Assembly: GCF_006345805.1 (NCBI RefSeq)
Contig: NC_043014.1
Span: forward strand, 16,802,001 to 16,866,000
Length of the DNA stretch: 64,000 bases
Direction of reading: 5' to 3'
From: Octopus sinensis
Taxonomy: Eukaryota
The position numbers were made by a program, and so were the translations under genes. Shown one piece after another: positions 1 through 64,000 of the stretch (the stretch's first letter is position 1; each line of letters begins with the position of its first letter). The notes beneath the pieces are model-generated. The model ran no database searches, was not told the DNA's origin, and saw nothing but the letters and a program-made list of their open reading frames with translations.

Positions 1-254
1 CAATTTTCTTTTGTGAGTGCATATATTACAATGTGTAACATGATTTTTGTCCTTGGGTAGCAACTGTTATTTCCTATTTGCTTACTCCTAGAAAGTATGA
101 AAAATGGCTAATACTAGCACTATGACCTGGCAATGCCGGGTCATAGTGCTAGTGCATGCATATACAGCTGCATACGTGCATGCATATACAGCTGCATACG
201 TGCACACATATATGCGAGTACTGTCCAAATCTCTGACCAATCACATACAGCTAG

Positions 255-436
255 CTAGCATTCAATTGGCATATCAAGTTTCAGGCATTTTGATTGGGTT
301 TTGGATAGAAAATTCACAAAAAAGTCTCTTCTATTGATTTTTTTTAATGGCTTTAATGGTGACTGGGGAAATGTAAAGATGTGCACGACCACCCTTGGAC
401 GGTTATGAATGACCATAGAAAGTGCGAGCCCTCTAA
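255..436 (-). CDS. Terminal coding exon of an unidentified gene (..FRGLALSMVIHNRPRVVVHIFTFP..DMPIEC*)
   Basis: ttttcag acceptor (AG ending at 437); phase 1 matches the donor at 534 across a 98-nt intron; open to TAG at 255-257; non-repetitive protein-like composition. Confidence 0.6.
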
Positions 437-534
437 CTGAAAAATTGTGGATTTGTATAAAGGACATGCACACACACACACACACAGACATTTTGTCGTT
501 TATATATAAAGAGATTTCTTCAAACTTTTCTTAC

Positions 535-741
535 ATTTATTCAACCCCAAAGAATCCCTCTCAGCACATGACTCTAATGCTCCTCCATTACTCTTGCTCT
601 TGCTCTTGATCAGAGATTGGTATTCACTAAGAGACATGTTCAGGTGGTTAAGGTCAAGCAACTGACAAGCAAACCTGTGGTTTTGAGCAGAATATTTGCT
701 ATAATGATATTTCTGCTTCAGCAACTCAGTGCTGAATCTGT
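535..741 (-). CDS. Internal coding exon of the same unidentified gene (DRFSTELLKQKYHYSKYSAQNHRFACQLLDL..SLGLNK)
   Basis: catttcag acceptor and gtaaga donor; 207 nt, phase 1-1, fully open, splices in frame to 255-436. Confidence 0.6.
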
Positions 742-849
742 CTGAAATGTAATGGAAAACATTGATGTCCAGGTTACAAAAGCTAAGATTGAAGGGAGTA
801 GTAATCATTTCCTTTGATTTCTAGATAGACGCAAATTGGAAATAATACT

Positions 850-1082
850 TACTCTTTTACTTGTTTCAGTCATTTGACTGTGGCCATGCTGGAGCACCAC
901 CTTTAGTCGAGCAAATTGACCCCAGGGCTTCTTTCAGTTTCTGTCTACCAAATCCACTCACAAGGCTTTGGTCGGCTCGAGGCTATAGTAGAAGACACTT
1001 GCCCAAGGTGCCACGCAGTGGGACTGAACCCGGAACCATGTGGTTAGTAAGCAAGCTACTTACCACACAGCCACTCATGCTC
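850..1082 (-). mobile_element. tRNA-derived CORE-type SINE (family A), internally deleted copy
   Basis: Head gagtggctgtgtggtaag..ggttcagtccc (A/B boxes), ccttgggcaagtgt CORE-like motif, 3' gactgaaacaagtaaaagagta; same family recurs more than 10 times in the window. Confidence 0.8.
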
Positions 1083-1989
1083 CTAGACTTACTGACTAAA
1101 AACAAAAAAAAATTGAAATTTTGTTTCACAGCGTTATCTTTCTTGTACCAAGCCACAGTTGATTTAAGCTTTTGTAAGTGTAAAATCTAAAAGGATTAAG
1201 CATTAAAAAAAAATTGCTTGTTTTAATATTTGTGTCACTAATCTCTCTATGATGATATAGCAAATAAATTGAGAGGTTATTCACTTTATTTAGTAGACAA
1301 AATATAGGTCTACTGAATGCTTGAGTAGCTTTCTTGAAAGGCTTCATTCACAGTGATGGATTTTGCTAAGCATAGGCATTAATAAGTTTGCAAAAATTAT
1401 ACATTCTCTTCAATGGTCTCAATGCTAGTGATTTAAATTAAACATCAATTTATATAAAAGTTGCTTTTGAAATATTCATATTATCTGTCTGTATATATGT
1501 GTGTGTAATATATTATATTATGTGTTAACATGGGCCTCCTAACAACAAAGTAAACTTCATTTAATCAAAATATCTTTGGCCTGAAGAGTAACTTGTGGTA
1601 TACACCTTGCTTGGATTTTTGCCACTTCCAAGGTTCTACTTGCTACGAAACATATGTAGCCTGGATTTTATCTACTCCATTCCTTAACTCTTGTATTTTT
1701 ATTTACACAATTTGGCAACCCTGGCTGACAACCATGAAATATAAAATAATTTTCAGCTTAGCATACTTCAATATGGGAAAAATTCACAACCTTCCACCCC
1801 AATAAACCACTAATGTTCCTGAAAGTTGTTTTTTCTTATGTAAAAAAATTATATATATATATGTGTTATATTAATTATCTTTTTTAATAAGTTTGATATA
1901 TATTAAAATAATATAAATTAATTAATCTTATGTATTGGCTTAAGTTTTTCATTGTATGATTTGCCTAATAGCGGTTTTATCTCTAATTT

Positions 1990-2301
<312 letters not shown>

Positions 2302-3300
2302 CAAGGTGTTGGGCTTCATGGAGGCAATGACAATGAACTGAGATGTCTGGTGATACGAGGTTCTTGAGAAGCTCCCTCTTACTTCAGAGAGACTGTGTTC
2401 TGGAAGTGCTGTATGTTCCACCCACATTTAACAATAAAACTTTTCACATAACTTATCCCTCTAAATCAAACTTCATCTTCTCTTCCTCATTTTCTTGCAC
2501 TATGCTCATCTCTTGCTCCCAAATCCTGTCCTCACTGCCCTGCCCACAGTATCATAGCTATCCTGTTGTGTCCCCATCCTCTATATACCCAGGTTTCACC
2601 AGTCACTGCATTTACCCCTGTTGTGTGCATTCATATGAATTCACTATTCATGCATGCACCCTTAGTAATACTCTACCATCTCATTTATATTCTGATCCCT
2701 GTACCTTGAGGGTGTGCCCTGGCACATCACCACCATCTCTCTCTTGCCAACTTCCTTTCATTCTTGATCATTCCTTTGGTTTCTCTCTCTGACTGGATAA
2801 CTATGTATCTCCCGTACAGCAAGACACCTATTTCTGGCCCTCTGTCACATTGTAACCTCTCATCACCTGGCACAAGACCACCTCCACCAATACCCCACCT
2901 CTCAACGGATCTTTGTCTTGTGAGTTACTTGGTGACCCAGCCAGTGCTGATGTCATGTAAAAAGCATCCAGTCCACACAATAAAGTGGTTGGCATTTGGA
3001 AGGGTATTTACTTGTAAAACCCATGCCAAAACAGACCTTGCCAGTAGTGGTGCCATGCAAAAAGCACTCAATCCACTCTGTAAGGTGGTTGGCATTAGGA
3101 AGGGCATCCAGCTGTAAAAACCATGACAAAACAGAGAGTGAAACCTGGTGCAGTCTTCTGGTTAGCCAACTCCTGTCAAACTGTCCAACTCTTGCCAGCA
3201 TGGAAAATGAACATTAAATGATGATGATAAAGTGTGTGTGTGTGTACGTGTACATACAGTGTGTTTGCTATTAGCAAATATATTATATTTATATTTTCAG

Positions 3301-3583
3301 GGTACGAATATTTTGGTATTTCCTGAAAACGGCCTTATTGCACATTTGAGAAATTATTCTCGTACTGATATTGAGAACTTTCTTGACATTATACCACAGC
3401 CTAATAAAGTGAAACCATGGATTCCATGTGATGAACCTGATCTCTATCCAAATTCAGGAAACTATTAGCTGCATTGCCAAAGAGAACAACATTTATCTTG
3501 TAGTCAATGTCGGAGACATGCAACCCTGCAATCACACAGAAGATTTAAACTGCCCTTCTGATGGACATTACCAATACAACACT
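3301..3583 (+). pseudogene. Vanin/biotinidase (pantetheinase, nitrilase family) exon, frameshifted and 3'-truncated
   Basis: Acceptor ttttcag at 3300; GTNILVFPENG (catalytic Glu motif FPE), WIPCDEP, then after a frameshift near 3457 [32 protein letters not shown], matching the vanin segment [33 protein letters not shown]. Confidence 0.85.
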
Positions 3584-3768
3584 ATCAGGCTCAAATATTT
3601 TGTGCTCAAACTGACCAGATCAGGCCTGTCACAACTACCCTGCAATGTCATTCTAAAATTAAACAATGCATCATCGAAATTTCAAAGCTACAAGATAATG
3701 ATTAATTCAGAGCAATGTGAATAAATAAGCATTATATTTGACAGAATAATCTGAATGCTAAAGGGTTA
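3584..3768. mobile_element. piggyBac-type MITE (one end retained)
   Basis: Ends aatgctaaaggg|ttaa; related copies at about 16288-16502, 18215-18436, 23210-23447, 26680-26837 show TTAA-CCCTTT..AAAGGG-TTAA-like termini. Confidence 0.7.
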
Positions 3769-4929
3769 AGATATTTTTCCTTCTTCTCTTTCTCACAATA
3801 TATTTCTTTTTAATTCTTTGTCACAACTGCACCTCTGTGGAACGTCCTTGGTATCTGCTTTATCCTTATGTCCTAACCTTCAAGAATGCAAGTAGTAATC
3901 ATATTAATATCAGATAGTTATCTCCACTTCCTCATATTTTGTGAAGTATTGAAAATGTTATGGAAACTACCTCCAAATTCTCAGATTAAGCCATATTACA
4001 ATAATTTGTTAAAAATAAGAAATGTCATTAGTTTTGTTCATTAATCAATAAAATCTAAAATCTCTTAATCATGCTTCTGGTTGATTTTCTCGATATTCAA
4101 TGTTAAAACAATTTTCACATAATTTTTGAATAATTCATTTATGGTAATAATTTTGTGCAGTTAACACATGTATATATTTTAATTCAGTTATTATTTGTTA
4201 GGTTTGTAAATATCAGGCTAGTTCCAGTTTCATAACATTAAGTAGACGAAACTTGAATTTCCTCCTGGAGAGGACAATATTAAAGATTCTTATGTGATCT
4301 ACCACCTATTTCCATCATACATTAAAATTTTCATCTCAAGAACAATATACTAGCCAATTTGAACTCTTAATCTATGAGAATGTAGTCTAACACCTTATCT
4401 ACTCAACATTTATTAGCTATTTCAAATATGAGTGAAAATTGTAAAGGGCATTAACAGCTCCAAGAAATAAAAAATAGATTGGAATTCATAAATGTATTTA
4501 TTTACATTAGCATAAGGCCATACATTTGTTTGGGGAGTTCTTGCAAATAATTTCATTTTAGTCCATTGCTAAGAATTTAATTTGTAACACCTTGTGTAAT
4601 ACTCAACATTTATGCCACTGGTGGTAGCTTGTTACTTTGTACCAAAACATGATTGTGCAGTAGTTATAATTTAGTTAATTAATTAAGCAGTTAGCTATTT
4701 TATCTATCTGTAATGAATTAACTTTTATTTATCAATGCTTATATAGCACCCACTTTCAGTGGCAGGAGCAAGTATAACACGAATGATGGCAGATTAAAGG
4801 ACAATTTTTATATGTCTATTGGCCAATGCTCATTAGAACCTTTTTTTCAGATGCTGAATCCCACCCTCTCCATGTTCTCTCCTGCCTCCCCTTTCATTTC
4901 CTCAGAGTTGACATTATCAATGTAGGCAC

Positions 4930-6400
4930 ATTGAAAGGTAGGTCAGGCAGCACTGGCAATGACCACACTCGAATGGTGCTTTTTACGTGCTGCCAGCACA
5001 GAAGACAGTCAGGCGGTACTGGCATCGACCATGCCAGAACTGTATGTCAGCATTAAAAAAAAAATCCACAAATGGCAGACCATATCTTTGTGGCCGGTGA
5101 TTTCAGTGAACATGTTGGCCAGCACCTGGATGTCTTCAACATTATACATAGGGGCTATGGAATTTTTCCTGAAACAAGGGAGGAACAGGGCTACAGGAGT
5201 TCTGTGATGTGAATAACCTCATGATCTGCAACACCAACTTCAAGAAACCAGCCAGTAATCTGATAACCTACAAATCCAGTGACCAACACTAGTCAGATTG
5301 ACTGCTTTCTCACCAGAAAGTGAGATACATGGTTGGTTATAAATGCAAAGACCTTCCCTGGTGAAGAATGTACCCCTCCACATTGGTTAGTCATGACTTC
5401 AGGTTAGGAGGATTCCAAGAAGCAGACCAGTCTGGAAACAAAGGATTTGGAAGTTTTAGAATCCTTTGAATAGTCAGTGATTTAGAGACGCCCTAATTGA
5501 GACATTTAATGAGGAAGAGCTATAGGCATGGAACAGAAGACAAGTTCCTATGGGTCAACTTACTAAATGCCACAGACCAAATATGTGGATAGTGCAAAGT
5601 CCCAATCAGATCTAGTGTGGCGTGGTAGAGGAGTGTGTAGTAGACAGGGCCATTAGAGCAAAGAAATATTCTTGGAAGAATGGTAGTAGCAGAAAGGAAG
5701 AAGTTTACCAACATTCTGTGGCATGAGGTGTTTCGAATTGTAAGACAGCGTCAGAGAGAATTGTGATGTAGGCAATGCGGAAGCTAGGGGGTTGATGAGA
5801 GTTGTACAAGCCATGCCCTCCAGGTAATAACGGAGGAATTTAATACTGGCTACTTATTTTGAGTTCCTCTACACTGACGACCTTGTTCTTATAGCTGAAT
5901 CAGTATAAGAACTAGAAGAAATTTCAGGTAAGGAAGCAAAGTCTGGAGTTAAATGGCCTTAGAGTTAATTTAGCAAAGACCAAAGTCCTAGTAAGAGGAA
6001 AACAGACAACTCACTGATCCCTTCAGGGAGATAGTCCTGCTCAATATGTAGGTGAAAATTCCATATGGTGTACCCAGTGCAAGCTATAGACTCAAAAGGT
6101 GCAGTGGTGTAGTCATTACTTGCACCCTGAATTCCTTGCTATACTTGTTGCTAACCTTCACCTTACTGACAACATCCCTGTACATGGCTTGTACAGCCCT
6201 CACCAACCACTCATCTATCCCTAGCTTTCGCATTAACCACCAAATAAGGAACATACAGGGGAATTCTTAGAAGTGGTAAACAATTTCCCTTACTTAGGTG
6301 ACCAAGTCAGCAGTGGAGGAGTCAGCTAAGAAAGCATAGCTGTTAGAATAAGAACAGGCTGGGCTAAGTTCAGGGAGTTGCTACTTTTGTTGGTGATGAA
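4930..6400 (+). mobile_element. Degenerate RTE-clade LINE ORF2 (endonuclease end and RT)
   Basis: Interrupted frames encode NLMICNTNFKKP, SQID, EFLYTDDLVLIAES (YADD region), GLRVNLAKTKVL, YLGDQVSSGG; many stops and indels. Confidence 0.8.
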
Positions 6401-7484
6401 CACTGAATGATGATTTTATATATATCACCATTGGTGACCAATAGTTCCATTGGTTACTGCTTTCCAACAGGAATTTCTGACAGTACAAGACAAGGAAGTG
6501 TATTTCAGTACAGAATAAAAACTAAGTATCTTATAGATCACCAATTTTTGTTGTTTTCTCATTGATGTTTATACCTTTCATTTGTTTACATTTATATACA
6601 CACACACGGAGTTGTTCAACCTAATGTAACATAGAAGACATTTGACTAAATTGTTCAGCAAACTTGGTATCAAATTGCAAAATGAACTTATATAATACAA
6701 TGCTAAAGTTTACTACCTTATCTGAACTGACAAGGGATTCCAAAACGTCCACTTTTCCATACTTGCATGCATTGGAGTTTATTGAGGCAGATTTGCTATG
6801 ACCAGATGTCCTGTCACCAACAGTTTCCAAGCAAGGTAATATTTCTCCATGGCCAGACATATCCTTGCAGAATATTGGAAATGAGATTTATGATTACAAA
6901 TGTCAAGACAAACAAGCACACATGACAGGTTTCTTTGTTTCTGTCTATCAAATCCTCTTACAAAAGTTAGGTCAGTCCAGGACAACAGAAGACACTTGTC
7001 AAGAGCATCATGCAGTGGGACTGAACCAGAAATGATGTGTCACTGGTATATATTTTTTACTTCTGGCCTTCACCGACACATCTGCTTTCTATGTTCTGTT
7101 TGTTCCCCTACCATAAGTATGTATTGTGTTAACCCTAATTATGAATAGCCACAAATTTTTTTTTAATGTTCCCCCTTATCAATGCCATTAAAAATATGAT
7201 TCGCAAAATGAAACCATTCTATTTGAAGTAGATACTTAGAACACTTGAAGGGGGCGGGGGGAAACAACAAACAGATGAAATTTTAAATTTATAATTTATT
7301 TGAGAAATTCAGACTTCATGTAAAATATTGTAACTTGAGAGAAATTAAAATAACATGAATTTGAAAACAGTTAATATCTAGAAGTAAAATAAGACCCAAT
7401 CCTTAAGGCTTTCAATAACCTGCATGCAATGTAAGATGAAGTACTCCCAAGTTAGGAATTATTAAGAAAAAAGCTGATCATTAT

Positions 7485-7537
<53 letters not shown>

Positions 7538-8573
7538 TTTTCTACTCTAGGCACAAAGCCCAAAATTTTGGGAGGGGGTAAGTCGATTAGATCGACCCCA
7601 GTACACAACTGGTACTTAATTTTTCGACCTCAAAAGGATGAAAGGCAAAGTCGACATTGGCAGAATTTGAACTCAGAACGTAAAGACAGACGAAATACCA
7701 TTAAGCATTTCCCCCGCCATGCTAACGATTCTGCCAGCTCGCCTTATGGAAGACCAGCAGTCTTCCCATGTATACTGGCCTCCCCTCTCCACGCCGCCAG
7801 TGTTACCCAAGGGAAAGGCAAAGGCCGATACAGCTTGGCGCGCACACACACACACATAAAGTGTAAGATTTAACTGATTAGCATTAGCTATTTAAAATTG
7901 CCTTAAAACTTAATCTTATTAAGAATGTTACATAAAAAGCAAAGATTTTGTAAGAGAATGCTATAAATTTAATTATCTTCTTAGATGTTAATCTGTTATT
8001 ACCTCCCCTTACACTGTGGTTTACTTTATGTACAGCAGTAAAATATTTATAGCTGGTCAGGTACAAAACATCCCCAGAAAGTTACAACAATGTACCAAGT
8101 CATAATTTTAGAATTTACTTAGACAAAAGAAAAAACCACCATTGGATTTAGAGTTAGTCATCTTTAATCAGAGACTGGTTGCCAAAGCAATTCAAAATCT
8201 GAGTCAGCCAGATGTAATAAATAATAAATAGCTCTGAGACCAGATATATTAACTGCTGCTTGCTACATACATGTAATGAGAGAGAGATGATGTGTCATGA
8301 AAGACACACCACCACTTCCAACACCAACCACAATGTTGAGTTAATAGTAATTTAAATATTAGGTCAAAGTTTATATGATCTACAAAGCTCCAAAAGACCA
8401 TCACATGAAATGTTTTCTTTTTAGTTTAATTACAAAAATATTTCATTTTGTATCACAGAATGCTTCAATGATGACATTTAAGATGATGTCCATTTGATAG
8501 TTGTCTGTATGTGACAAGATTGCATTTAACAGTCTGTAATGTAGTCTCACCTAAACAAAAATACAATAAATCT

Positions 8574-8825
8574 TCAGTTAGGCAAATTCTTTACTAGATG
8601 CATTGAGTAATGTTCATATTTCTTCCGAAGAGCCAAGATCTTCAGTCTGTGAGAAGGATCTAAAATAGGTTTCAACACTTGCTCAGTGTTTTCTATCCGA
8701 CGTCGAAACCTCTCTGAATCAATATGAATTTGTACCCATTCACCTTTACGGGCAGCTTGGTAGGCATAGCTCCATGCAAGCATAAGGTGCTTGGTTTCTA
8801 ACTTCTCATCAGCAGCAAAACGAAC
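8574..8825 (-). CDS. PPP1R15: PPP1R15 last coding exon (PP1-binding and eIF2alpha-binding region)
   Basis: ccacag acceptor; VRFAADEK..AWSYAYQAARKGEWVQIHIDSERFRRRIENTEQVLKPILDPSHR matches the GADD34/CReP C-terminal RxGxW..D..RF..RI motif; TGA at 8574-8576. Confidence 0.9.
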   Translation of the reverse strand, partial: VRFAADEKLETKHLMLAWSYAYQAARKGEWVQIHIDSERFRRRIENTEQVLKPILDPSHRLKILALRKKYEHYSMHLVKNLPN

Positions 8826-9499
8826 CTGTGGAGGAAAAACAGTACTAAGAAAATAAAAGATCAATTTCAGGGAAAGCAAACTAACACCATACTTTTTCAA
8901 TAATACTGCTCTAGTCAATGGCAGATATACAAAACATAAAAATGGTGCTTATTATATTTTAGCCTTCACATTTTATTCAAGTGATTTTAAGATTTGTCAC
9001 CCCATCATTATTCATACCTTTATTATCATCATTGAGTTTAATGTCTGCTTTCCATTCTGGCCTGGGTTGAACAGTTTGACAGAACTGGCAAGCCCGGAGG
9101 CCGAACTAGGGTCCAATCTGATTTGGCAAGGTTTCTAAAGCTGGATGCCCTTCCTAATGCCAACCACTCCAAGAGTGTAGTGGGTGCATTTTACATGCCA
9201 GTCAGGCAGCACTGTTATCACCCAGGACTACAATTTCACTCGGTTCAACAGATTTTCACAAGCATAACATACAAGCCCAACAGAAGATAGGTGGAGCAGA
9301 GATGGGATCTTTTCCTTTTGAACGGCACTTTGTAACATAATTTCTAGGTAACTAAAAAGTTTTAAACTTCGTATACTGGTAGAATGTGTTTATAAAACAT
9401 CATTTTCTCTTGGCTTTATTGAGAAAATTCTATAGGTTGTAAGATATTTCATCTTTAATTTCGAGCATTTCGGCAATGTTAACCAATCGCTGGAGTCCA

Positions 9500-9862
9500 T
9501 TTAGGTAAATAACATTCTGTGCATAATGAATATGTCACCGCCTTTAGTCGAGCAAATCGACCCCGGGACTTATTCTTTGTAAGCCCAGTACTTATTCTAT
9601 CGGTCTCTTTTTCCGAACCGCTAAGTGACGGGGACGTAAACACACCAGTATCGGTTGTCAAGCAATGCTAGGGGGACAAACACAGACACACACATACATA
9701 TATATACATATATACGACAGGCTTCTTTCAGTTTCCGTCTACCAAATCCACTCACAAGGCATTGGTCGGTCCGGGGCTATAGCAGAAGACACTTGCCCAA
9801 GATGCCACGCAGTGGGACTGAACCCGGAACCATGTGGTTGGTTAGCAAGCTACTTACCACAC
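9500..9862 (-). mobile_element. Family A SINE in the PPP1R15 intron
   Basis: Near full-length match to the other family A copies. Confidence 0.85.
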
Positions 9863-10502
9863 AGCCATATTTACTTTTCGATAATTTCTTCGGGTTTTTT
9901 TTTTTTTTTTGCTGTCAACACGAAAAATTGGAATTCTAAAAAAAAAAACCCAAAATAACCGGTCTTTGAGCTCGGACTATGTACTTTGAAAAGAGTTAAT
10001 TCCATTGATTAGCTAACATTAATGTTAAATAGTATTAATACATTCCTAATGAGAGAGATAGGAGGGAACCCCAAAATCCCCAGCTCGACCCTCAATCTGA
10101 TAAAGACAAAAAATCGTAGTCAGTTGAAGAGGACATACAAAATGATGCATCCGTTTGAGGGCCACGGAATATACTCTTTGTGAACTGTTATTAGATAAGC
10201 TTAAATAGGTTGAACTAACGTTTAACATGCTTTTCTACCAAGAGTGAATGAACAACTGCAATTAAAACAATTTATGCGAAAAGCAGTTTGAAATTACACG
10301 GCAAATGTAACAAATGCTGATTGAAAGAACCAGCTGCTAATATAAACAGAAATAAAAATTAGATTATTTCCTATGATTTTTGGAAAGAGGGAATATTCAA
10401 ATATACAACATATGGCATTCAATAGTTTACATAAAACAAATGAGAAAAGAAATTACAATATATGTTCACGTGAAATTTTTAAGGAAGTAATACAAATTCA
10501 AC

Positions 10503-10769
10503 CTTAGAAGCTTTATGATGTATGTTCGTGTCCATATAGACTCGATTCCATCGGTCGTTGGCTTTTCCTACGGAATTGGGAATGGAGTCTGTATTTTCAG
10601 TTTTTGTATTTTGAGTATTTTCAAACAGTTTATTGAAAGAAAAGCAAGGGGTATCAGAGAACAAGATATCATCATCGTAATTTTCATCACTAACACAATC
10701 ATCGCTATCCTGCCCATCATGAACAGAGCTGTGCAGATCAGTAAAAGAGTCTAAATTAGTGGAATTCAT
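10503..10769 (-). CDS. PPP1R15: PPP1R15 upstream coding exon (acidic, Ser-rich; ends ..HHKASK)
   Basis: ATG at 10769; frame stays open to about 10871 where acceptor-like AGs lie, so the true start may be further upstream; phase-0 donor AAG|gttgaa joins K to VRF, completing the RVxF motif KVRF. Confidence 0.75.
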
Positions 10770-11854
10770 TGGACTTCTGTTGCTCGCACTGAATGACCAG
10801 TCGTGGACGCGCGGCTGCGCAAACCGGGTCCAGTCTACGCTATTAGTACCCTGAATAGTAAAGGCTGGCAAATAAAAAATTATAAGACGTGTACACTGAT
10901 ATATGTTCTAAAACGTGTTAGGGAATGTTTTTTTTTTTAATATTTCTAGTACAGACATATATACAACAAAGTATATAAATATATATACGTGTAGGTATAT
11001 ATACATAAATGTGTGTGCGTGTGTTTACACAGAGCAAGAGACTACATACAATACAAAAACATCCCTGAGATGGTTTTTCCGCCTCCGACCCAACTTTCCC
11101 GCTCTAACGTATCTCACATCCATGTGTTTGATGTCTGTGAAAGAAAAACGAATCAATATAAACATTGTGTGTGTGTGAACGAAGAGAGACTAAGAGGTGC
11201 AGAACGAAGAGCGATAGTTAGAACTAGAAAAATTTGAGGGAATATATTAGGGAGAGACAAAAAGGAATATAAAGGGTTACACTGTTGGAAAGTGTGTAGA
11301 GGGAATATGATTCTTTTTTTTTCTCTTCTATCAGGATTCTAACACAATTTTTAATCTTCAGATATTTTTTAAATATACTAAGCCACTGGTTTAATTGATT
11401 GATATCAATTTCTACCCTTATTATTTAATATATATATATATATACTACAAAATTAGAAAATGGAGAAACATACTTAAATCAATAAAACATCAACTATCAG
11501 ATGATACCCAAACATTACTTTATTACACCATTACATATCAGTAAAGGCATTATACAAAATATACAGTAAATGTAAATAGACAAAGAGATATAAGTATAAA
11601 ATTTCCAATATAATATGTAATTAAATATTTAAATAATACATCTATGTATTAGTCTTGTTGGGTACCTATCTAGCAGTATATTGGATATATGTTATCCCAT
11701 GGTGGGTTGAATTTTCAACCCCTATCTCATTTTATAACCTATATATATATATATATATATACAAAAAAAGGGTGAAATATAATTAATTTAATAAAATTAA
11801 TAAATTTCACCTAGTAGATTTATCGGTATGGAAAAGACCATATTTGGTAAGGAT

Positions 11855-12139
11855 TATATTAATTATCATAAAGGGTTAATTGCAACAAGTTGCTCAAAAC
11901 CACATACCGAAAATATTAGAAATAGCAGCCAAATTGATCACTATTTCTCCTAGGGATTTCGTTATTTTCTTTCTTTTTACCATATACAGGTTACAAATTC
12001 TGTTTGTTTGTGGAGACTTAAAAAAAATTTTTTTTTAATAGTAGGAGAAATAGTGATCAATTTGGCTGCTATTTCTAATATTTTCGGTGTGTGCTTTTGA
12101 GCAACTTGTTGCAATTAACCATTTATTATAATTAATATA
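11855..12139. repeat. Inverted repeat, 98-bp arms (11855-11952 / 12042-12139)
   Basis: ..gcagccaaattgatcactatttctccta / taggagaaatagtgatcaatttggctgc..; only a few mismatches. Confidence 0.9.
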
Positions 12140-12398
12140 TACATATATATACATATATACACACATATATATATATACACACACACGTCTACGTCTGCAT
12201 CAGTATATATTTATGTATCTATTTATCTATCCACCTGTCTGTCTATCTCTACTCATCTATCATTTAGCTATCTATCTATATTTATATTTATATATATGTG
12301 TGTGTGTGTGCGTGCGTGTATAAGTGTGTGTGTGTACGTTATGAACACGTCCATGATTATGAATGTATACATATGTGTGTATATATGTTATTTTGGCG

Positions 12399-13264
12399 CC
12401 GTCGATTTCCGTAAAAAACTTTTATTTTTTTACATAAGTAATGAGAGCGAAAGAGACTAAGAGGAAGCAATTTTATGACGAGGGAAGTTTGTCTTTGAAG
12501 TTACCGTCTAGGGGAAGCATTGATGTACATGTGTTTGATGGGGTGTGGGAGACAGTATGTTGTGTAAGTGAAGTGCTTCTGTTAGTGTGTGCGAAGAGAC
12601 AGAGAGAGTAATGTGTGAAAGAGAGAGATAACTGATTTTTTACTCGGTGTATGTGTATATGTATGTATGCATGTATGTGTGTGTGTGTGTATGTATCTAT
12701 GTATGTGTGTGTGTGTAAGTATGTGTGTGTGTATGTATGTATGGCCGATTCATCGTAATTTTTTACTCGGTGTATGTGTATATGTATGTCTGCATGTATG
12801 TGTGTGTGTATGTATCTGTGTATGTGTGTGTGTGTATGTATGTATGTGTGTATGTATGTATGGTCGATTCAGTGTAATTTTTTACTCGGTGTATGTGTAT
12901 ATGTCTGCATGTATGTGTGTGTGTGTGTATGTATCTATGTGTGTGTGTGTGTGTAAGTATGTGTGTGTGTATGTATGTATGTGGTGTGTGTATGTATCTA
13001 TGTATGTGTGTGTGTGTATGTATGTATGTTTGGCCGATTCATCGTAATTTTTTACTCGGTGTATGTGTATATGTATGTCTGTCTCTTCGCACACTAACAG
13101 AAGCACTTCACTTACACAACATACTGTCTGTCTCCCACACCCCATCAAACACACACAGGCCGACTTCAAAGTGAAACCTTCTCGTCGTAAAATCGCTTCC
13201 TCTTAGTCTCTTTCGCTCTCATTACTTATGTAAAAAAATAAAAGTTTTTTACGGAAATCGACGG
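12399..13264. repeat. Foldback structure: about 200-bp inverted arms enclosing a compound minisatellite
   Basis: Arms 12399-12603 and 13078-13264; internal anchors tactcggtgtatgtgtatat at 12641, 12764, 12883, 13053. Confidence 0.9.
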
Positions 13265-13486
13265 AAATCTGTGCTACTACAACCGAAACTATGCCGTTAT
13301 TTTTTTTCTTCCGCATATTGTGCGTGAATACAGTCACAGATAAACATAGATGAACGCGCAAGCTCATATGTGCATAAATATACATTCGCCAACAAATACC
13401 TATTCACGTGTAGGTGTGTGTGTGTGTGTGTACGTGTCTGTGTGTGTGTGAGAGACTATGAGTATATAATTGCCCGTCTCGCGACA

Positions 13487-13567
13487 TTGCCCCGGAGAAA
13501 TTGAATTCTTTCTTCAAAACTTCAAAGCAGACGACAGTATCACAACCTCCAATATCATTTTCATTGG
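13487..13567. promoter_or_regulatory. Candidate promoter between divergent PPP1R15 and KIF4-like genes
   Basis: tctcgcga at 13487, ttcaaa (CHR-like TTTGAA on minus) at 13513 and 13521, CCAAT at 13549, ATTGG at 13563, within CpG-containing unique sequence; short motifs only. Confidence 0.35.
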
Positions 13568-13734
13568 CTGGCAGTAAACAAAATATTTACACCGTGAAGA
13601 AGTCATATAATTTCTAGAGCTATATCAAAACGAGTAATGCACATTCATATCTACCTACTTATCTATGCTACACAAACACACACACACAGACGCTCACACA
13701 CACGCACACACACATACACACACACACACATATA

Positions 13735-14100
13735 TACTCTTTTACTTGTTTCAGTCATTTGACTGCGGCCATGGTGGAGCACCGCCTTTAGTCGAGCAAA
13801 TCGACCCCGGGACTTATTCTTTGTAAGCCTAGTACTTATTCTATCGGTCTCTTTTGCCGAACCGCTAAGTGACGGGGACGTAAACACACCAGCATCGGTT
13901 GTCAAGCAATGCTAGGGAGACAAACACAGACACACAAACACATATATATATATACATATATACGACAGGCTTCTTTCAGTTTCCGTCTACCAAGGTCGGC
14001 CTGGGGCTATAGCAGAAGACACTTGCCCAAGATGCCACGCAGTGGGACTGAACCCAGAACCATGTGGTTGGTTTGCAAGCTACTAACCACAGAGCCACTC
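13735..14100 (-). mobile_element. Family A SINE
   Basis: Same head, CORE-like motif and tail. Confidence 0.85.
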
Positions 14101-15349
14101 CTGTTGTTATATTTTATTGTATTTTATTCATGTACATGCATACATACACAGTTTACGAAGTATTAAAGCTTCAGCTTTCATCCTCACATCAGTTGTGACA
14201 AAAAATGATTCCCTCTAATTTTCTTGTTCCTTTTTGTTACCAATTGCCCAAAACTTTAAATGGAAATCTCAGTACTAATGTCATTAGTATTCTTGTGAAA
14301 ATGTGTAATTTCACCACATAAACAACTCAGTTACAGTCTCCAACAGTTTTTGCAAATTTTTTTTTCACATTTTATTGTGGATTAGAAAAGGACACCAATT
14401 TCATTTTGCTTAGCAGTAAATCTGAATTTTAAGGATTCTCAGAAGACCTGGAAAAATCTAGCAAAATATACAGCAAATATAAAAATCACCTGTGTGACTA
14501 TATATTGGATTGTTTTGATTTCCAAAAGCTCCAGTAGCAACAAGGAAAATAAATTCATACCCTAGATGGTATAAGACTGGAAACTGCTTCTCTTGCTAAT
14601 TTTTCATCCTTTGGAGGTTAATAAAAAAAAATTAAAATTAAAAACAGTTCCTGATTCTAGCAAGAAACTTAAAGACTACAATGGAAAAATCTGTAGTGGC
14701 ATATATCCTTGTTGATATTATTATCAAATATATATATATATATATATGGCACCCATGCCATTGGAACGTTAAAAGCACCATCCGAGTGGGATGATTGCCA
14801 CTGACTGGCTCCTGTGCCTGTGGTACATAAAAAGCACTATTCGTTGCCTTACTGGCATGTGAAAAACAACATTTGAGTGAGGTCGTTGCCAAGTGTCACT
14901 GGATTGGCTCCTGTGCCAGTGGCACATAAAAAACACCATTTGAGCATGGCTGTCACCAGAACTGCCTGACTGGCCCTTGTGCCGGTGGCATGTAAAAGCA
15001 CCCATACACTCTCAGAGTGGTTGGTGTTAGGAAGGGCAGATCAGATTGGAGCCTTGTGCAGCCATGGGCTCTCCAGACCTCAGTCAAACTGTCCAACCCA
15101 TGCCAGCATGGAAAGCAGACGTTAAACAATGATGATTTCCAAAAATATTAAACCAGGAGATTTTATAAATTTTTTCCTTTTATTTTGTTTGAATTGATTA
15201 CTGCAGACATGAACCATTATGCAGAACATACACAAAGAGGAAATCCAAGCATGTCTGCTATTAACATTATTATGGGGCATAACAAAGCTAATCAGGATTA
15301 CAAATTGATAGTTAATCCAATAATGTGTGCAATTCTTCTATATTATTGT

Positions 15350-15720
15350 ATGTGGAGGTGCAATGGCCCAGTGGTTAGGGCAGCTGACTCGCAGTCGTAG
15401 GATCACTGTTTCAGTTCCCAGACCAGACGTTGTGAGTGTTTATTGAGCAAAAACGCCTAAAGCTCCATGAGGCTCTGGCAGGGGGTGGTCGTGAACCTTG
15501 CTGTACTCTTTCACCACAGCGTTCTGTCACTGTTTCTGTTGTACCTGTATTTCAAAGGCCCAGCCTCATCACACTCTGTATCATGCTGAATCTCCCTGAG
15601 AACTATGTTAAGGGTACACATGTCTGTGGAGTACTCAGCCACTTGCACATTACTTTCATGAGCAGGCTCTTCCATTGTTTGGATCAACTGGAACCCTTGT
15701 CATCATAATTGAGAGTACCA
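15350..15720 (+). mobile_element. tRNA-derived SINE (family C; related copy at about 50150-50450 on minus)
   Basis: Head ggcccagtggttagggcag..gtttcagttccc, then tgagcaaaa CORE-like segment and ttaagggtacacatgtctgtggag body shared with 50150-50450. Confidence 0.7.
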
Positions 15721-16590
15721 CTTTTAATTATTGTATGCCCAATAGAATATCAGCTAATAACTCCTTTTCTGTGGTGATAATTAAACATTTAAATAATTTT
15801 AGATTTTCTTGAATTTACCTGTAATTAGATTTACTTAGAGACAAAAGTTATGAAATAAATTAGGTCAAGGACCATTTGTCAAACTGCATTCCAAAATTCA
15901 TATTAATATGTTAATATATAAATAAATTTTGTTGTTTTTGTGAAACCAGTCTACAGTCAGTTTTGTAGAATTTAATTGAAAGACATAAGTAGTGTATTTT
16001 GGTTAGAAATATAGTAATGAAAGTGTTAGACCTTATATAATTCTAATCCTCCTATTTTGTTGGTTTATCTATGTAGTAGTCTTGCATGTTGACCAATGAA
16101 ATATTATTTTGCAGTTGTTAACATATGACATGGAAAGTTAATATAGTAATTACAATATAAATATAAGCAAATGCTGTCTTCTTCATTGTTGGACCATTGA
16201 CAAATAAACTCACATAGTCTGGAAATAGAGAAGAAAGGAAAAGAAATAAACTACAAGAGTAGATGAATTCAACAAGCATCAACAACCATTAACAGTTCAG
16301 CATTCACAGATTACTCTGTCAAATATGATACTTATTTATTCACATTGTTTTAAATTAAACCTATATTACCTCATAGCTTTGAGATTTCAATGATGTGATT
16401 TAGTTTTAGTATAACATTGTAGGCTGGGTGTGAGAAGTAGGATCTGGCCAGTTTGAATCTAAAACAGGTAAAATATTTTGACCAGTTTAAATGCTAAAGG
16501 GTTTACTGATATTTCTTTTCCTGTTGGTCATTGATAATCAAATTTCAAGGACTTGCCTGAGCTCTAACATTCAAATTATTCTGTCAAAAG

Positions 16591-16738
16591 CAGGGCTGTG
16601 GAGTGGAAACAAAAAAACTTTGACTCTGACTCCTCTTTATGTAATTAAGTGAAATTAAGTGTAATTAATTAACATATCTCATAAAGCATTCGTGGGTCAG
16701 AGTCAGTGTAGTTTTACCAATTCCAACTCCACTGCCCT
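16591..16738. mobile_element. Small hAT-like MITE remnant
   Basis: Imperfect TIRs cagggctgtggagt / actccactgccctg plus inner gactctgac / gtcagagtc; no TSD found. Confidence 0.45.
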
Positions 16739-17824
16739 GGATGATACAATTCTTATTTTGTAAAATACTTTTCCTATGTTAATCTCATAGTCATGCACAT
16801 TAGACCAAAAAAAAATAATAAATAAAAATGATTCTTCAACTAATTCAACTTCATTATCTGTGCAAAAAGACTAATAAATTGCCAAGGAATTTCAAGTTCC
16901 TAACTTCTTAAACCTTTGCCTGTCCAAAGTATTTCCATAAGTTTGTCCTAGAGTGTCTGTTCTTGTTTTCAAACCTTTTATTATTAAGTCATTATTAGGT
17001 CATTTGGCAGTTGAAACAAGTCTACTACTGAGTCTATCATTATGGGGACATAAACAAACCAGCATCGGTTGTTAGGCAGTGGTTGGGCACCAAACCTGGA
17101 CACCAAACTGTTAATTGTTAATTAACATTTTCGTTAATGATTTAACATCTAAGCTAACTTTGGAAATCATTATTGGACTAATTAATTTCCATTAATGTCA
17201 TTTGAATTGAAGTTAATGGATTTTAAAGGTGTGTTTTGATGGTTTTTAGAGCAAAAACCGATTTTTGTTCTGTAATAAAAATTGTTAACGGTTTATTGAT
17301 AACTTGCGTTACTTTAGGTAATAATTGACTGATTAATGGTTATCGAAGTTAACTTTTCAATTAACAGTTCCCAGCTTTGTTAGAGACAAACAAAAATTTA
17401 CAAATATACACACACACATATATATATACATATACTTTTTGTTTTTCCCCTCACTGTATAATTTTTTATTTTTTTTTTGCAATTAGCTTAATTTGATGCT
17501 CATTGCATTAAAAATATTAACACCAATATAATTAACCTTTTTGTTACTATATTTCAACAGAAATATACCTCCTTTGTTTCAATTAATTTTGAAACTAACC
17601 CAGAATTTTATAAACTTGACTTATAAAGCTGGTATTTAGAACACAAATAACTAAGAAATTTTTATGAAAGTTCTAATTTAGATCACATTAAAACGGAGTT
17701 TGTAACATAGAACCTGGGCTAGTTTCAAAAGTGATTTGGTATCCTTTAAATTTTGTTATTCGGTATGTGTCCTGTTTAATGTTGTTTATTGATAAATGTA
17801 ACAAACAAAAAATATATATTGTAG

Positions 17825-17941
17825 GCTGCAGTTGCAAACAAAAGATTAAAAGAGGCATTAAAGAAGCAAGCTCTTGTCAGGAATGATCGCAACAATAATT
17901 TTGAAAGATATGACGCTAGTGCAAATGCAACAAAATTAAAG
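17825..17941 (+). CDS. KIF4: KIF4-like exon (AAVANKRLKEALKKQ..TKLK), GC donor
   Basis: tgtag acceptor; 117 nt, phase 0-0; AAG|gcatga. Confidence 0.85.
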
Positions 17942-20900
17942 GCATGATGGGTTTTGTTTTTGTTGAATTTTGTATGAATGTAAAAGGAATTTCAGTAATT
18001 TAGTTCCTCTCCTGATTGTGAAAGGAACTTTGATATTTAACCCCGAGTCAACCTTGATTGAATAAATGGATGATGAAAGGAATTCTAACTGTGAACCATA
18101 TCATTTGGGGTTTTTTTTTTTTTTAACCTATCGATATTTGTGATTTGTTGGTGATTTTGTCGCTTGTTCTAGCAGTTAAAGTGGGTGTGGCTAAATTTGA
18201 GTATAAGAATACAACAAAAAGCCTTTTCGCATTTAGATTACTCTGTCAAATTTAATACTTATTTATTGACATTGTTTTGAATTAGTCATGTGTTATCTCG
18301 TAGCCTTGAGATTTCAGTGATGCAATTGTTTATATTTAGAATGACATTGTAGGGTGGGTGTGAGAGGATAGATCTGGCCAGTTTGACAATAAAACAGGTA
18401 AAATATTCAATCTGGCTCATTTAAATGCTTAAGGATTAACTATTTAATATCCAGTTATAATTTTTTTTTGTTTCTTGTTTCATTTTTAATGTATAACTTG
18501 TAGGATGATCATTATTATCTTTGTTCCTCTATGATTGCATATATAATCTCTTCTTTTATGTATACTTTAAGAAATGTCTTTTTCCAATCTCTGATGTGTT
18601 TTTATCTATACGATTGAGTAACAAAAACAAGAAAAAAAGATAAAATGTTTGTATTACTAAAGGTTTTACATGATTATTGTATCAAACATGACAGAGAAAA
18701 ATGTTAAGAATTTAAGGGTTATTAAACACCCATGTCCTTGTTTAATACCAATAGTTTCCACCTATAGTGAAGTTTTCTACCAACATACACTTTGCTTCTT
18801 TACATACACACACACATCTAGTAGAGAATTTGATTATATTGACAAAGCAAAGTGTAACTTCTTACGATCGTTACTAAGTTTGGGTGTAACTACTTAGAAT
18901 TGTAAAAGCTTTTTTTTTTTGTAATTGTTTCAATGATAACTAAATATATAAACCAATAAAAAGCATTATAAATCAGGAGTTACCTCAGGATCATTTCCTT
19001 TATGATGATGTCTATGCATAGATGTTTTTGACAAGAAAGTAATACATATAATTATATTTATATAATGTTAGACACTATTGGAACAAGAATTGGAAGTGAA
19101 AGTTCGAGTCCAGGAAGCAAAATACCACTTAAAGAATTTGGTTGAAGACCGAAAAACTTTGTCTTTGGAGTTGAGGCACTTGAAAAATTCAAATCCACCT
19201 ACAAAGGTTGGTGTTTTTTGTTTATAATTTTACTTATAAAGTTTAAAATTTATATTAAGGAATTTAAGGTATAAAGGTCTGTATGGAAAAGAATGAGAAA
19301 TTTAAATGAAGTGATCCCATCTAGGATTTCATGGAAAGTTGTTAGTGTTGCTAAAATATGTAGAACAATCATTCGTTCATCTTCTCCACTTGCTATTTCT
19401 AGAAGAATCTTGGAGGTAGAGTCCTCAGGCATCCCTTCCATAGGGTCCTATCAGAAGTAACCAAAATTACATGCTTCAGCAGGATGAGAAATTTAAATGA
19501 AGTGATCCCATCTAGGATTTCATGGAAAGTTGTTAGTGTTGCTAAAATATGTAGAACAATCATTCGTTCATCTTCTCCACTTCCTATTTCTAGAAGAATC
19601 TTGGAGGTAGAGTCCTCAGGCATCCCTTCCATAGGGTCCTATCAGAAGTAACCAAAATTACATGCTTCAGCAGGATGAGAAATTTAAATGAAGTGATCCC
19701 ATCTAGGATTTCATGGAAAGTTGTTAGTGTTGCTAAAATATGTAGAACAATCATTCATTCATCTTCTCCACTTGCTATTTCTAGAAGAATCTTGGAGGTA
19801 GAGTCCTCAGGCATCCCTTCCATAGGGTCCTATCAGAAGTAACCAAAATTACATGCTTCAGCAGGATTACCAAATATGATGAACTGGCATTGGATGCTAT
19901 TCAACCAACTCATTCTTTGGTCTACCCATAGGTCCCCTGCCAATTGGCATGGCTTGAAGAATCCATCTTGGGATTCTTTCTTGTAACATTCACCTCGTGC
20001 TGGTGACATGTTAGAAGCACCATTTGAGCGTGGCCATTGCCAGTGCCACCTGACTGGCTCCCATGCTGGTGGCACGTAAAAAGCACCCACTACACTCATG
20101 GAGTGGTTGGTGTTAGGAAGGGCATCCAGCTGTAGAAACTTTGCCAGATCAGATTGGAGCCTGGTGCAGCCTCTTGACTTGCCAGTCACCAGTCAAACCG
20201 TCCAACCTATGCCAGCATGGAAAGCAGACTTTAAACGATGGTGATGATGTCCATGGTGCCAGAGCTGTGACCTCCCAATGTAGAGAAGCAACAGCTCAGC
20301 CTGGAGGGAAGGAGGGAGAGACCCCCTGAACCCTTGAGTTATGCATCTTGTCAAGTAACTTTACTCTGAAGAGTAATGTTTGGAAGAATCCCATTTCAGC
20401 TAATTGCATTCACAATTCTACTCTTTTTGGTCATTACCTGGCATTCAAGACCATAGGGGAGGTTAGGCATGGAAACCAAAATGAAAGTAGTGAGTTTGGC
20501 TACTTTGTATTCTTTTAACCAGTTTCTTCCCTTTGGAGGATCAGACACTGGAACTGGCACATTATTGTGCCAACACCTGCAATTCTAGCATCCCATTCAG
20601 CTTCATGTTTCCCTGTATTCTTGAGATACTTAAACTTCTCCACTTGTCTCAGTGATTCTTTCTTTTATTCTTTTACTTGTTTCACACTCTGGGATGCGGC
20701 CATGCTTGGGCACTGTTTCAAAGGGTTTAAGTTGAATGAAGTAATCCCGGTGCTTTTTTTTTTTTTTTAAAGCCTGTTATTCTGTCAGTCACTTAGGTCA
20801 AACTGCTAAGTTATGGGGATGTAAACAAACCAGTACTGGTTGTCAAGTAGTAGTGGTGAGACAAATACAAAGATGCACACACACGCTAATATGATGGGGG

Positions 20901-23900
20901 TTCTTTCAGTCTGCATCTGCCAAATTCAGTCAATGCATCAGTTCATGGCTATAGATGAAACTTGCATAAGATGGCACGCAGTGGCACTGAACTCCAAATC
21001 CTGTAGTTGGGAATTAAACTTCTTACCACACAGCCAAGCTGCACCTGATGTAAAAATTTAAAAATAAATTTTAATGAATTCCATTTTCAGAAACGTATAA
21101 CAACTGATGGTGATGGCAGTCCAAAGGAGGTGAACATTAGTATCATAAAGTTAACTGATGAAATTAATGACAGGTTTGTGTTTGTATGTTAATTTTCTGA
21201 ATGCTAATGTTACTATATTTCTGTTAAAATGTATTGTTTTCATTCCATTTTGTTTTCAAAACCGATGAAGAATTTAGTAAACTAACTACGAGGTGCATTC
21301 CAGAATTTTTGAGACTTTTTCAGGAGGGACACTTATTAATTTCAAAGAAATACAAAACACTATTCTCCTTCAAAGTAGTATCATCTCCCTTCAATGCTCT
21401 TGCAACTCTCCAGCCCCTTTGTGTAGGACTTCAGGGTGAAGATGTCAGGACCCTTGTTGCAGCTTCCTCCAGTTTGGGGAACAACCAAAAATCACAGGGA
21501 GCAAGGTCTGGGTTGCACGGAGAGCGAGGGACAGTTTTGATGTCCATCTCTACCAGGATAGAATTATGGACTGGTGCATTGTCCTGATGGAAAGTGCTCT
21601 GGCATTTTGCAACAAAATCTCTTCCTAAATCCCGCCGAACCACCACAAGGCACTTTTTGTTGAGGAAACCTAGTGGATGTAGATGATGCTGTTGCTTTTG
21701 AAAAGCAGGGATCATAACAAGCTTCTTGGTGGACTTGCTTTCTCTGGCCTTCCATTGGGCACTGTGCCTCTTGGTCGCTGGATCATAGAAGTAGATCCAG
21801 ATTTCGTCATAGCTCACCTGAGACTCAAGTGCTCTTCGTTTGGAGGTAATGAGCTCAACCATCTCCCTGCTGTCACCAATGCTTTATTCCTTCTGTTCAT
21901 CAGTGTGCACCTCAAGAACAAGCTTTGCACAAATTTTACTCGCGTTCAGATCTTCATGAATAGTCCTGTGTTCACTTGCTACACCAATTCCAAACTATAT
22001 GCTTCTTGTCATTGTTCCTCACCTTAAAGAGCTTTGATGCACTTGTGCCAGCAAAAAGCAAATGCTCAGCTCACACATGTTAATCCGTGACCAGTCTGGA
22101 GCATTTCATAATTTTCTGTAGCATTTTTGCCTAGTTTTAACACAAAACATGGTAAGCTTCCAAATGGTCATGTCTCAACTGTATTCTGCAAACCAGTCAG
22201 CTGTGACAAGCAGTGTTTTGTAGGGTGTGTTCAAAATACTGCTACAGCCATCTCCTTCAATCTGGAATAATAATAAAAAAAAAAAGTTGGTGGCAGGTCA
22301 GCTTATTAGATGTATCATAATGATATACAGAAATTCAATAATGCAATATAGTTACAATTGTCGCTCCTGAAAAAATCTCAAAACTTCTGGAATGCACCAT
22401 TGTGTTTGTGTGTCCTTGTTTTGACATTGTTTGGTAGTTGTGAATGAGGGCTACCGTCAAAATAAGCAGTGTCATTCTCCAATATTCTGTCAGAAATTGA
22501 TGCCTTTTTAAAAAATCTTGTTGCTGGGGCACCACATTGAACTGTATCAACCCCAGTACTTTTATGTTTTTAAAACCTGGTACTTATTCTATTGGTCTCT
22601 TTGGCTGAACTGCTAAGTTACAAAGGTGTAAACACAAACACCAGTTGTGGAGTGGGGTGAAGAGACAAAACATGCATGTAGATATACATATATATATATA
22701 TGACGGGCTTCTTTCAGTTTCCGTCTACCAAATCCATTCACAAGGCTTTGGTTGGCCTAAGGCTATAGTATAAGACACTTGCCCAAGGTGCCACACAGTG
22801 GGTCTGAACCCAGAACCATGTGGTTTGGAAGCAAGCTTCTTACCACACAGCCATGCCTGCTTATACATAATTCTGTGGATATGTAATATGAATCTAAAAT
22901 CCTTTATATTCTTAAACTTATTGCTATTTTCAATACTATTTCGCATATATTATAGAAATGTTCAAATTGCCACTCTTCAATCAGAAATCCAAGAGGCAGA
23001 AAATGGTAAGAATTAATTCTGATTTCTTTTATTTTTTTGTTATTCCAGTCATAATTTTTTCTTTCTATAAATTTAATTTTTCTTACATATATTTATTGCA
23101 GACATTAATATTAACCTTTTCTCTAAAATCTTGACAAATTCTTTCTTTTAGATAAATTCAAAGGATGTGTTGAAACAATCCGTAGCATAAACGATTCATA
23201 TTTTTCTTATCTCAACCGTTTAGATTTCAGATTATTCTGTCCAATGTGACGCTTATTTATCCACATTGTGTTGAATCAATCATGTATTTGTTTAGTGTTA
23301 GAATGGCACTGTAAGGTTGGTGTGATATGCCAGATCTGGCTGATCTGAGCATAAAATAAGCAGGCTATATGAGTTGGATCTGATCCACCACATAAAATAG
23401 GTGGAATATTTGAGCTGGATGTAGCCAATGTAAATGCTAAAAAGTTAAAAGAGGATATATATCATCATCATCAACACTCTGAGAGTGTAGTGGGTGCTTT
23501 TACGTGTCACTGGCATGAGGGCCAGTGTGGTGGTACTGGCAATGGCCACACCCAAATGGTGCTTTTTACGTGCCACCTGCACAGGAACCAGTCCAGCGGT
23601 AGTGGCGACGACCTTGCTCAAATATTTCACATGCCACCAGCACAAGTGCTAGTAAGGTGACGCGGTAATGATCACACTTGAATGGTGTGCTTAACATGCC
23701 ATATATATAAATAAATGTATGTGTATTTTTTCACTGTTTACAAATAACATGGGAAAAATAAATAAACAGTTACCAGGGTAGCAAAAATTCACACAAGTAC
23801 CAAGGATATAACAGCCTACTTATAAAGGTAGAAACTCCAGGTTTTGGTGAAATGTTTTTATATCACATAGATAAATAAATAAATGGAGTTAAATGCAGGT

Positions 23901-26900
23901 GTTATTAAAATTTTTAATGATTTTAATAACATCTGCATTTAACCCCATTTATTTATTTATCTATATATATATATATTCACTCACAATTTAGTAGTTCTCT
24001 ACAAAACATGCTTCTTATTGAAGTAAATATTTATATATAGCTAGAATGGCAATAATTTTCCATCTAACTTCAAGTTTTCAGTTCCTTTAAGACAGATTTT
24101 AACACAGTCCACTCGACTGTTGGTTTTTTATTTATTTATTTATTTATTGCAATGTCACTTGCAGGTGAATTAATGTCTTGTAATTTTTCATATTCTCATG
24201 CAGTCACATTAATTAAATCTCTTCCATGCAGAGTATCAAAGAACGGATTGACCACAATAATGACAAGTCTACTGTAAAAGACCTTAAAAATAATTATGTG
24301 GAAGCTATCAAAGAGAAAGACTCAAGTGAAATGAAAGTGAAATCATTACAAAATCAGCATGAATCAAATCTTGTGGACTTGCAGCAGAAATATGAAAGCA
24401 AGGTAACTTTTAAATTATTAATCCGAAAACACATGTAAGTACTTACATATGTATGTGTGCACAAATAGTGGTGCCCCAGCATGGCCACAGCTCATGAGCT
24501 GAAACTAGATAAAATAAAATAAAAAAAATAAAAAAAGCACAAACTTAAACTCATTGTTATTACATCATCGTCATCATCATCATTGTTTTATTGTTCACTT
24601 TTTCATTCTTATGAGTTGGACGAAGTTTAGTTTAGGCAGATTTTCTACAGCCAGACGCCCTTTGGTGTTGCCAACTCTCACCTGTTTTCAAATAAGGTAT
24701 TATATCTCTCCATGGCCAATCACGTTCTTGCAGAATATTGGAAATGAAACATGCTGCTATGTGAAACAACAACAAGCATTTATGATTAACATGCAATATC
24801 AAGTCAAGGAGATACGAGCATACACGTTTGTACAGGCATACATTCTAACACATCTTTCAGCTTCTGTGTATCTAGTCCACTTACAAGGCATTGGATGGTC
24901 CAGATGATGCTTGCCCATGGTGCCACCCAATGGGACTGAACCTAAAATCACGTGTTTGAGAAGTGTACTTCTTAACCACACAGTCATGTTATCTATAATA
25001 TAAATTGGACATGGGCAATCGTTGTATTCTTTCTTGTCTTGAGGTTCACAGCCAAACGGCTGGGTGGATTCGCGTGAAAAATGGCACACATGTGGGGAGG
25101 TGCATAGATTGGAATGCAGTTTGTATTTTTTTCCTAGTGCCCATACTTACTGAAAAAATTGATTAAAACTTTTCTAATGGAATTCCCCCTCTTTCTTTCG
25201 CCATAAAAACAACCAGTTATTTAGAAGCTGTTTTCTGACAGGGTGGGGTCAGGAAATGTTCATATAGCAGGGGACCCAAAATGATAAGGTTGAGAAACGC
25301 TGTTATAGATTATGCCTAATCGAAAACGATTATATATATATATATATATATACGAGCAGCTAAGCCCAGTTTCACATGGTCTGTTTGGATGATGTGGCTG
25401 TGATCGTTTTCGATTAGGCGTAATCTATAACACCGTTTCCCAACCTTATCATTTTGTATGTAGGACTACATAACTCAATGAGTCTTTTCTTTTGGGACAT
25501 GTGGCTGTTATTTTTAACAGGTCAATCTACCCACTTAGAATCTGGTGTGTATCACAGTATGGGGGAAACAAACACTGATTGTGTCAAGCAGTGTGGGTGA
25601 GCACACATGATAGGCTTCTTAGCAATTTCTGACTCCCAGAGCATCGTTCAGTCTGGGGCTGTAGCAGAAGGCTCTTGACTGAGGTGTTGTGCAGTGGTAC
25701 TGAACCTGAAACCATATGGTTGGTAAAATGAGCTTTGTAACCACATGGCCATACCTGTATTTCATCATTATCATCAGTTAATATCCATTTTCCGTGCTGG
25801 CATGGGTTGGATGGTTTGACAAGAGCTGGCAAGACCAAGGGCAACACTTGGTTCCATATTCTGTTTTGGTATGGTTTCATCATCATCATCATCGTTTAAC
25901 GTCCGTTTTCCAGATGTTAAACGATGATGATGATGAAATCATACCAAAACAGAATATGGAACCAAGTGTTGCCCTTGGTCTTGCCAGCTCCTGTCAAACC
26001 ATCCAACCCATGCTCGCTTTCATTGTTTGGATATCCTTCCTAACTCTTTACAGAGTGTACAGGGTGCTTTTTATGTGGTACAAGCTCTGACATGACTACC
26101 TAGTACCCTGCCAGCCAAGAACTCCTCAACTGGGATAGGGAGAGTGGCATTTAAGATGGTATGGCTTTGTGCTAGTTGAAAGATTTGAGGTATAGAGAGG
26201 ACAGACGTAGATGTTGTCTGTGGCAGTTTTTAACAAATGGTAAGTTTGAATTTGTTTAAATTACAGATATCGTTTTTACTAAAACAACTGCAAAATGGGT
26301 CAGAGGAAGAAGAGAGCCCAGTGCCAAATGGTGTACGCGGAGCACATAATGTTAGTAGTTATTTTTCTTTTTTTCTGTTTCTCTTTTAACCGTTTAGCTT
26401 TCAAATTTCTTTGTCCAATTTATTTGTTTCTTTATTGCCCACAAGGGGCTAAACATAGAGGGGACAAACAAGGACAGACAAACGGATTAAGTCGATTACA
26501 TCGACCCCAGTGCGTAACTGGTACTTAATTTATCGACCCCGAAAGGATGAAAGGCAAAGTCGACCTCGGCGGAATTTGAACTCAGAACGCAACGACAGAC
26601 GCAATACCGCTAAGCATTTCGCCCTGTGTGCTAACGTTTCTGCCAGCTCGCCGCCTTTGTCCAATTTATTGCTTCTTTCTTCACATTGTTTTGGAATTAA
26701 TCATGCATTATTTCATGGCTTCAAGATTTCAATGGTGTTTGTATATTTTTAGAATGACATTGTAGGTACGTGTGAGAGGTTGAATCTGGTCAGTTTTAAC
26801 TTAGAACAGGTAGAGTATTTTTGCTGGATATGGCCAGTTTAAATGCTTAAGGGTTAAATATTTCCTCAAATATTTCTTATTTTTCAACTTAGCTGATATT

Positions 26901-29900
26901 AATTACAATTTGAATTGTGTGATAAATTTAAAAAAAGACTCCTTGCAATGTTTTTGCACTAGAAATGAAGTTAATTTTTTTATGTCCCAGGGAGACTGGT
27001 GTCTGTGACTAATGCCACTTTACTATGTCATTTAGTCTTTTGGGACTTAAAGATTTTAAATGATATTTTGATGACAAAATTTCAGCATTTAGATATCATC
27101 ATCCACTTTCCCTTGGTTGCATGAATTGGACTGGAATTATGATGGTAGATTTTTCTATGACTGGATGCCCTTCCTGTCACAAACCTTTGCCTTTTCTAAG
27201 CAAGCTAATATTTCACCAAGCCCAGGCATATTTTTGCACAATACTGGAAATGAATGTTTTAACAATCATGTGATGTTAAGAGAGGCACTTGCACACACTG
27301 ATATTTCTTCATGTTTCTGTCTTAGGAGATAAACTCACAAGGCTTTGGTTGGCCTGGGGCTATAAGACACTTGCCTAAGGTATGGTTGAACCCAAAATTG
27401 GTTGGGAAGCAAACTTCTCAATCACACAGCTACATCTGTATTTATCTATGGATGGATAATTAAATAAAAAAATTCGTTATCAAAGACTAAATTTGGAAAG
27501 TATATATCAAATAACGATAATAAAAGTTTTAATTTTCATATTTATTGACTATTTTTGTATATCTATTTCTTTTTAGACCTTTTTTGTTCCTGACACTCTA
27601 GATGTTTTAGATAATGACCCAGACTATCACCCTGATAGCTCCATGGAATTCGACACACCTTATATGAAAGTGACCTAGAAACAAGCAAAACCTGTGAGTT
27701 TAGAATTTTTCAAAATTTACACTTCATATTTGGCTGTAATCAACTCTGGCTATTACACACATTCTGTCAGGAATTCTTTATGCTTGTGATTTTTTTTTAT
27801 TCTTTTTTTTTTCTGTAATTTACACAGTTTTATGTGATGCTTATTTCCATTTGTAATAATTTATGAAATTATGGCTTGAGTCAGTCTTCACAAATGATGG
27901 ATGCTTAAGGTCCAATACTAGTAAATGGAGGAGTTTTGGTAGTTTAGATTATCTCCCCTTCTCACATGGTGCTGGTCTTAAATTACTATTTGGTAATTGT
28001 GGCACATCCTCTAGAAGCAGAGAATTTTAATAAATCAAGAATTTTTATTGTATGGTATTTGATATACCCATATTTGTCTACAATGTACATATACATGCTA
28101 CTGGCTTCAATTATTTCTCTTGGCTCACTTTTTGTTTAGATTAAGAAACAACCTAAAAGCATTCCTTACCCCCCCCCCCCTTCACAGTGTAAAGGATAGA
28201 GGAGAAAATAATGAAAATGGTATTTCTTTTCTTTTTAATTTACTTGAGTCAGAAAAGAACGCTTGGTGCCCATTTTCTCTTGCAGACCCTTCAAGACCAC
28301 TGGTTCTTAACTTCTTTTTTTAGCACTCCTTTTTAAGTAGTTGTTATGCCTAGTTCTCCTCTAAGTGATGTTTGAGGTATCACAACTTACTTAACTGAAC
28401 AGAGATGATAATCTTACTCTAAAAGTGGATTGTATAAGCTTTTAACAGTGAAAAGATCAAAAAATTGATAAAGACACAAGTTGTAAATTTACTTTATACA
28501 AGTTAGTGACTTCCCTGTACCGGATGAGGTCTCATTTTATTTTAATAACCATTACTAGGTTTATTATGTATAATATAATTACTACTATTGGTAGAATTTA
28601 GTATGTTTATTATGTTACCTCACTGCACCTCCTTGGAGGTGGGATTACCTTCTTTGAGAACCTCTGCTCTGGACAGATATAAATTAATGTCTGAATAAGG
28701 AGGAAATTCTAGACATTTGCTTTCCTGGTAGTGAAATGTTCTAGCAACGTACAGCAAGAGTTGTGGGGAAACGACCATAGATTATCGTATTGGGAAAGGG
28801 TCCAGTACCAGCTTTCATGACATTTTCTTGTTGGAATTTAAAATTTTCTCTGGAGATCTAACTGAGTTTTGTAATATTAAAAGGATTATTCTTGATAAAT
28901 AATATTCGTTTAAGCCTTTCGATACCAACCCAGCTGAAACTGCCTCTGGCTCTGTAGTACAAATGTCTTGTTGCCATAAATTTTGAATTAAAATCTTCCA
29001 CCAAACCTTAGTCACAATTTATGTTCCTAACACTAGCTTAATAATAACTAAGTTATTTTACTAAATTCTTTGTTATATCTGAAATAATTGAAAGAAACAC
29101 AGAGCATCTCAACAGAAATATGGTAACAAAAGGGTTAAATGAATATATGTACTGTGTTGTTTGCAATATTCTGTGAAATTAAATATTTTTAGGCAATTGT
29201 TTGCAAGTTAAACTTGCAATGTTATTAGAGTTGGTTAGAATGGGTACATATGACTTGAAAAAAAGGGTTTGATATCAAAAAGGGCAGAGATTAAGGAGTA
29301 GTGATAGGGCAGAGAATTCAAAGAATGATAAAGGTAGGAAGATGAAAGGGTATTAGGAATGTGTAGGTGGAGAAATGAAAAGATATCCGAAGCATGTGGG
29401 TTGAGAAGTGAGAAGGTGTTGGGGGTATATGGACATGGTGTTGGGAAGCTATTGGGAAAAGTGGGTGGAGAAACACAAATATTAGAAAATAGATAGAGGT
29501 AAAAGGCTATTGGGAGTAAGTGGAGAGAATGGTCAAAAGATATCAAGTGTAAGTGGGTGGAGCAATAAAAGCATATTGGGAATAATTGTCAAATTCTGAA
29601 GTGAGGAGATATATTTTTCTCATTAGAACTTTTTTTGTTTTTCTATTTCAGTTGAAAAGTTGCAGGTGTTTACTCAGTAAATGCAAATCCAAAGTTTGCC
29701 CATGTTTCAAGAAGACAGCGTTCTGTTTGCCTTCATGTTCTTGTGCTAATTGTGAAAATAAGGTATTTTAATTATTATTGTTGTTGTTGTTGTTTGGGGT
29801 AAAGCGGAGAGCTGGCAGAATCGTTAGCATGCCAAGCAAAATGCTTAGTGGTATTTCGTCTGCCGCTACACCCCGAGTTCAATTTCCGTTGAGGTTGACT

Positions 29901-32642
29901 TTACCTTTCGTCCTTTCAAGATCGATAAATTAAGTACTGGTGGAACACTGAGGTTGATGTAATCAATTAGCCCCTTGACCCCAAACTCCAGGCCTTGTGT
30001 CTTTAGTAGAAAGGATTATTATTGTTTGGAGTGAAATGCTGCTGAGGTCAATTTTGCCTTTCATCCTTTGGGGCGGGGTGTGGGGTCAATAAAATAAATA
30101 CCAGTGGGGCACTGGGATCAGTGTAATCAACCTCTCCACCCCTCAAATTTCAGACTTTGTGTCAAAATAAGGATAGTTATTATTAGAGTTCAAACTCCAC
30201 CAAGTAGACTTTAACCATTCATCCTTTTTTTGGGGTGGGGGTGGAGAGAGTTGATAAAATAGTACTAATTGCAAACTGGATCAGTCATCATCATCATCAT
30301 CATCGTTTAACATCTGTTTTCCATGCTGGCATGGGTTGGACGGTTTGACTGGGGTCTGGCAAGCCAGGAGGCTGCACCAGGCTCCAGTCTGATCTGGCAG
30401 TGTTTCTATAGCTGGATGCCCTTCCTAACGCCAACCACTCCAAGAGTGTAGTGGGTGCTTTTTACATGCCACTGGCACGGAAACCAGTCAATGCAGCGCT
30501 GCCATCGGCCACGTTCTGATGGTGCTTTTTACATTCCACCGGCATTTGATTTTGGTTTTGATGTACTTGACTCAATAGGTCTCCTCAAGCATGGCATGTC
30601 ACCCTACAATCCAAGGTACTTTTGAGTGGGCTGGTTATGCGACACTGGTGTAGGTTACAGCTGTGAACTCACTTTATTTGCCGGGTCTTCTCAGTCACAG
30701 GTTTCAGTCTTTTGTCTTTGCCTCTGTGAGGCCCAACGTTTGAAGGTCATGCTTGACCACCTCATTACATGTCTTCCTGGGTTTACCTCTACCCCGGATT
30801 CCTTCAACTGTTTGGGCGTGGCACTTCTTCACACATCTCTCCTCATCCATCCGTAGTACATGACATTACACATCCAGTGAATCATACTAGCTTCATTTCT
30901 TTCAAGCCTACGCATGTCTTCAGCAGTTACGGCCCATGTTTCACTGCCATGAAGCATTGCAGTTCATATACATGCATCGTACAATCTACCTTTCACTCTG
31001 AGCGAGAGGCCCTTTGTCACCAGCAGGGGTAGAAGCTTTCTGAATTTTGCCCAGGCTATTCTTATTCTAGTGGCAATGCTCTCTGAGCATCCACCCTCAC
31101 TATAGACTTGGTCACCTAGGTAGCAGAAGCTATCAACTACTTCTAGTTTCTTCTCCTGGAATTTGATGGAATCAGTTTTCTGAGCATCTGTAGTGTTTAT
31201 TGTCTCTGTGCATCTGCTGCACATGAAAGCTATCTTCTCAATTAATCTTCCTTTGATGTTGCTGCACTGCTTATGTGCCCATAGCTTACACTGGGTACAT
31301 CTAATGGTGTTTCTACCTACACCTTTTCTACAGATTGAGCAGGGCCACCTACCTGAAGGGGTGTGTGATGTGTTCGCCTTCCAAGTGAACTTTGGTCTTT
31401 ACGACATTGACTCTAAGGCCCTTCAATTCTAAACCTTGCTTCCAAACCTGAAATTTCTTCTAGTTCTGGTAGGGATTCTCTGAGGGTCAGGTCATCAGCA
31501 TAGAGGAGCTCCCAGGGGCAACCTGACTTGATAAGTAATTGATTTACCCTCCACCCTTTAAAATTGCTGGCCTTGTGCTGCACAAGTGTTGGATCTCATG
31601 GAGGCAATGACCAAGACCTTTGGCATTATGTCGTGCTTGAGAAAATGACACATCAAGCTGAGCAAAATTGCAGTCATGGCACATAAAAGCACCCATTACA
31701 CTCTCAAAGTGGTTAGCATTAGGAATGGCATCCAGCCATAGAAAGTCATGCCAAATCAGACTGGAGCCTGGTGCAGCCTTCCAGTGTGCCAGCCCAGTCA
31801 AACCTTCTATCCCATGTACAGCTCCTAGGGGCTAAAAGTGGTTCATAGTGGCTAGATGTGTATCTTGGACTCATAGTAGATAGAAATATGAGGAACCCAT
31901 AGTGGCTAGATGTGTATCTTGGACTCTTATTAGATAGATGTATGAGGAGCCCATAGTGACTAAATGTATGATTAACTTCTGGTGGCTGGCTGTGTATGAT
32001 GGACTCTTTTGTGACAAGATGTAGTGGACTCCCAGAGACTAGATGTGTCTGATGGACTCTTAGTTAATAGATGTATGATGGACTCTTAGCAGACAGATGT
32101 TTCATGGTTAACTCCTAGTGACACACACACACATGATAAGCTTCTTTCATTTTCCATCTGCGAGATGCACTCACAAGGCTTTGGTTGACCCAGGCTATTG
32201 TAGAAGACGAGTATCTGAGGTGCCATGCAGTGGGACTGAACTCTGCATGGCCACACCTTTGCTTGATTGTAGATATTTGAAAAAAGAAAAGAAAAAGGTC
32301 TGAATAAGAGCTATTTCTGGTGTACACTGTTTGAATGTGATGGAATTGACAGTATTGGGTTGGAGATGTTTTGGGATTTGTTAACCCATACTGTGGTGGA
32401 GAGTGAGTGTGCTGCATGAAATTTGGAAAGAAAGGAAAATGGCAAATGTAGAGTGGTTCTTCTTTATCCTTTCCTTCTACACCATTACCTATGAATGATT
32501 AATTGTGCCAGTTGTGTTTTTATAATGATTTTTCAATTAAATATTGACAACGTTCTTCTTTCTGTTCTTTCAGCCGACATCTGTATTTGACTCATCCACC
32601 AGCGATGTGGACAACGAAAATGAAGACAGACTGATAGAATAA
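17825..32642 (+). CDS. KIF4: KIF4/chromokinesin-like locus, C-terminal half only (10 exons; one broken, one with in-frame TAG; may be a pseudogene)
   Basis: Colinear matches to KIF4 stalk and tail: AAVANKRLKEAL, EAKYHLKNLVEDRKTL, RNVQIATLQ, ISFLLKQLQ and the Cys-rich CRC-C-SKVCPC-K-C-SCSC-NCEN tail; splice phases consistent except after 23152. Confidence 0.85.
19072..19206 (+). CDS. KIF4: KIF4-like exon (TLLEQELEVKVRVQEAKYHLKNLVEDRK..PPTK)
   Basis: atgttag acceptor, gttggt donor; 135 nt, phase 0-0. Confidence 0.9.
19293..19865. repeat. Three near-identical tandem copies of a 191-bp unit that includes a LINE 3' end
   Basis: Unit starts atgagaaattt at 19293, 19484, 19675; only a few substitutions; continues into an RTE C-terminal remnant (ERIPRWILQAMPIGRGPMGRPK on minus). 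Confidence 0.95.
21091..21173 (+). CDS. KIF4: KIF4-like exon (KRITTDGDGSPKEVNISIIKLTDEINDR)
   Basis: ttttcag acceptor, gtttgt donor; 83 nt, phase 0-2, fits both neighbours. Confidence 0.8.
21287..22270 (-). mobile_element. Mariner (Tc1/mariner) transposase remnant; right end approximate
   Basis: DEIWIYFYDPATKRHSAQW, FHQDNAPVH, PCNPDLAPCDFWLFPKL motifs; tacgagg terminus at 21287. Confidence 0.9.
22956..23005 (+). CDS. KIF4: KIF4-like exon (RNVQIATLQSEIQEAEN)
   Basis: tatag acceptor, gtaaga donor; 50 nt, phase 2-1; matches KIF4 RSAQIADLQQKLLDAES. Confidence 0.85.
23152..23210 (+). pseudogene. KIF4: KIF4-like exon start (DKFKGCVETIRSINDS) running into a MITE with no phase-0 donor
   Basis: tctttcttttag acceptor, phase 1 as required; aligns to KIF4 DRPKQRWENIATI; in-frame TGA at 23247 inside the MITE. 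Confidence 0.6.
23867..23964. repeat. Hairpin, 45-bp arms, 8-nt loop
   Basis: 23867-23911 vs 23920-23964, two mismatches. Confidence 0.9.
24232..24402 (+). CDS. KIF4: KIF4-like coiled-coil exon (SIKERIDH..LQQKYESK)
   Basis: ccatgcag acceptor, gtaact donor; 171 nt, phase 0-0. Confidence 0.85.
25277..25456. repeat. Inverted repeat, 54-bp arms (25277-25330 / 25403-25456)
   Basis: caaaatgataaggttgagaaacgctgttatagattatgcctaatcgaaaacgat vs its near-complement. Confidence 0.9.
25800..26013. repeat. Near-perfect hairpin of about 100 bp made from an RTE 3' end
   Basis: Arms 25800-25903 and 25913-26013, 9-nt loop, three mismatches and one ATC-unit indel. Confidence 0.95.
26267..26350 (+). CDS. KIF4: KIF4-like exon (ISFLLKQLQNGSEEEESPVPNGVRGAHN)
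   Basis: ttacag acceptor, gttagt donor; 84 nt, phase 0-0; matches KIF4 VLYLLSQLQ. Confidence 0.8.
27577..27693 (+). CDS. KIF4: KIF4-like exon with in-frame TAG (TFFVPDTLDVLDNDPDYHPDSSMEFDTPYMKVT*KQAKP)
   Basis: ttctttttag acceptor, gtgagt donor; 117 nt, phase 0-0; TAG at 27676-27678; position corresponds to the acidic ..KVSRK segment before the Cys-rich tail. Confidence 0.75.
28910..29138. mobile_element. piggyBac-type MITE, second family
   Basis: taagcctttcgatacc .. ggtaacaaaaggg|ttaa; related fragments at about 17533-17710 and 21200-21285. Confidence 0.6.
29652..29762 (+). CDS. KIF4: KIF4-like Cys-rich tail exon (LKSCRCLLSKCKSKVCPCFKKTAFCLPSCSCANCENK)
   Basis: ctatttcag acceptor, gtattt donor; 111 nt, phase 0-0; Cys spacing of the KIF4 cysteine-rich domain. 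Confidence 0.9.
30287..31480 (-). mobile_element. 5'-truncated RTE-clade LINE (ORF2 C-terminus, 3' UTR, (GAT)n tail)
   Basis: KLEVVDSFCYLGDQVYSEGGCSESIATRIRIAWAKFRKLLPLLVTKGLSLRVKGRLYDAC; catcatcatc tail at 30287. Confidence 0.9.
31845..32105. repeat. Degenerate minisatellite (core agatgt(gt)at..tggactc)
   Basis: catagtggctagatgtgtatcttggactc repeated exactly twice, then shorter variants. Confidence 0.8.
32574..32642 (+). CDS. KIF4: KIF4-like terminal exon (PTSVFDSSTSDVDNENEDRLIE*)
   Basis: tctgttctttcag acceptor, phase 0; TAA at 32640-32642 lies in SINE-like sequence. Confidence 0.65.
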   Translation, partial: PTSVFDSSTSDVDNENEDRLIE

Positions 32643-33203
32643 GTACTAGAATCGATTCAGTCAACTAAAAATTCTTCAAAGCAGTGCCCCAGCATGGCCA
32701 CAGTCTAATGATTGAAACAAGTAAAAGATAAAAGACATATATCTTTATAGGTGCAGCTGTGGCTATATGGTAAGTAGCTTGCTTACCAACCACATGGTTC
32801 TGGGTTCAGTCCCACTGTGTGGCACCTTGAGTAAGTGTTTTCTTCTATAGCCTCGGGCCGACCAAAGCCTTGTGTGTGGATTTGGTTGATGGAAACTGAA
32901 AGAAGCCCGTCTTGCGTGTGTGTGTATTTGTTATTTGTGTGTGTATTTGTTATTTGTGTCTGTGTTTGTCCCTCCACCATCACTTGACAACCAATGCTGC
33001 TTTTGCTGAACTTATCAGTTCAGCAAAAGAGACTGATAGAATGAGTACTAGGCTTACAAAGAATAAGTCCTGGGGTCGATTTGTTTGACTAAAGGAGGTG
33101 CTCCAGCATGGCTGCAGTCAAATGACTGAAACAAATAAAAGAGTATTGTTATATTTCGGAATGGTCATAATAAATCTAATCGAAAAAAAAAAAAAATCTA
33201 ATC

Positions 33204-33240
<37 letters not shown>

Positions 33241-33372
33241 CACATACACATATACATATATATATATACATATACATACATATATACATAGATATATATA
33301 CATATATATAGTTATTCATTTCTATTTGTTTATTTATCTGTGTATTTATTATGTTTTCGGGATCCTCTATCG

Positions 33373-33967
33373 TCATATGTTGTGGTGTGTGCTATTGCTC
33401 CATTCTAGTTTTCTATTCAGGCTAGGTTTATTTTCTATTATAAGTGTAGCTTCTGTAATTTGTCTAATTGTTGCATCTGTTCTATGTGTGGACAATATCT
33501 TAATCTCTATGTTATTTATTGATCCCCCATGTTCCTGTTCGGCGTGTTGGTACAGAATCGATGAGCTTTTATCTTCCTTGAGTTGTCTCCAATGTTCATT
33601 CACCCGCTCTCCTATGCTTCTTGCCGTTTCCCCTACGTATGTTATTGTCTTGTTACTGCATCGTCCCTCTATACATCTTATACTATAGAACCCCTGTACG
33701 GATAAGTATTGCACTGTATGTAGATTTAGCCCACAAATAAACTGTAAAGCCAGAAGTGTAGTCTATAGTATAAGATGTATAGAGGGATGATGCAGTAACA
33801 AGACAATAACATACGTAGGGGAAATGACAAGAAGCATAGGAGAGCGGGTGAATGAACATTGGAGACAACTCAAGGAAGGTAAAAGCTCATCGATTCTGTA
33901 CCAACACGCCGAACAGGAACATGGGGGATCAATCAATAACATAGAGATTAAGATATTGTCCACACAT
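33373..33967. mobile_element. Penelope-like element GIY-YIG endonuclease remnants in inverted orientation
   Basis: YSIRC..TYVGETARSIGERVNEH..HAEQEH..EATLIIENKPSLNRK on minus (33373-33714); second copy on plus (33762-33967). Confidence 0.9.
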
Positions 33968-34149
33968 ATCTTTCCAAAAGGTCTTTCCAAAATTTTCTTA
34001 GCTGTATCAGCTTGTCTTGGAGTTGTAATGAGTCATCTGACTCTTGAACATGAAAAAGTGGATTAATGGCTCCCACAAATTCACTAGTCTTTCAAAGCTC
34101 AGGCCTTTTGACCCATCTTACTTCTATGTGAAGCAATAGGGTTTTAAAA

Positions 34150-34444
34150 TCTTCATCTTCACAGAATTGCATAAAAATCAACTATCCAATAGAGGTACTC
34201 AATTCCTTTGAGCACCCCGGACTACCACCACACTTTCTCAAACTTAAAGTTGGTGCCCCTATAATGCTCATCAGAAATTTGGTTCCCCCAAAACAATGCA
34301 ATGGCACACATTTGATCGTTAAGTCCTTATCTCCCACAGTAAACTTATATCAATATTTGCCTGAATAATCATCATAATTCAGTGCAATCATTAACAGTAC
34401 TTTCAAGCAATTCAGCCCCGAGCAATGCCGGGCAATTCTGCTAG
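34150..34444 (+). mobile_element. Helitron remnant: Pif1-helicase fragment plus canonical 3' end
   Basis: [47 protein letters not shown]; GC hairpin cccgagcaatgccggg then CTAG (34441-34444) followed by T. Confidence 0.9.
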
Positions 34445-35243
34445 TATATATATATAATATATATATATATATAATATATATATTATATAATATATTTATA
34501 TATAATATAATAATATATATATATATAATATATATATATATAATATATAATATATATAATATATCATCATCATCATCATCGTTTAACGTCCGCTTTCCAT
34601 GCTAGCATGGGTTGGACGGTTCAACTGGGGTCTGGGGAGCCCGAAGGCTGCACCAGGCCAGTCAGATCTGGCAGTGTTTCTACTGCTGGATGCCCTTCCT
34701 AACGCCAACCACTCCGAGAGTGTAGTGGGTGATTTTATGTGCCACCGACACAGATGCCAGACGAGGCTGGCAGACGGCCACGCTTGGAGGGTGTTTTTAT
34801 GTGCCACCGACACAGGTGCCAGATGAGGCTGGCGAACAGCCACGATCGGATGGTGTTTGTTACGTGCCCACAGCACGGAGGCCAGTCGATGCGGTACTGG
34901 CTACGGCCACGTTCGGATGGTTTTCTTGTATGCCACCGGCACTGGTACCACAAAGTTACAAATTCCATTGATGTTCATCTATTTTGATTTGTTTTGATTT
35001 GATTTGATTTGATTTTGATTTTTTTGATTTTCACTTGCCTCAACAGGTCTTCACAAGATGTTCATCTATTTTGATTTGTTTTGATTTGATTTTCACTTGC
35101 CTCAACAGGTCTTCACAAGTGTCACAAGAAGGAAGGTATGCACGTCCCAGGTAGGGGCCACGGGTTATGGCCTGACTAGTCTTGCCGGGTCTTCAGATGG
35201 TGTTTTTATGTGCCACCGACACAGGTGCCAGATGAGGCTGGCG

Positions 35244-35343
35244 NNNNNNNNNNNNNNNNNNNNNNNNNNNNNNNNNNNNNNNNNNNNNNNNNNNNNNNNN
35301 NNNNNNNNNNNNNNNNNNNNNNNNNNNNNNNNNNNNNNNNNNN
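35244..35343. other. Assembly gap (100 N)
   Basis: Direct inspection. Confidence 1.
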
Positions 35344-35580
<237 letters not shown>

Positions 35581-36248
35581 TCTCTATAGTTTCCTGTTTG
35601 CTATATTTGTTTAATATTCCTGTATTTTATGCAATGGAAATTATGATTAAAATATTTCCCAAAATTTCAGTTGTTTCTTTTGTTTTTGCAATATTCACCT
35701 CCCACTCCATCCTTGACCACTCATGCAGTTTCCTTTCCATGATATAAGGACCTCTTATACCAAATCTCCTCCTCCTCACACCCCTACACATTATTCTTTC
35801 TTGAATATTGCATCTTGTAATTACAGTATATTCATTGTTTATTGTATTTTAAATGCTTCACTCATTAAATATGCCAGCCAGGTGAAGGGTGACATAATGG
35901 TTGATCAGGGAAGTTTCCAGAGCTATAAAAGCAGAAGAGACCAGAAAGGAAGAATATGAGGCATACGTATAGTTTAGTGCCCCACACTAGATGGATTCCT
36001 TGTTAATATCTGAATAATGGTTTCTTCAAATTAAACTTTTTAGAGATAAGTTTTCGAAGGTCCAGATTAAAATTATTTTCATAAGCTTGTGAACGAACAT
36101 TTTGGAAGAGATTCTTATTATGAACCCCACACTGTTTTCATCAAACCTAACTTCATAACTTGGGGAACCCACCAAACTCTTGATCAACTAAAAATCTGGT
36201 GACACACCAGCCAGACTGGCTACATTCTCACTAGAAAGCAGTGAGAAT

Positions 36249-36308
36249 GGAGAGAAGCCATATCACTGTGATATCTGTGGTAAATCATTCTCTGAAAATA
36301 CAGCTTGA
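36249..36308 (+). pseudogene. Isolated partial C2H2 finger ([19 protein letters not shown])
   Basis: Nearly identical to the 35344 array units; ends in TGA. Confidence 0.8.
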
Positions 36309-36651
36309 ACAAAACACCATATATATATATATATATATCATCATCATCATCATCAGACACATATATATGTATATATGGTATGGCAATAGGGGCATGGGTG
36401 ATATGAAGATGATGATAGGGGAATAATAGGGGAGAGGTAAATATTTGAGAGACACAAACGGCTGAAGGTGTAGATTTGAGACGTGTGTGTAAGTGTGATA
36501 ATTGGTCATCCTTTAGCGTCCAAGTTCACAATTGAGACTGGAGCTAGGGATATCCCAAGTGATAGGCTAGCATGGCCATACACTGGGTACTCTTTTTTAC
36601 CTGTCTACAACTTTCATACATGCTCACCTTGTCTATGATGATGGAATACCC

Positions 36652-37050
36652 AGGCGTAGGAGTGGCTGTGTGGTAAGTAGCTTGCTTACGAACCACATGG
36701 TTCCGGGTTCAGTCCCACTGCGTGGCACCTTGGGCAAGTGTCTTCTACTATAGCCTCGGGCCGACCAAAGCTTTGTGAGTGGATTTGGTAGACGGAAACT
36801 GAAAGAAGCCCATCGTATATATGTATATATATATATATGTGTGTATGTTTGTGTGTTGTGTTTGTCCCCCCAACATCGCTTGACAACCAATGCTGGTGTG
36901 TTTACGTCCCCGAAACTTAGCGGTTTGGCAAAAGAGACCGATAGAATAAGTACTAGGCTTACAAAGAATAAGTCCTGGGGTCGATTTCCTCGACTAAAGG
37001 CGGTGCTCCAGCATGACCACAGTCAGATGACTGAAACAAGTAAATGAGTA
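36652..37050 (+). mobile_element. Full-length family A SINE
   Basis: aggcgtaggagtggctgtgtggtaag head through gactgaaacaagtaaa tail. Confidence 0.9.
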
Positions 37051-37214
37051 TGGATGTGCTATCCCAGAAACAGCTGTAATAGTTCCAATTTACCTTACCC
37101 TAGTTAAATATTCTAAATGAATTGAGATACCTGCCCTGCCTTGAATTTTGTTGTCCTTTTGCCTCTAATATACATATGTACATATATATATATATATATC
37201 TTATACATATATGT

Positions 37215-37247
<33 letters not shown>

Positions 37248-37794
37248 TCATCATCGTTATCGTTTTACGTCCGCTTTCCATACTGGTATAGGTTGGACAG
37301 CTTGACTGAGGAGTGGTGAGTCAGAGGGTGCACCAGGCTCAATCTGATCTGGCAAAGTTTCTACAGCTGGATGCCCTTCGTAATGCCTACCATTCCAAAA
37401 GTGTAGTGGGTGCTTTTACAAGCTACCTGCAAGGAAGCCAGTCCGGCAGTACTGGTGACGACCACACTCGAATGGTGCTTTTCACGTGTCAGCAGCACAG
37501 GAGCCAATCCATGACCCTGGCAACGATTACACTCAGATATGCTTTTAACATTCCACTGGCATGAGTGCCAATCAGGTGGTTCTGTCTTTGGTCACGTCAG
37601 CAATTTTGATTTTGATTTCACTTGCCTCAATGTCTTCACAAGCAAAGTTTATTGTCCAATGAATGAGGGGTACTCATAAATGGGCTGGTTACACCTAGTG
37701 GCATAGGCCATGAGCTATGGTCTCACTTGTCTTGTCAGGTTTTCTCAAGCACAGAATATTTCCAAAGGTCCTCGACACTAGTCATAGCCTGGCA

Positions 37795-37895
37795 CCAGCA
37801 GGCCTCCCATCTCACAACTTGCACCTCAAGATTGGTGCACCAGTAATACTTTTATGAAACCTTCAATCATCCAAGCTCTGCAATGTTGCACGAGA
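37795..37895 (+). mobile_element. Second, more decayed Helitron helicase fragment
   Basis: PAGLPSHNLHLKIGAPVILL*NLQSSKLCN. Confidence 0.65.
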
Positions 37896-38804
37896 TCGAT
37901 GTAATCGACTCAGCCCTAGCCGCTATATTCATCAGACATTTCCCCATCTGCTTATCATTTATTTCAAAGTCTTCAAAATCATTTGGACAACAAAAATATG
38001 AATTTTGTAGACGAGGTCAGAACAGTATGGGAGAAGAATTTTTCTTCACAGACAAGTGAATTTTGGAAGAAGGGCCTTGCAAATTAACGAAGATGAAAAA
38101 GCATTGTAGAAAAGTTCTAATTGCTAATTCTTACCTTTATTCACCTGATTGAAATGGTTGTCTTGCAGGATGTAGCACTTTTGTTCTTCAGTAAAGAACG
38201 TGTTTGAAACAGCTGTAGTGAACCACAGCCCATCCGTGTTATTAATTACTCTTCACCTTACTCAGAACTTTCTTTCAGTTCATTTGCATCTGGAGTCTAC
38301 AGTCAACAGTGGAATACATGCAGTGAGTGTAGTTCTTTATGAATGTGATGACACTTACTTGTGGGTGTATGCATAACTTAAAGGACAAATCCGTATATAA
38401 TTTAGGAAGTACATATATGTCAGTGTATGCTGTGGGTACATAGGTGGGGTATCCACAGCTCTACATGGATGTTTAACTATTTTTCTTCACAGACAAGTGA
38501 ATTTTGAAAGAAGGGCCTTGCAAATCTATGAAGTAGATGAAAGAGCATTGTAGAAAATGAAGGAGAGAATATTTTAGATTAAAAACCACATTATTTATGG
38601 GATGGCCCAATATATATGTGTGTGTGTGTGTGTGTGAAGGATTTATCAAAGGAAATACCAAGTATGTCTACCTGTTGGAAATAACAGTGAAAACTCTTAT
38701 TTAAATCACCAAAATACTCTGATAATAACTACAGAAATCAACCATGCAAAGACAAACGGGCTGAAGGATTAAGATGAATCCTGATATCTTCGCAAATTAT
38801 TTTT

Positions 38805-39580
38805 TTCATGTGCCGGTGGCATATAAAAAGCACCATCCGAACGTGGTCAATGCAAGACTCCCCTGGTACCTGTGCTGGTGGCACGTAAAAAGTACCATCC
38901 GAACGTGGCCGATGCCAGCGCCACCTTGACTGGCTTCTGTGCTGGTGGCATATAAAAAGCACCATCTGAACGTGGCCGATGCCAGACTCCCCTGGCACCT
39001 GTGCTGGTGGCACGTAAAAAGTACCATCCGAATGTGGCTGATGCCAGACTCCCCTGGCACCTGTGCTGGTGGCACGTAAAAAGTACCATCCTAATGTGGC
39101 CGATGCCAGCGCCGCCTTGACTGGCTTCTGTGCCGGTGGCATATAAAAAGCACCATCTGAACGTGGCCGATGCCAGACTCCCCTAGCACCTGTGCCGGTG
39201 GCACGTTAAAAGCACCATCCAAATGTGTCTGATGCCAGCACCGCCTTGACTGGCTTCCATGCTGGTGGCAAGTTAAAAGCACCATCCGAATGTGGCCGAT
39301 GCCAGCGCCGTCTTGACTGGCTTCTGTGCTGGTGGCACGTAAAAAGCACCAACCGATCGTGGCCGATGCCAGACTCCCCTGGCACCTGTGCCGGTGACAC
39401 GTAAAAAGCACCCACTACACTCACAGAGTGGTTGGTGTTAGGAAGGGCATCCAGCCGTAGAAACACTACCAGATCAGACTGGAGCCTGGTGCAGTCTCCT
39501 GGCTTCCCAGACCCCGGTCAAACCATCCAACCCATGCAAGCATGGAAAATGGACGTTAAACGATGATGATGATGATGATA
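38805..39580 (+). mobile_element. RTE 3' UTR with about 10 tandem 60-68-bp units and (GAT)n tail
   Basis: Repeated tggcacgtaaaaagcaccatccgaacgtggccgatgccag; ends ggacgttaaacgatgatgatgat. Confidence 0.85.
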
Positions 39581-39609
39581 AATTATTTGCTCCATATTGA
39601 AATTATATA

Positions 39610-39833
39610 TACTCTTTTACTCGTTTACTTGTTTCAGTCATTTGACTGCAGCCATGCTGGAGCACCGCCTTTAATTGAGCAACTCGACCCCAGGACTTAT
39701 TCTTTTGTAAGCCCAGTACTTATTCTATCGGTCTCTTTTGCCGAACCGCTAAATAACGGGGACATAAACACACCAGCATCGGTTGTCAAGCAATGCTAGG
39801 GGGACAAACACAGACACACAAACACACACATGC

Positions 39834-39904
<71 letters not shown>

Positions 39905-40542
39905 CGGGAAGCTTTATGAAAATAGACAAAAGACGAAGGCAGGTGGAAAAAAAACAAACAATTGTATTAGTATGGCGCTCAGGAAATATAAATAAAACAA
40001 GTCTTTAACGTTTCGAGCCTACGCTCTTCAACAGAAAGATACACAGAGAGAAAAAAAACACAGAAAGAAGGAGAGAAAAAAATGCGTGCAGTAACTAACG
40101 AATCAATATATGAGAAAATAAAAATACAACAAACGGGACAGTTTATGCGAACAAGTTCAAGGTTGAAAGTTCAAGGTGAGAAATGTGTAGACGTCGTGGT
40201 ATATTTTTTGAGGATTTCACATCAATGCAAAGTCACTTTGATCCGCGAAAGAGAGGTGCAGCCAATGGTAAGTATCCAAGAGGTAAAGAAAATCCAAGGT
40301 AGAGGTAAGTGTTGATAGTGGTATTGGTAGAATATAGGATGAAAGTGAGACCACGTGAGCGCATAATATATACATATATACGACAGGCTTCTTTCAGTTT
40401 CCGTCTACCAAATCCACTCACAAGGCTTTGGTTGGCCTGAGGCTATAGTAGGCGACACTTGCCCAAGGTGCTACGCAGTGGGACTGAACCCGGAACCATG
40501 TGGCTGGTAAACAAGCTACTTACCACACAGCCACTCCTGCAC
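39610..40542 (-). mobile_element. Family A SINE split by a (TA)n tract and a Penelope-like remnant (about 39900-40370)
   Basis: SINE 3' half 39610-39830, 5' half 40380-40542. Confidence 0.75.
40002..40039 (-). ncRNA. Minimal type I hammerhead-ribozyme-like motif
   Basis: tcttt CTGTTGA a GAGC gtag GCTC GAAA cg TT aaaga: 5-bp helix I, 4-bp helix II, palindromic AACGTT in place of helix III; core variant at position 6. Confidence 0.6.
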
Positions 40543-40609
40543 CTATATATGTATATATATATTAATGAATCAATTAATTAATGATTTTACCAAGTATATC
40601 GTTATGTTA

Positions 40610-40930
40610 AAATAACCTTTCGGTTAGTATGCTCCACTGGATGTGTTATGTATGTGTACATATTTGAGAGAGTGTTAATGTATTGAGGAAGAAGTTGGGC
40701 ATGAGAGGAATTTGTTGCTGTGTGCAAGAGAGGAGACTGCAATGGTTTGGTCATGTGATGCAGATGGATGATGACAGCTTCATAAAGAAGTGCTGGTCTC
40801 TTAGTGGATGGAAATGGGAGAGCCAGGAAGCCATGGGATGAAATACTGAAGAACAACCCTCAGGAATCTCAACCTTTCAGGTGAGATGAGAAAGACCGAC
40901 ACACCTGGCACCTGGATGTACTCAAGAAGA
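40610..40930 (+). mobile_element. RTE ORF2 extreme C-terminal remnant
   Basis: ERRLQWFGHVMQMDDDSFIKKCW-like segment. Confidence 0.7.
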
Positions 40931-41231
40931 TATGGTTGTGTAAAGTACCCATGGTGGTACCATGTAAAAGTCCCTGTGTGGAGACGGGTTGTAGCACTTC
41001 TGCAGCAACGTGTAAACATGCCAGCGTGGTTCATGTAAAAGCATCCATGTGGTGTCACGTAAAAATGCCCATGTGGGAGCATTTAAAAGTGTCTGTGTGG
41101 TGCCACATAAAAGCATCCAACACACTCTGTAAAGTGATTCACATCATATGGAGTCTACAGTCACCAGTGGAATATGTGCAGTGAGTGTAGTTCTTTATGA
41201 ATGTGATGACAGTTACATGTGGGTGTATGCA

Positions 41232-41618
41232 GGTATGGCCTGGTCAGCCTGTAATGACATGCATAAGATCTGGTCATCAAATCTAAATAGAGACTTCAAA
41301 CTTGAAATCTTTAAAGCCACAGTCGAACCAATTCTACTATATGGCTCAGAAACCTGGACATTACCAAAGAAGCTTGAGAGGCGGTTGGATGGAACTTCAT
41401 CATCTGAAAAAGATTTTCTAACTATAAAGGGTATGGCCTGGTCAGCCTGTAATGATATGCATAAAAACTGGTCATCAAATCTTAGTAGAGACTTCAAACT
41501 TGAAAATTTCAAAGCCACAGTCGAACCAATTCTACTATATGGCTCAGAAACCTGGACGTTATCAAAGACGCTTGAGAGGCGGTTGGATGGAACTTCATCA
41601 TCTGAAAAAGATTTTCTA
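41232..41618 (+). repeat. Two tandem copies (198-bp period) of an RTE RT-thumb fragment
   Basis: GMAWSACNDMHKIWSSNL..ATVEPILLYGSETWTL..ERRLDGT twice, in frame; units start at 41232 and 41430. Confidence 0.9.
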
Positions 41619-42106
41619 GCTGAAATATGAGCCGGAGGTTTAGCGAGTCTAGGTTCTCAATAAAATTTGTTATAACTCTATATCTAGCAAAACACGATGC
41701 AATTTATAAGGGAGTATTTTTAGATACAATTTATTCCAACATAAAAGTCAGACAAACTCGTTCTAATAGGGCATCCACTTTTGGGCTGGTGTAAATATCA
41801 CCACTCGATATTAATGCTGTCTCTGTCGCTAATATATATGTTTTAAACATTATTTTATTAATATTCGATTTACTTAAAAAACTAATGCTTATGCAAAACG
41901 TGCACTTGATACACATAATTGCCTATTGCATTATGTCAATCGTAATTCACATTAAAAAAGTATTATGAAATATATTGTGAATATATTACTTCTTTGGACT
42001 TTCTGATTTTACGTAAATAAAAACCAGTGAATGCCTTGACTGCTAATTTTAAATTTATTTCACAATTCTCTAAAAGTTACGCATAGGTTCAATTAATGAA
42101 AAGAAA

Positions 42107-42138
<32 letters not shown>

Positions 42139-42612
42139 AATTAGAGAAAAAACACTATTATATATATTATGTATTTATATTGTGAAATTTGGTTTATTAG
42201 TAAACTGAATTTTTCCCTGTAAGTTTGGAGTCATAAATGAGCGATGGCTAGAAGAATATTGAGCTTTATTTGATAAACAGCTGATCTAGTGGTCCGTGTT
42301 ATATAATCATCACAACAAACATGAACAATCAACGTCGCCCATTGTCTCCCTTGATAAAAGGACTTTCACTTTGTTTCCCGCCAAAAACAATTAACTTGTA
42401 CAACAACGGCAGTCGAATAAAGTATCTTGTATCGTTAACACGTTGTTTCAGTCTCTCTCATTTTCTTAATCTTTCATACTAAGTACTCACTACTTCCTTA
42501 ATACTCAATACATTATATATATATAACAACAACATTGTGTCAGAATACTAAAAGAACCCAAAATACAGAAACCAAAGGAAAAAAGAAGTTGAAATCATAC
42601 TTCAAAGACGAA

Positions 42613-43452
42613 ATGGAAAATTTACCGCATCCAAAAGACCTAGACTTTAATCAGGAAAATCTAGCCGCAGCATGGAAAAAGTGGAAAAAAGAATTCAATC
42701 TCTTTTTGATAGCCATAGAAAGTGACATGAAGCCAGACAAAGTAAAAACTTCAATGTTTTTAACTTGCATCGGTTCTAAAGGCCGAGATATCCATTCCAC
42801 ACTGGATTTCGATTCACCCGACGAAGAAATGAACCTTCAGACAGTAATCGAAAAATTCGATGCATATTGTGAACCCAGGAAAAACATAACTTTCCTAAGA
42901 CACAAATTCTTCACATGTGGACAAGCGGAACATCAAAAATTCGATGAGTACGTAGTAGAGTTGCGTCAAAAGGCACAACAGTGCGAATTCGGCAACCTCA
43001 CAGACAGTCTCACCAAAGATATTCTGATATGTGGAATCAGAGACATGAGATTAAGAGAAAGATTATTGAGAGAACCAAATTTAGACCTACAAAAAACAAT
43101 TCAAGCAGGTCAGAGTGCAGAGCAAACACGACTCCAATCAAGGATGCTAAATGCCACATCCGAAACAAGAGATAACGAAATCTCGAGGGTATATAGTCAA
43201 CACGACAGAAAAGGCGCCAAAACCCAAATAACCCGCCATATGCAATCCAGACATCGAAACGAACAAGCGGAAGTGACAGAAAGCCCGCGAAGTTTCAAGC
43301 GCCAAGTCAACACTACGTCACTAACTGTCACTATTGTGGTTATAATCACAAAAGAAATAAATGCCCAGCATTTCACAAGACATGTGAAAAATGCAAGAAA
43401 CAAGGACACTATGCAAAAATGTGCAAATCAAGAAAATTTGTACATAAAGTAG
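42613..43452 (+). CDS. gag: Gag (capsid region); shifts to the -1 frame between about 43197 and 43320 to reach the zinc knuckle
   Basis: MENLPHPKDLDF..AWKKWKKEF..YCEPRKNITFLRHKF..LRERLLREP; -1 frame gives CHYCGYNH..CEKCKKQGHYAKMC. Confidence 0.9.
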   Translation: MENLPHPKDLDFNQENLAAAWKKWKKEFNLFLIAIESDMKPDKVKTSMFLTCIGSKGRDIHSTLDFDSPDEEMNLQTVIEKFDAYCEPRKNITFLRHKFFTCGQAEHQKFDEYVVELRQKAQQCEFGNLTDSLTKDILICGIRDMRLRERLLREPNLDLQKTIQAGQSAEQTRLQSRMLNATSETRDNEISRVYSQHDRKGAKTQITRHMQSRHRNEQAEVTESPRSFKRQVNTTSLTVTIVVIITKEINAQHFTRHVKNARNKDTMQKCANQENLYIK

Positions 43453-43937
43453 AGATACATACCGACGATGAATCAGATGACGATACACATGCACTCGAAA
43501 TGATCACTGCAAATAATTCCCGCGTGCACAAAATCGAAAAGTTCAAGACTCCAAAAGACATTTGGACGGTCGAACTAAAAGTGAACAACTCGAATGTAAC
43601 ATTCAAAATAGATACAGGAGCAGACGTAACCGTACTGCCATTCAGAGAATATAGAAATATAATTCCAAAACCACAACTGCAAAAAACTTCAACTCGATTA
43701 TCAGCTTATAATAACACAGCTATAAAAGTGCTAGGAAAATGCACAGCAGTCATTAAATACAAAGAATTATCAAAGCAAATAAAATTCATTGTTGCAAAAA
43801 CAAACTCGCACGCAGTTATAGATGCAAAGACAGCTAAAGATCTGAACCTGATTCAGAGAATTTCAAAAATAAATTCGTCGAACAAAAAATCGATCACTAA
43901 ATGCCCCCCCCCCCCAGAATCCAAAGATTTCTACTAA
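43197..43937 (+). CDS. Zinc knuckle plus aspartic protease, fused in frame to the RNase H tail
   Basis: CEKCKKQGHYAKMC; FKIDTGADVTVLP; then directly KKSITKCPP with no YxDD RT domain. Confidence 0.9.
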   Translation, partial: STRQKRRQNPNNPPYAIQTSKRTSGSDRKPAKFQAPSQHYVTNCHYCGYNHKRNKCPAFHKTCEKCKKQGHYAKMCKSRKFVHKVEIHTDDESDDDTHALEMITANNSRVHKIEKFKTPKDIWTVELKVNNSNVTFKIDTGADVTVLPFREYRNIIPKPQLQKTSTRLSAYNNTAIKVLGKCTAVIKYKELSKQIKFIVAKTNSHAVIDAKTAKDLNLIQRISKINSSNKKSITKCPPPPESKDFY

Positions 43938-45337
43938 CATTACAAAGATATGATTTTGACCTAAACCACATACCTGGTAAAGAATCAATTGTTGCAGATA
44001 CCCTATCACGTGCATACCTTGAGCAAAATACTCCAGAAGTATCAGACGAAGATATGAAATCGCACATTCATGCAGTAATAAAAAATTACCCCATAACCGA
44101 CACTAAATTAAACGAGTATAAAGAAGCCACTGCAGACGACCCGTCTCAACAGACACTCGTCACATTTACAAGAACAGAATGGCCCCCAAAAGACAAAATA
44201 CCAATAAACATCAAACCATTCGTATCTGTTCATGATGAAATATCAATCGTCAATGGTCTCGTTCTAAAAGGTTCAAGAATAATTGTACCTAAGTCATTAC
44301 GTAGAGAAGCTCTACAGGAAATACATACCGGACACATGGGTATCGAAAAATGCATAGAGAGAGCCAAGGAATGTATATACTGGCCCGGCATTAACGCTCA
44401 AATCAAAGACATGATTAACACATGCTCATACTGCATTGACTACAAAAATCAACAAGCAGCCGAACCACTAATAAATCATGAAATACCTACTACACCATGG
44501 ACCAAAGTAGGTACAGACGTATTTCACCTGTCTGGAAATTCGTATGTCACAATTATTGACTATACAACAAGATTTTTTGATCTACACGAAATAAAAGATT
44601 GCCAGTCAAAAACCGTAATCAAAAAATTAAAAGAAACTTTTGCTAAATTCGGAATTCCGCAAACAGTTATAAGTGACAACGGTCCAGAATTCAATTCGGC
44701 TGAATTCAAAAAATTTGCAAAAAATTGGCATTTTCATCACACGAAGACAAGCCCGCATTATCATCAAGCGAATGGCATGGTTGAGAGAAATATACAGACA
44801 ATAAAAAACGCTAAAAAGGCATTCAAAAGTGACGAAGAACCTCAGTTAGCGCTCTTAGCATTACGCACGACTAAATTACAAAATGGTGCACCATCCCCTG
44901 CAAATCAAATAATGAATAGAATATTGCGAACAAATCTCCCAAACATACTACACGACAAAATTGGTATCAGGCCTCACGAAAAGAAGAAATCAAACATTAC
45001 AACAGAACTCCCAGAGTTAAAACCACACGACACGGTTAGAATTAAGTTTAACAACAATTGGTTTAGAAGGGGCAAAATAATTAAAAAACTAGAGCAACCT
45101 CGTTCATACTTAGTAATAACAGAGGAAGGAAATACAGTCAAACGAAATAGACAACATATTCTTAAAACAAACGAACACGTTCGCATAACAGAAGAATTAG
45201 ATTATGAAAATATATTTCCAAAGTCAACAAACACGCATGAAAAAACAAAAACAGCACAACTACAGAATTCAACACTACAAAATAATAAAACCACAAAAAG
45301 TGGACGACGAGTAATTATTCCCTGTAGATACAGATGA
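43901..45337 (+). CDS. RNase H tail plus intact integrase
   Basis: PPRIQRFLLTLQRYDF..VADTLSRA; HTGHMG..CSYC (HHCC); VGTDVF, ISDNGPEF, NGMVERNIQT (D,D35E); joined to the protease frame across a 12-C run. Confidence 0.95.
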   Translation: MPPPPRIQRFLLTLQRYDFDLNHIPGKESIVADTLSRAYLEQNTPEVSDEDMKSHIHAVIKNYPITDTKLNEYKEATADDPSQQTLVTFTRTEWPPKDKIPINIKPFVSVHDEISIVNGLVLKGSRIIVPKSLRREALQEIHTGHMGIEKCIERAKECIYWPGINAQIKDMINTCSYCIDYKNQQAAEPLINHEIPTTPWTKVGTDVFHLSGNSYVTIIDYTTRFFDLHEIKDCQSKTVIKKLKETFAKFGIPQTVISDNGPEFNSAEFKKFAKNWHFHHTKTSPHYHQANGMVERNIQTIKNAKKAFKSDEEPQLALLALRTTKLQNGAPSPANQIMNRILRTNLPNILHDKIGIRPHEKKKSNITTELPELKPHDTVRIKFNNNWFRRGKIIKKLEQPRSYLVITEEGNTVKRNRQHILKTNEHVRITEELDYENIFPKSTNTHEKTKTAQLQNSTLQNNKTTKSGRRVIIPCRYR

Positions 45338-46097
45338 TATAAAAAAATTAAAAAAAAAAAAAAAAAAAGGAAGATGTTATATAATCATCACAACAAACAT
45401 GAACAATCAACGTCGCCCATTGTCTCCCTTGATAAAAGGACTTTCACTTTGTTTCCCGCCAAAAACAATTAACTTGTACAACAACGGCAGTCGAATAAAG
45501 TATCTTGTATCGTTAACACGTTGTTTCAGTCTCTCTCATTTTCTTAATCTTTCATACTAAGTACTCACTACTTCCTTTAATACTCAATACATTATATATA
45601 TATAACAACAACAGTCCGAACAAATATCACAAAACATATTCCAACGATCAAATGTTTCGACCAAATACAAAACTGAATACTGCTGCTGTTGTGTGATGAT
45701 GGATGATGAGTGATGAGTTATGATGATGATGATGGTGGTGGTAGTGATGGTAATGATGATGAAATAGATGACGATGACAACATCGACCATAATGGTGGCA
45801 GCAGTTGTAGTGTTTGTCGTGATGATAATTGCAGCAGATAGAGAAATATTAATCAACTATAATTACAACTGTAGTGATTGATAATAAATCATTAGCTTAA
45901 TTATGCATTGTATTTTCTTTCTTAAAAGAGAAGGAAACAGGGAAGTAATTGTGAAATTAAATTGATATTAATTTTAAATGGAACGAAACGGTGGAATGAC
46001 TGTGGTTATTGATGGAGTGGTTAAGACAAAGGTAGACTTATTTCAGTGTTATTTGTTAATTCGTTTAGTTTAACTCGTAAAATATTAATGAATGATG

Positions 46098-46445
46098 GAA
46101 GTGAGGGTGGGAGGGAAGGAAGGAAGAAATGAATGAGGGAGGTAAGTAAGGAAGGAAGGGGGAGGAAATGAATGAGGAAAGGAAAGAAAGAAGGAAGGAA
46201 GGTAGGTAGGAAGGAAATAAGTAGGTAAGGAAGAAAGTAAGGAAGGAAGGAATGAAGGGAGGAAGGTGGGTAGGAAGGGAATAAGGAGATAAGGAAGTAT
46301 GGAAGGAAGGAAAGAAAGAAGGGAGTAAGTAAGTATGGAAGGTATGGAGGAAAGAAGGAAATAAGGGAGTAATTTAGTAATTAGGTAAGGAAGTATGGAA
46401 GGAAGGAAAGAAGGAAGGAAATGAAGGAAGGAAGGATGGAAGAAA
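46098..46445. repeat. Purine-rich (GGAA/GTAA)-like low-complexity tract
   Basis: Direct inspection. Confidence 0.9.
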
Positions 46446-47609
46446 CGATCAAACGAACGAACGGACCCTATGGACCCCTTCAATTCCTAATTTACTTGGA
46501 TGCACCTCCGTAGCCATTCGATGTTTAAACAAAGCGTAATATATTTTTATAATTAAATATTATTAGGAATTGTTTTCAAAAAAATTGTTAAAATATTTTG
46601 TGTCTTGTAGAAATAAAATCAATTTTTTTGCAACAAATATAAAATAATCAATTTTTATCAAACAAAATCTTATATGAACCTCCAAGGGTCTGTTGAGATC
46701 TACTAGAAGCCACTGGGATGGATTTGCCTGTTCTCATGGCTGAAGCCTGGGGATGTAAGACACAACTACCTATTTCTTTACTACCCACAAGGGGCTAAAC
46801 ACAGAGGGAACAAACAAGGACAGACAAATGGATTAAGTCGATTACCTTGACCACAGTGCGTAACTGGTACTTAATTTATCAACCCCGAAAGGATGAAAGG
46901 CAAAGTCGACCTCTGCAGAATTTGAACTCAGAACGTAACGGCAGACGAAATACGGCTGCGCATTTAGCCCGGCGTGCTAACGTTTCTGCCAGCTCACTGC
47001 CTTCAACTACCATTACTCCCCAGACTCTGGGATTCAGTACTGGAACCACACGCTCCGGCAGGTCCTTTCCGTCCATTCTATGAAATCCTCACACACGTCT
47101 TAGAATACAAGTTGCCATGAATATCTGGAATTAATTTTAAAGTTTTTTAAAAATTTTATTCAATTTCGTGACTTTATTGTTTTAATTTTACTTGTTTCAG
47201 TCATTGGACTGTGGCCATGCTGGAGCACCGCCTTTTAATCGAAGAAATCGATCCCAGAACTTATTCTGTGTAAGCTTAGTACTTACTTTATTGGTCTTTT
47301 TTGCCAAAATGCTATGCTACAGAGACGTAAACACACCGACATCGGTTGTCAAGCGATGGAAGCTGGAAACAGACACAAAGACACACACCCAAATATATGC
47401 TTACACACACACACACACATATATATATATGACGAGCTTTCAGTTTCCATCAACCAAATCCACTCAGAAGGCTTTGGTCACCCTGAGGCCACAGCAGAAG
47501 ACACTTGCCCAAGGTAACACACTGTAGAACTGTGCCTGGAACCATGGTTGGGAAGCGAGCTTCTTACTATACAGCCACGCATGCGCCTGAAGACGTTTGC
47601 TACATGTTT

Positions 47610-48020
47610 TATCTTTTACTTGTTTCAGTCGTTTGACTGTGGCCATGCCGGAGCACTGCCTTGAAATGATTTTAAAGCGAACAAATCGATCCCAGGACTT
47701 ATTTTGTTTGAGACTTGTACTTATTCTACCTGTCTCTTGAACGAAACGCTAAGGTACGGAGACGTAATCACACCAACACCGGTTGTCAAACGGTGGTGCG
47801 TGGGGGTGGGGAGTGGACAAACACAGACACAAAGACACACACGCACACACATAGATATATACATAAGATAGGCTTCTTTCAGTTTCCGTCTACCAAATCC
47901 ACTCACAAATCTTTGGTCGGCCCGAAGCTATTGTAGAAGACACTTGTTCACCGTGCTATGCAGTGGGACTGAACTCCGAACCATGTGGCTGGGAAGCAAG
48001 CTTCTTTCCACATAGTCACG
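47610..48020 (-). mobile_element. Family A SINE whose head is fused to a 5S rRNA fragment
   Basis: Full body and tail; 5' end joins the 5S sequence at 48015-48021. Confidence 0.85.
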
Positions 48021-48106
48021 CCATCTAAGTACTAATTAGGCTCGACGTTGCTTAACTTCGGTGATCGGACGAGAACCGGTGCTTTCAACGTGATATGGCC
48101 GTAAGC
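48021..48106 (-). rRNA. 5S rRNA pseudogene (first 86 nt)
   Basis: GCTTACGGCCATATCACGTTGAAAGCACCGGTTCTCGTCCGATCACCGAAGTTAAGCAACGTCGAGCC..TAGTACTTAGATGG matches metazoan 5S from nt 1; box A intact, truncated in box C. Confidence 0.92.
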
Positions 48107-48744
48107 CATATGTAATATATGTAGCCTACACACACACACAGACATACATATCTATATATGTATGTATGCATATTCTTTTTCAGCGAGTTCCTTATTTAGC
48201 AAAGGTACTTGGGCCATCAATCTTTCAATGCACCAATTTACAAAACGGTGCCGTTTAGAAGTACACAACACCGTTTCATTAGCACGTACGGTTGGCCATA
48301 AATTGTAAAGGCGACAGGAAACGTCCTTCGTATATCTTTCGTCAAATAGCTTCATAATGGCAAACTTCACCGGTGTTGCCCACACGATTTAATGGTTTCT
48401 GTCTAAAGACAATTTATAATACGTAGAACGCCTATTTATAAATAAGGGTAAACCGTCACCGACACAGCATTTTCTTAAACCCAACAAAACCGTTTCAAGA
48501 AGTCCGTGTGTGAAATAAGAAAAACCTCACAAACTCAAAACTGAAAAAGTCTCCTGCTCATATCGTGTAAATGGTGTTGTGTTGTGATCTCAGACAAATA
48601 CTGAAAGATTATCGTTGTTGTAATTGCCAACTTATCTACCATCAAGTAACATGGAGCTAATTGCAGGGGCGTGACAGGCTATTATATATATATTAGCTCC
48701 ATAATGTTGCTGCAGCTGTTGTTTAGTCTTTGATAGCCCTTTTT

Positions 48745-49490
48745 TTTAACTACCCACAAGGGGCTAAACGCAGAGAGGACAAACAAGGGTAGACGCAACC
48801 CCAGTGCATAACTGATACTTATTTAATCGACCTCGAAAGGATGAAAGGCAAAGTCGACCTCGGCGGAATTTGAACTCAGAACGTAACGGCAGACGAAATA
48901 CCGCGAAGCATTTCGCCCAGCGTGCTAACGTTTCTGCCAGCTTACCGCCTTGCGATAAGAATGAGCAATAGATAATATATTTCTTTACTACCGACAAGGG
49001 GCTAAACACAGAGGGGACAAACAAGAACAGACAAAGGGATTAAGTCTATTACATCGACCCCAGTGCGTAACTGGTACTTAATTTATCGGCCCCTAAAGGA
49101 TGAAAGGCAAAGTCGACCTCGGCGGAATTTGAATTCGGAACGTAACGACAGACGAAATACGGCTACGCATTTCACCCGGCGTGCTAACGTTACCTTCATC
49201 CAGTAGATAGATCTATGACAAAATGTATTCCATTTGCGACGACCCTGTCCTATTAATATTAATAAGGCTGCGAACTGGCAGAATCGTTACCGTGCCGGGC
49301 AAAATGCTTAGCGGCATTTTGTCCGTCTTTATCTTCCGAGTTCAAAGTCCATCGAGGTCGACTTTTCCTTTCATCCTTTCGGTCTTCACACAAAATAAGT
49401 ACAAGTTGAATACTGGGGTTGATGTTATCGACTTAAACCTCCCCGCTCCCTCCCAACAATTGCTGGTCTTGTGCCAAAATTTGAAACTAG
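48745..49490. mobile_element. Cluster of three family B tRNA-derived SINEs (Meta-domain-like)
   Basis: ggcgagctggcagaa head; gcctttcatcctttcggggtcgataaa..agtacc central motif; two on minus, one on plus; other copies at about 7540-7850, 26430-26656, 29785-30010, 46775-47005, 51822-52050, 57630-57810. Confidence 0.8.
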
Positions 49491-49780
49491 TATTACTCGA
49501 TTAAATTTATTCAATGTAATCGTTCATTATGTAAGGCGCTTTTGATGGTTGAAGGAGATTTGGTTGCTATTTCTAGTTGACCGAGAAACAGCCCAGATAA
49601 CAGTAGTGATGTGAACATTAGTACTGATTTCTTATTTACTTTGATATTCTCATATTGCTCTCTCTCTCTCTCTTTCTCTCTCTCTTTATCTCCCTCTCTG
49701 TATATATATATAACAATTTTTTTTGCGTTATGAGATAAAAAAAAACCAAGGCTGTGTCGATATTAGAACTTAGCTAGAAG

Positions 49781-49832
49781 GTCTTATAGCTGTTTCCAGG
49801 ATATTTATTAATTATATCCCTTCATCGGAGAC
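49781..49832 (-). ncRNA. Degenerate minimal type I hammerhead-ribozyme-like motif in a Penelope-like remnant
   Basis: gtct CCGATGA ag GGATAT..ATATCC tg GAAAC agct aTA agac: helix I gtct/agac, 6-bp helix II; two substitutions versus CTGATGA and GTA. Confidence 0.55.
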
Positions 49833-50008
49833 GGTGTGAGAGGATGATTAAGTCATACTTAGTTTAGATAGGATACAAAACAGAGAGTAAGGTGGAGGAA
49901 AGAAAACAGATGCAAGATATGTATGGATATTGAAGTTGTAGATCCAATTTTTTGGCAGAATGGTATATATGTAAGATTCCATGTAGAATAGTGAGGATGT
50001 AGAACGCA

Positions 50009-50049
<41 letters not shown>

Positions 50050-50569
50050 TGTATATATATATATATACACACGCACATATATGTATATTGTTTTCTACAC
50101 CCACACTATTCTACATACATGCTTTTCTATAAACATTATTCCCTGTATACCTAGACCGCTGTCGGTTCGACGACGAGAGTTTCATTGATCCGATCAACGG
50201 AACACCATGCTCGTGAAATTAACGTGCAAGTGGCTGAGTACTCCACAGACACGTGTGCCCTTATTCAGCATGAAACAGAACGTAACAAGGGTGGCCATTT
50301 GAATTACACGTACTACTACTCATTTTTGCCAGCTGAGTGAACTGGAGCAACGTGGAATTAAGTATCTTGCTCAAGGATGCAACGCTCCGACGTGAATCGA
50401 TCTCACGACCTTACGTTCTTGAACCAAATACCCTAATCATTAAGTTACGTTTTCTGTATACAGTCTGGTTTGTAAGCATACTGCACTCTGCATGACGATG
50501 ATGATGACGATGGCGACGACTATGACCACGACCACCACGACGACTATTAAACTTCTACGATTATACTCT

Positions 50570-51116
50570 TTTTCTACTCTAGGCAAAAGGCCCGAAATTT
50601 TTGTACGCAACTGGTTTTTAATTTATCGAACCCGAAAGAATGACAGGTAACGTCAACCTCGGCGGAATTTGAACTCAGAGCGTAGTGGCAGACGAAATAC
50701 CTATTTCTTTACTACCCACAAGGGGCTACACACAGAGGGGACAAACAAGGACAGACAAAGGGATTAAGTCGATTACATCGACCCCAGTGCGTAACTGGTA
50801 CTTATTTAATCGACCCCAAAAGGAAAGGCAAAGTCGACCTTGGCGGAATTTGAACTCAGAACGTAGCAGCAGACGAAATACATATTTCTTTACTACCCAC
50901 AAGGGGCTAAACATAGAGTAATTACCAGTTACGCACTGGGTCGATATAATCGACTTAATCCGTTTGTCTGTCCATGTTTGTCCTCTCTGTGTTTAGCCCG
51001 TTGTGGGTAGTAAAGAAATAGGTATTTCGTCTGCCGTTACGTTCTGAGTTCAAATTCCGCCGAGGTTGACTTTGCCTTTCATCCTTCCGGGGTCGATTAA
51101 ATAAGTACCAGTTACA
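50570..51116. repeat. Head-to-tail multimers of a 5'-truncated family B SINE (181-bp period) with an internal inversion
   Basis: Same junction aaagaaata(g/t)|gtatttcgtc at about 50700 and 50881 (minus) and 51020 (plus); strand switch near 50920. Confidence 0.85.
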
Positions 51117-53008
51117 TTTTCTGTGACATTGTAGCAAACCGACCATCCAAATACTCATTTTGTACAAATTCTTCCATTTACGAAACCGTTTTGTCGTACA
51201 CTTTCCCAGTTCTTCAACTCACGACTCTAAAAACTTTTCTACACAAATCTCTAATTTTGTCCTGATTGACTTGTGCCATTTACTTTTTACTCAAAGCCCT
51301 GAATATACCATATATTCACACATTAAGGTTGTTATACAAATCATCCCCAGCTATTGCTCACAAGCATCCATAAATAAGTGTCGTGTAACATACCTTCGCT
51401 AATTGTTTTAGCGAAGCAGAGAGACAAACTCTTAGTCTCCAGTCTTTTTGACTTTGCAAAACACCCAAGACAGTAGTTCTCAACCATTTTTTGCCCTTTG
51501 ATCCCTATTTTATGCAGACGAACCCACATAAATGTTCAATGCTTAAAAGATCCTATTATATTTTTATTATTAAATATTATTAAGAAATTATATTTAAAAA
51601 AAACTGTTAGAATATTTTGTTATTATTTTATTTGTTTGTTATTTGACTGCAGTCTTGTTAGAGTATAACACATTTATGGCAGATAAATTTTAGCAACAAA
51701 ATCTTATGTGGACCCCAAGGTTCATATGAGAGCCCTCTCTCCCTGGTGGGAGAGATGGTTGCACCAGTTCATGGATAGTACTCACTTTCAGATGGCTACA
51801 CTGGAACAACGATATTATTAAGGCGGCGGGATGGCAGAAACGTTTGCACGCCGGGCGAAATGCGTAGCCGTATTTCGTCTGCCGCAACGTTCTGAGTCCA
51901 AATTCCGCCGACGTCGACTTTGCCTTTCAACCTTTCGGGGTTGATAAATTAAGTACCAGTTACACAATTGGGTCGATATACTTGACTTAATCCGTTTGTC
52001 TGTCCTTGTTTGTTCCCTCTGTGTTTAGCCCCTTGTGGGTAATAAAGAAACAGATATTATTAAGCGTCATGCCCAAAGAAACATCGTGCTACCCGCTCAT
52101 GGATTTGAACCCATGATTTATGCTTGTCAGTCCAACACCAAGCCTTCTCTCAATGTTGTTACGCACAACTACTATTACATTTGACTTATTTTAGTATCTA
52201 ATAACGTGGAGGTAGGATGTACGTTTGGAAGGGGAAAAAAAAGCGGATTAGACTTTACAAAACTTCTATTGGAAATCGAATGTCAAGAGACTGAAATGGA
52301 ATGCAGAAATTAGCCGGGTTATTCTGAAGAGAATCGTGTGACGTGAATGAAATGATAATAAACATGGATGGATAAAAGACTCTCGGTACTGAGTCAGACA
52401 AGAGTTCAACTCTCACTTTAAGAAACTTGCCAGATGACAGATTGATATAAAACCAGTGTGCACAAGTATAGAGAAAGTCTTATATAGACATACAGTAAAG
52501 GGTATATAAAAATACAATAGTAACCGTGTAATAAAGACTGGCTATTTGATGCAAAGGAAAGAGAAGTAAAATTATTTATGGGAAAGAAAGCGATGAGGCG
52601 AAAAATTTAAAGTGTGAAAAAAAAAAAAAAAATTGGGTGGTTGATGAAAATAGAGAGAACTTTGTGGAATATAGAAAGCAGAATAATGGTAAAAAAAAAG
52701 AGCAAAACCGAAATACAATGAATATCTTTATAACGCTTCCTATTTTCAACCTATATAATTAAATTGTATTAGGTTGTGTGTTACTGAAGAATAAAAAAAT
52801 GTGGAAAAAACATTCACACATACAACCATATGAACATTATAGACGCGAGTGTATGCATGTGTATGTGTGTGTGTTGTGTATAAAATTATACATTGCTGTA
52901 GATTTAGAAAGACATAAAGACATGCATAAATAGTTACATCAATATACATATACATACATACATACATATATATATATATATATTATGTATGTATTGATAT
53001 GTAAAAAA

Positions 53009-53061
<53 letters not shown>

Positions 53062-53204
53062 ATATAGATAGATATATATAGATATATGCATATACAAATA
53101 CATAGCTCTCTCTCTCTATCTATATATATATATAAAGATAGTTAGATAGATTGATTGATTGAAAGATTGATAGATGGTTACATACATCCATACATACAAT
53201 CAGA

Positions 53205-53251
53205 CATACGGATAGATAGATAGATAGATAAAAAGATAGATAGATAGATAA

Positions 53252-53350
<99 letters not shown>
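53205..53350. repeat. (GATA)n microsatellite
   Basis: Direct inspection. Confidence 0.95.
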
Positions 53351-53902
53351 TGGTTAGACGTGGATTTGTGAAGGAGTAAGATTGGGCTGTTTTGTAGCAA
53401 AATTGGACTCTTCCACTCGAAATTGCTGATGGTGTGGGAATAGAGGATTTTATTTTTCAGCCAAGAATCGCGTACATATTGTGTCTAGCATTGCATAGGT
53501 AAAGACTTTTTCTCCCAATATATTTGAAATGTTCTTGCCAAGCACTCAAACTAAATCAGTCAGCTGTTTATGATAGCTCCTATAATTACAATTTTCTTAC
53601 GTATTGCATGTTATTGACGTTTATTTTTCGTTGTATTTATTATATTTTCTGAGCCGTTACCATTACAGTTTCCAGTTTAAAATCTAGCTGGCAATGGCTT
53701 CGCTATTCATTCTTTCGATATCAACTGAGTGTACAGAATAACTAACTTAAGTATGAGATTTTTCTGGTCAGAATGTACATACACACACGCGCGCGCGCGC
53801 GCGCGCACACACATACATAAATACATACATACATACATACATACATGATGGCTGCCCCCACCCCCTCGTTATCGAGTATGGCCATTGCACGAAGCTTAAC
53901 TG

Positions 53903-54055
53903 TTATTGGTGCTGTGATCGAATTTGACTTTTTAGCTCAGCTAAAGATCTACAATGTCTTGTACAGAATTGGCAACTAAAACCTTTACCGGTAATAGCCG
54001 GTTGTGGTTGTAACTGGGCTTCATGTACCTTTGCATGTCGTTTAAGTCCTCTTGC
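53903..54055 (-). mobile_element. RTE-type LINE C-terminal zinc-finger remnant
   Basis: KRHAKVHE..FSCQFCTRHCRSLAELKSQIRSQH resembles the RTE ORF2 terminal CxxC..SxxGLxSH motif. Confidence 0.6.
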
Positions 54056-54060
54056 TGAAT

Positions 54061-54215
54061 TACACATACATACATACATACATACATACATGCATGCATG
54101 CATGCATGCATGCATACATACATACATACATACATACATACATACACATACATACATACATGCATACATACATACATACATACATACATACATACATACA
54201 TACATACATACATAC
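54061..54215. repeat. (CATA)n/(CATG)n microsatellite
   Basis: Direct inspection. Confidence 0.95.
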
Positions 54216-54603
54216 AATCGAAGCGGCGATTTTACTTGAGAGAGTTCTCGGTATCGTGCACGAGTGCGCCAAGTTATGCGGCCGGTTGATTGCCGGGGAG
54301 TGAGTCAGAGTACGACGAAGATCTCGAGTGTGTGTGTCCGTGTGTTATCGACGAGGCACGAAGCGGCGTGTTCTGTGCCGAGTTCTCGGTATCGAGCACG
54401 AGTGCGGCCGGTATATTACCATGTAGGCAATCATCGAAATTTTTGTTCTTCTTATGGTTGAGAGAGGCTCCTTATCTTTCCTGATGAGAAGATTGCATAA
54501 TGCACCCTTTATTCCTTCGGAATAAAAATATGCCGTCTTCGAAACATATGTCGAGAGTAATGGAATTTTGTTAACATCTTCGTTCGACTCCATTCTTTCA
54601 TTC

Positions 54604-54634
<31 letters not shown>

Positions 54635-55813
54635 ATAATAATAATATTAGGGAATAATCCAAACTTACAGGGAAAAATTAGATTTAGGATTAAATCCAAT
54701 TCTATAGTATAAATATATTATATTATAATAAATTAGAGATAAAACCACTATTAGGCAAATCAAACAGTGAAAAACATAAGCCAATACATAAAATTAATTT
54801 AAAAGTATAAAAGTTAAAATAAAAAATTATTTAGATAATTTAAACTTAGTAGAAGACACTTGCCCAAGGTGCCACGCAGTGGGACTACAATTATTTATGC
54901 AAGTATGTGTGTATGTGTATGGATACACAAGCGTACGTGCATGTGCATAGCACATACACATTGCATGTGTGTGTGTTTGCCGTACACACACACCGTATTA
55001 AAAATTCAGAATCCTTTTAAAGCTGTATTCAAAGGACAGTGTTCATAAAGCGTTTACTATGAACACTTACCAGATGCAAATAATTACTTTATTTGTTCGT
55101 TATTCTTGATTGATTAGGCCAAGGGTCGCCAAACTTCTTCTACAGTGATCCCCTTTAGCCACTTCTTCTTCCGTATCGATCCACTTAAACCACTTCTCCT
55201 TCTGCATCGACCACCCTCCTCATTTAAAAATACCTTAATACCATATCTTTCTGTACCATATCTTAAATGCGTACCGAGTACTGATGCTGGCAATTAAAAT
55301 ATTAGCTGTACGAGTATACAGTATTAAACTTTCAATTTTTATGAAATTGTTTTCACTGTTAGAAAATGTGAAAAACACATCATATTGCTGGAAGATCTTG
55401 CATTGAAATTGACAACGTCAATGTGAGGGATGAGAATGGCAAAGTCAATGTAAGGTATGAGCAAATGCTTGGTGATCAGGCTCGATCGATGGAGCCCTAT
55501 GTAGTATAATATTATGGATATCACTTTCGTTTAAGTCAATGATCACGAACCAATCAAGTCTGTACGCCACATGACTGTAATTTTTAATTTTTCTTTCAAA
55601 GTAGAACCTTAATATATTTAGAAATTTTCCATTATCGTTTAACTGATATTAATTTATTCTAAGACAGGCATGAACAACCCTTCTCAAGAAGCAGGTCGCA
55701 TGAGACATGACTCGTCATTAGGCGGTCAACACGGCAAAAAAAAAAAAATTCAACGTAATTTTTTGTTAGGCCGTGCCATTCGAAAAGTCTTGAAGGTCGC
55801 AGTTTAACCATGA

Positions 55814-56880
55814 CTATTCTAAGGCTCTGTTTCTCATCCTCATCTCTGACATAGATGAAGATACAACCAGCAACGTCTCATCCTTTGCTGATGACACCAG
55901 GGTCATGAGACAAATCAAAGACGAGGTGGATACAGAGGCCTTACAAAAGGACCTGACCACCATATATAAATGGCAGGAAACAAACAACATGTTGTTCAAT
56001 GATAAGAAGTTTGAACTAATTCGCTACGGAACAGATCAAGATCTGAAAAATACAACAAACTACAGAAACCCATCAGGGCAACAAATAATGGAAAAACAGT
56101 ATGTGAAATATTTAGGCATCCACATGGGAACCAGCCTAAAATTCAGAGAACACCTTGACTCAGTCTGTCTTACTGCAAGAAAGTACAGCGGGTGGATCTT
56201 GCGCACCTTCAAATCAAGAGATACCTCAACAATGAAAACCCTCTGGAACAGTATGATACTTCCGAGGATTGACTACTGTTCTCAGTTGTGGTCACCAACA
56301 CAAAGGGCCAACTATCTAAGATGGAATCGCTCCAAAGAAATTTTACCTCATACTTCTCAGAAACGAGGGTCCTGGACTATTGGCAAAGACTCAAAACCTT
56401 GAAGAAGATGTACTCAATAGAAAGAAGATTTGAGCGATACCGAATTATATACATTGGAAAATGATAGAGCAAAAGGTGCCAAACTTTGGTATCAAAACCT
56501 ACCACTCACTGCGCCACGGAAGACGCTGCCAGCTACCACCAATCAACAAAAAGGCTGGCCAGGCAGCAAAAACCCTGCGAGAATCAAGTCTGTTGGTTCG
56601 AGGAGCACAACTATTCAACTCCATTCCGGTACATGTCAGAAATCTATCAGGATGCAGTGTGGAATCATTCAAATTGCAGCTGGATAGATACTTAAGCACC
56701 ATTAGAGATGAACCCCATCTCCCAGGATATACACAACGAGCACAAACTGACTCAAACTCGCTCCTACACGTGTCAAAATTAAACAGAGAATACAACCTGG
56801 CAACCACACCAGACTCTGAGGGTGGAGTCTTCGACTTGGCCTGAGCATGGACTCAAACTCAAATGAAATGAAATGAAATC
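55814..56880 (+). mobile_element. 5'-truncated CR1/L2-group LINE (RT C-terminal half to 3' tail)
   Basis: LFLILISDID..SSFADDTRV..LQKDLTTIYKW..YLGIHM..PRIDYCSQLWSP; one frameshift near 56320; (TGAAA)n tail at about 56862-56880. Confidence 0.9.
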
Positions 56881-57877
56881 TGAACCCGGGGAGTTTTCCC
56901 TTGAACATCCATGAGGAATGGGCTAGTTTTTTTTCTTTTAGCCTTTTTATGGAAGACCAGTTGTTATTAATACAGTACACGCCAATCCACTCTGTTGCAG
57001 GCATTCAAGAAAGGCAACTCTGGATGTTCTTGCACTACTTTCTACTAGAGCAACCAATGAGCTGTGGTTTCTTTCTGTTCTATGTACCACCAACTCTGGA
57101 GGCCGTCTATGAGCATTGCCATTTCAGCTCTGATTAAGCTATAAATTTTTATGGTTTAATTTTTCTTTTGTTCCATCCGCTCACTTAACCATCTTAAGCG
57201 GAGCTGATACACATTGAAAAATATAGTTATTGGCATGCCTTTGCAGTGAGAGCAACGGATGAATGGACATAATTTGAACGTCTTTGATCTTGGATCAACT
57301 CTGCATAATCAGAACTGACCTGTTGCTTTATAACAACATCAACCAACCATAACGGTCATTTGATTCCGGTGCTTATGTCAGTAGCAGACATAGATACCCG
57401 TTTCCACCCTCCTACTCTTCACCCTGTGGAAAATCGAGGCTGAAAGAGATGGCTGTATTAGCAATCGGAGATGAGACTTAATTTCAGGAGAGAAGACTGG
57501 AACAACGAGAAATACGTCTTACTCAATGACACAACGCACCACCTGGTTCAGTATTCGAACCCACAACCTCATGATCGTGAGCCCAACACTTGAACCACTT
57601 CGCCATCTAACTTCACTTATAGTAACCTTTCTACTATAGGTACAAAGCCTGAGATTTTGGGGAAATGGTTCATCTATTACGTCGACCCCAGTGGTGTCAA
57701 AGGGATGAAAAACAAAGTCGATTTCGGAGGAATTTAAACTCAGAACACAAAGACAGAAGGAATGCCGCTAAGCATATTGTCCAACGTGCTAACGATTCAG
57801 CCAGCTTATCTTAATTTATAATAACAACAGCAATAATTTCTGGCGTTTTTTATCATGTGTTTGGAAATATTAACGCG

Positions 57878-58097
57878 TACGAGGGGGTGATGAAAAGTTT
57901 CTGGCTTTCAGGAAAAGAAAATACAGGAGGATCAGTTAGTTATGGTTTTATCCAACATATTCCCCTCTAAGACTCACACGCTTATTACGGCGGTACTTCA
58001 GTTTTTCTAAGCCCTGTAAAAGAACTCCGAAGGTTGGGCCTCCAACCAGGCCTTTTATGATACCCTTAAAGCTAGGGACTTTTCAGCACCCCTTGTA
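57878..58097. mobile_element. Mariner-derived MITE
   Basis: ta-cgagggggtgatgaaaagtttctggcttt .. aaagctagggactttcagcaccccttg-ta imperfect TIRs with TA ends. Confidence 0.85.
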
Positions 58098-58679
58098 CGT
58101 CTTTAACGAGTTCTTACAATTTCAGTTGAATCAGAAAAAGAACATGTCTCAGACAGTCAGTGATCCAATATTCTCAGTGCGCCAAGTAAATCTGATACAA
58201 TGCACAGCATATTGCAGTAGTCTTTGCTACTACCAGTCTTATATTATAGCCAGAGACGGTTTGTTTATTGGATGGAGTAAATAAATTTTGTTACCATGGC
58301 AACTTCACAACACTTTGTAAAATGTAGCAAAGAATGTAATGGTTAATTTAGAGGTATGTTGTAGATGGCTGGTAAAACGCGCGCGCATGTAGATATGTAG
58401 TGTGTGTGTTTGTGTGTGTTTGACGTGATGATTGCAGATGATGAGGGTTCTTGATTCAGAGGCTGCCATCTACATTTTCTGTCTAAAATGTTTTTACACC
58501 CTAGCATTCACCTGCTTTTACTTATAGCTTCACTTGCTTCCAGATTCTCTGTTACAGATACAAATCTCTCTTTGTGTGTGTGTGTGTGTGTGTATAGGCC
58601 AGTGAATTGAGTATTTTTAACATAGATGGTGTGATCTGTGGTCTTCTCAGATGTTTCATTAGTTGTAATATTATTGAAG

Positions 58680-58925
58680 TGGAGGCGCGTGGCTTAGTGG
58701 TTAGCATGTCAGCATCGTGATCGTAAGATTGTGGTTTCGATTCCGGGACCGGGCGACGCGTTGTGTTCTTGAGCAAAACACCTCATTTCACGTTGCTCCA
58801 GTCCACTCAGCTGGCAAAAATGAGTAACGTTGCGATGGACTGGCGTCCCGTCCAGCTGGGGATCACATACGCCATTGAAACCGGCAAACCGGGCCCATGA
58901 GACTGGCTAGGCTTTAAAAGGGCGC
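58680..58925 (+). mobile_element. tRNA-derived SINE with V-domain-like segment (family D)
   Basis: ggcgcgtggcttagtggttag / ggtttcgattcc boxes; gcgatggactggcgtcccgtccag motif. Confidence 0.7.
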
Positions 58926-59387
58926 ATTTATGGATTTTTTAATATTACTCAAGCGAATTTAAGAAGTCGTAACTCTGAATATTGTTATGTTACTTAAGAA
59001 AAATACAAACTCATGGGAACGAGTATTGTACTCCTAATGTATGTTTTAATACATACATACATACTTACATATATATCCTTTTGCTGATGTTGAAATTACA
59101 ATGAAGGAGCCTTAGATCTAGGTTAGAAACTGGCTCTTTCTCTGCTAGCGAGACATTTTGAAATAAAACTGAATAATTGCATGCAATACATGCAGTGTGT
59201 CCGTTAAGTCATGGTGACATTTCAAAAGTATTTACTGATGCAACTTACAACACTGCATATTTGTTGCAAGATACATCAATAAATACTTTTGAGATTCCCA
59301 CATTGATTTTACGGACGCTGTGTGTGTGTGTCTCTCTATATATATATTTATACACATATATATATATGTAGAGAGAGAAGAGACATA

Positions 59388-59744
59388 TACTCTTTTACTT
59401 GTTTCAGTCATTTGACTGCGGCCATGCTGGAGCACCGGCTTTAGTCGAGCAAATCGACCCCGGAACTTATTCTTTGTAAGCCCAGTACTTATTCTATCGG
59501 TCTCTTATGCCGAACCGCTAAGTGACAGGGACGTAAACACACCAGCATCGGTTGTCAAGCAATATATATATACATATATACGACAGGCTTCTTTCAGTTT
59601 CCGTCTACCAAATCCACTGACAAGGCTTTGGTCGGCCCGAGGCTATAGCAGAAGACATTTACCCAAGGTGCCACGCAGTGGGACTGAACCCGGAACCATG
59701 TGGTTGGTTAGCAAGCTACTTACCACACAGCCCCTCCTGCGCCT
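59388..59744 (-). mobile_element. Family A SINE
   Basis: Near full-length, low divergence from other copies. Confidence 0.9.
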
Positions 59745-60325
59745 ATATATATATAGACAGACAGACAGATATATATATAGACAGACATACAGACAGATAT
59801 ATGCATATATATATAGAGAGAGAGACAGACACAGACAAACATGCATTCATATGCACATCATTGGCCATAGTCTGATGACTGAAACAAGTAAAAGATACGT
59901 ATATGCACACACATACATACATATCTATCTACATACGTACGTACCTCTCTATCTATCTATTTATAGTGGATTTAGTACATGCAAACAAGCCTGTTGCACT
60001 CACACATAAATATTTTCTTTATTTATGGATTTACAATGCTGCCATTGGTTTCATGCGAAAACATCGTAATTATCACGCGTTTAGCTGAAAATGATTTTAT
60101 TTCATCTCCATTTTAGATAAGACCACGTGAGGCACACGAAAGGACATCAAATGTTATTTGGTGGTAGGGAATGAAGTATACGATACACAAATAATAGGAG
60201 ACAACTCATGTAGGGACGTCTTTAATTGTTATTTCCCTTGCATTAGCCTTTATGTAAATGTTTGAACTTTCTCTACTTGCACAAACAACAGTTCAAATTG
60301 CAACATTTCTCTCTATATTGTCTAA

Positions 60326-61400
60326 GCATGCAGTTGCTAGTGGGTATCTACTACTGATGACGCTAAAGTAAGCAGAAATCTAGATTTAGCGATTCCACTG
60401 CTGCTGGACACTCTTCATCTTCTACTGAGCGTTTTAGTATTTTACATCTCTACGGGATGCTGTCTCCAGATGAATATTGCAGTTTTGTCGCTTTCTAAAG
60501 CATATCCACATTAAGTAGGGTATACAGAATGCTATTTTGAACGAATACTGCTTCTGTCATTAATAACGAATATATGTATAACTTAATGTGGATGTCTTGT
60601 TAGAACACCGAATACTGCGTTATTAGTCGTAGGAGAACCTCAGATACAGGCTCCACGTTAAGTTGGATATAAAGTTTGTCCTTTGGTACTAATACTGTTT
60701 CCGTCACTAATAATTAATATCTATCTATACATTTATCACGTGATCGACCAGACTATTGGATGTTGTTATACATCGCTGGTCACAACGCGCTTTGCATCGT
60801 TTTTAGCTCTCGAATGGCTAGGCGAGCAGGCCAACATTCCGCAGGGTTACCCATTTACAGATGAGTGAACTGGAGCAACGTGAAATGAAGTGTTTTGCTC
60901 AAGAACACAACGCGTCGCTCAGTCTGGGAATCGATCGTGAATGCAACTCCCTAACCACTAGGCCATGCGCCTTCACACACACACATATTTTTTCATATAT
61001 ATATTAGCAATCTGTATATCATACTTAAAGCAGACACATTGCTGTAAGCCTTCTAAACTGTGGTATTTGTCTTGAGAACGCATCTCATATAGACGTATAG
61101 TGTTAAAAATCACAGAAATCGTCCAGCTGTAGTGGTGGTGGTGGAGGCATTGTTAAATCTGGATTTCTGCTCCTTTGAGTTTCATCAGTTGTATCCACTG
61201 CAACATCAGTAACCTTTCAATCATTGTTTTACAGTATCAACCAGTGGCTGATTCTCACTTAGCATGCAGTGCTAGTGGATCTTTGCTACTGATGAAGTGC
61301 AAAAAATCAGAAATCCGGACTTAGCAGTATATTTGCTTTAAGTATGATATACAGATTGCTAATTTGAACTAATACTGCTTCCGTTGCTAATAAGTAGATA
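60326..61400. repeat. Three diverged copies of a repeat carrying a hammerhead-like core (60351-60390 +, 61150-61195 -, 61284-61326 +)
   Basis: Each has CTGATGA..AGAAA followed by a palindromic tc(t/c)(a/g)ga; 60326-60570 and 61261-61400 share flanking similarity. Confidence 0.7.
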
Positions 61401-62808
61401 AATGGAAATTGCAGGGAAGCCCCTGAGGTAGATGGTATCGAAGATATGGTTTCTCCTCCCCTTCCTTCATCAACCTCAGAGGCCCTGTGAAGGTCATGGG
61501 GGGAAACACTTCCTCACCCACTGAAAAAATGAATATTTAAAAAAATAAATGGGGTAAGAAACATCTTAAATGAAACTGTTCACTTTCAGGTGGATGTCTG
61601 AGTTTAATGTAGAATGTGTTGTTGTTCAAACATCTCAGCCATTACACAGAGCTTTTTATCAGAACCGGGAGCTGAGATGATTGAGGACGATCTGGACAGA
61701 GATTAAAACTGAAAACTGAAACAATTTCTTCAGACACTTAAGAGGAATTGAACTCACCATGACAAGGTAATGAACCCCAAGACAACAATTCTACTCAACT
61801 GGATTGATGTTATTACAAAATAACAAGTCACTGTCAGTTTCTTCTTTCTGTTCTGCAGTGAAATATAGATGTGTTTAGAGAGTTTTTTTTCTTACATCAA
61901 GTTCTGGGTGTGGAATTGTTAGTTGTTGCTGATTGGTTGGAAGGGTGCAGGATATAGGCATCCATACTGGTGGTGTGATTTGATTGGTTAACAAAATAAT
62001 TGAATTAAAGTAAATTAATGTAATCAGCCATTTGTTAGTTTGTGAGAAAGGGAGGTGGTCAGCTGATTAATTTAGCAATTGATGTGTAATTAGTTGCTAA
62101 TAAGAAGTGTGTAGCAGAATGATTTGATTGGTGAAGGAACTGTGGAGTCATTCATTGGTTTGTCATGAGTGGTAAAACTGAATGCGATGATACATGGCTA
62201 GGAATGTATACAGGGAGAGAGTGGAATATATATTGAGAGACATAAACGGAGTGGGGTGTGGCTTAGACTGAAAATTTATTTAGTTTTAAATGATTTATTT
62301 CTGCAAGAGGGGTGGGGTGGGGGAGAGTTAAAGAGACACACACAACACTTGCAGATATACAAAGAGAAATAGACACATACACATACACACACACTAATTA
62401 ATTATTGCTCATCTAATGATGTAAACAATCACATTTTAAATTAACATTACAACACCCACCTCCATGCCCACCACCACAACAACGACATCACTGATAATTA
62501 AGTCTAAGGTGAAAATTGCATGTAAAATGTGTGGAAGGTTACAGCTGGGACATTGTGGACTGTAGAGTTGCAGGATCCAAGGTAACCTAGGGTTAAACAA
62601 CAACAACAACAGTTTATATCAATAAAAACAAACACAAATGTTTCATTTTAAAAGTTTTTAGTTAAAATAATATAAAAGAAAAACAGTTTCAAAATTGATA
62701 AATGAAGGTGTAAACACAGACTTACTTTATATATTACATATACACACATATATATACACACACACATACATATATGTATATATATATATCTAATTGTTTA
62801 TATATGTG

Positions 62809-62865
<57 letters not shown>

Positions 62866-63444
62866 TTATATATAAATATATATATATATATATTGACATA
62901 TATGGATATTTTACATAATGTATATACACATTTATATATATAAATTACATAAAAACAAACTTTTTTACATAAATTTTTCCACCTGAAAAAGCTGTAAATC
63001 AACAATAATTTTATAGGAAAGGATTTTTCTCTTTTAAATATATCTTTCAAATATCATACATATATATGTCCTGTCGAAAGACCCTTGTCCTACGTCCTGG
63101 TTTTGTTTTGTTTTTTATCCTTACCGTTATTCTTTTTACGTTTTTGTATTCTTATTCATGCTTTCCTTATTGTTTTCATGTATTCTGTATTTTTATTAGT
63201 GTACATCGTTCGTTTTCCGTCCTTGTGTTGTATACATTCGAAACTTTCTTCCAAGGGATCTAATGCGCTTGGCTTAGATTTCCCTTGGGGGCTGCCCAGA
63301 TCGGAGCAATCTCAAGATTAATCAGCCGAAATTGCGAAGATGATCTGGTTCTTGACTGATGACTGAGGGCTTCGAATGTCCCGTCCTGTGGTTCTTGTGT
63401 CGTCTCCTTGGTGTTTCACGTTCTTGTCCCAGTTTGTATTTATT

Positions 63445-63450
63445 TTTTAC

Positions 63451-63482
<32 letters not shown>

Positions 63483-63589
63483 TCTGTAAGGGTGTGTGTG
63501 TGTGTGCATGCATATGTGTATATGTATAGATGTGTATATTTATATATATGTCTGTGTGTGTGTCTCAGTGCAGGTGTGTGTGTGTGTAA

Positions 63590-63640
<51 letters not shown>

Positions 63641-63709
63641 AATATACATATATATATACATATATATATATATACATATATATATATACATATATATACT
63701 ATATATATA

Positions 63710-63768
<59 letters not shown>

Positions 63769-63800
63769 TACACATATATATACACATATCTGTATATATA
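63445..63800. repeat. (TA)n/(TG)n microsatellite block
   Basis: Direct inspection; similar tract at 62810-62900. Confidence 0.95.
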
Positions 63801-64000
63801 TAAGGAAAGAGAAATGTTTTTTTTCCTTCCATATTTCTCATTGTTACTGGAGATGAAATGGTGAAATGTTGAAGCATACCCGAATGAGTTAGCCATGAAA
63901 CAAGCAGCCATCACAAAGTGGAATGGAGAGGGGCGTTGAAGGGGGGGGGGGATACAATTGAAATCTTTCAAACTGTTACATCAGTTATTTGCTGAATAAT

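What the first reader, a model, noticed from the sequence alone, without database searches (positions are those of the whole stretch)
27577..27693. In-frame amber codon in a well-formed KIF4 exon: A-to-I recoding, poison exon or lesion
Seen: strong splice sites, phase 0-0, KIF4-like acidic sequence, TAG at 27676 followed by five more sense codons; the downstream Cys-rich exon has all its cysteines intact. Known: UAG is the preferred ADAR triplet, editing gives UIG read as Trp (as at the HDV amber/W site), and coleoid cephalopods recode heavily. Inference: the Cys-rich tail could be made only when the stop is edited; alternatives are in-frame skipping (NMD-coupled cassette), a weak upstream donor AAA|gtgacc at 27670, a pseudogene mutation or a sequencing error.
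Basis: partly seen in the sequence, partly recalled or inferred. Interest (0 to 1): 0.75.

Follow-up and report, generated by a model that had tools for sequence, protein, structure and literature searches.

The report
Nonsense codon in KIF4 pseudogene copy
The in-frame TAG is real, but it lies in a broken, motor-less partial duplicate of the octopus KIF4A-like gene, whose intact copy on another chromosome has a lysine codon there, so it is an ordinary pseudogene lesion and not evidence for RNA-editing read-through.

Summary
Exon 27577-27693 has a strong acceptor and donor, is phase 0-0, and has TAG at 27676-27678 followed by KQAKP. The Cys-rich exon (29652-29762) keeps all 9 cysteines.

The locus is not the KIF4 gene. 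The window is Octopus sinensis CM016876.1, and 17522-32627 is a segmental duplicate, introns included and about 4% diverged, of the last 10 coding exons (aa 669-1001) of the intact KIF4A-like gene on CM016878.1 (XP_036367423.1, 1007 aa). That parent gene, its O. vulgaris orthologue and the Argonauta orthologue all have Lys (parent codon AAG) where the copy has TAG.

The copy has further damage:
- no motor domain
- a GT>GC donor on its first retained exon
- a 42-bp deletion that removes the 3' end and donor of exon 5 and breaks the KIF4 frame
- a truncated last exon

The O. vulgaris assembly carries the same TAG and the same deletion, so these are not sequencing errors. Exon and intron divergence are equal (4.07% vs 4.08%), and the nonsynonymous count fits a neutrally evolving copy. 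No dsRNA partner covers the TAG. NCBI and ENA both annotate short "uncharacterized" ORFs that end at this TAG.

Verdict: a nonsense lesion in an unprocessed partial pseudogene. Editing read-through is unsupported but was not tested at RNA level.

The parts
17522..32627 (+). Segmental duplicate, with introns retained, of the 3' part of the O. sinensis KIF4A-like gene. It corresponds to parent CM016878.1, locus L002 39536-56233.
   Evidence: Collinear blastn blocks at 90-96% identity. Substitution divergence is 4.07% in exons and 4.08% in introns. The window is identical to CM016876.1.
17825..17941 (+). Copy exon E1 (parent aa 669-707). Its donor has mutated from GT to GC at 17942-17943.
   Evidence: AAG|gcatga against parent AAG|gtatga. 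Neither public gene model uses this exon.
19072..19206 (+). Copy exon E2 (parent aa 708-752).
21091..21173 (+). Copy exon E3. The NCBI model starts its ORF here, at the ATG at 21158, in a frame different from the KIF4 frame.
   Evidence: A TAA lies two codons upstream of the ATG in the NCBI frame.
22956..23005 (+). Copy exon E4. The KIF4 frame reads RNVQIATLQSEIQEAEN. NCBI reads it in another frame as EMFKLPLFNQKSKRQKM.
23152..23197 (+). Remnant of exon E5. A 42-bp deletion just after 23197 removed the last 31 nt of the exon and its GT donor. Skipping the 77-nt exon shifts the KIF4 frame.
   Evidence: deleted parent sequence is L002 44333-44374; the same deletion is in O. vulgaris. (donor TTC|atattt against parent AAG|gtaaga).
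24232..24402 (+). Copy exon E6 (SIKERIDH...QQKYESK).
26267..26350 (+). Copy exon E7. It is skipped in NCBI isoform X2.
27577..27693 (+). Copy exon E8, the exon of the finding.
27676..27678 (+). TAG derived from the parental AAG (Lys941 of XP_036367423.1) by an A>T transversion at 27676. Both public gene models for this locus end here.
   Evidence: parent ACT AAG, copy ACC TAG. (P0001, P0002 and P0128 all end ...TPYMKVT). The O. vulgaris copy is identical at 197/197 bases.
29652..29762 (+). Copy exon E9, the Cys-rich Tesmin/TSO1-like CXC domain. It lies downstream of the stop and is in no annotated ORF. It differs from the parent at 1 nt (R>L).
32574..32642 (+). Remnant of the last exon (E10). 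Homology to the parent ends at 32627, so the last 7 parental codons are lost. The frame then runs RLIE to a new TAA at 32640-32642.

Best explanation
The TAG is a fixed genomic nonsense substitution (AAG Lys to TAG) in an unprocessed, partial, duplicated pseudogene of the octopus kinesin-4 gene (KIF4A-like).

Shown here: a DNA-level segmental duplication copied about 16.7 kb of the parent gene's 3' end to another chromosome, covering its last 10 coding exons (aa 669-1001) with their introns. It did not copy the promoter, the motor domain or the first 668 codons. The duplication is much older than the O. sinensis / O. vulgaris split.

Inferred: the copy has since drifted neutrally. It acquired a GT>GC donor change, a 42-bp deletion that destroys the exon-5 donor and the ancestral frame, and the nonsense codon. 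It also lacks the last seven parental codons, because its homology to the parent ends inside the last exon. The strong splice sites and the intact cysteines are young, inherited sequence at about 4% divergence. They are not evidence of selection.

Not shown: whether the locus is transcribed. Annotation pipelines call short ORFs of 112-251 aa ('uncharacterized protein LOC118766905'), all of which end at this TAG. I could not see any transcript evidence behind those models.
For: 1. Identity of the locus. P0001 (XP_036366654.1, O. sinensis LOC118766905) maps at 100% to window exons and ends at the TAG. L003 from CM016876.1 is identical to the window.

2. An intact parent exists elsewhere. XP_036367423.1 (1007 aa) lies on CM016878.1 and has Kinesin, KIF21A_4th and TCR domains. 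No motor motifs occur in the window.

3. It is a DNA-level duplicate. Homology is collinear through the introns, window 17522-32627 against L002 39536-56233.

4. Codon history. The parent has ACT AAG and the copy ACC TAG. The Argonauta KIF4A-like protein also has K there, in VTKKQAKP.

5. Not an assembly error. The O. vulgaris orthologous copy (OX597833.1, L001) is 197/197 identical across the exon, TAG included. It shares the 42-bp deletion, and its annotated protein P0128 ends at the same stop.

6. Other lesions. The E1 donor is GC, the E5 donor is deleted and the last exon is truncated.

7. Neutral evolution.
- Exon divergence is 39/959 = 4.07% and intron divergence 453/11108 = 4.08%.
- With the intron mutation spectrum, 23 nonsynonymous or nonsense differences fit a neutral copy plus a parent at omega 0.3-0.5 (19-22 expected).
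- The same count rejects omega <= 0.3 on both lineages (P = 5e-5).
- About 1.7 nonsense changes are expected under full neutrality of both lineages, and 1 is seen.

8. No editing substrate. No inverted-repeat arm overlaps the TAG within about +/-1.3-1.9 kb (window 26400-29600). The 301-nt local fold has z = -0.16.
Against: - Two independent annotations call a protein-coding gene here. NCBI gives two isoforms, which could reflect transcript evidence that I could not inspect. Transcription, and possibly translation of a short ORF, is therefore not excluded.
- The naive pairwise dN/dS against the parent is 0.285, which taken alone could be read as constraint. It is driven by an excess of synonymous differences: 19 against 10.5 expected (P about 0.01). 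One of the 19 is an artefact at the deletion boundary. These differences are concentrated in E1 and the E5 remnant.
- Polarising the amino-acid changes with Argonauta gives only a 2:1 asymmetry: 10 on the copy lineage, 5 on the parent lineage and 8 ambiguous.
- The copy differs between O. sinensis and O. vulgaris at 1/959 exon sites and 33/13643 intron sites. That is too few to test present-day constraint.
- No RNA data were available.
Confidence: 0.85

Rival explanations
1. The copy is a young functional gene. It would encode a short, motor-less coiled-coil fragment of the KIF4 tail (112-251 aa), with the TAG as its genuine stop. The Cys-rich exon would then be 3'UTR or unused DNA.
For: NCBI (P0001, P0002) and ENA (P0128) both annotate ORFs ending at this TAG. 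The O. vulgaris model keeps the KIF4 frame through a 17-nt remnant of exon 5, using the donor TGT|gttgaa. Pairwise dN/dS is 0.285, and E1 has 7 synonymous and 0 nonsynonymous differences.
Against: - The two annotations disagree on the start, the frame and the exon set. The NCBI ORF reads E3 and E4 out of the KIF4 frame.
- Neither ORF has a Pfam domain above its cut-off.
- Exon divergence equals intron divergence, and the nonsynonymous count fits neutrality of the copy.
- E1, the exon that looks most 'conserved', has a GC donor and is in neither model.
- The 17-nt exon depends on a weak donor.
Confidence: 0.1
2. Stop-loss A-to-I editing (UAG to UIG, read as Trp) extends the ORF into KQAKP, the CXC domain and the acidic tail.
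For: The U-A-G context is the ADAR-preferred triplet (established knowledge). UAG>UGG stop-loss editing events are reported in coleoid transcriptomes (PMC8382921). The downstream frame is open through E9 and E10 to the TAA at 32640, and the CXC cysteines are intact.
Against: - The ancestral residue is Lys, not Trp. The substitution is A>T at codon position 1, not a G>A change that editing could 'restore' (framework in PMC6881472).
- The K/R-rich patch at this position has no Trp in the ten other KIF4 homologues read by eye, nor in the Octopus parent and Argonauta proteins.
- No complementary arm or stable local structure covers the site.
- The upstream KIF4 frame is broken, so only an orphan ORF would be extended.
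- The intact state of E9 needs no selection. About 2 changes are expected on a neutral copy lineage in 111 nt at about 2% per lineage (my arithmetic), and 1 is observed.
Confidence: 0.03
3. Splicing removes the stop. Either the weak donor AAA|gtgacc at 27669|27670 is used (deleting 24 nt in frame), or the 117-nt exon is skipped in frame. The TAG-containing form would then behave as an NMD-targeted 'poison' isoform.
For: Both events are in frame. In-frame skipping of the neighbouring 84-nt exon E7 is annotated as isoform X2.
Against: - The same weak donor (AAA|gtgact) exists in the parent, and the parent's annotated protein does not use it, since it includes VTKKQAKP.
- The authentic donor CCT|gtgagt is unchanged and much closer to consensus.
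- No annotated isoform lacks E8.
- The parental exon has no stop, so this is not a conserved poison exon.
- The upstream frame is already broken.
Confidence: 0.02
4. The TAG is a sequencing or assembly error in the O. sinensis assembly.
For: None found here.
Against: The independently sequenced O. vulgaris genome (GCA_951406725.2) has the identical TAG and identical flanks, 197/197. It also shares the 42-bp deletion.
Confidence: 0.005

Closest known systems
Unprocessed (duplicated) pseudogenes, i.e. partial gene copies created by segmental duplication
   Same: Intron-exon structure and intron sequence are retained. An intact parent exists elsewhere in the same genome. The copy is truncated at both ends and carries a splice-site loss, a frame-breaking deletion and a nonsense codon. 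Exons have diverged as much as introns.
   Different: It is annotated as protein-coding ('uncharacterized protein LOC118766905'), not as a pseudogene, and it may be transcribed. Expression was not tested.
Kinesin-4 / chromokinesin KIF4A (O. sinensis XP_036367423.1; human KIF4A)
   Same: The copy shows about 90% amino-acid identity to residues 669-1001 of the octopus KIF4A-like tail. This covers the coiled coil, the acidic DPDYHPDSS segment, the basic patch and the CXC Cys-rich domain.
   Different: The copy has no motor domain, no neck and no first coiled coil. Its frame is broken, and it has a stop before the CXC domain. It cannot be a kinesin.
Coleoid stop-loss A-to-I recoding (UAG>UGG, Stop>Trp), with the hepatitis delta amber/W site as the textbook case
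   Same: An in-frame UAG is followed by an open, homologous reading frame, in a lineage with very heavy ADAR recoding (PMC8382921).
   Different: No dsRNA partner was found. The ancestral residue is Lys. The host locus is a decayed duplicate. No RNA evidence was available.
Poison (NMD-coupled) cassette exons
   Same: The exon contains a stop, and its length is a multiple of 3.
   Different: The homologous exon of the functional parent is constitutive coding sequence without a stop. The stop is a lineage-specific substitution in the copy, not a conserved regulatory feature.

Membership tests
Unprocessed partial (duplicated) pseudogene | An intact paralogous parent gene exists in the same genome. 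| tested here: met
   XP_036367423.1 (1007 aa, full domain set) lies on CM016878.1, and the window is on CM016876.1.
Unprocessed partial (duplicated) pseudogene | Homology extends through the introns, showing DNA-level duplication and not retroposition. | tested here: met
   Collinear blocks cover window 17522-32627 against L002 39536-56233, and 11,108 aligned intron sites are 4.08% diverged.
Unprocessed partial (duplicated) pseudogene | Disabling lesions relative to the parent. | tested here: met
   5' truncation with no aa 1-668, E1 donor GT>GC, a 42-bp deletion removing the E5 3' end and donor, AAG>TAG, and a truncated last exon.
Unprocessed partial (duplicated) pseudogene | Neutral evolution of the former coding sequence. 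| tested here: inconclusive
   Exon and intron divergence are equal, and the nonsynonymous count fits a neutral copy. Against this, there is a synonymous excess (pairwise dN/dS 0.285) and only a 2:1 lineage asymmetry. No nucleotide outgroup was available.
Unprocessed partial (duplicated) pseudogene | No functional protein product. | not testable with these tools
   No RNA-seq, Ribo-seq or proteome data were available. Annotations predict ORFs of 112-251 aa with no Pfam domain above cut-off.
A-to-I stop-loss recoding site | Genomic A read as G in RNA from the same individual. | not testable with these tools
   No read data were available. The protein database searches returned no transcript-derived protein for this locus.
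A-to-I stop-loss recoding site | The edited adenosine lies in a double-stranded RNA structure (an editing-complementary sequence). | tested here: not met
   None of the 11 inverted-repeat pairs in 26400-29600 overlaps 27660-27695. The 301-nt fold has z = -0.16, and 42 of 100 shuffles fold as well. Distant or imperfect partners cannot be excluded.
A-to-I stop-loss recoding site | Read-through joins two parts of one meaningful, selected ORF. | tested here: not met
   The downstream frame is open. The upstream KIF4 frame is broken at exon 5 and the motor is absent. Trp replaces an ancestral Lys.
Kinesin-4 (KIF4) family | N-terminal kinesin motor domain. | tested here: not met
   No P-loop, switch I or switch II motifs occur in any frame of the 64 kb. 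Homology to the parent starts at aa 669. The parent has PF00225 at 357 bits, and P0001 has no Pfam hit.
Kinesin-4 (KIF4) family | C-terminal coiled-coil tail with a CXC Cys-rich domain. | tested here: met
   It is present as DNA homology. The conceptual read-through hits PF03638 TCR at 27.3 bits, above the 23.5 cut-off. It lies after the stop.
Poison / NMD cassette exon | A stop-containing exon conserved as an alternative exon of a functional gene. | tested here: not met
   The homologous exon of the functional parent encodes Lys at that codon and is part of the 1007-aa protein.

The most novel reading that the evidence does not exclude
LOC118766905 is a transcribed, motor-less KIF4-tail paralogue shared by the O. 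vulgaris species complex. ADAR-mediated UAG>UIG stop-loss editing, or use of the weak donor at 27670, would conditionally append the CXC chromatin-binding domain. That would give an editing-gated decoy or regulator of the chromokinesin pathway.
Probability: 0.03. Interest if true: 0.6.

Novelty: new member of a known kind. Interest (0 to 1): 0.1.

Why it matters
It matters mainly as a caution.

Annotation: the locus is labelled a protein-coding 'uncharacterized protein' in two octopus annotations, but it is best read as a partial KIF4A-like pseudogene.

Cephalopod editing studies: the copy is about 96% identical to its parent. At ten exonic positions the copy has A where the parent has G. Parent-derived reads that cross-map onto the copy would mimic A-to-G editing at exactly those sites. 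The TAG is not one of them. Parental reads mapped there would show an A in place of T at 27676, not a G at 27677.

KIF4 biology: nothing here changes what is known. The real gene is intact and encodes Lys at this position.

Tried and rejected
1. Looked for the rest of KIF4 in the window. A motif scan of all six frames found no kinesin motor, and tblastn with the full-length orthologue found nothing upstream of aa 669. I rejected the idea that the motor exons simply lie further upstream, because homology to the parent, introns included, stops at window 17522 and the intact gene is on another chromosome.

2. First suspected an assembly indel, because E3 and E4 read as coiled coil in a frame different from the NCBI ORF. 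This was resolved as a real 42-bp deletion of the exon-5 donor, shared with O. vulgaris.

3. Sequencing error at the TAG: rejected, because the independent O. vulgaris assembly is identical.

4. Editing-complementary sequence: the inverted-repeat search and the local fold were both negative.

5. Selection on the post-stop exons: there are only 3 differences (0 synonymous) in 180 nt, so a separate dN/dS cannot be computed. The between-species comparison has 1 exon difference in total and no power.

6. The look-up of encoding contigs on P0003 (O. vulgaris parent) returned nothing, so I used the O. sinensis parent instead.

7. A literature search for LOC118766905 gave no papers.

8. Not done: I ran no further search on a hypothetical edited peptide. 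Earlier searches returned no transcript-derived proteins for this locus or its parent. No O. bimaculoides or other octopod genomic DNA was reachable to date the duplication.
Full report
**1. The observation**

- The acceptor is atttctttttag|ACC at 27577 and the donor is CCT|gtgagt after 27693.
- It is 117 nt, phase 0-0.
- Frame 1 reads TFFVPDTLDVLDNDPDYHPDSSMEFDTPYMKVT*KQAKP. The two other frames are full of stops.
- TAG occupies 27676-27678.
- The upstream exon ends at 26350.
- The downstream exon 29652-29762 encodes LKSCRCLLSKCKSKVCPCFKKTAFCLPSCSCANCENK, with nine cysteines.

**2. What the locus is**

A protein search with the three exons returned only two proteins. Both are Octopus sinensis 'uncharacterized protein LOC118766905', isoforms X1 (140 aa) and X2 (112 aa), and both end ...TPYMKVT, exactly at the TAG. 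They map to the window at 100% identity. A locus fetched from CM016876.1 is identical to the window. NCBI therefore treats this TAG as the ordinary stop of a small orphan ORF.

An exhaustive HMMER search with X1 found a 1007-aa protein that continues past that point as ...TPYMKVT-K-KQAKPLKSCRCLRSKC.... That protein is O. vulgaris 'chromosome-associated kinesin KIF4A-like'. Its 90% cluster also holds an O. sinensis protein, XP_036367423.1, encoded on a different chromosome, CM016878.1. It carries the Kinesin, Microtub_bd, KIF21A_4th and TCR (CXC) domains. O. sinensis therefore has an intact KIF4A-like gene elsewhere, with Lys at the position in question. The Argonauta hians orthologue also reads VTKKQAKP.

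**3. Anatomy of the copy**

No kinesin motor motif occurs in any frame of the window. tblastn with the full-length protein matches the window only from residue 669 onward, in ten exons.

blastn of the window against the parent locus (L002) shows one collinear block, window 17522-32627 against L002 39536-56233. It is 90-96% identical and includes the introns. This is a DNA-level segmental duplication of the 3' 16.7 kb of the gene, not a retrocopy.

I derived the exact parental exons so that they translate to the annotated protein, then aligned each to the window. Eight of the ten exons keep their parental GT/AG splice dinucleotides on both sides, and the E8 sites are identical to the parent's. 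Relative to the parent, the copy has these lesions:
- (a) It lacks everything 5' of the intron that precedes residue 669.
- (b) The donor of its first retained exon has changed from GT to GC (17942).
- (c) A 42-bp deletion after 23197 removes the last 31 nt of the 77-nt exon 5 and its donor.
- (d) AAG has become TAG at 27676, next to a silent ACT>ACC change.
- (e) Homology ends at 32627, inside the last exon. The last seven codons are replaced by RLIE and a TAA at 32640.

Lesion (c) explains why the NCBI ORF reads exons E3 and E4 in a non-KIF4 frame (MKLMTEMFKLPLFNQKSKRQKM instead of ...LTDEINDRNVQIATLQSEIQEAEN). Without exon 5 the ancestral frame is shifted.

**4. Not an error, and older than the species split**

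The O. vulgaris genome (GCA_951406725.2, OX597833.1) carries the orthologous copy. It is annotated as a 251-aa 'hypothetical predicted protein' that also ends ...TPYMKVT.
- It is collinear with the window, mostly at about 99% identity.
- It is 197/197 identical across the exon and its flanks, TAG included.
- It shares the 42-bp deletion.

The copy differs between the two species at 0.24% of intron sites, against 4.08% between copy and parent. The duplication and both lesions therefore predate the split of these sister species.

The two annotations disagree on the start, the frame and the exon use. The O. vulgaris model keeps the frame through a 17-nt piece of exon 5 with the donor TGT|gttgaa. 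That disagreement is typical of ORF-calling on a decayed locus.

**5. Mode of evolution**

Copy and parent differ at 41 exonic positions: 18 synonymous, 22 nonsynonymous and 1 nonsense. One search counted 19 synonymous, but one is an artefact at the deletion boundary.

Exon and intron substitution divergence are equal, at 39/959 = 4.07% and 453/11108 = 4.08%.

I applied the intron substitution spectrum (ts/tv 2.0) to the parental codons.
- Full neutrality on both lineages predicts 10.5 synonymous, 27.7 nonsynonymous and 1.7 nonsense differences.
- The observed 23 nonsynonymous-plus-nonsense changes fit a neutral copy with a parent at omega 0.3-0.5 (19-22 expected).
- They reject omega <= 0.3 on both lineages (P = 5e-5).
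- One nonsense change is about what neutrality predicts.

Some caveats remain.
- Naive NG86 dN/dS is 0.285, because synonymous differences are in excess (P about 0.01). They cluster in E1 (7 synonymous, 0 nonsynonymous) and in the exon-5 remnant.
- Polarisation with Argonauta assigns 10 amino-acid changes to the copy, 5 to the parent and 8 ambiguously.
- The Cys-rich exon shows 1 difference in 111 nt. A neutral copy lineage at about 2% predicts only about 2, so its intactness carries little weight.
- Divergence along the block ranges from 1.2% to 8.3% per 500 nt, with nothing special around E8 and E9.

**6. The editing hypothesis**

UAG>UGG stop-loss events are reported in coleoid transcriptomes (PMC8382921), so the idea is legitimate in kind. 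The specifics at this site are against it.
- The ancestral residue is Lys. The mutation is A>T at codon position 1, so editing would not be 'restorative' in the sense of PMC6881472. It would put Trp into a K/R-rich patch that is basic in the KIF4 homologues I read: octopus, Argonauta, oyster, scallop, starfish, Lingula and human (read by eye, not aligned).
- No inverted-repeat arm in 26400-29600 overlaps the TAG.
- The 301-nt local fold is no more stable than shuffles, z = -0.16.
- The upstream frame is already broken.

RNA-level editing itself could not be tested.

The same weak donor exists in the parent, where the annotated protein does not use it. No annotated isoform lacks E8.

**7. Comparison with known things, and verdict**

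The locus meets the structural definition of an unprocessed partial pseudogene: an intact parent, intron homology, truncation and multiple disabling lesions. Evolution is compatible with neutrality.
- It fails the defining feature of a kinesin, which is a motor domain.
- It fails two testable features of an editing-recoded stop: a dsRNA context, and a meaningful continuous ORF.
- It is not a poison exon, because the parental exon is plain coding sequence.

It is an unremarkable new example of a known kind. Its practical value is a correction to the annotation, plus a warning that ten copy-A / parent-G exonic sites could mimic A-to-G editing through cross-mapping.

My probabilities are about 0.85 for a pseudogene lesion, 0.10 for a functional short ORF with the TAG as its true stop, and a few percent for editing or splicing rescue.

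Noticed in passing
window 17825-17941 (E1) and 23152-23197 (E5 remnant): Differences from the parent in these two exon pieces are all synonymous: 7 of 7 in E1 and 4 of 4 in the E5 remnant. Yet E1 has a GC donor and is in no gene model, and E5 has lost its donor. Overall the synonymous differences exceed the intron-based expectation, 19 against 10.5 (P about 0.01). Some may have arisen on the constrained parent lineage. No nucleotide outgroup was available to polarise them.
   Followed up: partly
window 19293-19867: A 191-bp unit is repeated 3.0 times at 99% identity inside the copy's intron between E2 and E3. The parent lacks 382 bp here, so it has a single unit. This is a recent tandem triplication specific to the copy.
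   Followed up: partly
window 21619-22797: About 0.7 kb of extra sequence, in many pieces, lies in the copy's E3-E4 intron and is absent from the parent. A 143-aa ORF on the minus strand (21431-21862) overlaps its 5' edge and has no Pfam hit. This is probably a post-duplication insertion of a mobile element, but that was not confirmed.
   Followed up: partly
window 25330 / L001 16888-20559: The O. vulgaris copy has about 3.7 kb in the E6-E7 intron that O. sinensis lacks at window 25330. This is an indel between the two sister species.
   Followed up: no
window 42535-45337: Remnant of an LTR-retrotransposon: consecutive plus-strand ORFs with retroviral-type aspartyl protease hits below Pfam cut-offs, and integrase hits above cut-off (Integrase_H2C2 57 bits, rve 42 bits). 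A possible gag-like ORF upstream has no Pfam hit. No reverse-transcriptase domain appeared in the ORFs scanned. The element was not assembled or printed.
   Followed up: partly
window 35244-35343 and 35365-35580: A 100-N assembly gap is followed directly by a 71-aa ORF with tandem C2H2 zinc fingers (zf-H2C2_2 at 78.7 bits), built on an 84-bp tandem repeat. It is a fragment of a zinc-finger gene or array cut by the gap.
   Followed up: partly
window 32650-32733, 33010-33142, 36652-37052 and many other sites: Dispersed short repeats, apparently SINE-like, occur many times in both the window and the parent locus. One abuts the 3' breakpoint of the duplication (32650-32733). Another family member lies just left of the parental breakpoint (L002 39388-39527). 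Repeat-mediated duplication is possible but was not tested.
   Followed up: no
exonic positions 17848, 19178, 19192, 22980, 23177, 24271, 24307, 24351, 24368, 26346: At these ten sites the copy has A and the intact KIF4A-like parent has G. Parent-derived RNA reads mis-mapped to the copy would look like A-to-G editing at exactly these positions.
   Followed up: yes
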